The translations under genes were made by a program, and so were the position numbers. Under the pieces are notes generated by a model, which searched no databases, was not told the origin of the DNA, and worked only from the letters and a program-made list of their open reading frames with translations. 40,036 nucleotides of DNA, from positions 1 to 40,036 of the forward strand of contig CAYFXC010000006.1 of the NCBI GenBank assembly GCA_964347045.1, written 5' to 3'. Numbering within the stretch: the stretch's first letter is position 1; the number at the start of each line of letters is the position of its first letter. Below are positions 1 to 40,036 of the stretch, piece after piece. This DNA is from an uncultured archaeon (GTDB lineage Archaea; Asgardarchaeota; Hermodarchaeia; Hermodarchaeales; Hermodarchaeaceae).

Positions 1-1
1 A

Positions 2-388
2 GTCCTCCTCACTAATCAATTGTCGGCGCAGTTGTTTACGGTTATTATTCCGAGGACGTGGCACATCTATTTGCAAGCCACGTGCTGGACTCAGTAATCC
101 TAAGAAATTGAGGAACCGCTGAAGAATATGAGCATACACCCGTTGAGACGGTTGGTAGTTTTGCCATTGCTGAAGCCACACATCAACATCTTCACTTCTT
201 AACTGCCGTAATTGTAATTTGTGATCTTTGAGGAATTGCTGAAAATTGCGGAGGATGCGCGTGTACATCTGCACAGAGGCATCTGCCATGTGAGATTGGC
301 AGAGATCTAAAAATATGTTGAACAGTGATGCATCCCGTTTACCTTCTTTGATGAGGTGGGGACGGTTCTTGAACCTGGCTGGTGACAT
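2..388 (-). CDS. Tyrosine recombinase/integrase (XerA/XerD-like), N-terminal part; gene runs off the left edge
   Basis: Not in the ORF track. Manual translation from ATG 388 is open to position 2: MSPARFKN...FNIFLDLCQSHMADASVQMYTRILRNFQQFL...LRQLRSEDVDVWLQQW...YAHILQRFLNFL...QLISEED. This matches the core-binding domain pattern (S/T-V-x-x-Y-x-x-x-L-x-x-F...F-x-x-F-L) followed by the 'LSEE' start of the catalytic domain. Catalytic residues lie outside the window. Confidence 0.7.
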   Translation of the reverse strand, partial: MSPARFKNRPHLIKEGKRDASLFNIFLDLCQSHMADASVQMYTRILRNFQQFLKDHKLQLRQLRSEDVDVWLQQWQNYQPSQRVYAHILQRFLNFLGLLSPARGLQIDVPRPRNNNRKQLRRQLISEED

Positions 389-514
389 GCCTACCAGGAC
401 CAACAGCAGGGCGTACTTAACCGTATCTACTTATGATGAGCAAAATCTGCAAAAGAAACACTTATGCAGGAAATTATTCGGTATATATATTACTAGGTCA
501 CGGGAATGTAAACC

Positions 515-880
515 GTGAATCCGGCTGTGGAGAGCTTGAGCACGGAAGTTTATGTCGCAAAAATTCGTGGTTATATCCAAGAGGCACGGAAAAAGAGAAC
601 TCTCCAAGAGTATTTCGCAGCTGGTGTGTTGTATCAACGAGCAGCGAAGATTGCGCACAAGGCAGATCGATCACCACATAAATACGAGTCTCAAGCTCTC
701 GCCTGTTTTGAGATGCAACTTCAACAGAGTCTTGGCGATGAAGATTTTTCTAAGGCCGCAGATACATTAGAAAAAATTGCAGCAATGCATGAAAAAAGTG
801 GCGATACTCAGCTAGCAGCTGAGTTGCGGCTCCAAGCCAGTTATCTTCGCCTTCGGGGCATTGAGGCTTTGGTTTCGTAG
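515..880 (+). CDS. Small all-alpha TPR/alpha-SNAP-like repeat protein
   Basis: 121 aa with helical-hairpin motifs 'EYFAAGVLYQRAAKIA', 'DFSKAADTLEKIAAMHEKSGD', 'AAELRLQAS'; divergent from the recombinase. Confidence 0.6.
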   Translation: MNPAVESLSTEVYVAKIRGYIQEARKKRTLQEYFAAGVLYQRAAKIAHKADRSPHKYESQALACFEMQLQQSLGDEDFSKAADTLEKIAAMHEKSGDTQLAAELRLQASYLRLRGIEALVS

Positions 881-900
881 TAATTAAGTGAAACCTTATT

Positions 901-1521
901 CTAGTCTTCGCTACGTTCCCGAATAATGAGAATGAAGATAAAGATCAGCCCGACAGCGACCAAGACATCACCTAGCTGGTGTAAGTAGAGGGATTCAATG
1001 GTAATGATACCGATAGGGCTTGCGAAGCAGGGGATACCTGGTCCCACTGCTGAGCATCCAAGTTGTGAAGTAAACGCATAGTTCATGAATGCAATTGCTA
1101 CACCTAAGTTTATTAGACCAATCAAACCAAGGATGACAAGAACTGGTTTCTGGTTTAACCAGTGTCGGAACTGCTTGAAAATTTGAAACCACGGAATTCG
1201 GTCACTTCTATTACTTGATTCAGTTTGTGGGCTCCGATTGAGAAGAAGAGTAAATCCTGTAAGGATCATCCCGCTGATGAATAAAAGAATACCAAAGTAG
1301 TGCCACAAATCCGGAAAAACTCGAAAGTATGGGAAAAGAGACCATTGAATTACAATACGATAGCGAAGGGCAAAGATAGCTTCATCAAGGCATATCCAAA
1401 CGGCGAAAGTGATTATGAAGAAGGGAATGAACGCTAGTGTATAGAACATCCAATCGTGTTCAATTGTCCTTATGCGGTGAAACCAGTGTCTTCTTTTTCG
1501 CTCTTGTTGTCCTATCACCAA
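901..1521 (-). CDS. 4-TM membrane protein of unknown function with two H-x2-G-x6-G motifs
   Basis: Four hydrophobic segments; WHYFGILLFISG and LHQLGDVLVAVG; start overlaps the stop of the upstream paralogue. Confidence 0.7.
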   Translation of the reverse strand: MVIGQQERKRRHWFHRIRTIEHDWMFYTLAFIPFFIITFAVWICLDEAIFALRYRIVIQWSLFPYFRVFPDLWHYFGILLFISGMILTGFTLLLNRSPQTESSNRSDRIPWFQIFKQFRHWLNQKPVLVILGLIGLINLGVAIAFMNYAFTSQLGCSAVGPGIPCFASPIGIITIESLYLHQLGDVLVAVGLIFIFILIIRERSED

Positions 1522-2138
1522 ACTAACATCCCCTCTATGGAAAAGAACCCAAGTACAACTCTAATAGCGTTGATCGAGGCAATAATAATGAGCCCATAAA
1601 TAACAAAAAGATTTCCAATTGTATGAAGAAGAAGCGGCTCGATTTCGAAGATGAGGAAGACGTAGATATTCGATTGTAGAGTACCTTTCAAAAATTCGCC
1701 TTGATAGAGAAATGCCTGATGCATACAAAACCATACACCCATGCTTGCTAATAACAATCCAAAGAATCCAAGAATTTTAAAAAAATCAGAATGACACAGG
1801 AAATGAGTAAGGCGACTTTCAAATCGATTTGAGGTAGCATCGGATTTCTCAATGAAAACTAGAGTGAGCGAAATGGGAAGATAGAGGAACACAAATCCAA
1901 CCGATGCAAGAACAATTCCAATGTCATGCAACTGTGCTAAATTAAAAGCGGGGAGAATTGCGATTATTTCAGGAGGTAAATACTGTCCAAAATAGAGCTC
2001 CATGAAAGCACGACCTAAGAATCCTTCAACACCAATGAAAACCAAAAGAAACGCAAAGACACTCAACCCGATAAAAATCACTAGCAACTGTCGTTTTCTA
2101 CGTAATTGTTCACTGAGTCCGGAAGCAGATTGGATCAT
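1515..2138 (-). CDS. 4-TM membrane protein of unknown function, paralogue of 901..1521
   Basis: LHDIGIVLASVG and LHTIGNLFVIYG. Start placed at ATG 2138 (MIQSASG), preceded by GGAGG; the ORF track extends to 2204. Confidence 0.7.
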   Translation of the reverse strand: MIQSASGLSEQLRRKRQLLVIFIGLSVFAFLLVFIGVEGFLGRAFMELYFGQYLPPEIIAILPAFNLAQLHDIGIVLASVGFVFLYLPISLTLVFIEKSDATSNRFESRLTHFLCHSDFFKILGFFGLLLASMGVWFCMHQAFLYQGEFLKGTLQSNIYVFLIFEIEPLLLHTIGNLFVIYGLIIIASINAIRVVLGFFSIEGMLVW

Positions 2139-2281
2139 ATTCAATCCTCCAACTAATTCTTGGGTGAGTTTAGAATTGATACTTGTATTTGCATTTACCA
2201 TCATACTTATCTTGAATTTAGACTTACTTGTGAACCGATTTTAATCGGCTTTTTTGTAATTTCTTTGTGGCAATATTTAGA

Positions 2282-2968
2282 CTACTGACCTGACTTGTTG
2301 GCAAGGACCAGTTCTACAAACAAACCAAACATTGGTTGAACCTTCACTTCAAGAATGGTAAAATCAGCTTGCGCCAAAGCTTGACTTCCATAAATCGGAC
2401 GGCAATCCACCCATTGTGGAAAGAGTTTATGCACCCACTCGTAGAGGCGTTCAATTCGAGATTCATCTGTTTGTTTTAAGAGTGATACGTTTACAATCCG
2501 TCCATGCGGCTTGAGAACCCGTTTGCATTCTTTAAGCAGGCGTGGAATATCTGGAGTATCAAAGAGCTCAAGAGTGAAACTCATGAAAATCGCATCGAAT
2601 TGAGCAGCTCCAAAGGGCATCTTCATTGCGTCTTTACAATGAATGGTTACCCGGTCTGCGATTCCTGCCTTTTCTGTTCTTTGTCGAGCTATTCCACACA
2701 TTCTTTCTGAAATGTCAATTCCAGTTACTCTTCCGTTCTGTCCAACAAGATGAGCCAAATACACCAAGGCATGCCCTGTACCAAATCCAACCTCGAGCAC
2801 ATATTCCTTTGACTGTACATCAAGCATTCTTAGCCCAGTCATTGCATATTGCCTTTCAAATGAACCACTAATGAAATCATACAAAAGACTATAACGATTA
2901 TAAGTCGTCTTTGCAGCTTTACGTGAACGATTTACCCGACTAATTGGAGCTAGATTGGACATAGACAA
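2282..2968 (-). CDS. Class I SAM-dependent methyltransferase (UbiE/MenG-like)
   Basis: VLEVGFGTG motif I, GIDIS, 'DAMKMPF', 'FDAIFMSFTL', 'RVLKPHG'; N-terminal 'YNRYSLLYD'. Confidence 0.9.
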   Translation of the reverse strand: MSMSNLAPISRVNRSRKAAKTTYNRYSLLYDFISGSFERQYAMTGLRMLDVQSKEYVLEVGFGTGHALVYLAHLVGQNGRVTGIDISERMCGIARQRTEKAGIADRVTIHCKDAMKMPFGAAQFDAIFMSFTLELFDTPDIPRLLKECKRVLKPHGRIVNVSLLKQTDESRIERLYEWVHKLFPQWVDCRPIYGSQALAQADFTILEVKVQPMFGLFVELVLANKSGQ

Positions 2969-3050
2969 TCCCGCATTAACGATTCATGAAAATAATACGT
3001 TGCCGGAAGATTATAAGTGGTACTTTGTTTTACATCAAAAAAGAACAGAA

Positions 3051-3073
3051 GGATTGTGGACATCCCACAATCC
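3051..3073 (-). terminator. Hairpin terminator after the BNR-repeat gene
   Basis: GGATTGTGG-N5-CCACAATCC, a 9-bp perfect inverted repeat just after the stop, followed on the minus strand by TTCTGTTCTTTTT. Confidence 0.6.
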
Positions 3074-3084
3074 AATTTAATCAC

Positions 3085-4491
3085 CTATTCACCTCGACGT
3101 CTTTTTAGAATATAGAATATCACCACAATGATGATGCCAACTCCAATAATACCTATAATGAGGATTACTATTTCAAGGGGAAGCGGAAATACTGGTGCGA
3201 GGAACAGCCCTTGACGTGCAAAATAGATATCATGATCAATTCCGTTGCGACCATCCGTCCAGACGATGCACATTTCGCCGGTGGGAGCGGGGCGCATACA
3301 AAAATAGTCGCCAGGTCGAGAGAAGGTTAAAGAGAATCCTACCTCAGAGATTCGTTCATTAGTAGAGAATGTCGATGCTCCATCCGTGGAATAGCTGTAG
3401 AAAATGTTCCATTCCCCGAATCGTGCGTCTAACCAGGCAATATGAATCGTGTCATCATCAGTGATATACATTTCCACCATTCGTTGAATTCCAGTGGAAA
3501 CATCATTGACTTGTACGGGTGCAGCCCATGTTTGACCGCCATCAGTTGATTTGATAACAAAGATTTCTCCATAATTGGGAGCATTATTAGAGCCTGCTCC
3601 ATATGCCACATAGACGTTTTGTTGACTATCGGTATTAACAACGGTAATTAAGTCAACTAACGGATATACAGGATTGACAAGAATGCTGGGTGTCCATGTC
3701 ACTCCTCGGTCATCTGATCGTGTTAGAAAGATTTGAGTATCATCAGCTTCATCAGTTGTGCCATTGATATAGGTAATGAAGAGAGTATCATTTGAGGAGC
3801 AATGAATATAGGGGATAGCTGGTTCAGCAGGGATAGTAGTAGGGGAAAAGGTGGCGCCGCCATCAGTTGAGTTTGTCAGTCGTAGATCGACATCTTGGAT
3901 ATGGTAGGATTCATTTAACGTGAAATGATCCCAGATGATATACAAATTTCCTTGTGAATCAATGCAAGCGGTTTCCTTATCGTCAAATTCAGGTGTATCT
4001 GCAGCGTTAACCGGAGTTTCCCAAGTATCACCACCATCAGTTGTCTTAGCAACTCCCATGCCTTCAGGCGAATAATTCTGGGCGATATCATTGAACTCGA
4101 TCCAAATGAAGTAGACATTATCATTTCCATCAGCGACTAGCCATGGATCGGATTGAAAATTATTGGATGAAAGACGCGTCATGAGAATATTCGGAGAATA
4201 AGTTATTCCATCATCTGTCGAATAAGCAAACCCAACACGGCGACCAGGCCCGTCATGAGAATCAGCTTCTTTCCAACCCACAAGAATTCGTCCATCACTA
4301 AGGATAGTCATTGTAGGTTCAACTTGATCTGAATAAGGAGAAAAGCCATCTGTAACGCGGATATTTGTTCCAAATTCCATACTACCATTTTGAGCAAGCA
4401 CTCCTGGAGAAACACTCGTTACAGCAAGAGGAAGCACAAAAAACTGTGCCAGCATAAATATTATTAAAAGAAGTGCGCTTGAAACTTTCAT
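3085..4491 (-). CDS. Cell-surface BNR/Asp-box (sialidase-fold) beta-propeller protein
   Basis: Signal peptide; six Asp-boxes (STDDGITYS, TTDGGDTWE, STDGGATFS, SDDRGVTWT, STDGGQTWA, STDGASTFS); C-terminal TM helix plus KRRR tail. Confidence 0.9.
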   Translation of the reverse strand: MKVSSALLLIIFMLAQFFVLPLAVTSVSPGVLAQNGSMEFGTNIRVTDGFSPYSDQVEPTMTILSDGRILVGWKEADSHDGPGRRVGFAYSTDDGITYSPNILMTRLSSNNFQSDPWLVADGNDNVYFIWIEFNDIAQNYSPEGMGVAKTTDGGDTWETPVNAADTPEFDDKETACIDSQGNLYIIWDHFTLNESYHIQDVDLRLTNSTDGGATFSPTTIPAEPAIPYIHCSSNDTLFITYINGTTDEADDTQIFLTRSDDRGVTWTPSILVNPVYPLVDLITVVNTDSQQNVYVAYGAGSNNAPNYGEIFVIKSTDGGQTWAAPVQVNDVSTGIQRMVEMYITDDDTIHIAWLDARFGEWNIFYSYSTDGASTFSTNERISEVGFSLTFSRPGDYFCMRPAPTGEMCIVWTDGRNGIDHDIYFARQGLFLAPVFPLPLEIVILIIGIIGVGIIIVVIFYILKRRRGE

Positions 4492-4683
4492 CAGTTTTCA
4501 CCGGTATAGAATGAAAAAACTAGTTTCTCCAAGTTCACGCGTATAATATGTTCATGGGAACCGGCAAGTTCGTAATTTTGCTCTTTTGTGAGCCAAATGT
4601 TCTACATACCTAATAGCGGTTTGAGGAATCTTTATGGGGATTACTCGAATCTGAGTACTTTTGATTATATCGAGGTTTCAAAT

Positions 4684-4915
4684 ATGCGATATAATCGTAG
4701 TTTTGTTATCCTCTTTGCTCTCTGTGCTATGCTTTTTCATTTTGAATCAAGTGAGTCTACAGGGATTCCAACGATAGCTCCAATTACTTTTAAAGCACTC
4801 CCAGCGCCCACCGATTGATTTTCCCCCAGGCATTCCAGGTTTCCCGATCGAGGCGATGGTATTTGGGCTAATGCTGTCCTTTGGTGCGATTTTCATCGTA
4901 CGTCGACATAAATAG
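4684..4915 (+). pseudogene. Relic of a surface protein: signal peptide plus out-of-frame PGF-CTERM-like anchor
   Basis: Frame 1: MRYNRSFVILFALCAML...PAPTD* (stop 4816-4818). Frame 2 (open from 4778): ...PPIDFPPGIPGFPIEAMVFGLMLSFGAIFIVRRHK* (stop 4913-4915). Confidence 0.6.
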
Positions 4916-4918
4916 CAC

Positions 4919-4944
4919 AAGGTATCTTCTTAGAGAGATACCTT
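4919..4944. terminator. Hairpin between convergent units
   Basis: AAGGTATCT-N8-AGATACCTT inverted repeat followed by a pyrimidine/T tract on +. Confidence 0.55.
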
Positions 4945-4993
4945 CCCTCTCTCTTTTTCAGTGAATCAGTTTTTGTACTTCCCGTAGTGGATA

Positions 4994-6322
4994 TTACATT
5001 TCGAAGCCGGTTTTACCGGTTCCCCATTTATCTAATGCCACTTGTAGTTCCGGATGATTTTCTGCATAGTCTTTGAGAGAGATTCCCTGTACTGTCGCAT
5101 CAATGGCTTGACGAAAAGCGCGTGCACCTGCAGAGGGTCCACCATGTTCAGCGGGGAAGGCATGAATTCCGCCTCCGGTTCCTATCATGATTTCAGTTCC
5201 TAAATCTTCGATCACCATGGGTACATGACCTGGTGTAATTCCACCACTAGGCATGGGCATTGTGGGTTTAATGTGATGCAAGGGGTAATTCATTGCGCGT
5301 GCCATCTCAATGTATCGTTGTTTGAGCAAAGGGGCCTTTCCATAAGGTGCGGGAAATACTTCGATATCTACTCCTACCAATCGAGGGAGTTTTCCTATTA
5401 CAAGCTGGGTTGAAAGGCCACTAATTGGCGAGTAACTCATTGCACCGGCTATGTCCATATGTCCGAGTACGGGCACATTGATACTGGGATCATCGGTGAC
5501 TTGACGAACCGCACTATACCCCACTGCAAGATAATTAATCATTAAAGCATTGGCACCATGTTCTAAGGCAGCTTCAGCATTTTCCATAAGCCTAGGAATT
5601 CGATCTGTGATGTTAACCGTATAGAGGGTTTTTTCACCTTTCTCAGAATTAGCTTTATCAATGGCATCCATATAGAGAGGTAAGCGTTTGGTGACTCGAT
5701 TGAAAACAGGATCCGCGATTAGTTCATCGTCTTTAATAATATCAGCTCCACCTCGTGCCGCTTCATAAAGTAATTTTGCCCCAACTTTTGGTGGATATCC
5801 TGTACACGGTTTAATCATGTTATTGAGTAGGGGACGCCTTTTCACTCCTAGAGCTTTGAACACACCCTTTGTGCCAAACTTGGGACCTTGAAAGCCTTTC
5901 AACCAGCTCTTTGGAAAACGAAGATCCAGTACTTTGACACGTCCCCCCATACTAATGTTGCCAACAACCGTTGAGAGAAGCATCGGTATTTGTTGACCAA
6001 AGTTTATCCATGGAAATGCGACCTGTACAATATAGTGGCGATGAGTCACATCTTTGGGTAGACTATACTCATGATAAGGTCCCTCATAGATGCCAATGAC
6101 TTTGGCAACATGTTTTTTACGCATCTGCGGCGTTTCCCCAGGAACGAGCACCCATGTTCCCGTACTCTGTTCCACTGCGGCCATCTCACAGATATCTTTA
6201 ATTGGCAAACCAATTGGTGCCCCAAAATAATAGGTCGCGATGACATATTTTTCTGGATCAATTTCATCAGGCAACGCATTCGGTTGACTTTCAACTGGAA
6301 GTTCATTCGGCGACATTCTCAT
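4994..6322 (-). CDS. RuBisCO-like protein (form IV RLP)
   Basis: EQSTGTW, GPKFG, IKP, DIIKDDE (carbamylated Lys motif), SGG and GGGIHA motifs are present. Carboxylase residues are replaced: KPK to KPC, HRA to HMD. Confidence 0.92.
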   Translation of the reverse strand: MRMSPNELPVESQPNALPDEIDPEKYVIATYYFGAPIGLPIKDICEMAAVEQSTGTWVLVPGETPQMRKKHVAKVIGIYEGPYHEYSLPKDVTHRHYIVQVAFPWINFGQQIPMLLSTVVGNISMGGRVKVLDLRFPKSWLKGFQGPKFGTKGVFKALGVKRRPLLNNMIKPCTGYPPKVGAKLLYEAARGGADIIKDDELIADPVFNRVTKRLPLYMDAIDKANSEKGEKTLYTVNITDRIPRLMENAEAALEHGANALMINYLAVGYSAVRQVTDDPSINVPVLGHMDIAGAMSYSPISGLSTQLVIGKLPRLVGVDIEVFPAPYGKAPLLKQRYIEMARAMNYPLHHIKPTMPMPSGGITPGHVPMVIEDLGTEIMIGTGGGIHAFPAEHGGPSAGARAFRQAIDATVQGISLKDYAENHPELQVALDKWGTGKTGFEM

Positions 6323-6525
6323 TACACCTCGAACACAAAATCTAATTTAAAAAAGGGCTCAAACGCAGTATTTAGCCTTATTCATCAATCATTTAAAAAC
6401 AAAACAATTCAAGAGCCATCACCTTACTCGCTGTTATCATCGTCGTAGTCTTACTCATCTATTTTTCCTTCGACGCCGAGGTATAAAACGATATAACTTG
6501 TAGAAGCCGAGCCCCCACCTCCCTC

Positions 6526-7377
6526 TTATTTTTGCAGTAATAACTGCATTCTGAAGAGTTTGTGATGTAACTGGTATCCGCGTGATTCACAGAGTGCAGC
6601 AAGGTGTTTGTTTTCATGAAAAGTTATTCGTAGAACCTTTGAAGGAGGATCACAAAGCGGTTGAAATGCCAGAACATAATCATCAAACCCTGAGAGAGGA
6701 TGTAATTCAAAAGGGAAACACCCGGGAAAACTGGGAGTGAATCTAGTAGCTCCCACAATGCGACCAGAGCTGTCTTTGAGGGTATAGACATCTTGGCCCT
6801 TTTCTCTGAAACGTTTTATTGCCCCTATAGGAAGGGAGTTGGGAAAGAGATTAGCAACCATTTGGTGTTCCGCTAGTTTAATTAGATGAACTGAATAATG
6901 ACCTGACGCGGTAAGAGTTTTGAAGGGAATAAAATAGTGCCACGTTTGCCCGATAATGTTGAATCCAAATTTTTTATACAGTCCTTGAGCGTGCAGATTA
7001 TCTACTTGAGTATATAACTGGACTTGGCTTACACCTTTTTCTTTCTGAAACCAGTTTAATGCGTGCTGCATTAATCTTGAGCCTAGACCTTTGCCTTGCT
7101 CAGATTTCCGAATACCAATCCGCCCAAGGTGTGCAATCTCGTTGGTAAAACGCCCTAACACTAGGTAACCAATAAGGTCTCCCTGTTGTGTTTCCATTGC
7201 AAAGAAACCGGGAGTCTTAATACGTTTTTTGAAAAATTCCTTAGCGATTTGGTCTTTTTGATCGAAAATTTCTTTATCTAGCTGATGGAAGGTTTTCCAA
7301 TCTTTGCTTCGCATGGGACGAATCTTTAGTGGCTTTGACAAGACGAACCCTTCGGATACTATGTCATTTTCTGCCAT
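6526..7377 (-). CDS. GNAT-family N-acetyltransferase with a second degenerate domain
   Basis: Acetyl-CoA motif 'IGIRKSEQGKGLGSRLM' and 'NLHAQGLYKKFGF'; start overlaps the ppdK stop by 14 nt. Confidence 0.85.
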   Translation of the reverse strand: MAENDIVSEGFVLSKPLKIRPMRSKDWKTFHQLDKEIFDQKDQIAKEFFKKRIKTPGFFAMETQQGDLIGYLVLGRFTNEIAHLGRIGIRKSEQGKGLGSRLMQHALNWFQKEKGVSQVQLYTQVDNLHAQGLYKKFGFNIIGQTWHYFIPFKTLTASGHYSVHLIKLAEHQMVANLFPNSLPIGAIKRFREKGQDVYTLKDSSGRIVGATRFTPSFPGCFPFELHPLSGFDDYVLAFQPLCDPPSKVLRITFHENKHLAALCESRGYQLHHKLFRMQLLLQK

Positions 7378-10087
7378 ATTTGTGTTGAATGGCAGCTTGA
7401 GCGGCTGCTAATCTTGCAATGGGTACACGAAACGGTGATGCACTGACATAGTTGAGACCAACAATATGAGAAAATTCAACGGAACTGGGTTCACCAAAAT
7501 GTTCACCACATCCGCCAATTTCGAGCGTAGGATTCGCTTTTCGTCCTTTTTCGATTGCCATTTTCATGAGGGCACCAACTCCATCTCGATCTAGGATTTC
7601 AAAGGGATTGTTTGGGAGAATTCCCCATGTGATATAATGGCGAAGGAATTTTCCTTCTGCGTCATCGCGAGAAACACCATACGTCATTTGTGTTAAATCG
7701 TTAGTTCCAAAGGAAAAGAAATCCGCATATTTTGCCACAATATCAGCGGTCAAGGCAGCTCGTGGGGTTTCAATCATCAATCCGAATTTATAGTCAAGCG
7801 GAGACTTCTTCTCTTTCATCACATCTTTGGCGACTTTTTCTAGTTTCTCGCGTTCTAGCATTAATTCGTTCACGTGGCTGACTAGAGGAATCATAACTTC
7901 CGGATACACCTTAATTCCCTCTTTTGTTACGTTACATGCAGCTTCGAAGATTGCTCGAACCTGCATTTCAGTTAGCCCAGGATATGATATGCCAGCACGA
8001 CAGCCGCGAAGTCCCATCATGGGATTGACTTCCCACATGCTTTCAACGATATCTAACAGATTTTCTGTTTCTTTGAGTTTCTTTTTTAGGCGTTTTTGTT
8101 TAGCTGGAGTTGGATTGTTTTTGATATTAAGTTTGAGTTGACATATTTCCTCATTGAGTTCATCTTTTGTTGGAAGAAATTCGTGCATGGGTGGATCGAT
8201 AAGACGAACAATAACGGGAAATCCATCCATCGCGCGAAAGATATCTTCAAAATCTTCACGTTGAAAAGGAAGAAGTTGATCGAGCAGTATCTGGCGTTCT
8301 GATTCATCTTCTGACATAATCATCTTGACAACAAGGGGACGGCGTTCTTCCTCGAAGAACATGTGTTCGGTTCGACAGAGGCCAATTCCTTCAGCACCAA
8401 AAGCCCGTGCACGAGCAGCATCGTTTGCATTGTCAGCATTGGTCCAAACTCCCAACTTTCGGATTTCATCAGCCCATGTCAGTAGGGTCACTAGTTCACT
8501 TTCTTCATCGAAGCTCGCCTCGATGGTAGAGATTTTTCCTTTGAAGACAGCTCCTGTAGTACCATCAATTGAAATATAGTCGCCTTCACGGACGACTTTA
8601 TCACCAACGCGGAAGCTGCGAGTATCCATATCAATCGCGATTGTTTCACATCCTGCTACACAAGCTTTACCCCAGCCACGTGCTACAACAGCAGCATGTG
8701 AGGTCATTCCTCCCCGTTGTGTCAGAATCCCCTGTGATTCAATCATGCCATGAACATCATCAGGATTGGTTTCTGGTCGTACGAGGATTACTTTTTCGCC
8801 AGCTTGTCCCCGCTCTGCTGCCGTATCAGCATCAAAGATAGCATGTCCAGTGGCTGCTCCGGGAGATGCATTCAGTCCCCATGCGAGAAGATTACCTTTA
8901 TTTTTAGCTTTTTCAACGGCTTCAGGATCAAAACGGGGGTGCAGAAATTGATCAATCTGTATAGGATTAACTCTTAAAATGGCATCCTTCTTTTTAATTA
9001 ACCCTTCATTGACCATATCAACCGCGATTTTAACTGCGGCAAACGCCGTTCGTTTTCCGGTGCGTGTTTGCAGCATCCAGAGTTTTTCTCGTTCAATTGT
9101 AAACTCCAAATCTTGCATATCACGATAATGGCGTTCCAATCGATCTGAAATCTTGATGAATTCCTTCCAAATCTTGGGCATATCATCTTCGAGCTCACTA
9201 ATAGGATGTGGAGTGCGGATTCCTGCCACAACGTCTTCGCCTTGTGCGTTTAGCAAATATTCACCCCAGACTATCTTCTCACCAGTAGCTGGGTTTCGTG
9301 TAAAGGCTACACCTGTTCCACTACGTTCGCCCATATTCCCAAAAACCATGGTCTGAATATTGACAGCTGTCCCCCAATCGTGGGGGATGCCTTCGGCGTT
9401 TCGATAAGCGGTAGCAGGAGCGCCAAACCATGAATTGAAAACCGCTCCAATTGCCTCTCGAATCTGCTCCAAAGGTTCATCAGGAAATTTTTTCCCTAAT
9501 TCGGCTTTATAGAGGGCTTTAAAGTCATGAACCACATCTTTTAACATGGCGACAGTAAGATCTGTGTCGCGACCACCTGAGGTCTTTGCTTTGTATTCAT
9601 CAAGAATGGCTTCAAATTTATGGCGATCAATTTCTTTCACAATGTTTCCAAACATCTGAATCAAACGTCGGTAGGCATCCCAAGCAACCCGTTCATTTCC
9701 TGTAAGCTCCGCAAACCCTTTCAAGACCTTTTGATTCAATCCAATGTTCAAGACTGTATCCATCATTCCAGGCATGGAAACACGAGCCCCGGACCGTGCA
9801 GAGACCAGGAGAGGATTTCTTGAGTCCCCGAGACGTTTTCCCGTGCTTTCTTCAAGTGTCTTAATTGCAGCAAGTACTTGATCCCACATACCCTCAGGAA
9901 ACTGTTTGTCATGAGTAAAATACGCATTACAGGCTTCAGTGGTAATTATGAATCCGGGTGGTACAGGAAGCTTGGCATTTGTCATCTCGGAAAGATTGGC
10001 TCCTTTTCCGCCTAGGAGATTACGCATATCCTTGTTACCTTCACTGAACAAGTAGACCCATTTGGTTGTCAATTTCGAATACCTCAA
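7364..10087 (-). CDS. ppdK: Pyruvate, phosphate dikinase
   Basis: LLGGKGANL, SMPGMMDT, GGMTSHAAVVARG (phospho-His), GIGLCRTEHMF, FSFGTNDLTQ. True start is probably TTG at 10072 after GAGG. Confidence 0.98.
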   Translation of the reverse strand: MRYSKLTTKWVYLFSEGNKDMRNLLGGKGANLSEMTNAKLPVPPGFIITTEACNAYFTHDKQFPEGMWDQVLAAIKTLEESTGKRLGDSRNPLLVSARSGARVSMPGMMDTVLNIGLNQKVLKGFAELTGNERVAWDAYRRLIQMFGNIVKEIDRHKFEAILDEYKAKTSGGRDTDLTVAMLKDVVHDFKALYKAELGKKFPDEPLEQIREAIGAVFNSWFGAPATAYRNAEGIPHDWGTAVNIQTMVFGNMGERSGTGVAFTRNPATGEKIVWGEYLLNAQGEDVVAGIRTPHPISELEDDMPKIWKEFIKISDRLERHYRDMQDLEFTIEREKLWMLQTRTGKRTAFAAVKIAVDMVNEGLIKKKDAILRVNPIQIDQFLHPRFDPEAVEKAKNKGNLLAWGLNASPGAATGHAIFDADTAAERGQAGEKVILVRPETNPDDVHGMIESQGILTQRGGMTSHAAVVARGWGKACVAGCETIAIDMDTRSFRVGDKVVREGDYISIDGTTGAVFKGKISTIEASFDEESELVTLLTWADEIRKLGVWTNADNANDAARARAFGAEGIGLCRTEHMFFEEERRPLVVKMIMSEDESERQILLDQLLPFQREDFEDIFRAMDGFPVIVRLIDPPMHEFLPTKDELNEEICQLKLNIKNNPTPAKQKRLKKKLKETENLLDIVESMWEVNPMMGLRGCRAGISYPGLTEMQVRAIFEAACNVTKEGIKVYPEVMIPLVSHVNELMLEREKLEKVAKDVMKEKKSPLDYKFGLMIETPRAALTADIVAKYADFFSFGTNDLTQMTYGVSRDDAEGKFLRHYITWGILPNNPFEILDRDGVGALMKMAIEKGRKANPTLEIGGCGEHFGEPSSVEFSHIVGLNYVSASPFRVPIARLAAAQAAIQHKYGRK

Positions 10088-10259
10088 GTTTATGATGGTT
10101 TCAAATTATTCGTAGCTTCAGCTCAACCACTCAAACTGCATCCACGACTTTGCAGGAAACTAATAAACGTATTGATTTTTCTTACTAGTGTCCATTGCAT
10201 TATGATATTATCTTAAAGGGAACCTATGAGGATTAATCAAGACTAATCAATTCAATGGA

Positions 10260-11627
10260 TTGTATGACTTTATGTTATCCTATCCTCGACGCCTTGCCTA
10301 TGGTATGGGTCGAACAGGTTCATCATTACTTTTGACATTTGTTGATTTTGCCGGACTTAACATCTATTATTCATTTTTCCTGCTCAACCCTTTCTACGCG
10401 GGACTCGCGGCCGCCATTGGTTTCATCGTTATTGGAATCTCTCATTGGGTATTGGGATATGTAAGTGATCGAACAATTAGCCGATTTGGCCGAAGACGTC
10501 CCTTTATTATAATTGGCGCTCCAGCGCTAGCCATTACAGCATTTCTGATATTTTACCCACAATGGATTATTCCACCCTCCCCAGATCCAATTACTGACCC
10601 CAACTGGCAGCTCATGACTTTTAGTTACTATCTTTTCACGCTTGCATTATTCAAATTCTTTTATGCATTTTTAATCACTGCATACCAAGCTTGGCTCCCT
10701 GAAATTGCAGAGCCAGATGAGCGCCCAAATGTTGCAGCTATCGAAAACACTGCATCATGGATTGGTACCGGCGCTGGTGTGGTGTTAGGGTTTGTGTCAG
10801 GAATTCTCTTCATCCCAATTATTGGACTCCCAACGACAATTGGTCTCATTGTGCTCGTGACAATCTCGATGCTTTGTGTTGTTTTCTATATGCCATCCAT
10901 TCTCTTTGTACGTTCAAGACCTGGTATTGAACCTATTAAACGTTCAATGACAGCTGAAACACGGACAGTCCTTAAAAATCGAAACTATTTGAAATGGATT
11001 TTTATTGTAGGATTCTGGTCTATCACACTTTCAACGATTACTTCAATCATTGTTCCCATGCTCCAAAATGGATTGCTTCTAGATTTCACTCAACTTGCAA
11101 TATCAGCCGGTGTGTTCTTCCTAGCTCTGATGATAATTCCCTTCTTTTTGGCAATGCTCGTTCGTCGAACTAGTAATAGACGCGTTTTAATGGGAGCTCT
11201 TATTCTATTAGCCCTTATACTTCCACTAACAGTCATCCTTGGATTGCCAATACTAGGACCCGTTATTGTGCAGGTTATTGTATTCGGTGTTCCACTTGGT
11301 GGCTGTATTGCCACACTTTATCTGATGCGATACACTGTGATTGCTGATTTTGCCCATAAGGATGAACTTGAAACAGGTGAAGCCCGTGCGGGAATGTATG
11401 AAGGATTTCAAGGAGTCCCCTTGAATATGTTTCAAGCTTTTGGAGCCTCCTTTCTTGGCTGGTTCTTACTACTGCTCCAAATCGATCCAGGTCCACCACC
11501 AGTAAATTATGGCTTCTTCTGGTGGGGACCCGTATTCGCCACATTTCTAGTAATTTCAGCGATTATTCTATACTTCACAGATATTGATCCTGATTTCTCA
11601 GAGTTAGAAAAACCTCTTGGCAAGTGA
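10260..11627 (+). CDS. MFS transporter, GPH/MelB-like family
   Basis: About 12 TM segments; 'GYVSDRTISRFGRRRPF' and 'IADFAHKDELETGEARAGMY' motifs. Confidence 0.9.
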   Translation: MYDFMLSYPRRLAYGMGRTGSSLLLTFVDFAGLNIYYSFFLLNPFYAGLAAAIGFIVIGISHWVLGYVSDRTISRFGRRRPFIIIGAPALAITAFLIFYPQWIIPPSPDPITDPNWQLMTFSYYLFTLALFKFFYAFLITAYQAWLPEIAEPDERPNVAAIENTASWIGTGAGVVLGFVSGILFIPIIGLPTTIGLIVLVTISMLCVVFYMPSILFVRSRPGIEPIKRSMTAETRTVLKNRNYLKWIFIVGFWSITLSTITSIIVPMLQNGLLLDFTQLAISAGVFFLALMIIPFFLAMLVRRTSNRRVLMGALILLALILPLTVILGLPILGPVIVQVIVFGVPLGGCIATLYLMRYTVIADFAHKDELETGEARAGMYEGFQGVPLNMFQAFGASFLGWFLLLLQIDPGPPPVNYGFFWWGPVFATFLVISAIILYFTDIDPDFSELEKPLGK

Positions 11628-11632
11628 CTCAA

Positions 11633-11660
11633 CAAGGTGGCTACTCATAATGCCACCTTG
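11633..11660. terminator. Hairpin between convergent MFS and cofC genes
   Basis: CAAGGTGGC-N10-GCCACCTTG perfect 9-bp inverted repeat filling the intergenic gap. Confidence 0.6.
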
Positions 11661-11664
11661 ATTA

Positions 11665-12345
11665 CTATTTTTCATCTTCTTGAAGGAGAAGATAGGTATT
11701 CAGTTTTTTGATTTTTTTATCAAGTTTAGACAGCACCAGGAGTTGATGGATTGAAGCATCATCATCGATATCCAAAGCGGTTTCCATCGCATGATAGATA
11801 ATGGGATAAGCTCCTTTTGATTCAAGTTCATAGAGATGTTTTTCAAAACTATTTTTGCCAAAATGGAGTTTAAAGGTAGGTGGATAGCTAAAGAAAAAAA
11901 CATTCGTGCCCAAGCCTTTCCAGTCTTTTGCAATTACAGGTCGATGTGATCGGAGACCCGACCAGATGATTTCGTCGAGTACTGCACCTGTTATAAGTGG
12001 TAAATCACCGAGAATAATTAAGGCATGACCTTTTCCTTTTCGACTGAGAAATTTAATGTACTCTGTTAGCTCTCTATTAAGTCCTTGATTGACACTTCGA
12101 TAAATTTCAAACCTAGGAGGAGGATTAGCTATGAGTAGGTCTTCATCACTTGTTACGATTACGATGCGAGTAATCATTTCTGATTGACCGATGGCTTTGA
12201 TTTCATCGGCAAGCATCGATTTCACTAGTTTTTTCCGCTGTGATTCATCCATGCTTTGTGCAAGTCGATGTTTCAAAGAGGGAAGAAATCGGATTGGAAT
12301 AATTGCCACAATATCCTGTAATGACATGAACATCCCAAGTTTCAA
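11665..12345 (-). CDS. cofC: 2-phospho-L-lactate/PEP guanylyltransferase (F420 biosynthesis)
   Basis: 'AIIPIR...KHRL', GLN, GDLP, GTN, 'FGKNSFEKH', 'LDIDD' match the CofC family; fairly divergent. Confidence 0.8.
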   Translation of the reverse strand: MKLGMFMSLQDIVAIIPIRFLPSLKHRLAQSMDESQRKKLVKSMLADEIKAIGQSEMITRIVIVTSDEDLLIANPPPRFEIYRSVNQGLNRELTEYIKFLSRKGKGHALIILGDLPLITGAVLDEIIWSGLRSHRPVIAKDWKGLGTNVFFFSYPPTFKLHFGKNSFEKHLYELESKGAYPIIYHAMETALDIDDDASIHQLLVLSKLDKKIKKLNTYLLLQEDEK

Positions 12346-12349
12346 CTAT

Positions 12350-13048
12350 TCAAACATAATATTCGTATGGATCATATTCATACCCAGGTTTAGATCGATT
12401 TCTCCAAACGCGAATGTAGCGGTAAGTGTTGGCAAAGAGGAATCCGCCCACAAATCCGAATACATGTGCTCCGTGGGCAATTCCAGAACCAAAGGCAAGA
12501 AACATTTGAATGACCTCGAGGAAAAAATAAAGGATAATAATATTCCAAGCAGCGATTGTACGTCCTGTATCACCAGAAACCCCTACAGGACGTCGTGGGA
12601 GAAGATAAGCATATGCAGCCATGATACCAAAAATAGCACCTGATGCACCTATGGTTGGAATATGGACACTAAAAGGGTCAAAGAAAGCTCCAAGAGTAAA
12701 AACAATGAGAATATGACCTAGTCCGCCAACAATACCTGCAAAGATGTAAAGAGCCAGATAGTTGAAAGGATGCATTTCGCGTTCAACTACAGTGCCAAAG
12801 ATGTAGAGAAAATACATGTTGATAAGAAGATGAAAGAAGTCACCGTGCAAAAACTGGCTTGTAACAAGCGTGTACAGGCTTTGACCTAATACAATTTCCA
12901 TAGGAATCAAAGCAAAGGCGTAAGTGATGATTGGATATCCGAGTTGGATTTCAATTGTATAGACAATGATGAAGATGACGGTGTTTAGGAGGATAAGCGT
13001 ATAAGTCAAATAGGATCGGATTGGACGGATAAATTCAGAATAGGACAA
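12350..13048 (-). CDS. Rhomboid intramembrane serine protease
   Basis: 'TSQFLHGDFFHLLINM', catalytic GASG, and 'AHGAHVFG'. Confidence 0.95.
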   Translation of the reverse strand: MSYSEFIRPIRSYLTYTLILLNTVIFIIVYTIEIQLGYPIITYAFALIPMEIVLGQSLYTLVTSQFLHGDFFHLLINMYFLYIFGTVVEREMHPFNYLALYIFAGIVGGLGHILIVFTLGAFFDPFSVHIPTIGASGAIFGIMAAYAYLLPRRPVGVSGDTGRTIAAWNIIILYFFLEVIQMFLAFGSGIAHGAHVFGFVGGFLFANTYRYIRVWRNRSKPGYEYDPYEYYV

Positions 13049-13184
13049 GATGCGTCATCTCAACAATTCCGCTCGGCTAATTTTCTTTATAAACGCTTCA
13101 GAGGAAAAGGCTATTATGCTTTATGTTTTGATTATGGAAACAAGAAAAACGAAATTTATTCCAATATGAAGTATGTGAAATCCT

Positions 13185-13562
13185 ATGGCGCTACGAGATT
13201 TCCTCTACCCTCATCTTGAGGTTCAACTCATTCTTGCCCGAGCTTTGGATGTTGATGAATTGCAGGCTGGTCAAGGGAGCCTTTCGAAAGAGTATCAAGA
13301 ACGTGCAGCGCGAATAACTATTGCTTCTCGTGACGCTCAGCGACTAAACCTCGCTGATGGAGAAAAGGTGGAAGTGAGTTCAAAAATTGGGAGTGTAGTT
13401 GTGGTTGCAAAGCTTCATGAAAAGCAACCTGAAGGAATTGTGGTCATGCAACCGGGTCCTTGGGCTTTTGCTGTCGTAGAATCGATGGTTCCTAGTCAAG
13501 GTACTCAAGTCATTATTAAGTCAACTAAAAGACCAATCACGCCAATTGAAAAACTCCCCTAG
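13185..13562 (+). CDS. fwdD: FwdD/FmdD-like protein (molybdopterin-dinucleotide-binding fold), divergent
   Basis: 'SKEY...AA...D AQRLNLADGEKVEVSSKIGSVVV...PEGIVVMQPGPWA' follows the FwdD layout; canonical TGRTxxQG and PSFK motifs are altered. Confidence 0.75.
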   Translation: MALRDFLYPHLEVQLILARALDVDELQAGQGSLSKEYQERAARITIASRDAQRLNLADGEKVEVSSKIGSVVVVAKLHEKQPEGIVVMQPGPWAFAVVESMVPSQGTQVIIKSTKRPITPIEKLP

Positions 13563-13607
13563 GTTCGAAATGATCTAGTGAAACTACAAGAAATCATCTT
13601 GATTTGG

Positions 13608-15050
13608 TTATTTTTTCCTTGATGAAGGAATACCTTTCTTGCTGGGGATTGGTTTTCGTTTTTTCAGAGCTTCATTTTTGATTGCCGTACAAAGCGGGTC
13701 AACGCGACCTCGTTCGAAAAGCAACCGTAAACGCCAATTCTTTTGGATAATTTCTTGAAGTTTTTGTACACGTTCTTGAGCTTTTTGCCGACTAACTTTT
13801 TCTGTTGACCATTGATCCGATTTTGTTTGAATTCTTGGTGAATGTTTTATGGGTGGGGTTTTGATTACACGCTGGTAAATATCTTTATGCGGTGTTTCTT
13901 CCCCAACGAGATGGTCATAAAACATTCTCGCACGTGCGCGCTCCCAGTCTCTGGCTTTCTCAATTTGGGATAATTTGTAACTGTTACGTGTAACTTTAAG
14001 CACCGTTTCAGGACAAGCATTTTCACAAGCCCCGCAAAAAACGCAAATTTCTTTATTGATGGCTATTTTGTCTTTATCACCAGTGGGATAGATTGCCTTC
14101 GTAGGACAGATATTGAAGCAATTGACACACCCAGTGGGGTCACATTTTTCGAGGTTCTGAATTTCGACAGCGCCAGTTAATGGTAATGATACATCTAAGG
14201 CTTCATAAGGACATTTTTGGGCACAAAGGGTGCAGTCGACACAAAGTCCCTCGTCAATGGTCATAGAGCCTTTCACTTTTGGCTCTTTGATGGTTCGTGG
14301 TGGGGCTTTATCACAGGTTACTTTTACTGCATCGGAAGGACAGATGGTTTCACATAGTCCACAATAGTCACATTGTGTCGTGTCGACTCGGATTCCAAAA
14401 GCAGGAGTAAAATCGGGAGGTTTAGGTTTTTCCTCCGACCAGTAAATAGTAATGCATTCGGGGCAAAGGAGTTCACATAGTCCACACCAGGTGCATTTGT
14501 CTTCAGCAATAGCAATTGTTCCCTTTGCATCAGGTTTTCCATCGGCAACACGTTTGGCAGCCTTTGGATCCTTATAAGAGACTAATTGAGTCTTAGGCAT
14601 AACCTTAACTTCAACGGTGATAGCATCACGAGGACAAAGTTTGGCACATAATACACAGGGTGCACATTTTTCTTCATTGAGTTCATGTTTTCCTTTGAGC
14701 CTAGAGTATTGATTGTCAGCAGGTACATCATCAAATCGGGCTTCGATTGCATTGAATAAGCAGGCTGAATCACAGAGTCCACAAAAAGTGCATTTGTCTT
14801 CATCAATAAGTATTAAGGGAGCACCTTCAAGGCGCCCTGCAGCAATTTCTTGTATTGGACCTAAAGTAATTGCGTCCCATGGGCAGGGAATACAAAGGCT
14901 GCAACCCACACATCGTGAAAGATCATATTTGAAATTTTTATTGAGTAACGAGGTTTTCCAATTATAGCGGATATTTGTATCATCTAAGACTTCACTGGTC
15001 ACTTTGGGGCGTTCGCCCACAATGATACGATCTCGTTGGACTTTAGTCAT
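13608..15050 (-). CDS. fwdF: FwdF-like polyferredoxin (8 x [4Fe-4S]) with basic C-terminal extension
   Basis: Eight ferredoxin motifs: CVGCSLC, CTFCGLC, CAPCVLC, CTWCGLC, CDYCGLC, CVDCTLC, CDPTGCVNC, CVFCGAC. Confidence 0.8.
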   Translation of the reverse strand: MTKVQRDRIIVGERPKVTSEVLDDTNIRYNWKTSLLNKNFKYDLSRCVGCSLCIPCPWDAITLGPIQEIAAGRLEGAPLILIDEDKCTFCGLCDSACLFNAIEARFDDVPADNQYSRLKGKHELNEEKCAPCVLCAKLCPRDAITVEVKVMPKTQLVSYKDPKAAKRVADGKPDAKGTIAIAEDKCTWCGLCELLCPECITIYWSEEKPKPPDFTPAFGIRVDTTQCDYCGLCETICPSDAVKVTCDKAPPRTIKEPKVKGSMTIDEGLCVDCTLCAQKCPYEALDVSLPLTGAVEIQNLEKCDPTGCVNCFNICPTKAIYPTGDKDKIAINKEICVFCGACENACPETVLKVTRNSYKLSQIEKARDWERARARMFYDHLVGEETPHKDIYQRVIKTPPIKHSPRIQTKSDQWSTEKVSRQKAQERVQKLQEIIQKNWRLRLLFERGRVDPLCTAIKNEALKKRKPIPSKKGIPSSRKK

Positions 15051-15122
15051 GAAGAAGGTCCCTTCGCACGTGTTTTGCTATTCAAGCTTTCTGAATCTTT
15101 GCCTATAATGCTTGTTCCCATC

Positions 15123-16505
15123 CTAGGTACAAGCCTTAATTCGTTGTTTTAACTCTCTTTGGCTTCTGAAATACAAACTCACAGCGATTCCAAGAACAAA
15201 CAGAGCCAAGACTATACCCAGAAAAGAAAAAGGAAGATTCACTTGCCGCGGGTTAATTGCCGGTGGCGGAGCATTAGGAATGCAAGTAAGCCAAGCAGTT
15301 CCACCCTGATAGCCATAACTGGAAGTAAAACCTGCTATAACTAGGTCCCCATCCAAACTTTCAATAAGTGATATTCCAAAATCATTGCCTTGATCACCAT
15401 AGATCTTTTGCCAAAGAACAACACCATTATCATTTAGCCGAACGACGATCATATCAGTCCAAAGACTATCCCCGGATTGTGATATCTCGCCTGTGAAAGC
15501 ATAACCTCCATCAGAACAGAGGGTAATCGCCTGAGCTATCTCATCTAATTCTAGACCTATAGTTTGATTCCAAAGTAGAGCCCCATTTGATGTAGTATGA
15601 ACAACTAAGGCATCATAGCGATCTGTTTCGATATCTTGTGTAAATCCCGCGATAGTCAATTCACCAAGGGCATTACTAACAATACTATTCCCCCGATCAT
15701 ATCCTGCACCTCCAAAGGTTCGATTCCATTCGACCATACCTTGGAAATCGGTTTTTACTACCCACATTCCTTCCCTTGCATTTCCATAACTTTGTGTGAG
15801 TCCGGTAAAAGCTATTCCTTGATCCGCTACCAAGGACATTGAATAGAACCACTCGTCCTCTAATCCCCCGTATTCACGGTACCATTGTAATATACCGTTT
15901 CCATCAAGACAAATTGCGAGGCCATCTAAAGGATTTGTGGGTCGGTAATGCCAAGCCCACCCACATATAACTAAATTTCCGGTTGGTAATTCCATTATTG
16001 CGTGGGCTTCTTGTTGTTCAGTGAACTTTAGAATCCGTTCCCATATTAGATTCCCATCAGGGTCTGTTCGAAATACGAAGGCATAAGAGGATCCATTATC
16101 AATAACTCCTGCTACAGCTAAATCATTATTCTGGCACTCAATCACTGATTGTCCCCTACCGCGGTAATTGCCACCATACAAACGTTCCCATTCAATATTG
16201 CCATCAGAATCTATTTTGGTCATCCAAACATGCTCATCTCCAAGACCTGCTGTTGATTCTATTTTGTATCCAGTTACTACAAATCCACCCAATCGACTTT
16301 CAATAATAGAGTGTGCCTCTCGTGACTCGTGACTATTAAAGAATTGATTCCAGATTTGATCATTTTCACGCTTAAGATAGATTCCAGAAAGCGTTTGAAT
16401 GCTGTGTGTATGAATAGAAGTAAGAGTCGAAGGTGGAAAAAACCACAAAGGAATGTTTATCGAAAAGAGTAACAAAATTAAAAGCAGCCCATCGATTCTC
16501 TGCAA
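15123..16505 (-). CDS. Membrane-anchored repeat (beta-propeller-like) surface protein
   Basis: Signal/TM N-terminus; tandem ~50-aa repeats 'D-x-x-G-x-x-x-W-x-x-x-(Y/F)GG...D-x-G-x-SI'; C-terminal TM helix. Confidence 0.85.
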   Translation of the reverse strand: MQRIDGLLLILLLFSINIPLWFFPPSTLTSIHTHSIQTLSGIYLKRENDQIWNQFFNSHESREAHSIIESRLGGFVVTGYKIESTAGLGDEHVWMTKIDSDGNIEWERLYGGNYRGRGQSVIECQNNDLAVAGVIDNGSSYAFVFRTDPDGNLIWERILKFTEQQEAHAIMELPTGNLVICGWAWHYRPTNPLDGLAICLDGNGILQWYREYGGLEDEWFYSMSLVADQGIAFTGLTQSYGNAREGMWVVKTDFQGMVEWNRTFGGAGYDRGNSIVSNALGELTIAGFTQDIETDRYDALVVHTTSNGALLWNQTIGLELDEIAQAITLCSDGGYAFTGEISQSGDSLWTDMIVVRLNDNGVVLWQKIYGDQGNDFGISLIESLDGDLVIAGFTSSYGYQGGTAWLTCIPNAPPPAINPRQVNLPFSFLGIVLALFVLGIAVSLYFRSQRELKQRIKACT

Positions 16506-16634
16506 TCGACGTAAACCTCGTTATGAAATCTTTGAAGAAAATTGGACTACTATAGATTAAAAATCATTTTGCTAGGTGACTATCATTCTCTTTTCCCCAC
16601 AATATTGAGCGAAAAAGTGATTTGAATATTTACG

Positions 16635-19085
16635 CTAACGGCTTTTCGTTGTAGTGGTTAGCTCCGAGCCGAGTGGACCCATTTTAAGGATGGTCTTGAC
16701 AAAATCAGTAACAATCTCAGATAACCGGGCTCCCTCGGAGGCTGATGTGCTTCCAAAGATTAAGCGGTTGGGATTAATTCCCATTTCTTTTAGTAGAGGT
16801 AACATTTTGTTAACACGATTTTTTGCCCTTCTCATTCCTGTACGATAATGGCAGTCGGTTTCATAGCAACCTAAGACTGCTACTCCATCTGCTCCTTGGC
16901 TAAAAGCTTCAAGGATGAGTAAAGCATCCAAGCGGTTTGTACATGGCACACGAATCGGAATCATTTGTGGTGGATAGCGAATTCGATTTACGCCGGCTCT
17001 ATCTGCTGCAGCATAGGCACACCAATTACAGAGAAATCCGATGATAATGGGTTGTAGAGGGTTATCTTGACAGGCCGTTTCAACTGCAGAGAGAAGTTGT
17101 TGTCGAGTATATCCTGGTAAATCAAGAGCCCCGGTTGGACAAGCAGCGACACAAGCTCCGCAACCTGTACAAGCTAGCTCATCAATCTTGGGAAATTCAG
17201 AGGTTTCAAATGAGATAGCGTTTGCATCACAAGTCTTTTCACATAACAGGCAATTCTCACATAATGCTTCATTTACCACGGGTGCATAGACTTCTAAGTC
17301 GATTTTACGTCGATGTAGTAGAGAAGACGCCTGAGCAGCAGCTAGTCCAGCATGTGCTACAGAATCAGCAATATCTTTAGGTCCTTGGGAAGTACCGGCT
17401 AGAAATATCCCAGACGAATAAGTTCCAGTTGGATCTAGCTTGGGATGTTTTTCTAAAAAGAAGTTGTTCTCATCCAGTGGAATGTTAAGTAAAGTTGAAA
17501 GTTTTAGATTAGAAGGAGCAGGATCAATTCCAACACTCAAAACGACTAAATCGGCGGGGAACTCGATAGGCTCACAGAGTTCGGTATCTTCAGCACGAAT
17601 AAGAAGCTTCTTGGTTTTGGGATCTTCTTCGATTTCAGCAACCCGTCCTCGAATAAACGTAATCCCATGTTCACGAGCTGCTCGTTCGTAAAGTTCCTCA
17701 AACCCTTTTCCAAACGTTCGAATATCAGTGTAGAAAATAAATACTTCAGAATTGGGCTGGGCGAGACGAAGTTGAACCGCTTCTTTGACAGCATAGGTAC
17801 AACAGACACGACCGCAATAGGGTCGGTTAATCCGGATATCCCGGCTTCCAACACATTGTACAAATGCAATTCGTTTTGGTACATCTCCAGTTGATGGACG
17901 AACAATGACACCACGAGAAGGTCCTGCAGGGTCAAGTAACCGTTCCAGTTCTGGTGCAGTGATTACATCCGGATATCGTTCATAACCGTACTCACTTAGA
18001 TTTTGAGGATTGAAAGGTTCAAAACCCGTTGCAACAACGATTGCACCCACATTGAAGGTATGATCGCGTTCAATATCCTCAAACCGGATGGATTCTTTCT
18101 CACAAACACCAACACAGGATTGACAACCAACACAAGCTTCCATGTCGATATGGGGAGCTAATGGTACTGAGCTGGGATAAGGACGAATTATTGCCTGTCG
18201 AGAACCCATTCCATAGTTATACTCATTGGGTTCTTCAATCGGGCAGATTTCAAGACACTTGTTGCAACCATTACAAGTTTCCAAGTCAACATACCTAGGT
18301 TCTTGATGGATATTGATCTGGTATGCGCCTGGTGTTCCTTTAAGATCTGTGAGTTCACTTAGCGTGAAAACTTTGATTTTCGGATGATTTTCCACTTTTG
18401 TCATGAGAGGTCCTAAAATGCACAAACTGCAATCAAGGCTAGGAAAGAGTTTGTCCCATTTAGCCATATGACCTCCTAAAAACCCACTCTTTTCAACAAG
18501 AACGACTTCATGACCTGCGTTAGCAAGTTGAAGAGCCGATGTAACACCGGCGGGTCCCCCACCCAGTACAAGTACACGCTTGGTAATTGGTACGCTAACA
18601 GAGCTGATGGAAAGTCCATGTTGGGCCATTTCTATTGCTGCATCAATCATAAGACGGGCTTTTGCGGTAGCGGCTTCAGGATTATCCCAATGCACCCAAC
18701 TACATTGTTCACGGATATTTGCGATTGAAAGATGTCCTCGATTTAGTCCTGCTTCTTCTACGGTTTGGCTCATGAGCTCACCTTGAAGCTGTGGCGAGCA
18801 AGCTGCAACCACAACATGACTAACTTTTTTCTTTCGGATTGTATCACGGATTAAATTCAATCCCTGTTCTACACAAAAGTGGGCATCATCAACAACAATA
18901 AGATTAGGTTGCTTCTTGTAATGGTTAATCAACGCGTCAACATTGATAATGCTTGCGATATTTGATCCACAGTGACAAATAAATAATGCCGTTTTAGATG
19001 GTGATTTTTGTGTAAGTTTACGGCGAGTTTTCTTGGGTTTAGTTATCTTACCTTTTATTTTGGAAGGTTTTGCCACCGCAGTCAC
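16635..19085 (-). CDS. hdrA: Heterodisulfide reductase subunit A fused to C-terminal MvhD
   Basis: FICHCGSNI, AACSP, NIREQCSWVH, FAD motif VLGGGPAG, QCVGSRD, CGRVCCTYAVK, two ferredoxin pairs; MvhD part GFLCNWCAYAAAD...IRVPC...GC...CHY. Confidence 0.95.
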   Translation of the reverse strand: MTAVAKPSKIKGKITKPKKTRRKLTQKSPSKTALFICHCGSNIASIINVDALINHYKKQPNLIVVDDAHFCVEQGLNLIRDTIRKKKVSHVVVAACSPQLQGELMSQTVEEAGLNRGHLSIANIREQCSWVHWDNPEAATAKARLMIDAAIEMAQHGLSISSVSVPITKRVLVLGGGPAGVTSALQLANAGHEVVLVEKSGFLGGHMAKWDKLFPSLDCSLCILGPLMTKVENHPKIKVFTLSELTDLKGTPGAYQINIHQEPRYVDLETCNGCNKCLEICPIEEPNEYNYGMGSRQAIIRPYPSSVPLAPHIDMEACVGCQSCVGVCEKESIRFEDIERDHTFNVGAIVVATGFEPFNPQNLSEYGYERYPDVITAPELERLLDPAGPSRGVIVRPSTGDVPKRIAFVQCVGSRDIRINRPYCGRVCCTYAVKEAVQLRLAQPNSEVFIFYTDIRTFGKGFEELYERAAREHGITFIRGRVAEIEEDPKTKKLLIRAEDTELCEPIEFPADLVVLSVGIDPAPSNLKLSTLLNIPLDENNFFLEKHPKLDPTGTYSSGIFLAGTSQGPKDIADSVAHAGLAAAQASSLLHRRKIDLEVYAPVVNEALCENCLLCEKTCDANAISFETSEFPKIDELACTGCGACVAACPTGALDLPGYTRQQLLSAVETACQDNPLQPIIIGFLCNWCAYAAADRAGVNRIRYPPQMIPIRVPCTNRLDALLILEAFSQGADGVAVLGCYETDCHYRTGMRRAKNRVNKMLPLLKEMGINPNRLIFGSTSASEGARLSEIVTDFVKTILKMGPLGSELTTTTKSR

Positions 19086-19154
19086 CGTTTATCTTCGCCC
19101 AGTTTTTAGGCAGCAATATGTGCTTTAACACTTTTTACGTTACTATTTTCGAAT

Positions 19155-19283
19155 TTAATTATAAATTCCACCGCCAATTCGCATAAAGAAGGCCAGAAGA
19201 GTGCCTCCAAATCCGAATCCAAGGAGAGCGTCTGGGGCAGCGATACCGAAGAAAATGAAGATCACGATACCGCCCAAAAGCTT
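19155..19283 (-). pseudogene. hppA: Internal fragment of membrane H+/Na+-translocating pyrophosphatase
   Basis: Manual translation KLLGGIVIFIFFGIAAPDALLGFGFGGTLLAFFMRIGGGIYN* matches the HppA segment 'LLGFGFGG..LA.F.R.GGGIY(TKAADVGADLVGK)'. It is bounded by stops on both sides. Confidence 0.8.
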
Positions 19284-19323
19284 TTAGGAAAAAAGACAGA
19301 AATTTGTAATTGGTGGTGGGGAC

Positions 19324-19797
19324 GTGACTAGAGACGAGCAGAAATACTCTGATTATGTTAAGGATTTGTCAAAAGTACGTGTGACCATGTTGTCTCTTAT
19401 TTCAGGGTTTACGTTCACAACTATTATTTTTCTTCTTTATTGGCTTCCAGACCCAACCAGTCTTCTTGCTCAAATAACTCTTCTCTTCTTAACAATTATC
19501 TTTAGCTTGCTCTTATTCTTGCTAGTTTGGCAAACGGTAATCGTGATGGGTTTATATGATGTGCGTAATCCACCATCTCGTGAAAAATGGGAATTAACCG
19601 TTTTCAATTTGATATTGTTCGTAATTTTCTTTCTTTGGGGTTTAACTCCAACACTGATTTTCTTTCTGTGGAACCTTGTTTATCTTGCACTGGCAGCAGC
19701 TATTATGTGGATTCTAATCTTCATTTTTAGTGAACGCGTAGCACGGGCAATGCGTAAACGCTTAGGCTGGTCAATCAGAGAGGGACTAAAAAGCTAA
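19324..19797 (+). CDS. 4-TM membrane protein of unknown function
   Basis: 157 aa with four hydrophobic helices; GTG start after GGTGGTGGG; AT-rich promoter-like AAAAGCTTTTA upstream. Confidence 0.8.
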   Translation: MTRDEQKYSDYVKDLSKVRVTMLSLISGFTFTTIIFLLYWLPDPTSLLAQITLLFLTIIFSLLLFLLVWQTVIVMGLYDVRNPPSREKWELTVFNLILFVIFFLWGLTPTLIFFLWNLVYLALAAAIMWILIFIFSERVARAMRKRLGWSIREGLKS

Positions 19798-19939
19798 GAG
19801 GGTTTACACTGTAGATAACTTAGGAAACCGTTTTCTAATCTAATTATTGAGGCATTGGGTATATTACACCTCATAGTAATAACCGAAGAGATAAAGGGAG
19901 AAATCTGAAAACATTACTAATAGGCTGTGTCGAAAGTAG

Positions 19940-20407
19940 ATGGTGGACAAAAAAGTAAACCCAATGCAGTTGTACAAGCTTCTTCCCCAGACGAATTGTA
20001 AAAAGTGTGGTATGACTTGTATGGCTTTTGCTACCCGCCTTGCTCTACGTGAAGTGGAATTAAAGGATTGTACGCCCCTTCATGAAGAGGAGCAATACAA
20101 AGAACAAAACGCTAAACTCAATGATCTCATCACACCTCTTCTCGATACCGAGGAAACTGGTCTTAAACTCGATGACACAAAATGCACTGGATGTGGCAAT
20201 TGTGTAGTCGTCTGTCCTGTGGATGCCTCCGCGGAACCAGATACCGCTTCAGGAAAGGCAGCTCGTTCAAATGACACTGTCTTTCGCGTCGAGGATGGTC
20301 GGGTGAAAATCACTAATCTAGAAAAATGTCGACGGTTTCCCCCAGAACGAATGAATTGTCGCGTCTGTGAACAAGGATGCTATATTAACGCCATTGAAAT
20401 ATGGTAG
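19940..20407 (+). CDS. Fe-S-binding domain plus 2x[4Fe-4S] ferredoxin (FwdG-like)
   Basis: N-terminal 'LPQTNCKKCGMTCMAFA...CTPL' FeS domain; CTGCGNCVVVCP and C..CRVCEQGC; immediately upstream of the fwdB-like gene. Confidence 0.85.
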   Translation: MVDKKVNPMQLYKLLPQTNCKKCGMTCMAFATRLALREVELKDCTPLHEEEQYKEQNAKLNDLITPLLDTEETGLKLDDTKCTGCGNCVVVCPVDASAEPDTASGKAARSNDTVFRVEDGRVKITNLEKCRRFPPERMNCRVCEQGCYINAIEIW

Positions 20408-20442
20408 CCATTGATCTCACCTTTAATTGAAGTGAATAAAAC

Positions 20443-21726
20443 ATGCAAGATACGGTTTGCTGTGGTTGCTCAGTGGTCTGCGATGATGTAGCAGTATCAA
20501 AGAAAAAAACAGAGCTACAATCGTTAGGACTCTGTCGACTCGGTCACGAATACTGTAATGCCATCTTCAGTAGCAAACGTCTTACAAAACCCCTACAGAA
20601 AAATAGCAATGATAACCAAAACCCAATCACGTTTAAAGCGGCTCTTCAACAATCCATTAGTCTCCTTTTAGAAAGCAAAAAACCGCTATTCTTGGGCTGG
20701 TCAAATAGTACAACAGAGGCTATCAAGAATGGATTGAAGCTAGCCCAACACACAAAAGGAGTCTTTGATAGTACAGCAAGCTTTGAGTACGGACAACTAT
20801 ACGACGCAAAACTCCAAGGGGGTGAAGCCAGACAACTTCAGTTAGAGGAGGTCCGCGACTTTGCAGACCACATTGTTTATTGGGGAGTCAATCCCGCAGA
20901 AAGCCACCACCGACACGCCAGCCGATATACTGTTTTTCCAATGGGAAAGAATATTCCCGAAGGTCGTGAAAGCCGTGTTGTATCAGTAATAGATATCCGA
21001 GAAACCGAATCAATGCGGCTTGCGAACCATCAGCTCATACTATCACCAAATACTGGAGATGTGGAATTCCTTCAATTTTTAATAGCCGAACTCGAAGGGA
21101 CCCAAGAGCACTTGCCTGAAAATGTGGCTGGCGTTCCTACAATTGAATTTCTTAGCTTTTCCAAACAGCTTCAGGAAGCAGATAATGTTGCCCTATTTTA
21201 TGGAAATGGCCTATTACATGCATCTCATTCTTCCAAAAGCCTACCATTGATCGCTGAAGTGAGAAGACTTCTCACCCGCGATCAGCACCAATGTTGGACT
21301 TTACCAATGATAGCGTATTGTAATACAATTGGTGCTGTGAGAGCTAGTCTTGAAGCCCATAAGCTTCCATTTTCTATTGATTTCAGTTCAACACCTATCA
21401 AACCCGTTAACTCAATCGAAAAGAGCATCACTGATTCTGAATTTGACTGTGCACTCATTGCTGGTTGGGATGCGTTAAGCTTCTTGCCCGGACCTGTGGC
21501 AAAAGCACTTTCTGAAATCCCAATAATTGCGCTATCTACGCATCCTACTCTAACCACGCAAAAATCTTCAATAGTTTTTCCTGTTGCCCTCACAGGCGCA
21601 GAGACTAATGGAACAGTCTATCGGATGGATGGCACAGCAGTAGCATTGAAACCTTTCAACGACCCCCTGAAGGGAATTTTCACCGAGGAAGAACTAATTG
21701 ACCAGTTCTTGACAAATCTCGGTTAA
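20443..21726 (+). CDS. fwdB: Formylmethanofuran dehydrogenase subunit B-like protein, catalytic residues substituted
   Basis: CCGCSVVCDD...CRLG, GWS, 'EVRDFADHIVYWGVNPAESHHRHASRY', 'GTVYRMDG' are FwdB signatures; metal-ligand motif altered (see findings). Confidence 0.88.
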   Translation: MQDTVCCGCSVVCDDVAVSKKKTELQSLGLCRLGHEYCNAIFSSKRLTKPLQKNSNDNQNPITFKAALQQSISLLLESKKPLFLGWSNSTTEAIKNGLKLAQHTKGVFDSTASFEYGQLYDAKLQGGEARQLQLEEVRDFADHIVYWGVNPAESHHRHASRYTVFPMGKNIPEGRESRVVSVIDIRETESMRLANHQLILSPNTGDVEFLQFLIAELEGTQEHLPENVAGVPTIEFLSFSKQLQEADNVALFYGNGLLHASHSSKSLPLIAEVRRLLTRDQHQCWTLPMIAYCNTIGAVRASLEAHKLPFSIDFSSTPIKPVNSIEKSITDSEFDCALIAGWDALSFLPGPVAKALSEIPIIALSTHPTLTTQKSSIVFPVALTGAETNGTVYRMDGTAVALKPFNDPLKGIFTEEELIDQFLTNLG

Positions 21727-21794
21727 TCCGATTTTTCGATAAATGACAATCCTTTAAGCAATATGACCAGTTACTACGAATAGCGGTGCCAACC

Positions 21795-22598
21795 ATGAAA
21801 GTAGCAGTTGCGGGAAAAGGAGGGGTTGGAAAAACACTCGTCGCAGGAACACTTGCACGATTTCTGGGACGAAAAGATATACAAGTCCTAGCCGTCGATG
21901 CCGACCCTACTCCAACGCTAGCATCAACATTGGGAATTCCGCCTGAGATTGCCGAACAAATCGTTCCCCTAACCGAAAACGATGAGCTCATAGAAGAACG
22001 AACAGGCATGAACAAACAGACTTTTGGTGGGATGTTCAAACTCAATCCACATGTATCCGACCTTGCGAAGAAATACGGAGTCCCTGGACCCGATAATGTC
22101 ACGCTTTTAGTTGCCGGAACAGTCACGATTGGTGGAACAGGCTGTATGTGTCCTGCGGGTGCACTTCTCAAAGCGCTCATACGACACCTCATTGTCGGAA
22201 GTGATGAAGCATTTGTCATGGACCTGGAAGCAGGAATTGAAAATCTTGGTAGAGGAACAACACGTGGGATGGATGCCCTCATCACCGTTGTAGAATCAGG
22301 ACAGACTTCAATTTCCACTGTTGCTCGAATTAAGAAGCTTGCTTCAGATATCGGCGTTGATACAATCTTTGCGGTTGGAAACAAAATCATAGATGAAATC
22401 GATGAAAATGCTATTCGGACGACTTTAGAAGAATTGGAAATACCACTGTTAACGGTTATTCCCTTTGACAAAGCAATTCGAAACGCAAATCTGGAAGGTA
22501 AAGCGCCCATAGATTATGCTCCAAATTCAGCGGCTATTCAAGCCATCAAAAAACTCATCCCAGAACTCCAAAACCGGCTTAATCATCGCTTTAAGTGA
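21795..22598 (+). CDS. cooC: CO dehydrogenase/ACS nickel-insertion ATPase (CooC/AcsF family)
   Basis: MKVAVAGKGGVGKT, DADP, FKLNP, Ni-binding GCMCP, DLEAGIENLGRG. Confidence 0.93.
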   Translation: MKVAVAGKGGVGKTLVAGTLARFLGRKDIQVLAVDADPTPTLASTLGIPPEIAEQIVPLTENDELIEERTGMNKQTFGGMFKLNPHVSDLAKKYGVPGPDNVTLLVAGTVTIGGTGCMCPAGALLKALIRHLIVGSDEAFVMDLEAGIENLGRGTTRGMDALITVVESGQTSISTVARIKKLASDIGVDTIFAVGNKIIDEIDENAIRTTLEELEIPLLTVIPFDKAIRNANLEGKAPIDYAPNSAAIQAIKKLIPELQNRLNHRFK

Positions 22599-22604
22599 AA
22601 AGCT

Positions 22605-23210
22605 ATGCCAATTATCGCCTGGGTCAACTTCCTTATTCTCCATGTTGTTACGATTCTTTGTTGGTGGTTTTATATCCGCAGCGTCCAGCCCTATAGTAGA
22701 GCCATGAAATTTGGTCCCATTGCTTGGAAAATAGCAAAACGTGATCGGTTCATCACAGGGATTCTTATGATCGTCATCGTTGTTAACATGCTACTCTGGC
22801 TCTGGTTACCCATTCCAGGACTTGCATGGTTTGTGAGCTTAAACTGGCTCTTCAGTATTCTAATCGGTGTTGTCCTTGCCTGTGTTTTTACACCAATTTG
22901 GATCAAAGGTATAAAGGATGCAGGTCGTGAAACCATGGAACCCTCTGAGTCAACCCAGATGTATGGAGGAATTTACAATTACATACGTCATCCACAAATG
23001 TTGGGTGAGATGCCTTGGTTTGTCATTATCGCTTTATTTCTTAACTCCCTTTTACTTGTGATTTGGTCCATTCTCATGATTCTTATCACAAGCCCAATCA
23101 TCATCTATTACGAAGAAAAGGATTTAGTAGAACGATTCGGTGACGATTATAGGGAATATCAACACCGAACAGGGGCCGTATTCCCAAAGCTTAGAAATTC
23201 GAAAGACTGA
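22605..23210 (+). CDS. Isoprenylcysteine carboxyl-methyltransferase/PEMT family membrane protein
   Basis: 'GIYNYIRHPQMLG' and 'EEKDLVERFGDDYREYQ' motifs; about 5 TM segments. Confidence 0.88.
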   Translation: MPIIAWVNFLILHVVTILCWWFYIRSVQPYSRAMKFGPIAWKIAKRDRFITGILMIVIVVNMLLWLWLPIPGLAWFVSLNWLFSILIGVVLACVFTPIWIKGIKDAGRETMEPSESTQMYGGIYNYIRHPQMLGEMPWFVIIALFLNSLLLVIWSILMILITSPIIIYYEEKDLVERFGDDYREYQHRTGAVFPKLRNSKD

Positions 23211-23259
23211 GGGATTTCATTGCTACCCAAAGCTTTTCGTAACACTTCACGTTAATGTT

Positions 23260-24465
23260 ATGGTGGTGAGCTTTTTGCAGGCCATAACCAATGCAACAAT
23301 TTTATGTCCTGTACAGGGTCGAATAAAAAAAGGAACACTTCTTTTTAATCGTGGAAAAATCGTAGGTGTGGGTAAATCCATTCCAATACCAAGCAAAACC
23401 AAGATTATCGATGTTGATGGACAATATGTAGTTCCCGGATTTGTTGAAGCCCATGCCCATCATGGATTGTTTGATGGAACAATTGGACCGATGGGTCAAG
23501 ATGGCAATGAAATGACTACACCGATTACACCAGAAATGCGAGGAAAAGATGGTTTTTATCCGTTTGAAGGATCCCTTAAGGAGATTCTGAAAGGCGGTGT
23601 AACCACCGTAAATACGGGTCCAGGGTCAGGGAATGTCATTTCGGGAGAAGCGTTTGTTTTCAAACCCATTCCTGAAACAATTATCGAAAACATGATCGTC
23701 TTGTCTCCATCAGGTTTGAAAATCGCATTGGGCGAGAATCCAAAGCGGATTCATGGTCATGAGAATAAACGAATGCCTATGACCCGAATGGGAATTGCTG
23801 CATTACTTCGTAAAACCTTCACTGATGGTCAGAATTATTTGGATGAATGGAAAGCCTTTGGTGCCAAGGCTAAGGAAGCTAAAGAGAAAGGTGAAGCCAT
23901 TCCTAAACCACCTAAACGGGATATCGGGTTTGAAACCATTGCAATGGTTCTTAAACGTGAAATCCCAGTTCACGCCCATTGTCACCGAGCCGATGACATT
24001 GCGACCATCATTCGTATTGTTGAAGAGTTCAATTTGCGATTAGTCCTCATCCATTGCACGGAAGGGCACAAGATAACGAAATTCCTTGCCAAAAAACAAT
24101 ATCCCGCAGTAATTGGACCTACAATGATTTGGTCAGGAAAACCTGAGGTCAGGGAGAAAGGATTCAAGACTGCTGTAATCCTCAATGATGCAGGTGTTAA
24201 AGTAGCCCTTCAAACAGATTCACTTACCCCCGCGCTTTATTTCCCCCTACTTCCAATGCATGCAATTAAGGAGGGAATGAGCCGTGACGATGCACTTAAA
24301 TGTGTCACCATTAACCCCGCAGAGATTTTGAATCTCCAAAACCGAATTGGGTCCTTTGAACCCGGAAAAGATGCAGACATTGTTATTTGGTCAGGTCATC
24401 CCTTTGAATTCTACAGTCAAGTCACCGAAGCCTATATCAACGGCAAGAAAGTGCCAATCGAATAA
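23260..24465 (+). CDS. Metal-dependent amidohydrolase (imidazolonepropionase-like superfamily)
   Basis: PGFVEAHAH, KIALGENPK, HCHRADDI, IHCTEG, 'IGSFEPGKDADIVIW'. Start moved from 23140 to ATG 23260 to avoid overlap. Confidence 0.9.
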   Translation: MVVSFLQAITNATILCPVQGRIKKGTLLFNRGKIVGVGKSIPIPSKTKIIDVDGQYVVPGFVEAHAHHGLFDGTIGPMGQDGNEMTTPITPEMRGKDGFYPFEGSLKEILKGGVTTVNTGPGSGNVISGEAFVFKPIPETIIENMIVLSPSGLKIALGENPKRIHGHENKRMPMTRMGIAALLRKTFTDGQNYLDEWKAFGAKAKEAKEKGEAIPKPPKRDIGFETIAMVLKREIPVHAHCHRADDIATIIRIVEEFNLRLVLIHCTEGHKITKFLAKKQYPAVIGPTMIWSGKPEVREKGFKTAVILNDAGVKVALQTDSLTPALYFPLLPMHAIKEGMSRDDALKCVTINPAEILNLQNRIGSFEPGKDADIVIWSGHPFEFYSQVTEAYINGKKVPIE

Positions 24466-24690
24466 ATTCATGAATCAAAGTGAAGGATTCGGAAAGAATA
24501 TAGCAATTTTTTCTTGCTTAACCAAGGCGATAGAACTTGTCTCGAGCACATAAATCTACAATTGCCATCATTGCATTGCTTCTTTTGGCATTTGTTGCTC
24601 ACTTAGGATTATCATTCAAACACAACAAATGTGTTAATACTCCAATGACATAAGATTTTTGGAATCCAACATGGTAAGTTACGATATTTT

Positions 24691-25521
24691 CTAGTTCCAA
24701 CGTTTTTTTCCAAACCGCAAACTAACAAGACTAGTTACTGAAATTGCAATGACTAATAACAGGAACATGAAAATAAAGACCAGCATAGTAAAACCCGTTG
24801 GGAGAGCCATAGCGAGAAATCTGTTCCCAATAGTTCGTTTCAAATGATATTCTCCATTATTTCTGAATTGATGCTCATCTGTGGCAAACTGATAATTTGT
24901 AAGAACTCCATCAGGAGCATATGAAATTGCGAACGAAAATGCAATAGTGTCATTTTGAGAATAGCGATCTGTGTTAACAACAATAGTGGCTTGAAATTGC
25001 CCATTATTGGGATTATTAAAGGAACAGAGAGAGTGATTTACAGTGGGATTTGCAATTATCGCAGAAACCGAATTACTCCAGCTTTCATTATGTGCTTCCC
25101 AACTGTTATTGAGAAAAAAGAAGTTGCAAGGTGTAAGATATGAAAGTCTAGGAGAAATATTAAAGCTTGTAGAATCAGATCGATTATCATCATCCCAATC
25201 ATATGAATTTAGTTTAAAAGAGAAAATGTTATTCATGGGTATAACAGAGTGATTCAAATCACGAAAACCCAAACTGACATGGAAACCTTTGAAGTTTGTT
25301 ATCAATACACCGCCAGACGATGTTTGATAGATTGTTATTTGGAAGTTTGTGGTAGCTATGGAACTGAATTCCTCCTCGTCGTCCTCTTGGATGACATCCT
25401 CTAACCTGCTCTCATAGTAATAAGTAAAGGAATCATATGTAGGGAGATTTGTCTGTTGAATACTAAGGGATAATATAATTGTAAATAGCAAAAATCCTAT
25501 CCATGTTTTCCAGCGATTCAA
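24691..25521 (-). CDS. Exported, C-terminally membrane-anchored hypothetical protein
   Basis: N-terminal signal peptide, Asn/Ser-rich body with many N-x-S/T sequons, C-terminal TM helix plus basic tail. Confidence 0.7.
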   Translation of the reverse strand: MNRWKTWIGFLLFTIILSLSIQQTNLPTYDSFTYYYESRLEDVIQEDDEEEFSSIATTNFQITIYQTSSGGVLITNFKGFHVSLGFRDLNHSVIPMNNIFSFKLNSYDWDDDNRSDSTSFNISPRLSYLTPCNFFFLNNSWEAHNESWSNSVSAIIANPTVNHSLCSFNNPNNGQFQATIVVNTDRYSQNDTIAFSFAISYAPDGVLTNYQFATDEHQFRNNGEYHLKRTIGNRFLAMALPTGFTMLVFIFMFLLLVIAISVTSLVSLRFGKKRWN

Positions 25522-25668
25522 CTGAAAACATCCTCCAAGAGATCCCTTCCAGATTGGAATTAATTATGATATTGCATTTTATCCTTTCTATTTTTACATT
25601 ACATCCTAATCCTAACATAAGAGATTCAATTCAAATCAAAAAAGAAGAAAAAAGTGGGGAGAGGCTGA

Positions 25669-25965
25669 CTAGTTGATCTTGACATCAACTGTCTTGATTG
25701 CCTCTCGGAATGGAAGTGTTATGTTGAGGAAGCCATCTTTGTATTCCGCTGACGTTTTGTCAACGTCGATGGCATGAGCGAGGTGATAGCAAGTCGAATA
25801 CTCGACGTCGCCTCGTACACCCGATATGCACAAACTATGTTGGGTGGCCTGGACCTCTACATCTTTCTTCTTCACTCCAGGGAGTTCAGCCTCTACTGTA
25901 TAGCGCTCTGCGTCATGGGAAACGCAGGTTGCAGGAGTAATTCTAACACTAGGTTCGTCAGGCAT
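25669..25965 (-). CDS. Small heat-shock protein (Hsp20/alpha-crystallin)
   Basis: 'AELPGVKKKDV' and 'AEYKDGFLNITLP'; ATG 25965 preceded by GGAGG. Confidence 0.92.
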   Translation of the reverse strand: MPDEPSVRITPATCVSHDAERYTVEAELPGVKKKDVEVQATQHSLCISGVRGDVEYSTCYHLAHAIDVDKTSAEYKDGFLNITLPFREAIKTVDVKIN

Positions 25966-25990
25966 GGTAAGTACCTCCAAATAATCATAA

Positions 25991-26027
25991 ATTAGGTTAG
26001 CCTAATAATTAAATTAGGTAGTATAAA
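25991..26027 (-). promoter_or_regulatory. hsp20 promoter: TATA box and palindromic operator
   Basis: Minus-strand TTTATA at 26022-26027; half-sites ATTAGG-N4-CCTAAT-N6-ATTAGG at 25991-26018, between the TATA box and the start codon. Confidence 0.6.
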
Positions 26028-26164
26028 AATATAATGGTTCGATGAACTCTACAATCTCAATTTAATAGAAATGATCAAGTTATAGAAAATTAACCCTCCA
26101 AACATTTGCCTTAATTTATATTCTCGTTGTTGTATTGTCTGAGGGTTGCACTTCTAAGTTAGTT

Positions 26165-26317
26165 TCATTTCCTTCTTCTTATGAACCAGACAACAATAAC
26201 TATGACGATGACTATGATGACTGTCGAGGCAATGATGAGCTCCCAGGGCGGTGGTGGCGCTTCACAAGGACTGGTGTCACAAACTTCAACGTTGTCAAGG
26301 GCCTGCCCTTCTTCACA
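26165..26317 (-). pseudogene. Orphan C-terminal anchor of a lost surface protein
   Basis: Manual translation CEEGQALDNVEVCDTSPCEAPPPPWELIIASTVIIVIVIVIVVWFIRRRK*; no in-frame start before the upstream stop. Confidence 0.65.
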
Positions 26318-26462
26318 AATGAAATAGAAAAATACTGATTGTAAATTGAACCAAATCGTACAAAATTCGAGTAGATTCGTCTAATCTTACAGGAACTATC
26401 TAGCATAAAGTTTACAGTCCTATAAATTGAGCTAGACAAACATCAGCTGCAACATTATAATC

Positions 26463-28922
26463 GTGAAACTTGGCGAAGCATCAAAACTTAAAGGACAAAC
26501 TGCCACTATTTCACCATCCCTTCACGCTCAAAAAAACGCGCGTAGAACGAAGGATGAATATACATTGACAGAACAAAAACGAGCTCGACTTAAAGCTGAT
26601 AAGCTTGACACCGGATTTGGGTCCTTTCGAAATGTCGAAGTCACTATCGGTAGGATCATCGATGATGATTGGGACGAACCCATGGGACCCACTCCCATGC
26701 CTGATGTTACCACTCTTCGTAGTTGGGATCATAAACTTCTAGCTCGGTACCGACCAGCGTATATGCCAGCATGCCAATTGTGTTGTTTGTGTACGTTTGG
26801 GAAATGCGATTTGACAGGCGGAAAGCGGGGAGCTTGTGGACTGGATATTGAAGCGCAGTCAGCACGAATTGTCTTGGCTGCAGCAAATATCGGGTGTGCG
26901 GCTCATCTTGCACATTCCCGACATATGGTTGACCACTTGATTCACGAATTCGGGCCTCGCTATGAACTCGCCCAAGGGGAAGGAGTTGAAATTGAAGCCC
27001 CACTGAGCCGATTAATAACAGGAATTCGACCCCGAACCTTAGAAGATGCATCAGCAGTACTAGATTATTGTGAAACACAATTAACACACACACTCTCTGC
27101 TGTAGCCACAGGCCAAGAAGGCAGTTGGATTGACTTTGAATCCAAGGCCTTCCATACAGGCATGATCGACCTTCTCGGAATGGAAATAGCCGATCTCGCC
27201 CAGATATCCACCCTTGGATTTCCAAAAGCAGACCCAGAACCCCCTCTGGTTGAAGCAGGAATCGCTTCAATGGACCCCAAAAAAGCCATGATTTTAGCTA
27301 TCGGCCATAACGTTGTACCAGCAACTTATATTATGGACTACGCGACCGAAGCAGGTCTTTTTGATAAAATCGACGTAGCAGGAATCTGTTGTACCGCATG
27401 GGATATCACTCGATATGAAGCAAAAGCAAAAATCGTGGGTCCCATCTCCTGGCAATTACGATTTGTCCGAGCTGGATTTGCGGATGTCGTTGTCGTTGAC
27501 GAACAATGTATCCGCGCAGATATCCTCGAACATGCCAAGAAAGTCAATTCCCCAGTAATTGCCACATGCGATAAGTCAGCCATGGGATTACCCGATCGCA
27601 CTGACGACGACGTGGATGACATCGTAAAAGACCTTGTTTCCGGAAAAACCCCAGGAGTCTATCTCCGAGATTATGAAAAAATCGGTGAAGTCGTCGTCAA
27701 AACCGCAATCAAGATGCATCCAAAACGAAAGAAAAAAGGTTCCCTACCGAGCCAAGCCAAAATAAAAGAACTTGCCACAGCTTGTCGGCAGTGTTTTGAC
27801 TGTGTACGAGCTTGTCCAAATGACCAACCAGTTATGGATGCTGTACTTGCCGCTCAGGAAGGAAATTTCGGACCACTTGCGGATGTATATGATGAATGTA
27901 TCGGGTGTGCCAGGTGTGAATCGGCTTGCCCTAATGATTATGAGCTCCATAGTTGGATGGTAACAGCCGCAAAAGATCGATGGACCCAAGATTCCTTCAT
28001 GGTCCGTTCAGGTCGCGGTGCTATTCAAGATACTGAAATTCGGAATGTAGGACAACCCATTGTATTTGGCGAAATCCCTGGGGTGATTGCTCATGTAGGC
28101 TGTGCCAATTATCCCGATGGTGGCCGCGCCATCCACGATCATGCAGAAGAATTTGCAAGACGACGATTCATTGTAGTCTTCTCAGGGTGCGCTGCAATGA
28201 CCGTAGGTGGCATCAAGGATGAAGAAGGCAAATCCATCTATGAGAGACGACCTGGTACTTTTGATGCTGGGAGCGTCATCAATGTGGGTTCCTGCGTTGC
28301 AAACTCTCACATTGCAGGAGCAGCGATAAAGATTGCAAGCATATTTGCAAAACGAAATCTCCGAGGTAATTACGAAGAAATCGCAGACTACATTCACAAT
28401 CGAGTCGGCGCAGTTGGAATTTCGTGGGGTGCAATGTCACAGAAAGCTGCATCAATCGCAGCCGGATTCTGGCGACTAGGTGTCCCTGTAATAGTCGGGC
28501 CCCATGGAACCAAGTATCGACGTATGCTACTAGGTCGCGCAGATAGAGCGGAGGACTGGATGGTGTGGGATGCCCGAACAGGTGATCGCGTACAAGTTGC
28601 TCCTGGACCAGAACACCTCTTCTACGCCGTTGAAAACTTTGAGGAGTTGATGGTTCTAACTGCAAAACTTACCATCCGACCTAACGATACCAGCAAAGGG
28701 CGAGCCATTAAGCTCAGCCACTACATCGATTTACATGAGACTTACAAAGGCTTCTTCCCCGAGGATGTCCATAGCTACATTCGACGTGAATTTGATATTC
28801 CAATTACCCTCAAGGATAAGATCAAAGCTCAGATGAAAGAAAACAAGTGGAAAGAAAAGCCCATACCCGACCCAACATACTTACGACGAATGGTCTATGG
28901 CGGCAATGGAGGTGGCAATTAA
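26463..28922 (+). CDS. cdhA: CO dehydrogenase/acetyl-CoA synthase complex alpha subunit
   Basis: CCLCTFGKCDL...GACG, GHN, GICCTA, DEQC, two ferredoxin motifs, VGCANYP, GSCVAN, WGAMSQKA. True start may be TTG near 26565. Confidence 0.98.
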   Translation: MKLGEASKLKGQTATISPSLHAQKNARRTKDEYTLTEQKRARLKADKLDTGFGSFRNVEVTIGRIIDDDWDEPMGPTPMPDVTTLRSWDHKLLARYRPAYMPACQLCCLCTFGKCDLTGGKRGACGLDIEAQSARIVLAAANIGCAAHLAHSRHMVDHLIHEFGPRYELAQGEGVEIEAPLSRLITGIRPRTLEDASAVLDYCETQLTHTLSAVATGQEGSWIDFESKAFHTGMIDLLGMEIADLAQISTLGFPKADPEPPLVEAGIASMDPKKAMILAIGHNVVPATYIMDYATEAGLFDKIDVAGICCTAWDITRYEAKAKIVGPISWQLRFVRAGFADVVVVDEQCIRADILEHAKKVNSPVIATCDKSAMGLPDRTDDDVDDIVKDLVSGKTPGVYLRDYEKIGEVVVKTAIKMHPKRKKKGSLPSQAKIKELATACRQCFDCVRACPNDQPVMDAVLAAQEGNFGPLADVYDECIGCARCESACPNDYELHSWMVTAAKDRWTQDSFMVRSGRGAIQDTEIRNVGQPIVFGEIPGVIAHVGCANYPDGGRAIHDHAEEFARRRFIVVFSGCAAMTVGGIKDEEGKSIYERRPGTFDAGSVINVGSCVANSHIAGAAIKIASIFAKRNLRGNYEEIADYIHNRVGAVGISWGAMSQKAASIAAGFWRLGVPVIVGPHGTKYRRMLLGRADRAEDWMVWDARTGDRVQVAPGPEHLFYAVENFEELMVLTAKLTIRPNDTSKGRAIKLSHYIDLHETYKGFFPEDVHSYIRREFDIPITLKDKIKAQMKENKWKEKPIPDPTYLRRMVYGGNGGGN

Positions 28923-28923
28923 A

Positions 28924-29469
28924 ATGATGCGCGCTGAACCATGGCAAACTGCGGAAACATGTGGACCAAAGAAAGCGAACTCCATTACTAAAACTGCTGT
29001 TGTTGGAGCACTTCTAAAGAAAGCGAAATACCCGCTAATTATTGTGGGAACTCAGGCATTAACAGAGAAAACACGCAAGAAATCAATGATTGACTATTTC
29101 ATAGAATTATCCAACACTAGGAATATTCCCATTGTTGCAACAGCCAATACTATCAAAGCTTTCAAAGAAAAAGACTTCAATAACGCCTACTCCTTTGGAG
29201 CCATGGAAATCATGGGAAGACTGCAAGACCATGACTGGATGGTTGCTCCGAAGAAAGGACCCCATGACCTTGTTATGACCTACGGATACCCATACTACAT
29301 GGAATGGCTCATGTTATCAGGACTCATCAATTTCTCTCCCCACATTAAAACCATAACTCTCGGTCGTTATTATCAACCCCATGCAACCTGGAGTTTTCCA
29401 AATCTCAAAAAACAAAACTGGAATGAGGCACTGAAAGAAATCCTTGTCACTACAGGAGGTGCAAAATAA
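28924..29469 (+). CDS. cdhB: ACDS complex epsilon subunit
   Basis: 'KKAKYPLIIVG', 'DHDW', 'GYPYY', 'YYQPHATWSFPNL'; between cdhA and cdhC; ATG 28924 after GGAGGTG. Confidence 0.95.
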   Translation: MMRAEPWQTAETCGPKKANSITKTAVVGALLKKAKYPLIIVGTQALTEKTRKKSMIDYFIELSNTRNIPIVATANTIKAFKEKDFNNAYSFGAMEIMGRLQDHDWMVAPKKGPHDLVMTYGYPYYMEWLMLSGLINFSPHIKTITLGRYYQPHATWSFPNLKKQNWNEALKEILVTTGGAK

Positions 29470-30900
29470 ATGTCGTTTGAAGACCTACCAATCGATGTTG
29501 GTGTTGTTCACGAAGGTGAACGTATTCGCAAAGCCGACATGCAAGTTGAACTAGGTGGACCCAAAATCGAAAAGAAGTTCGAACTAGTCCTTTCTAGGAA
29601 AATGAACGAGATCGAAGACGGAGAAATTCAAATCATAGGTCCAGATCTAAAGGACCTCGAAGAAGGGGGAAGCCATCCCATTGGTATTCTCATTGAGGTT
29701 GCCGGAAAAGAAATTGAACAAGATCTCGAAGGTGTTATTGAGCGACACATCCATGAATATACAAACTTCGTTGAAGGCACTATGCACCTCAATCAACGTT
29801 ATGACGTTTGGATACGCATTGGGAAAAAATCCTTCCAAAAAGGCTTCAACCGCTTCAAAATCCTTGGACAAGTCTACCAACGCCTGTACAAGTCGGAACT
29901 ACCAATCATCGAAAAAATTCAAGTCACCTTTTACACTGATGCTTCGAAGATGAACGAAATCTACGATACGGCTATTGCTACTTATAATGCGCGCGATGAG
30001 CGTACACGTGGTCTTAAGGACGACGAAGTTGATGTTTTCTATGGGTGTACTCTGTGCCAGTCTTTCAGCCCCACTCATATGTGTGTCATCACTGCACAGC
30101 GATATGCGAATTGTGGAGCAATCAGCTGGTTTGACGGTCGTGCAGCTGCTCGAGTCGATCCTAAAGGTCCACTCTTTGCAATAAAAAAGGGCGAAACCAT
30201 TGATGGAGAAAAGGGTGTTTATGCGGGAGTTAATCAAGCATATAAAGAAAAGACTCTGGGCGCAGTTACAGATGTTGCTTTGTATAGTGCTTTTGAGAAT
30301 CCACACACCAGTTGTGGGTGTTTCGAGGCAATTGCATTCATCATCCCTGAAGTTGATGGATTGGGTATTGTTCACCGAGACTTCAAAGGAACCGCTGTCA
30401 ATGGATTGCCATTCTCCACGATGGCTGATTCCACAGCTGGAGGTCGACAAATCCCTGGCTTCCATGGACTAGCAATTGAATATCTGCGGTCACCCAAATT
30501 CCTGACTGTTGATGGGGGATGGGAGCGTATTGTTTGGCTTCCAAAGTCAATAAAGGATCGAGTGTATGACTTCATGCCAGAGACCTTAAGGGACATCATT
30601 CCGACAGAAAATGATGTGTCAAATATTGATGAGTTGAAAACATACCTCAAGGACCACAATCATCCAATTATCGAGCGCTGGGTTGAAACAGGTGCTGCAG
30701 CACGATTGGAAGAAGAAGAACGCAGGGAAGAACTTGTGCCAGCAAGCCAACAGGCGCAACCATTTATAATGCCGGGTCAAATGATGACAACAGTGCCTGC
30801 TGCTGGGGGAGCTCCTGGGTTTCAAATCATCTTCAAAAATGCAAAGATCTATGCTGAGAAAGTCATCATCAAACGCTTGGATGAAAAAGACAAAAAATAG
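29470..30900 (+). CDS. cdhC: ACDS complex beta subunit (acetyl-CoA synthase)
   Basis: EGERIRK, FYGCTLCQSFSPTHMC, CGAISW, PHTSCGCFE A-cluster motifs. Confidence 0.98.
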   Translation: MSFEDLPIDVGVVHEGERIRKADMQVELGGPKIEKKFELVLSRKMNEIEDGEIQIIGPDLKDLEEGGSHPIGILIEVAGKEIEQDLEGVIERHIHEYTNFVEGTMHLNQRYDVWIRIGKKSFQKGFNRFKILGQVYQRLYKSELPIIEKIQVTFYTDASKMNEIYDTAIATYNARDERTRGLKDDEVDVFYGCTLCQSFSPTHMCVITAQRYANCGAISWFDGRAAARVDPKGPLFAIKKGETIDGEKGVYAGVNQAYKEKTLGAVTDVALYSAFENPHTSCGCFEAIAFIIPEVDGLGIVHRDFKGTAVNGLPFSTMADSTAGGRQIPGFHGLAIEYLRSPKFLTVDGGWERIVWLPKSIKDRVYDFMPETLRDIIPTENDVSNIDELKTYLKDHNHPIIERWVETGAAARLEEEERREELVPASQQAQPFIMPGQMMTTVPAAGGAPGFQIIFKNAKIYAEKVIIKRLDEKDKK

Positions 30901-30915
30901 TTGAGGCGATGAATA

Positions 30916-32262
30916 ATGTCGCCTGAAAAAAAGAAAGAGAAAAGCGAAATAACATTCTCAACAGATAATCCCGAATTGGGCATTCTAGGCCCACTTGAAG
31001 CACTTTTCGGAAAATTTGAAGAACTCGAATTGGAAGAGATGACCATTGATGTCGATGAAATCGAAGTCATTGTGCCTCCAGGTGCAGGTACAGGAATGTC
31101 TGATCAAGCCCGACGATTCCTAGCTCAAAATGCCTTTGCGGTTCAACAGTTTGCGCAACAGATGTTATCGGCATTAGGAATCCAGATGCAACTCCCTACT
31201 GGTCAATCAACTACACCAGTAATTCCAGCACCCACTCGTCCTACTCAGCTCCTAAAAACCCGTTTTAAAGCCCCCCTAACTGAATATTCAGGACAGATAC
31301 GTGAAATAACTCTTGGAGCCACGAAAGGTGAAGGGGGTTCACGGAGTAAGACCATTACGATTGGAGGCCATAAGGCCCCTGCATGGAACCTTTTCCAAGC
31401 ACTACCAAAGCATCCACCTGTTGTAGCGGCCGATGTCTTTGATATGCGTATCAAACTCGCCAAAGCAGTGCGTATGCATTACGAAGATGTCATGGATGAC
31501 CCAGTGGATTGGGCACGTTTAGTCATCGATAAATTTGGAGCCGATCTCATCACTTACCATATGATAAGTACAGATCCACTCCTAAACGATACTAGCGCAA
31601 AGGAAGCGATGAAGGGCTTTGAAAATATTCTCCAAAATGTGAAGGTTCCCATCATTGTTGGAGGTTCTGGAGACCCTACAAAAGACGCAGAGTTACTTGC
31701 GTTAGCTGCGGAAGTAGCTGAAGGTGAACGAGTTCTTCTAGCCTCTGCCACAGTTGATATGTGGGAACCCGTGGCGAAAGCTGCGAAAGCCCACGATCAA
31801 TTAGTTTTGTCGTGGACAAGCATTGATATCAATGAACAAAAAGAACTCAATCGTCGTCTCCTCGACTATATTTCACCTGACCAAATCATCATTGACCCCA
31901 CAACAGCCGCGCTTGGATATGGTGCTGAATACAGCTTTACCATTATGCAAAGGATGCGCTTAGCGGGAATAATGGGCGACGAGGAACTACAATTCCCCTT
32001 AAGTAGTGGAACCACTAATGCCTGGGCAGCCCGCGAAGCTTGGATGAAGAAACCCGAACTCGGACCCCGTGAATTGCGAGGTCCCATTTGGGAAAGTACA
32101 ACCGCTTTAATGTTTCTTCTTGCAGGGGTTGATGTGTTTATGATGATGCATCCCGCTGCCATCAAAACGGTACATGATCTAATCGCTTGGCTCAGTACTC
32201 GAATTGACCGGAAACGTCAGGATTTTGTTGATTGGACTCGCTTAGTACTTCCATCAAATTAG
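30916..32262 (+). CDS. cdhD: ACDS complex delta subunit (corrinoid Fe-S protein small subunit)
   Basis: 'LGATKGEGGSR', 'IVGGSGDPTKD', 'DPTTAALGYG', 'NAWAAREAWM', 'MMMHP'. Confidence 0.96.
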   Translation: MSPEKKKEKSEITFSTDNPELGILGPLEALFGKFEELELEEMTIDVDEIEVIVPPGAGTGMSDQARRFLAQNAFAVQQFAQQMLSALGIQMQLPTGQSTTPVIPAPTRPTQLLKTRFKAPLTEYSGQIREITLGATKGEGGSRSKTITIGGHKAPAWNLFQALPKHPPVVAADVFDMRIKLAKAVRMHYEDVMDDPVDWARLVIDKFGADLITYHMISTDPLLNDTSAKEAMKGFENILQNVKVPIIVGGSGDPTKDAELLALAAEVAEGERVLLASATVDMWEPVAKAAKAHDQLVLSWTSIDINEQKELNRRLLDYISPDQIIIDPTTAALGYGAEYSFTIMQRMRLAGIMGDEELQFPLSSGTTNAWAAREAWMKKPELGPRELRGPIWESTTALMFLLAGVDVFMMMHPAAIKTVHDLIAWLSTRIDRKRQDFVDWTRLVLPSN

Positions 32263-32304
32263 AAGCAGCAGATAGGTAATCATTCCTCAAACCTACGCTC
32301 GAGT

Positions 32305-33237
32305 TTACTTAGAAGATTGTTTTTTTGTAAACTGATACGCTTGCATACCTGCCATGGCACCTTCACCGGCAGCAGTGATAATTTGCATTCCTCCGCACGT
32401 ACAATCACCAGCCGCAAAAACTCCGTCTAGGTTTGTGGCTTGTTGACGGGTGACTTGGATACATCCTCGTGTATTCACTTCAACTCCTGCTTTTTTCACT
32501 AGTGTTGTTAAAGGCACACTGCCAATTGACACAAACACCCCATCTATTAAGAGATTTTGTTCAGAAGTATCATCAAAGCGCTGATAGGTGACTGCAGACA
32601 CGACTTGGTCGCCTTTAATAGAGAGGAGTTTCCCTAGAATCAAGTCAAGATTCGGTTTTTCTCTTGCCTCATCGACAAATTTTTGACCAGCTTCAAATTC
32701 TGGAGTATGAGTGATCAAAGTAACTTGTTTGGCAATATTTGCTAAATAGAAAGCATCTTCAAAGGCTTCACTACCTGACCCAATTACAGCAACTTGTAAT
32801 CCACGATAGAGAGGACCATCACAGACTGGACAGTATGAAACTCCTCGACCAACAAATTCAGTTTCTCCCGGAATACGCAACTTCTTGCTTTGTGTACCTG
32901 TTGCAACAATCACAGCATGTGCCCTATAGGTTGCCTCACGGGTTACAACTTTCTTAATTTTTCCCTCAAATTGAAGATCCACAACCTCAGTGCCATATTT
33001 GAGTTCCGCTTCAAATTTGTTGGCTTGCTTCACCATTAAGTCGATAAGTTCTGTGCCAGAAATTCCATCAGGAAATCCGGGATAATTCCAGACATGGGGG
33101 GCGGTAGCCGCACGACCTCCATACATTTTCCCTTCTAATAGAAGAGTTTTTTTTCCCATCCGCGCGGTGTAAATAGCAGCAGTTAATCCAGCTGGTCCAC
33201 CACCAATAATGATGATGTCATAAATCTTATCACTCAT
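32305..33237 (-). CDS. trxB: Thioredoxin-disulfide reductase
   Basis: IIIGGGPAGLTAA, NYPG, redox GVSYCPVCDG, GVFAAGD. Confidence 0.92.
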   Translation of the reverse strand: MSDKIYDIIIIGGGPAGLTAAIYTARMGKKTLLLEGKMYGGRAATAPHVWNYPGFPDGISGTELIDLMVKQANKFEAELKYGTEVVDLQFEGKIKKVVTREATYRAHAVIVATGTQSKKLRIPGETEFVGRGVSYCPVCDGPLYRGLQVAVIGSGSEAFEDAFYLANIAKQVTLITHTPEFEAGQKFVDEAREKPNLDLILGKLLSIKGDQVVSAVTYQRFDDTSEQNLLIDGVFVSIGSVPLTTLVKKAGVEVNTRGCIQVTRQQATNLDGVFAAGDCTCGGMQIITAAGEGAMAGMQAYQFTKKQSSK

Positions 33238-33422
33238 GGTAAATCCCTTGAATTGGAACACAAAGGGGAATATCCTCTTTTAATTTCACTTCTTTAACAA
33301 TAAGAAACCACTTGTTTCAATTTTTTAACAAAATAACAGAAGTATAACGCCCACTAGTAGACTCAACGCGACTCCTGAAAAAAGTGTGGAGGAAGTAGCC
33401 TTCCACACGCAATCCTTCCTTT

Positions 33423-33902
33423 TTATTGGATGAGTTCAGACCACTTTGCAGCGAATTCATCTCGTTTTGGTTTATACACCAAATTGAAAAACCTACTTTG
33501 TGAGAGCAGTGTTTCTTCATCAAAGGATTTAACATAGACTATAGCCTCATTCCAAGCCTGATCAAAGGAGCCTCCAAATCGTACTTCTATTTGCCGTCTA
33601 AACTCGTCCTCGGTTTGAACTTTCCCACCAATTGTGAAATAAAGAGGTTCCTTTTCTTTTTTTGACTTGAAGGCAACTTCGCTGCCCAAATGATACGCTT
33701 CATGTGTTTCAGTTATTGGTTGTTTTTTGACTTCGCTTCGCGACCGTTTCACAGGTTTTTGTCCTTTAAACCCTCTCTTAGCTGCAGCATAAAAAATTGC
33801 CCGGTTCAAGCCCCAGCTCTTTGCAGAAGGAACTTCCAATCCTAGTAGATGAGCCCGCACCGCTTGTAGGATAGCCATGACTTGGAATCTACCCACTGCC
33901 AT
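33423..33902 (-). CDS. Conserved-looking archaeal hypothetical protein
   Basis: Coding-like 159-aa ORF with 'GRFQVMA...AKSWGLNRAIFYAAAKRGF'; ATG 33902 after GGTGTTGAT. No function recognised. Confidence 0.75.
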   Translation of the reverse strand: MAVGRFQVMAILQAVRAHLLGLEVPSAKSWGLNRAIFYAAAKRGFKGQKPVKRSRSEVKKQPITETHEAYHLGSEVAFKSKKEKEPLYFTIGGKVQTEDEFRRQIEVRFGGSFDQAWNEAIVYVKSFDEETLLSQSRFFNLVYKPKRDEFAAKWSELIQ

Positions 33903-34031
33903 ATCAACACCTGAAGTACCATAGAACATAGGTCCCCTTAGCTTTACTTATTTGCAAACATAGAAGTCTTCGAAAAACAAATAGTTACTGCCCTAGGACT
34001 AGACTTGAAAGATTTGTTTGGATGTGAAATC

Positions 34032-34378
34032 TTGTTTCGATACCGCGCTCTCTTTCATCTGGATGAAAGAAGCATCTTTCGTTTAAAATTGATGTTAAGT
34101 AATATCCGAAATCTATTCTTTGATCTGGCGATGAGGAGGTCGACGTAGAATGTGTGGTAAACGGAGCCGGAGTAAAGCTCTTTCACACAAAGACGCCTTT
34201 TGAGCTTGAGGTAATTGAAACACTGGTGAGACGTGGTGTGCATTTTATGATTTGAGAGAACTCGTTGGCAGAAAATTGTTTGAGCATTGATTCAATTATC
34301 GATGTTGTTGATTTTGGTTTCTGGTGTAGGTGAACTTTTAAAAAATAAAAGGAAGGGTGGATGTACATCAAATCCTGA
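34032..34378 (+). pseudogene. DsrE-family protein pseudogene
   Basis: Stitched across frames: MFRYRALFHLDE...LMLSNIRNLFFDL / DEEVDVECVVNGAGVKLF...IETLVRRGVHFMI*ENSL...IIDVVDF / VSGVGELLK / KEGWMYIKS*. Three frameshifts, and TGA at the conserved Cys of 'F.ACENSL'. Confidence 0.8.
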
Positions 34379-34408
34379 TCTCTTAGAAACAACGGTATTG
34401 TATGACTG

Positions 34409-34585
34409 TTATTTCTTTAGTGTGAGTGGTTTTCCACAGCATTCAAAGGTGCAGGGAGCTTCACAGCCACAGGCACCCTCAGTTGTTTCGCATTCAGTGC
34501 ATTCGGTGATAATCTGAAGTTCTATTCCACAATCATCGCATGTGAAGATTTGACCTTTTTTCATATCATGACAATGAATTTCCAT
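34409..34585 (-). CDS. Small Cys-rich desulforedoxin-like/metallothionein-like protein
   Basis: 58 aa with 10 Cys and 2 His; 'KKGQIFTCDDCGIEL...ECCGKPL' is the desulforedoxin CxxC...CC pattern; GGTGA upstream of ATG 34585. Confidence 0.8.
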   Translation of the reverse strand: MEIHCHDMKKGQIFTCDDCGIELQIITECTECETTEGACGCEAPCTFECCGKPLTLKK

Positions 34586-34727
34586 GTTACTTTCACCCAA
34601 TGGATTGGTGTTTTATTATCTCTTGGTGTTCTTTCATAAATCTTTACGAATTGCGATGATTTGTTGCTAGTTTCTTGGATGAATGGAGTTGAGAAGAGGA
34701 TTATCCAAGGATAGAGACATAAAAGAA

Positions 34728-34937
34728 TTAAATGACAACAGCTTTCTCCACGGTGGTTAACCATTGTCCCTTCTCATTGAAGAGTTTCGCTCCCTTCCTA
34801 AGAAGCCCCTGAAGTGGTTTCTGAGCGCCACATCGTCGACAGACCTCCATCACACCTTCGATAGGGCCTTCTGGATCATTGTTGAGCCTCGCGTACATGG
34901 ACACGAAATCATGTCTACCAGGTAAACATCTTGCCAT
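34728..34937 (-). CDS. Small putative zinc-ribbon protein
   Basis: 69 aa with C-x4-H ... CRRCG; co-oriented with neighbours. Confidence 0.55.
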   Translation of the reverse strand: MARCLPGRHDFVSMYARLNNDPEGPIEGVMEVCRRCGAQKPLQGLLRKGAKLFNEKGQWLTTVEKAVVI

Positions 34938-35106
34938 GGAATCACATGCTTTGTGGATAAGCCATTATGGATATTGTGGAGGGCGTTATGAACCATTTGG
35001 AAAGGTTCGTCGCCAAGGGTTCCGAGGAATCTTGGGAAGTTATCCCCTAACAACGTATATTTATCATCTAGCTTCTTATCAGTATCCATTGTGGGAATCA
35101 GAGGGT

Positions 35107-35874
35107 CTACTTAGATGAGTATAATTCATCGACGGCTTTTATTGCCGCTTCGATCTCTTTTGAGATAGCTTCGACAAGTAAAGGGTTTTGTTCACCGGTT
35201 TGTTCGGATTCATCTGTTTGTTCACCTTTTTGATTTGAATGGAGGTTTCCATCGCAAGCTAAAATGGATCCAGCTTGAAACCCGCGGGTTTGAGCAAATA
35301 CGAAAAGAAGTGAGGATTCCATTTCAACACATTGAACTCGAGCCCGAGTCCATCGGGCGAGCATATCCGTCTCCCGTTGGTCGTAGTAGATATCCGTCGA
35401 CCAGACTATCCCTGTATAAATTCGATTGGAAGGGAAAATATCCCAGATGGCGGTTAATAAAGCCGAATAGATTTCTGGTGTAGCAACTGCGGGATATGAC
35501 ATCGGAGCATAATTTTGACTAGTGAGCTCATCTCTTACTGCTCCTGTTGCAACAACAATGTCACCCGTTTTGACTTTCGGATTTACTCCGCCACAGGAGC
35601 CAATTCGGATAAAAACTTGAGCGCCGAGATTCGCTAATTCTTCTGTCACGATATGTGTCGATGGTGTACCCATTCCAGAAGTAGCAACTGTTACTTCTAC
35701 TCCTTTCGGCGTGAAAGCACGATATGAAACTAGGCCACGATAGCTACCAATTTCTTCAGCATCTTTCATTTTAGCAGCAATTTTTGGAATCCGATCTGGG
35801 TTCCCAGCGATAAATACAACTTTTGCAACGTCACCTTCGCCTAACCGAATATGAGGTTGTACACGTTTCTTCAA
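35107..35874 (-). CDS. Nucleoside phosphorylase (uridine phosphorylase/PNP family)
   Basis: QPHI, GNPDR, SGMGTPS, FIRIGSCG, AVRDE, VEMESS motifs. Confidence 0.92.
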   Translation of the reverse strand: MKKRVQPHIRLGEGDVAKVVFIAGNPDRIPKIAAKMKDAEEIGSYRGLVSYRAFTPKGVEVTVATSGMGTPSTHIVTEELANLGAQVFIRIGSCGGVNPKVKTGDIVVATGAVRDELTSQNYAPMSYPAVATPEIYSALLTAIWDIFPSNRIYTGIVWSTDIYYDQRETDMLARWTRARVQCVEMESSLLFVFAQTRGFQAGSILACDGNLHSNQKGEQTDESEQTGEQNPLLVEAISKEIEAAIKAVDELYSSK

Positions 35875-35955
35875 GGATTCATCACCATTTCTATGTTGGC
35901 GATTGTGTTCCTCATAACCTTTGCTCTACCAAAAACTGAATCACTCACATGGCTT

Positions 35956-36407
35956 TTATCGGATTTGAAAAGCAACGACTTCGCCAGTCGCCGTCTCAAC
36001 ACCTTCTGAATACAATGAACAAGTAACAGTAATCTTACTTCCTTTGATTTCCGTAATCCGTGCACGAAGAGTAACAGGCTTGTTCACTGATGTTGGTTTA
36101 GTGTGTTTCACCGAAAGGGAACCGGTAACGTAATTTTTAGTTGGTTCTGAGTAAAAATCACGTCCTTCGGCTTTGTATGCCGCAGGATTTGCAGTATTCG
36201 TTGAGTGACAATCGATTAGTGAGGCAATTTTTTTCCGCAGAGAACACCAGGAAACGCTAAATGATATGGTTTGGGTTCCCAATGTGCAACCGTTTGATCG
36301 TCTTCCCAATAGCTTTTCACCTGCAACCCATAATCGTTATTTTTTCCACACCCCTAAAAAACAGTCCCCAATTCTGGCCACTGATCTTGAATTGCTTTGC
36401 GGGTCAT
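35956..36407 (-). pseudogene. PaaI-family (hotdog) thioesterase, frameshifted
   Basis: Stitched: MTRKAIQDQWPELGLF / GCGKNNDYGLQVKSYWEDDQTVAHWEPKPYHLAFPGVLCG / IASLIDCHS...YVTGSLSVK..KPT...LRARI...GEVVAFQIR*; two frameshifts. Confidence 0.82.
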
Positions 36408-36469
36408 TGAAAATTCACCCAATATTGTGAAATGTACGCAACTTTTGTCATTAATAGATTGCCTGGTTA

Positions 36470-37294
36470 CTAAACTTGGCATTTTGGACAAATGTAGCTG
36501 GTTGTACTTCCTACTCTAAGTTCTTCAATTCGCGTGTTACAATTGGGACAAGCTTGGTTAGTTTTGTAGGCAATATGAGGCCATCCGGGTTGTTTACCCC
36601 ATTGACCACGATTTCCCCAAACATCTTGCTCTCCAGGTCCCGGTCCATAGCGTATTCCCTCTCGGAGTACATGCTGAATTGCATTATGTAATTTGTCAAT
36701 ATCTTTAGCTTGAAGTGTATTTGATTTTCGATTCGGATGGAGCCGGGCATGCCAGAGAATATCTTGGACATACACATTACCAATACCAGCAATGAACCTT
36801 TGATCTAATAAGTAGCTCTTGATACGGCCTCGTTTTTCGTGTAACATAGATGTCAGTTTTTCTTTTGTAAATTCATCGCTTAGAGGTTCAATACCTAGTG
36901 TACCAATCTGTGGGTGCTTAACAAGTTCACCTGATTTCAGAAGGTGAATATGACCAAACCACCAAAAGTGAACCCAGAGTTGACTTCCATCATCGAATGA
37001 GAATACGGCTCGTTCCCGTTTCAAATCAGGAACTTCAGGTGGCCAATGGATGCGTAATTCACCACCCATCCCCAAATTAAAAGCAAGAATAGAACCATTA
37101 TCAAGATCACTGAGTACCCACTTTCCCCGTTGACGAAACTTTGTAAAGATTCTCCCTTTCATATTCGTTCTAAATACTGAAAGCGTCCGATTCAGAACCT
37201 TAGGTTGATAAATCATTGCGTTGAAGAGCTTCGTTCCGCTAAGTGCTTGGTTCAGACTTTCAGCTAAAATAACTATATCAGGGAGTTCAGGCAT
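36470..37294 (-). CDS. mutM: Fpg/Nei family DNA glycosylase/AP lyase
   Basis: N-terminal PELP, RGK, LGM, H2TH 'LLDQRFIAGIGNVY', C-terminal zinc finger CPNC...CPKCQ. Confidence 0.93.
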   Translation of the reverse strand: MPELPDIVILAESLNQALSGTKLFNAMIYQPKVLNRTLSVFRTNMKGRIFTKFRQRGKWVLSDLDNGSILAFNLGMGGELRIHWPPEVPDLKRERAVFSFDDGSQLWVHFWWFGHIHLLKSGELVKHPQIGTLGIEPLSDEFTKEKLTSMLHEKRGRIKSYLLDQRFIAGIGNVYVQDILWHARLHPNRKSNTLQAKDIDKLHNAIQHVLREGIRYGPGPGEQDVWGNRGQWGKQPGWPHIAYKTNQACPNCNTRIEELRVGSTTSYICPKCQV

Positions 37295-37364
37295 GCATTA
37301 CACCTCTGAAACCTAGGCTAACATAATACATTTTCTTTGTGATAAGAAATGTTCAGGAAAAATT

Positions 37365-37465
37365 GGGTGGCGGGGGGGCGGAGACTAGAAGAATCGCCAA
37401 CAGCTGGGTGGCATGTGATCCCGCCAATGCGACCATCCTTCCAAACTTCTCAAGCGTCTCCGCCC
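37365..37465 (-). ncRNA. Putative novel structured RNA (~100 nt)
   Basis: 10-bp perfect closing stem GGGCGGAGAC/GTCTCCGCCC (37376-85, 37456-65); inner 9-bp helix; about 59% GC across 37376-37465 in an AT-rich intergenic region; TATA-like TTTATT about 27 nt upstream and TTTTT downstream on the minus strand. Confidence 0.55.
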
Positions 37466-37555
37466 TTAAGAGAAGCGGACTGAGTATCAGAATAAAGGTC
37501 TTTAATGGTTCCCATTACGGCATCCAATAAGAGAACTAGTTAGACCAAATAATAA

Positions 37556-38314
37556 CTAGAATGTTTGAAGAAAGGAATTAACTGCCTTATTGAATTTAGT
37601 CGGTTGCTCAAGCATCACCAGATGCCCAGCGCCCGCTATTATTTTCAATTGAGCGTGGCGGATATTGTCCGCCAGATATTGTGCCCATTTGACTGGAGTT
37701 AACCGATCTTCTTCACCAACTACCACAAGAGTGGGGACTTTGATTTCATGAATCCGATCACGCACATCAAAATCATTACATGCCACAAAATCTGCATGTC
37801 CGATAGCTGGCTTACATCGAAGACATTCAGCTTTTGCCAGCTCAACCAACTTCGGATTAACGCCGGATGCAAAGCCGAGTTGACCAATCGTTAAATCTAT
37901 TACTGCCTCAAACTGGGTTTCTAAACCTTCAAGTATAGCAGGTAAAACCCCAAGTTTTGCCCCTGTTCCAACCAAAATTAGACCCCTCAGGAGACGGGGA
38001 TAATCTAATGCCAATTGAATGGCAATCGCGCCCCCTAACGAATGACCAACTGGAACTACGGTTCTAAGCCCTAGTAGCTCAATAAATTTGGCGATAACAT
38101 TAGCGAACCGAGAAACAGAAATCTCATCATCTAATGATTCTGACTCACCGTGTCCAGGTAAATCCAATAACACAATTTGGACCTGATTAGCTAGAATTCG
38201 CTGTTGATCCCATAGTCTGTGACGACATAAGGATCCATGAAGCATAATCAAAGGAACTCCATCACCCCGTATTTGATAATATAATTGCTTTCCATCGATT
38301 TTGAGTTTGGACAT
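37556..38314 (-). CDS. Alpha/beta-fold hydrolase
   Basis: LHG oxyanion motif, DLPGHG, GHSLGG nucleophile, 'GEED' Asp, 'GAGH' His. Confidence 0.93.
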   Translation of the reverse strand: MSKLKIDGKQLYYQIRGDGVPLIMLHGSLCRHRLWDQQRILANQVQIVLLDLPGHGESESLDDEISVSRFANVIAKFIELLGLRTVVPVGHSLGGAIAIQLALDYPRLLRGLILVGTGAKLGVLPAILEGLETQFEAVIDLTIGQLGFASGVNPKLVELAKAECLRCKPAIGHADFVACNDFDVRDRIHEIKVPTLVVVGEEDRLTPVKWAQYLADNIRHAQLKIIAGAGHLVMLEQPTKFNKAVNSFLQTF

Positions 38315-38422
38315 GGCTGGTCAAGTTGGATACTTCGATATTGTATTTAAATTCATCATTAATTATAATTAAATTTTTAATGAAGAGATAAAATATATAA
38401 ATCGTCCTGCTGCAATTATGAT

Positions 38423-39790
38423 ATGGCAAACCAAGGAGCAGGAAACAGGATTAGGCTTAATCGACTCATCTCATGGACCCTGTTATTGGTAGCCATTGGC
38501 ACAATTCTTACCGGGTATCTATCAGCCCGTGGCATCATACCCCACCTCATCATTGCTCCATTCCATTTGGTAATAGAAGTCTTGTTCGTCGCACTCCTAA
38601 TAGGACACCTGATCTTGTCTTTGCTGACCAAGTTCTATTGGAAAAACACATTTCACAAGATTCGAATTGGAACTGCAACATCGTTGAATTGGTTAAAACT
38701 GATTCAACGCCTAACCGGCTTTATCATTGTAGGGTTTGCCTTTTTGGTTATCATCTCCGGTCTTGATTGGTATGCTCTCGGGTTAGGTTCCGTATATCCC
38801 TTTACACAACATTTGAACATGGATATCTTCTTGACAAGTCTTCTAATCATTCATGTGGGGATTGGAGCAAAATTTGCATTAGCTCGCCGCCAAATCCGAG
38901 GTTCAAGAATAAATGCCGCGTTGTTACTGGCAATTCTTCTACCCACCATATTGATTGGTGTGTGGGATTCAGGAGGAAAATACTATCTAATGATTCAGTT
39001 GGCTGGAACACAACCAACCCTCGAATCCAATCTTGTATGGGTCGATGACCAACAGTTTTCATTTAATCCAACTGAGGTTAACACCCTGCGTCCTGACCTT
39101 TTCAAACCCGGCTATTTCTCCGCCTTCGATGTCTTAGTACACCTTGCGGATCAGGGCTTTGTAAACCTTGAATATCATTTCAATGAATCTATGAACACCT
39201 ATCTCATTGACACAATCAATGGAGAAGTGAATTGGTGGTACCGCATCTGGTATGATGGAGGTTGGCCAGAAGAAAATGTCTTCCGAATGGATCATTACCC
39301 TTGGAAAGACGGAACCTGGTTGAAATTCGTTCATATCCAGCCCAACCGCCTAGCAGCCATCTACCAGGAATTTCGTGCCGAAGTCGCTCGCTTTAATGAG
39401 ACTAATGGCAGCATAATCATTCCTCAAGTGGAGATACTTGGCAATCTTGTCCAGAAAATCTTCTATAATGTGACCGTGACGCCTCATAATCTGCGAAATG
39501 ACGTATTTCAAGACGGAGTAATTACTGCAATAGATATCATCATGTCCCTCGGGGATCAAGATCTCATCACATACGACCTCCAATGGTATGAAAGTATCGG
39601 CACCGCAGGGATAGTGAAAAGCTATTGGATTGATGGCATCAACCAAGATTTAGCCTATGGCAGATGCGGCTTTGTTTATGAAACCGGGTCCTTCCATTTT
39701 CGAAATAATGGTAACCATATTCACCTGCCCTCCGATACACGTATCCTCAATTCACCAGAATATGGAATCTGGATTTGGATTTGCATATAA
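38423..39790 (+). CDS. Membrane protein: putative di-heme cytochrome b-like domain plus duplicated C-terminal soluble domain
   Basis: 5 TM segments; two helices each carry a His pair 14 residues apart; C-terminal repeat 'TLRPDLFKPGYFSAFDVL...YLIDTING' / 'NLRNDVFQDGVITAIDII...YWIDGINQ'. Confidence 0.8.
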   Translation: MANQGAGNRIRLNRLISWTLLLVAIGTILTGYLSARGIIPHLIIAPFHLVIEVLFVALLIGHLILSLLTKFYWKNTFHKIRIGTATSLNWLKLIQRLTGFIIVGFAFLVIISGLDWYALGLGSVYPFTQHLNMDIFLTSLLIIHVGIGAKFALARRQIRGSRINAALLLAILLPTILIGVWDSGGKYYLMIQLAGTQPTLESNLVWVDDQQFSFNPTEVNTLRPDLFKPGYFSAFDVLVHLADQGFVNLEYHFNESMNTYLIDTINGEVNWWYRIWYDGGWPEENVFRMDHYPWKDGTWLKFVHIQPNRLAAIYQEFRAEVARFNETNGSIIIPQVEILGNLVQKIFYNVTVTPHNLRNDVFQDGVITAIDIIMSLGDQDLITYDLQWYESIGTAGIVKSYWIDGINQDLAYGRCGFVYETGSFHFRNNGNHIHLPSDTRILNSPEYGIWIWICI

Positions 39791-40036
39791 CATAACATGA
39801 AAGGAATCTATGTGTAAGAGCTGAGAATTAATAACACTTGCCGGAGCGTACCTTTTGATGCCAACCCGTGCTTCCCCCCGAACAATTCGATTTAATCGGA
39901 TCGCCTCTTGGGGACTTTTACTCTTTTCAATAGCTACCATTATCACGGGATATTCCCTAACTAAGAATCGAGGAGGTCCACTCAGCTTTTACCCCTTTCA
40001 TTTATGGGTAGAGATAGGCTTCGTTGCATTCTTTGC

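Follow-up and report, generated by a model that had tools for sequence, protein, structure and literature searches.

The window, by which we mean the whole 40,036-nucleotide stretch of DNA analysed here, comes from an uncultured member of the Hermodarchaeaceae and encodes what is, judged from its sequence, a real, conserved and catalytically stripped paralogue of FwdB, referred to below as FwdB*. It is probably a pterin-free Fe-S relay or scaffold of an Hdr-polyferredoxin module that serves CODH/acetyl-CoA synthase (CODH/ACS). What is new here is FwdB* as a MopB-fold pseudo-enzyme variant within an undescribed module that is widespread in Asgard archaea and Bathyarchaeia and tied to CODH/ACS; searches of the literature for FwdB-like proteins turned up no account of FwdB*.

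Identity, Fold, and Active-Site Residues

FwdB* is encoded on the forward strand at positions 20443 to 21726 by an open, full-length reading frame whose translation is 427 amino acids long. The protein scores 288.6 bits against the NCBIfam model TIGR03129, which is below the equivalog cut-off of 327.8 bits, and HMMER aligns its residues 3 to 423 with residues 6 to 422 of FwdB from M. wolfeii (5T5I_B) at an E value of 2.4e-52. The AlphaFold2 model has a pLDDT of 95.7. When compared by Foldseek, this model fits FwdB/FmdB chains with TM scores of 0.91-0.95 and an rmsd of about 2.1 Å, but FhcB (6S6Y_F) with a TM score of 0.66 and an rmsd of 4.0. A Pfam search of FwdB* returned no significant family, its homology being visible through NCBIfam, the PDB and the fold search, and a PDB sequence search gave no FhcB match at E<=1.

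Alignment to M. wolfeii FwdB bears out the original prediction that the two FwdB active-site motifs read DSTASFEYGQ and PMIAYCN in this frame. The first is made up of residues 109 to 118 and lies opposite (I)DNTASVCHGP, so that Glu115 (codon GAG, 20785-20787) and Tyr116 (codon TAC, 20788-20790) take the places of the metal-ligating Cys/Sec and its neighbouring His. The second is made up of residues 288 to 294 (bases 21304 to 21324) and lies opposite PMRGHYN of 5T5I_B, with loss of the Arg and His of the CO2/formate pocket. Across a set of 68 canonical FwdBs, the Cys, His, Arg, Gly and His of these motifs are each found in 100% of sequences. The four-Cys Fe-S motif is intact, as had also been predicted for this full-length frame. 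Residues C6, C9 and C13 (20458-20481) and C31 (20533-20535) align with the CxxCxxxC...C ligands of the FwdB [4Fe-4S] cluster and are invariant in every relative and group examined.

Conservation and Selection

Out of 5.8 billion proteins searched, 58 homologues were recovered, with 51-76% identity to FwdB*. All are from Asgard MAGs, with source names of Hermod-, Prometh-, Hod- and Thorarchaeota, and several are annotated as "formylmethanofuran dehydrogenase subunit B" in databases. The Glu-Tyr pair is present in 58/58 and the canonical Arg is replaced by Val or Ile in every one (position 290, V/I), with A/T/S at position 291, Y/L/H at 292 and C/A/S at 293; 72 positions are invariant across the Hermod-type clade. 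Close orthologues carrying the canonical motif were not seen. Among the 400 Asgard genomes searched, the close FwdB* clade is limited to the window's own family, where it occurs in 18/18 genomes from two genera, again with Glu-Tyr in all 18. The frame is open in each of these genomes and in all close homologues, several of which are shorter, at the N-terminus only. The Cys of AYCN (Cys293) was considered as a replacement metal ligand and ruled out, since it is Cys in 50, Ala in 5 and Ser in 4 of 59 sequences.

The dN/dS of FwdB*, calculated by the Nei-Gojobori method on unsaturated pairs, is 0.10-0.17. The genome itself (2.58 Mb in 83 contigs, 89% complete) also contains the second, canonical fwdB that the original prediction had proposed looking for. 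This copy lies on contig C2, scores 521 bits against TIGR03129 and carries the motifs DNTSSVCHGP and PLRGHFN; canonical FwdD, FwdA and FwdC are present as single copies, with fwdA and fwdC on the same contig. Canonical FwdB is found in the FwdB*-bearing genome and in 16/18 of its relatives, and the two paralogues were compared within the same genomes. Within a genus, FwdB* is 58-73% identical and the canonical paralogue 88-92%, and between the two genera these values fall to 52-55% and 77-79%, so that FwdB* diverges three to four times faster. Faster change in a retained protein is what one would predict once the constraint of catalysis has been removed without loss of the protein itself. With Glu-Tyr in 58/58 homologues and 18/18 family genomes, a dN/dS of 0.10-0.17, and the canonical FwdB at another place in the genome, the active-site substitutions are not decay, and they lie far beyond chance or a strain-specific lesion. 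The prediction of a maintained pseudo-enzyme with clade-wide substitutions has thus held, and the condition of FwdD*, described below, agrees with it.

Place in the FwdB Family

Among 1.84 billion cluster representatives searched, 775 turned out to be relatives of FwdB*, many of which keep the CxxCxxxCDD...C motif and are missing Cys-His or Arg-Gly-His. In a maximum-likelihood tree of 87 sequences (IQ-TREE quick setting, SH-aLRT support only, FhcB itself not included), FwdB* falls in a 44-row clade with SH-aLRT support of 99, and the Arg is missing in nearly every member whose motif was read. One member, P0084, carries a scrambled motif in which an Arg remains. This Arg-less clade is placed apart from canonical archaeal FwdB, including the same genome's own copy and the methanogen copies, and apart from the bacterial branch too.

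Within the clade, the Cys-His site takes several forms. The Hermod (Glu-Tyr) and Thor groups are sisters (SH-aLRT 99), and Thor proteins have Gly or Ala followed by variable residues. Members from Bathyarchaeia and Hecatellales have Tyr-His or Tyr-Tyr, and relatives from Hodarchaeota, Lokiarchaeia-type and other lineages keep Cys-His and have Ile, Thr, Ala or Ser in place of Arg. From this arrangement it is likely that Arg was lost first, in the whole clade, and Cys-His later in some lineages. As a separate observation, a Methanosarcina contig (L131) encodes a Cys-less FwdB-like protein with the motifs IGNGP and LRSH.

Probable Loss of the Pterin Site

FwdD*, the FwdD-like protein encoded in the same window (13185..13562, forward strand), matches 8RJA_D at an E value of 1.3e-11 and has degenerate pterin-capping motifs. 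Canonical FwdD sequences have in common L-[IL]-T-G-R-T-x-x-Q-G, G-P-W-A-N and T-G-M-P-x-F-K-G. Hermod FwdD* proteins read LILARALDVD in the first of these (ARALDVD for TGRTxxQG), have PWA[F/Y] for PWAN (PWAF in this window) and carry a six-residue deletion, while those of Thor read AHSFEAD and GPWAL. The FwdD* proteins encoded beside a FwdB* that keeps Cys-His (Hod locus L068 and locus L052 of family f26) retain RTAEQG, GPWAN or GPWAS, and P-[HS]-[FY]-K. TGRTxxQG, PWAN and PxFK are thus lost from FwdD* in exactly the lineages where FwdB* lost its Cys, which indicates that B and D degenerate together. With the earlier loss of Arg, this outlines a stepwise path by which a Mo/W enzyme may become an Fe-S scaffold, in which the Arg disappears throughout the clade before Cys-His and the FwdD motifs are lost jointly.

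FwdB* was also compared at the 91 alignment columns with conservation of 90% or more among the 68 canonical FwdBs, and Hermod FwdB* keeps 46 of these. About 15 near-invariant columns are retained in Cys-His-bearing relatives and lost from both Hermod and Thor; they include the GxG loop's first Gly, the DP motif's Pro, and both Gly and His of RGH. Canonical-invariant surface positions, among them the NPG loop, are lost in the whole FwdB* clade. In the sister Thor clade the residues at the Glu115 and Tyr116 positions are not fixed and appear to drift. These three lines (FwdD motifs, invariant columns and Thor drift) agree, and suggest that the bis-pterin cofactor has very probably been lost from FwdB*. 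Several segments whose counterparts in canonical enzymes contact the pterin nucleotides remain conserved (WGxNP..H.RH, D.R.T, GxG and G.E..GT.YRMDG), and together with Glu-Tyr in 58/58 they may reflect some ligand, or a specific structural role for Glu115-Tyr116. The strict invariance of this pair in Hermod is a point against a pure scaffold, which by itself needs no such constraint.

Conceivably, FwdB* is instead a neofunctionalised enzyme. It would then continue to bind a pterin, or some other metal or ligand, and Glu115 (cf. the Asp ligand in NarG-type enzymes) would make up a new active site together with Tyr116, one whose substrate is not CO2/formate. Such an enzyme would account for the invariant pair and the conserved nucleotide-binding-type segments, and it is in keeping with a fold nearly identical to that of FwdB, a FwdD-like cap still encoded in the cluster and same-clade relatives that keep Cys-His. 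We nonetheless consider it unlikely. The FwdD* motifs are gone together with the FwdB* Cys, some 15 further canonical-invariant positions have been lost with them, and the evolutionary rate of FwdB* is three to four times that of the catalytic paralogue. In addition, the Gly or Ala and variable neighbours of the sister Thor proteins suggest that the shared module works without a fixed residue at this site. We also know of no Glu-ligated Mo/W-bisPGD enzyme.

Gene Neighbourhood and Module Partners

To compare neighbourhoods, the proteins of the window were searched with tblastn in flanking sequences taken from 18 genomes and 80 public contigs. On the reverse strand, the window encodes a FwdF-like polyferredoxin of 480 amino acids (13608..15050; 5T5I_F, E 8.6e-42; 7BKB_K, E 7e-41) and an HdrA-MvhD fusion of 816 amino acids (16635..19085; HdrA, E 1e-178; MvhD, E 2e-33). 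The fusion is divergent from a forward-strand pair made up of FwdG* and FwdB*. FwdG* (19940..20407), or FeS-FwdG, combines an N-terminal FeS domain of the CFeSP/RnfB type (PF04060) with a FwdG-like ferredoxin containing two [4Fe-4S] clusters, and it matches both 5T5I_G (E 8e-11) and the CFeSP large subunit (E 2e-5). It lies 35 bp upstream of FwdB* and is always adjacent to it in the loci compared. An identity of this fusion with FmdG of Methanomicrobiales was ruled out, as the match to the Methanoculleus protein is confined to the C-terminal ferredoxin half of the fusion. The long intergenic region at 19086-19939 was considered as a mobile element and rejected, being single-copy and having no terminal repeats.

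A CooC/MinD-type P-loop ATPase (21786..22598, forward strand) begins 59 bp downstream of FwdB*, and its position directly after FwdB* is conserved in Hermod and Thor loci. It is followed on the same strand by cdhA, cdhB, cdhC and cdhD of CODH/ACS (26463..32262), which match TIGR00314 (1105.7 bits), TIGR00315, TIGR00316 and TIGR00381, all above cut-off. In the window, cdhA is 4.7 kb downstream of FwdB* with opposite-strand genes in between; Hermod loci have one to three PEMT-like genes and an amidohydrolase between cooC and cdhA, and in Thor loci cooC-cdhABCD directly follows FwdB*. The recurring arrangement, FwdD*/FwdF/HdrA-MvhD facing FwdG*/FwdB*/CooC/CdhABCD, is seen in Hermod, Thor, Hod, three further Asgard families, Hecatellales and Bathyarchaeia; one Bathyarchaeia locus (L066) has the order FeS-FwdG, FwdB*, CdhABC. 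No fwdA, fwdC, ftr or hdrBC was found in any of more than 25 syntenic loci. HdrBC and MvhAG are encoded on contigs other than that of the module, with HdrB copies on contigs C15, C9, C14 and C48 and none in the window, and MvhA and a free MvhD are likewise found on other contigs.

The original prediction had offered an archaeal Fhc-like subunit as one identity for FwdB*. FwdB* would then replace FwdB beside FwdA and FwdC, in a complex that hydrolyses formyl-methanofuran to formate with no redox chemistry. FwdB* and FhcB have indeed both lost Cys, His and Arg (PMC6926001), and FwdA and FwdC exist in the genome as single copies. This reading is very unlikely, however, as it fails every tested defining feature other than the shared loss of catalytic residues. 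The fwdA, fwdC and ftr genes are absent from the syntenic loci, and the amidohydrolase at 23140-24465, considered as a FwdA/FhcA analogue, was ruled out: it belongs to the 3OOQ family (E 2e-94), has no FwdA match and occurs in Hermod loci only. FwdB* keeps an Fe-S domain and a FwdD partner, unlike FhcB, fits FhcB poorly (TM 0.66, compared with 0.91 for FwdB), and does not fall within the bacterial branch, the expected place of FhcB-type sequences (FhcB itself is absent from the tree). The clade-wide loss of canonical-invariant surface positions, including the NPG loop, also argues against it, and the conserved partners are electron carriers, which would be superfluous for a hydrolase. That FwdB* is a functionless relic, whether a decaying duplicate or a mis-assembled gene, is barely credible: its catalytic residues are gone and it evolves faster than the canonical paralogue, but the frame is open in 18/18 family genomes and all close homologues, dN/dS is 0.10-0.17 with 72 positions invariant across the clade, and synteny is conserved across phyla.

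Distribution with CODH/ACS

The FeS-FwdG fusion was used as a marker for the module, with matches counted over residues 4-155. The marker is present in 216/400 Asgard genomes and CdhA in 224/400. When 30 families were tallied individually, CdhA was found in all 15 families with the marker and was missing in 14 of the 15 without it. Because related genomes are not independent, these counts are a pattern and not a statistic. Four families (f12, f27, f29 and f30) have FwdB and are missing both FwdG* and CdhA; likewise, in the Thor family, the hand-compared genera with only a canonical-type FwdB match have neither of the two. Viewed over the Asgard families, the module follows CdhA and not FwdB or Fwd.

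Proposed Role of the Module

The reading of FwdB* as a pterin-free relay or scaffold builds on what is directly observed, namely its homology, residue losses and purifying selection, the conserved neighbourhood, the degeneration of FwdD* in step with FwdB*, and a distribution shared with cdhA. In this view, FwdB* would descend from the formylmethanofuran dehydrogenase subunit that reduces CO2, without being catalytic itself. It would have retained the fold and the N-terminal [4Fe-4S] cluster, while Glu replaced the Cys that ligates W/Mo, Tyr replaced the catalytic His, and the substrate pocket lost its Arg and His. Its putative partners are the degenerate FwdD*, the fusion of an FeS domain to FwdG, the FwdF-type polyferredoxin and the HdrA-MvhD flavoprotein. 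Taken together, the module would resemble the electron "wire" of the methanogen Hdr-Fwd supercomplex minus its chemistry (no FwdA, FwdC or HdrBC), with FwdB* and FwdD* as an Fe-S-bearing end-piece or docking scaffold, and would exchange low-potential electrons with the CODH/ACS whose genes it accompanies. We infer from the genes that the pterin is lost, that the module physically assembles and that it contacts CODH/ACS; the direction of electron flow, and the donor and acceptor of the electrons, are inferred in the same way. The second option of the original prediction, an Fe-S-bearing scaffold or regulator, therefore survives in its first half, for which HdrA-MvhD, the FwdF-like protein, FeS-FwdG and CooC-CdhABCD as partners speak, while nothing points to a regulator.

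A more specific proposal, possible and at present doubtful, is that FwdB* and FwdD* form the docking end of an undescribed supercomplex. Here, low-potential electrons would flow from a bifurcating HdrA-MvhD by way of FwdF and FeS-FwdG directly to CODH/ACS, without free ferredoxin, for reduction of CO2 to CO or for corrinoid reactivation, and the invariant Glu-Tyr would be a new interface or ligand site. If true, such a direct-wired supercomplex would give the closest archaeal lineage to eukaryotes an acetogenic equivalent of the Hdr-Fwd supercomplex of methanogens.

For the relay or scaffold in general, the module occurs in roughly one half of the Asgard genomes sampled and goes with CODH/ACS, not with Fwd, so that it may explain how the very low-potential electrons of the Wood-Ljungdahl pathway are supplied or disposed of in non-methanogenic Asgard archaea, a question that bears on hydrogen-dependent models of the eukaryotic host. 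The database label "formylmethanofuran dehydrogenase subunit B" also means that Asgard metabolic reconstructions can count a dead paralogue as Fwd.

Comparison with Known Systems

Loss of the Cys and cofactor from a MopB fold has a precedent in the C-terminal domain of NuoG/Nqo3. Another cofactor-less MopB example is FhcB (PMC6926001; PMC10100899). FhcB of Methylorubrum extorquens (6S6Y) is, like FwdB*, a relative of FwdB in which Cys, His and Arg are not conserved, and is kept as a structural subunit, with Ser62 in place of Cys118 (PMC6926001). This bacterial protein is without the Fe-S domain and without FwdD and is encoded with fhcA, fhcC and fhcD (PMC6926001), whereas FwdB* has kept its cluster and is accompanied by FwdD* and electron carriers. 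A further protein of this kind is the FdhA-like "Molybdop" of type II hdrA clusters in Methanosarcinales/ANME, a non-catalytic MopB protein that has also lost the Cys and cofactor and is proposed to be a structural subunit of an HdrA-containing redox complex; it differs in belonging to a MopB lineage near FdhG/FhcB and not FwdB, in having FdhB and HdrBC as partners, and in having no link to CODH/ACS (PMC12054007). Some sequences filed under FwdB have been noted to be without the Cys, and 83 Asgard FwdB homologues have been counted, in a study that does not describe the FwdB* clade and its gene context (PMC10100899).

Additional FwdB/D sets are known from other archaea. Methanosarcina contains an uncharacterised fwdG2B2D2 cluster, as well as hdrA1-pfd, and this second FwdB/D set is likewise without FwdA or FwdC (PMC2838876). 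A similar arrangement is the "Fwd-Hdr" cluster of Methanonezhaarchaeia strain YNP3N, in which a second FwdBD is encoded with FwdF, FwdG and HdrABC, again with no FwdA or FwdC. Formate oxidation has been proposed for this set, with Hdr electronically coupled to FwdBD (PMC12700198). In YNP3N, HdrBC is adjacent and FwdBD is presumed catalytically competent, whereas FwdB* is without Cys, His and Arg, has no adjacent HdrBC, has its HdrA fused to MvhD and belongs to a cluster that abuts cooC-cdhABCD.

FwdB* and FwdB/FmdB (5T5I_B; 8RJA_B; 7BKB_H of M. hungatei) have the same length and fold at about 29% identity, with the N-terminal [4Fe-4S] motif and partners homologous to FwdD, FwdF and FwdG in common; methanogen sets are also wired to HdrA, as the FwdB* module would be to its HdrA-MvhD. 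FwdB* differs in the exchange of Cys/Sec for Glu, His for Tyr and Arg-Gly-His for Ile-Ala-Tyr, as well as in its score below the TIGR03129 cut-off, the absence of a FwdA/FwdC neighbour, its degenerate FwdD, its separate clade and the canonical copy in the same genome. At the level of whole assemblies, the module can be compared with the methanogen Hdr-Fwd/Fmd supercomplexes (7BKB; PMC13580544). Unlike them, the module is without both formyl-methanofuran-synthesis reaction centres and HdrBC. Common to both are HdrA, MvhD, FwdF, FwdG, the Fe-S domain of FwdB and FwdD, and the FwdF, FwdG, HdrA, MvhD and FwdD partners encoded in the module each match their supercomplex counterpart in the PDB.

Lineage-specific features of the cluster

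In the window, the interval between cooC and cdhA holds an insertion on the plus strand (22605-24465) that encodes a PEMT/ICMT-type membrane methyltransferase and an amidohydrolase of the 3OOQ family. This insertion is found only in Hermodarchaeota, and related loci have the methyltransferase gene either once or as a tandem array of up to three. Also restricted to Hermodarchaeota loci is a gene for a 460-residue beta-propeller-like protein (15123-16505, minus strand), which sits between the polyferredoxin gene and hdrA-mvhD and gives weak matches to PQQ_2 and SBBP repeats. Some loci carry two diverged copies, and the gene is missing from the Thorarchaeota, Hodarchaeota, and Bathyarchaeia versions of the cluster.

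The divergent hdrA-mvhD and FeS-fwdG genes are separated by 855 bp (19086-19939), compared with about 250 bp in related Hermodarchaeota loci. Within this region, which occurs once in the genome and at which no terminal repeats were found, lies an orphan ORF of 157 aa with a GTG start (19324-19797) that had no matches in Pfam or NCBIfam and none by tblastn in any of the related loci. The gene for the gamma subunit, cdhE, is located outside the window, at 101862-103238 of contig C6 in the same genome. While a CdhE-type N-terminus directly follows cdhD in Thorarchaeota loci, here cdhE is roughly 70 kb from cdhABCD.

Elsewhere in the window, a RuBisCO-like protein (4994-6322, minus strand) stays under the cut-offs of the two models it matches, with 337 bits for MtnW/DK-MTP-1-P enolase and 266 bits for form III. 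Its gene adjoins that for pyruvate, phosphate dikinase (7364-10087).

Ligand-less relatives of FwdB beyond Asgard archaea

A public contig of Methanosarcina sp. UBA293 (L131) contains a FwdB-like match (about 3691-4971) in which IGNGP replaces VCHGP and LRSH replaces MRGH. This protein, which would likewise have no metal ligand, may be FwdB2 of the uncharacterised fwdG2B2D2 cluster. Fe-S-bearing, ligand-less FwdB relatives seem to be common well beyond Asgard archaea, since many of the representatives of weaker hits (P0193-P0268) retain CxxCxxxCDD...C and are missing Cys-His and Arg-Gly-His. A few that were sampled group with the bacterial branch of the FwdB tree. Their Fe-S motif sets such proteins apart from Methylorubrum FhcB, which is Fe-S-less.

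Follow-up and report, generated by a model that had tools for sequence, protein, structure and literature searches.

A conserved, genus-restricted, probable structured small RNA with a predicted pseudoknot, located between a hydrolase gene and fpg in Hermodarchaeaceae

Genomic setting of the locus

The window analysed here is a 40,036-nucleotide stretch of DNA (contig CAYFXC010000006.1, positions 1 to 40,036, assembly GCA_964347045.1) from an uncultured archaeon of the family Hermodarchaeaceae. Two protein-coding genes on the minus strand frame the interval of interest: upstream, a gene for an alpha/beta hydrolase of 252 aa (37556-38314; Pfam Abhydrolase_6/1), and downstream, fpg/nei, coding for 274 aa (36470-37294; Pfam H2TH, Fapy_DNA_glyco and zf-FPG_IleRS). 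Between them, and co-oriented with both, lies a conserved unit of about 112 nt (37365-37476, minus strand), which runs from a predicted start at the G of GCUUCUC to a C-rich 3' tail, as delimited in alignments of 11-12 orthologues; the covariance model R1 matches the same span, 37365-37476, with 128.8 bits. The locus forms a GC-rich island with nested inverted repeats amid AT-rich intergenic DNA. An earlier note, made from the letters of the window, had proposed a structured RNA here: the minus-strand sequence that it quoted is found letter for letter at 37465-37358, and its estimate that fpg follows about 70 nt downstream agrees with the measured start of fpg, 64 nt past the T-run at the end of that sequence.

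The gene order hydrolase, RNA, fpg, thioesterase, PNP is preserved in all loci recovered in the genus (20-odd), with the RNA always directly upstream of fpg and on the same strand; since this synteny is identical in every recovered locus, it cannot by itself decide between a stand-alone gene and an fpg leader. The element is present once in the 2.58-Mb assembly and once in each related genome. A MITE or other dispersed repeat, which had been named beforehand as a possible source of such a structure, is rejected on this count, as many copies with target-site duplications would be required. Furthermore, neither an integrase, nor Orc1/Cdc6, nor repeat copies are found near the RNA locus.

Two observations concern the neighbouring genes themselves. 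Divergent from the hydrolase gene, a 455-aa ORF without Pfam match (38423-39790, plus strand) is 61-68% identical in three genomes of the genus. In the fpg gene of relative G007 (L011:1208-1318), a run of N representing a scaffold gap spans codons ~24-28 and mimics a frameshift in tblastn; the apparent frameshift, being the N run, is no evidence for an RNA that has outlived fpg in that genome.

Boundaries and conservation

The conserved unit begins 11 nt upstream of the G at which the earlier note had placed the 5' end, at an invariant GCUUCUC (37476-37470), and that boundary has to be given up, since the conserved block extends over these 11 nt in relatives. At the other end, the block closes in the C-rich tail at about 37365, and past either end no alignment is possible. 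Within these limits, 70 of the 112 positions are invariant (alignments of 11-12 orthologues), and the variable positions cluster in the apical loop and in two linkers, L1 of 4-7 nt and L2 of 3-4 nt, so that the helices are almost invariant while linkers and apical loop drift.

Across the genus, identity to the window's copy is 82-97% for the RNA proper, and the expectation that homologues could be collected from related genomes and would prove conserved is thereby borne out. For the same genomes, the corresponding figures are 95-98% for 5S rRNA and 91-96% for SRP RNA, while the flanking proteins show 52-76% amino-acid identity within the genus and the intergenic flanks are unalignable. Indels of 1, 2 and 3 nt in relatives disrupt every reading frame on either strand; a micropeptide encoded in the AUG-led frame from RNA position 41 is accordingly rejected, as this frame is broken by 1- and 2-nt indels.

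Distribution

The RNA was found by BLAST and by R1 in 10 of the 14 genomes of the same genus, as well as on four metagenome contigs. In the four genus genomes that lack it, either the whole locus is absent or a contig break falls inside the hydrolase gene, and the RNA is present at each of the ten sister-genome loci that are assembled (10/10). Beyond the genus, R1 has no match in the class (19 genomes), a single junk match (E = 0.13) among 151 sampled genomes of the phylum and, with filters off, no match at the hydrolase-fpg loci of the sister genus. An exact-pattern scan of the GTDB species representatives returned Hermodarchaeota or Promethearchaeota MAGs only, plus four bacterial chance matches; 19 extra two-block pattern matches in 400 Asgard genomes all lie within long ORFs and are dismissed as chance matches, and viral contigs hold no match to the RNA. 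As far as detectable in these searches, the RNA appears to be restricted to the genus that includes Candidatus Hermodarchaeum yapensis.

In the sister genus, a gene of ~680 aa, solute-binding-like, stands between hydrolase and fpg at the position of the RNA, and no RNA is present. The product of this gene (L086, L087, L088, L031) has a signal or transmembrane segment at its N-terminus, then a body of solute-binding-like type and, at its C-terminus, a zinc-ribbon-like CxxC...CxxC; in G015 and G016, its leader begins with a (G)CUUCUCU-like sequence adjoining AGAAGU. Derivation of the RNA as a remnant of this gene is rejected, as local alignment scores equal the shuffled mean, and comparison with the sister-genus gene junctions revealed no similarity to the RNA.

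Predicted transcription signals

The rules for archaeal promoters and terminators can be applied to this archaeal genome. A putative promoter occupies 37500-37513 on the minus strand, consisting of a BRE-like GGGAACC (37513-37507) followed by a TATA-like ATTAAAG (37506-37500), whose centre lies about 27 nt before the first nucleotide of the conserved unit, G1. The TATA-like box is aligned in all relatives, as ATAAAC, TATAAAC, TTATAGAG and similar, at about 25-27 nt from GCUUCUC and with GGGAACC-like sequence before it, and TATA boxes of the same type and at the same distance precede the 5S, SRP RNA and tRNA genes of this genome. On the strength of the conserved box and of the matching boxes at stable-RNA genes, initiation is predicted at G 37476, and the RNA would be transcribed from its own BRE/TATA-type promoter. 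The suggestion of an own promoter-like signal thus stands, in that a box is conserved in all relatives, but not its assignment to the motif TTTATT about 27 nt upstream: this motif does sit 26-31 nt before the G originally taken as the first, yet it is specific to this genome, and the conserved box lies ~10 nt further upstream.

Termination is probably signalled by a T5 run (37358-37362, minus strand) of the archaeal type, oligo-T tracts being sufficient for termination by the archaeal polymerase. In relatives, T3-T6 runs occur within ~5-30 nt of the tail, at variable distance. The terminator-like signal proposed earlier is therefore retained as an archaeal-type oligo-T run, but not as an intrinsic terminator of the bacterial kind: a simple consensus scan detected no hairpin-plus-T element, and the position of the T-run varies among relatives.

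Fold and predicted pseudoknot

The minus strand folds with an MFE of -44.1 kcal/mol and z = -2.07, compared with z = -0.56 for the plus strand (dinucleotide shuffles), and these z-scores, together with the G-U pairs, favour a minus-strand RNA. Two helices of the earlier note recur in the MFE fold, namely the 10-bp closing stem, as 37465-37456 with 37385-37376, and the 9-bp stem UGGAAGGAU/AUUCUUCUA, whose two G-U pairs had been read, in keeping with the present result, as favouring the minus strand. The closing stem, P2, is formed by a 5' strand GGGCGGAGAC (RNA 12-21; 37456-37465) and a 3' strand GUCUCCGCCC (RNA 92-101; 37376-37385), minus strand in both cases, which pair both in the MFE fold and in the alignment; three of its pairs vary, all of them changing only to G-U. 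Within P2, a long irregular hairpin (RNA 34-91; 37386-37443, minus strand) comprises P3 (UGGAAGGAU/AUUCUUCUA), P4 (GUCG/UGGC) and an apical helix (UUGG-CG-GG/CC-AC-CCAG), with 93.7% of cells paired. The 2x2 internal loop of the apical helix is invariant, and the apical loop varies in length from 8 to 11 nt. In G006, P3 is degraded in its lower half; in G007, a register-shifted P3 provides a weak rescue, at -3.7 kcal/mol versus -2.3 and -2.8 kcal/mol for hybrid strands.

The 5' end of the conserved unit adds a further predicted helix, P1, in which the strand GCUUCUC (RNA 1-7; 37470-37476, minus strand), invariant in 12/12 sequences, pairs at all seven positions with GAGAAGU (RNA 26-32; 37445-37451, minus strand), of which GAGAAG is invariant. 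The closing pair 1-32 is G-U in 7 and G-C in 4 of the 12 distinct sequences, and the energy of the duplex ranges from -7.8 to -9.2 kcal/mol. Because P1 encloses the 5' strand of P2, the two helices would form an H-type pseudoknot across the 10-bp stem; conservation of the P1 5' strand could in part reflect promoter function, as this strand sits at the predicted start site. The 12-nt 5' bulge, previously interpreted as a hairpin, has at its core the 3' strand of P1 and is better assigned to the predicted pseudoknot, and the T-loop-like GCU-UGAGA-AGU mini-hairpin is lost in relatives, where the linker reads GCGC, GCAC, CCA, AAC or GCC.

An additional pairing involves the C-rich 3' tail (37365-37375, minus strand), whose CCCGCCA (37374-37368) is the complement of one strand of the apical helix, UGGCGGG (37426-37420). 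The resulting duplex, of 7-9 bp and -14 to -17 kcal/mol, can form in 8/12 sequences and is absent from G007, G006, G012 and SMTZ1, with at least two independent losses; it may represent an optional second pseudoknot or a competing pairing. Moreover, GAGAAG has an alternative partner, CUUCU in the P3 3' strand, and this pairing constitutes the MFE fold in G006. Taken together, this alternative and the optional tail pairing suggest that the fold may be bistable, with the RNA adopting two conformations.

Across the 12 distinct sequences, the whole structure places standard pairs in 96.5% of cells, versus 39-61% when the partners are slid by 1-3 columns, and P1 and P2 reach 100%. The eight variable pairs all change via wobble only, and double-sided compensatory changes in register are seen at none of the pairs. 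The structure consequently rests on conservation, wobble-compatible changes and energy, and is well supported by these, though not proven by covariation.

Comparison with known RNA families

An Rfam scan of the whole window at gathering scores gave zero matches, and a permissive scan of 37200-37650 (E up to 10) gave three unrelated ones, all with E above 5; ARAGORN was empty in the window and, run on the whole genome with introns allowed, placed no tRNA at the locus. Rfam and ARAGORN, two of the checks recommended at the outset, are thus both without a match at the locus, and the view that the element does not fit tRNA, 5S, SRP or C/D patterns is upheld, no matching models or defining features having been found.

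In a tRNA, a 7-bp acceptor stem, a D-arm and a T-arm with its GTTCRAATC-like loop would make up a cloverleaf. This identity, including the intron-interrupted Asgard type, is rejected, in view of the missing T-loop-like motif and of a permissive Rfam scan without tRNA match; a heavily interrupted tRNA also fails, as the alternative D-arm and anticodon-like helices, judged by eye, break down in G011 and G014. The 5S rRNA, SRP RNA and RNase P RNA are set aside on the grounds that no model matches at the locus and that all three genes are located on contig C1, the RNase P RNA and SRP RNA of this genome being of archaeal type. A C/D box sRNA is discounted, the C (RUGAUGA) and D (CUGA) boxes, which would have to build a K-turn and flank guide segments, being absent from the sequence and Rfam giving no C/D match. 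For an H/ACA sRNA, the expected features are a lower stem, a two-sided pseudouridylation pocket, an upper stem that carries a K-turn or K-loop and, past the lower stem on its 3' side, an ACA box; here, the internal loop has 12-15 nt in its 5' strand and 0 nt opposite them, which makes it one-sided, it contains no tandem G-A pairs, and the stem is followed by C-rich nucleotides with no conserved ANA. Finally, known riboswitch classes (Rfam 15) are rejected, no aptamer matching at E up to 10 in 37200-37650.

As a separate observation on the genome, ARAGORN with introns allowed reports 36 tRNAs, more than half of them with predicted introns, and none for Gln, His or Lys, a tally consistent with heavily interrupted Asgard tRNA genes in an 89%-complete MAG.

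Partial likenesses to known systems can nevertheless be drawn. With the genes for 5S rRNA, SRP RNA and RNase P RNA, the element shares the character of a GC-rich island in an AT-rich genome and a TATA-like box ~25-30 nt upstream, and with 5S rRNA and SRP RNA also near-invariance across the genus; it differs from the three in showing no significant similarity to them and in being confined to one genus. With H-type pseudoknot aptamers such as preQ1-II and SAM-II, it has in common a 5' strand that pairs past the P2 5' strand, a second helix that closes around a long inserted hairpin (the third loop) and a size of ~100 nt. In contrast to these aptamers, it has no sequence or covariance-model similarity to them, its linkers vary while its helices are invariant, and it is archaeal, with a predicted promoter and terminator of its own. 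In terms of discovery route and lack of explanation, a parallel is offered by orphan structured sRNAs of hyperthermophilic archaea that were recognised as GC-rich islands (Hgc/SscA-type candidates), many of which were later explained by H/ACA or C/D features; the present RNA belongs to a different lineage and has no such features.

Interpretation and alternative explanations

The attributes of a stand-alone archaeal small RNA gene, that is, a BRE/TATA promoter, an oligo-T terminator, non-coding character and conservation beyond that of the flanks, are all found at this locus, transcription itself being predicted. The best explanation, to which we assign a probability of about 0.5, is that the locus is a gene in its own right, encoding a stable, structured small RNA of ~112 nt, with the predicted ends, the pseudoknot and a function in binding through its shape. 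Transcription would start at the G of GCUUCUC, directed by a BRE/TATA-type archaeal promoter, and would stop at oligo-T tracts just past the C-rich tail; the RNA would be a rod of P2 (10 bp), P3 (9 bp), P4 and the apical helix, with its 5' end tucked back onto the P2-P3 segment (P1, 7 bp) to give the H-type pseudoknot, and its 3' tail might also pair with one apical-helix strand in two thirds of the sequences. That the element is an independent RNA gene is, taken by itself, quite probable. As regards its mode of action, the near-invariance of the helices, set against the drift of linkers and apical loop, suggests that the RNA acts via its folded shape, possibly as a platform for a protein or a small ligand, rather than by long antisense pairing; the specifically protein-binding or scaffold role is a tentative guess that we consider possible rather than probable.

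The earlier note had wavered between a stand-alone small RNA and a cis-regulatory leader of fpg, and the first of these options is now supported by bounded conservation, the TATA-like box, strand bias and broken frames, while the second is weakened. As a cis-acting 5' leader, the RNA would be a riboswitch or protein-binding attenuator whose aptamer sets the choice between a stop at the T-tracts and read-through into fpg, a ligand linked to base damage being the obvious guess; this is an unlikely reading, although the RNA stands immediately upstream of fpg and on the same strand at every one of the 20-odd loci recovered, has an aptamer-like size, a pseudoknot topology and downstream T-tracts, and contains two segments, GAGAAG and UGGCGGG, with two alternative partners each. 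It is weakened by the sequence between the RNA and fpg, where a T-rich element, TTTCTTAT (37342-37349, minus strand), is aligned in most genus members and followed ~20 nt further on by a semi-conserved AGAATAC. It is likely the TATA box of fpg's own promoter and could double as a back-up terminator of the RNA; a similar box, TTCTTATA, precedes fpg in G017 of the sister genus, where the RNA is absent. The spacing between RNA and fpg varies from ~77 to 190 nt, and no conserved expression platform is seen in it. The T-rich box of fpg, the variable spacing and the RNA-less fpg of the sister genus all favour independence of the RNA. Typical riboswitches, moreover, keep their junctions conserved while their stems covary, and the present pattern of varying junction linkers and invariant helices is the reverse; the RNA is also found at a single locus per genome, in one genus, and has no Rfam riboswitch match. 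Still bolder, and very unlikely, is the proposal of a new archaeal sensing or catalytic RNA class, a double-pseudoknotted aptamer or ribozyme in which GAGAAG would pair with either the 5' end or the P3 strand, and UGGCGGG with either CCACCCA or the 3' tail, these two competitions forming a switch that would answer to a base-damage-linked ligand or protein and control read-through into fpg. A self-cleaving HDV-like ribozyme, whose nested pseudoknot would generate G1 by cleavage instead of initiation, would account for the 7-bp P1 closing with G1-U or G1-C, for the strand order P1-5', P2-5', P1-3', long hairpin, P2-3' and for conservation that begins exactly at G1; it is nonetheless highly improbable, as the gap of just 3-4 variable nt from P2-5' to P1-3' accommodates neither P3/L3 nor P1.1, as 0 nt separate the hairpin from P2-3' and thus no J4/2 catalytic cytosine is available, as no HDV-type Rfam family matches even at E up to 10, and as the TATA-like box already places initiation at G1.

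A trans-acting base-pairing sRNA, using a short seed such as the C-rich tail or the apical loop, would suit the stand-alone gene, the tail and the CACAUG-containing apical loop, and the best genomic complement to the apical region pairs at 20/22 aligned positions, with a 14-nt perfect Watson-Crick run and two G-U pairs, upstream of a secreted-protein ORF on contig C20, the 14-nt core being present also in G013. This reading is distinctly unlikely: in a genome-wide ungapped scan that allowed G-U pairs and took 40 dinucleotide-shuffled RNAs as the null, no outstanding antisense target emerged, the best non-self score of 45 lying at shuffle expectation (44.1 +/- 3.7) and being reached by 14 of the 40 shuffles. 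In addition, the complement is degraded in G007 though the sRNA loop is unchanged there, the length of the apical loop varies, 4/12 sequences have lost the tail, and the invariant parts are helices, not loops. An even smaller share of probability, such that the idea is barely credible, falls to a DNA-level site (origin element or recombination site) or non-functional conserved remnant with no RNA product. The GC-rich island with its nested inverted repeats in AT-rich intergenic surroundings would agree with it, but the fold is specific to one strand because of its four or more G-U pairs, a promoter-like box stands at the right distance, integrase, Orc1/Cdc6 and repeat copies are absent nearby, the sister-genus gene junctions show no similarity, and conservation is near that of 5S and SRP RNA. 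The probability is almost negligible for a U3 box A-like pre-rRNA chaperone, in which UUGGCGGGAUCA would pair with the 5' end of 16S rRNA (UGAUCCUGCCAG); the complementarity to 16S rRNA positions ~9-20 of genus member G006 amounts to 12 bp, including 2 G-U pairs, and UUGGCGGGAUCA also resembles the archaeal 16S '915' strand, the normal partner of the 16S 5' end in the central pseudoknot. Several equally long rRNA complementarities in the same scan put this match at chance level; besides, its AUCA portion belongs to the variable apical loop and reads differently in G011, G014, G012 and SMTZ1, its UUGGCGGG part is paired within the RNA's own apical helix, and C/D boxes and K-turn are absent.

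Two of the sequences consulted in these comparisons merit a description of their own. The region L004:1450-1600 (G000 contig C20, ~28160-28310, plus strand), located ahead of an ORF of 474 aa for a secreted or membrane protein that has no Pfam match, is conserved in G013 and G007, has a long-range pairing AGCGG...CCGCU and holds GGGUGGCAUGUGAU, a perfect 14-nt complement of the apical region of the RNA that is at chance level and degraded in G007. The 16S rRNA gene of G006 (C71:619-4212; L041) extends over ~3.6 kb for a 1478-position model, a span which implies large insertions or introns; in the assembly to which the window belongs, 16S is represented by a 3' fragment alone (1492R site at C26:27160-27175), and 23S is missing.

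Significance

On balance, the element is judged to be a genuine and new small RNA gene, structured and confined to one genus. For Asgard archaea, almost nothing is known, to our knowledge, of non-coding RNAs other than the universal ones, and the RNA described here constitutes a new family with clear limits and under strong constraint, which can easily be synthesised and probed. Being nearly as constant as 5S and SRP RNA within the genus yet absent from the sister genus, it appears to be a recent and evidently useful invention. Should it be only a stable RNA bound by protein, the catalogue would gain a modest entry; if, on the other hand, the pseudoknot and the competing pairings form a switch beside a DNA-repair gene, it would rank among the very few archaeal regulatory RNA structures known.
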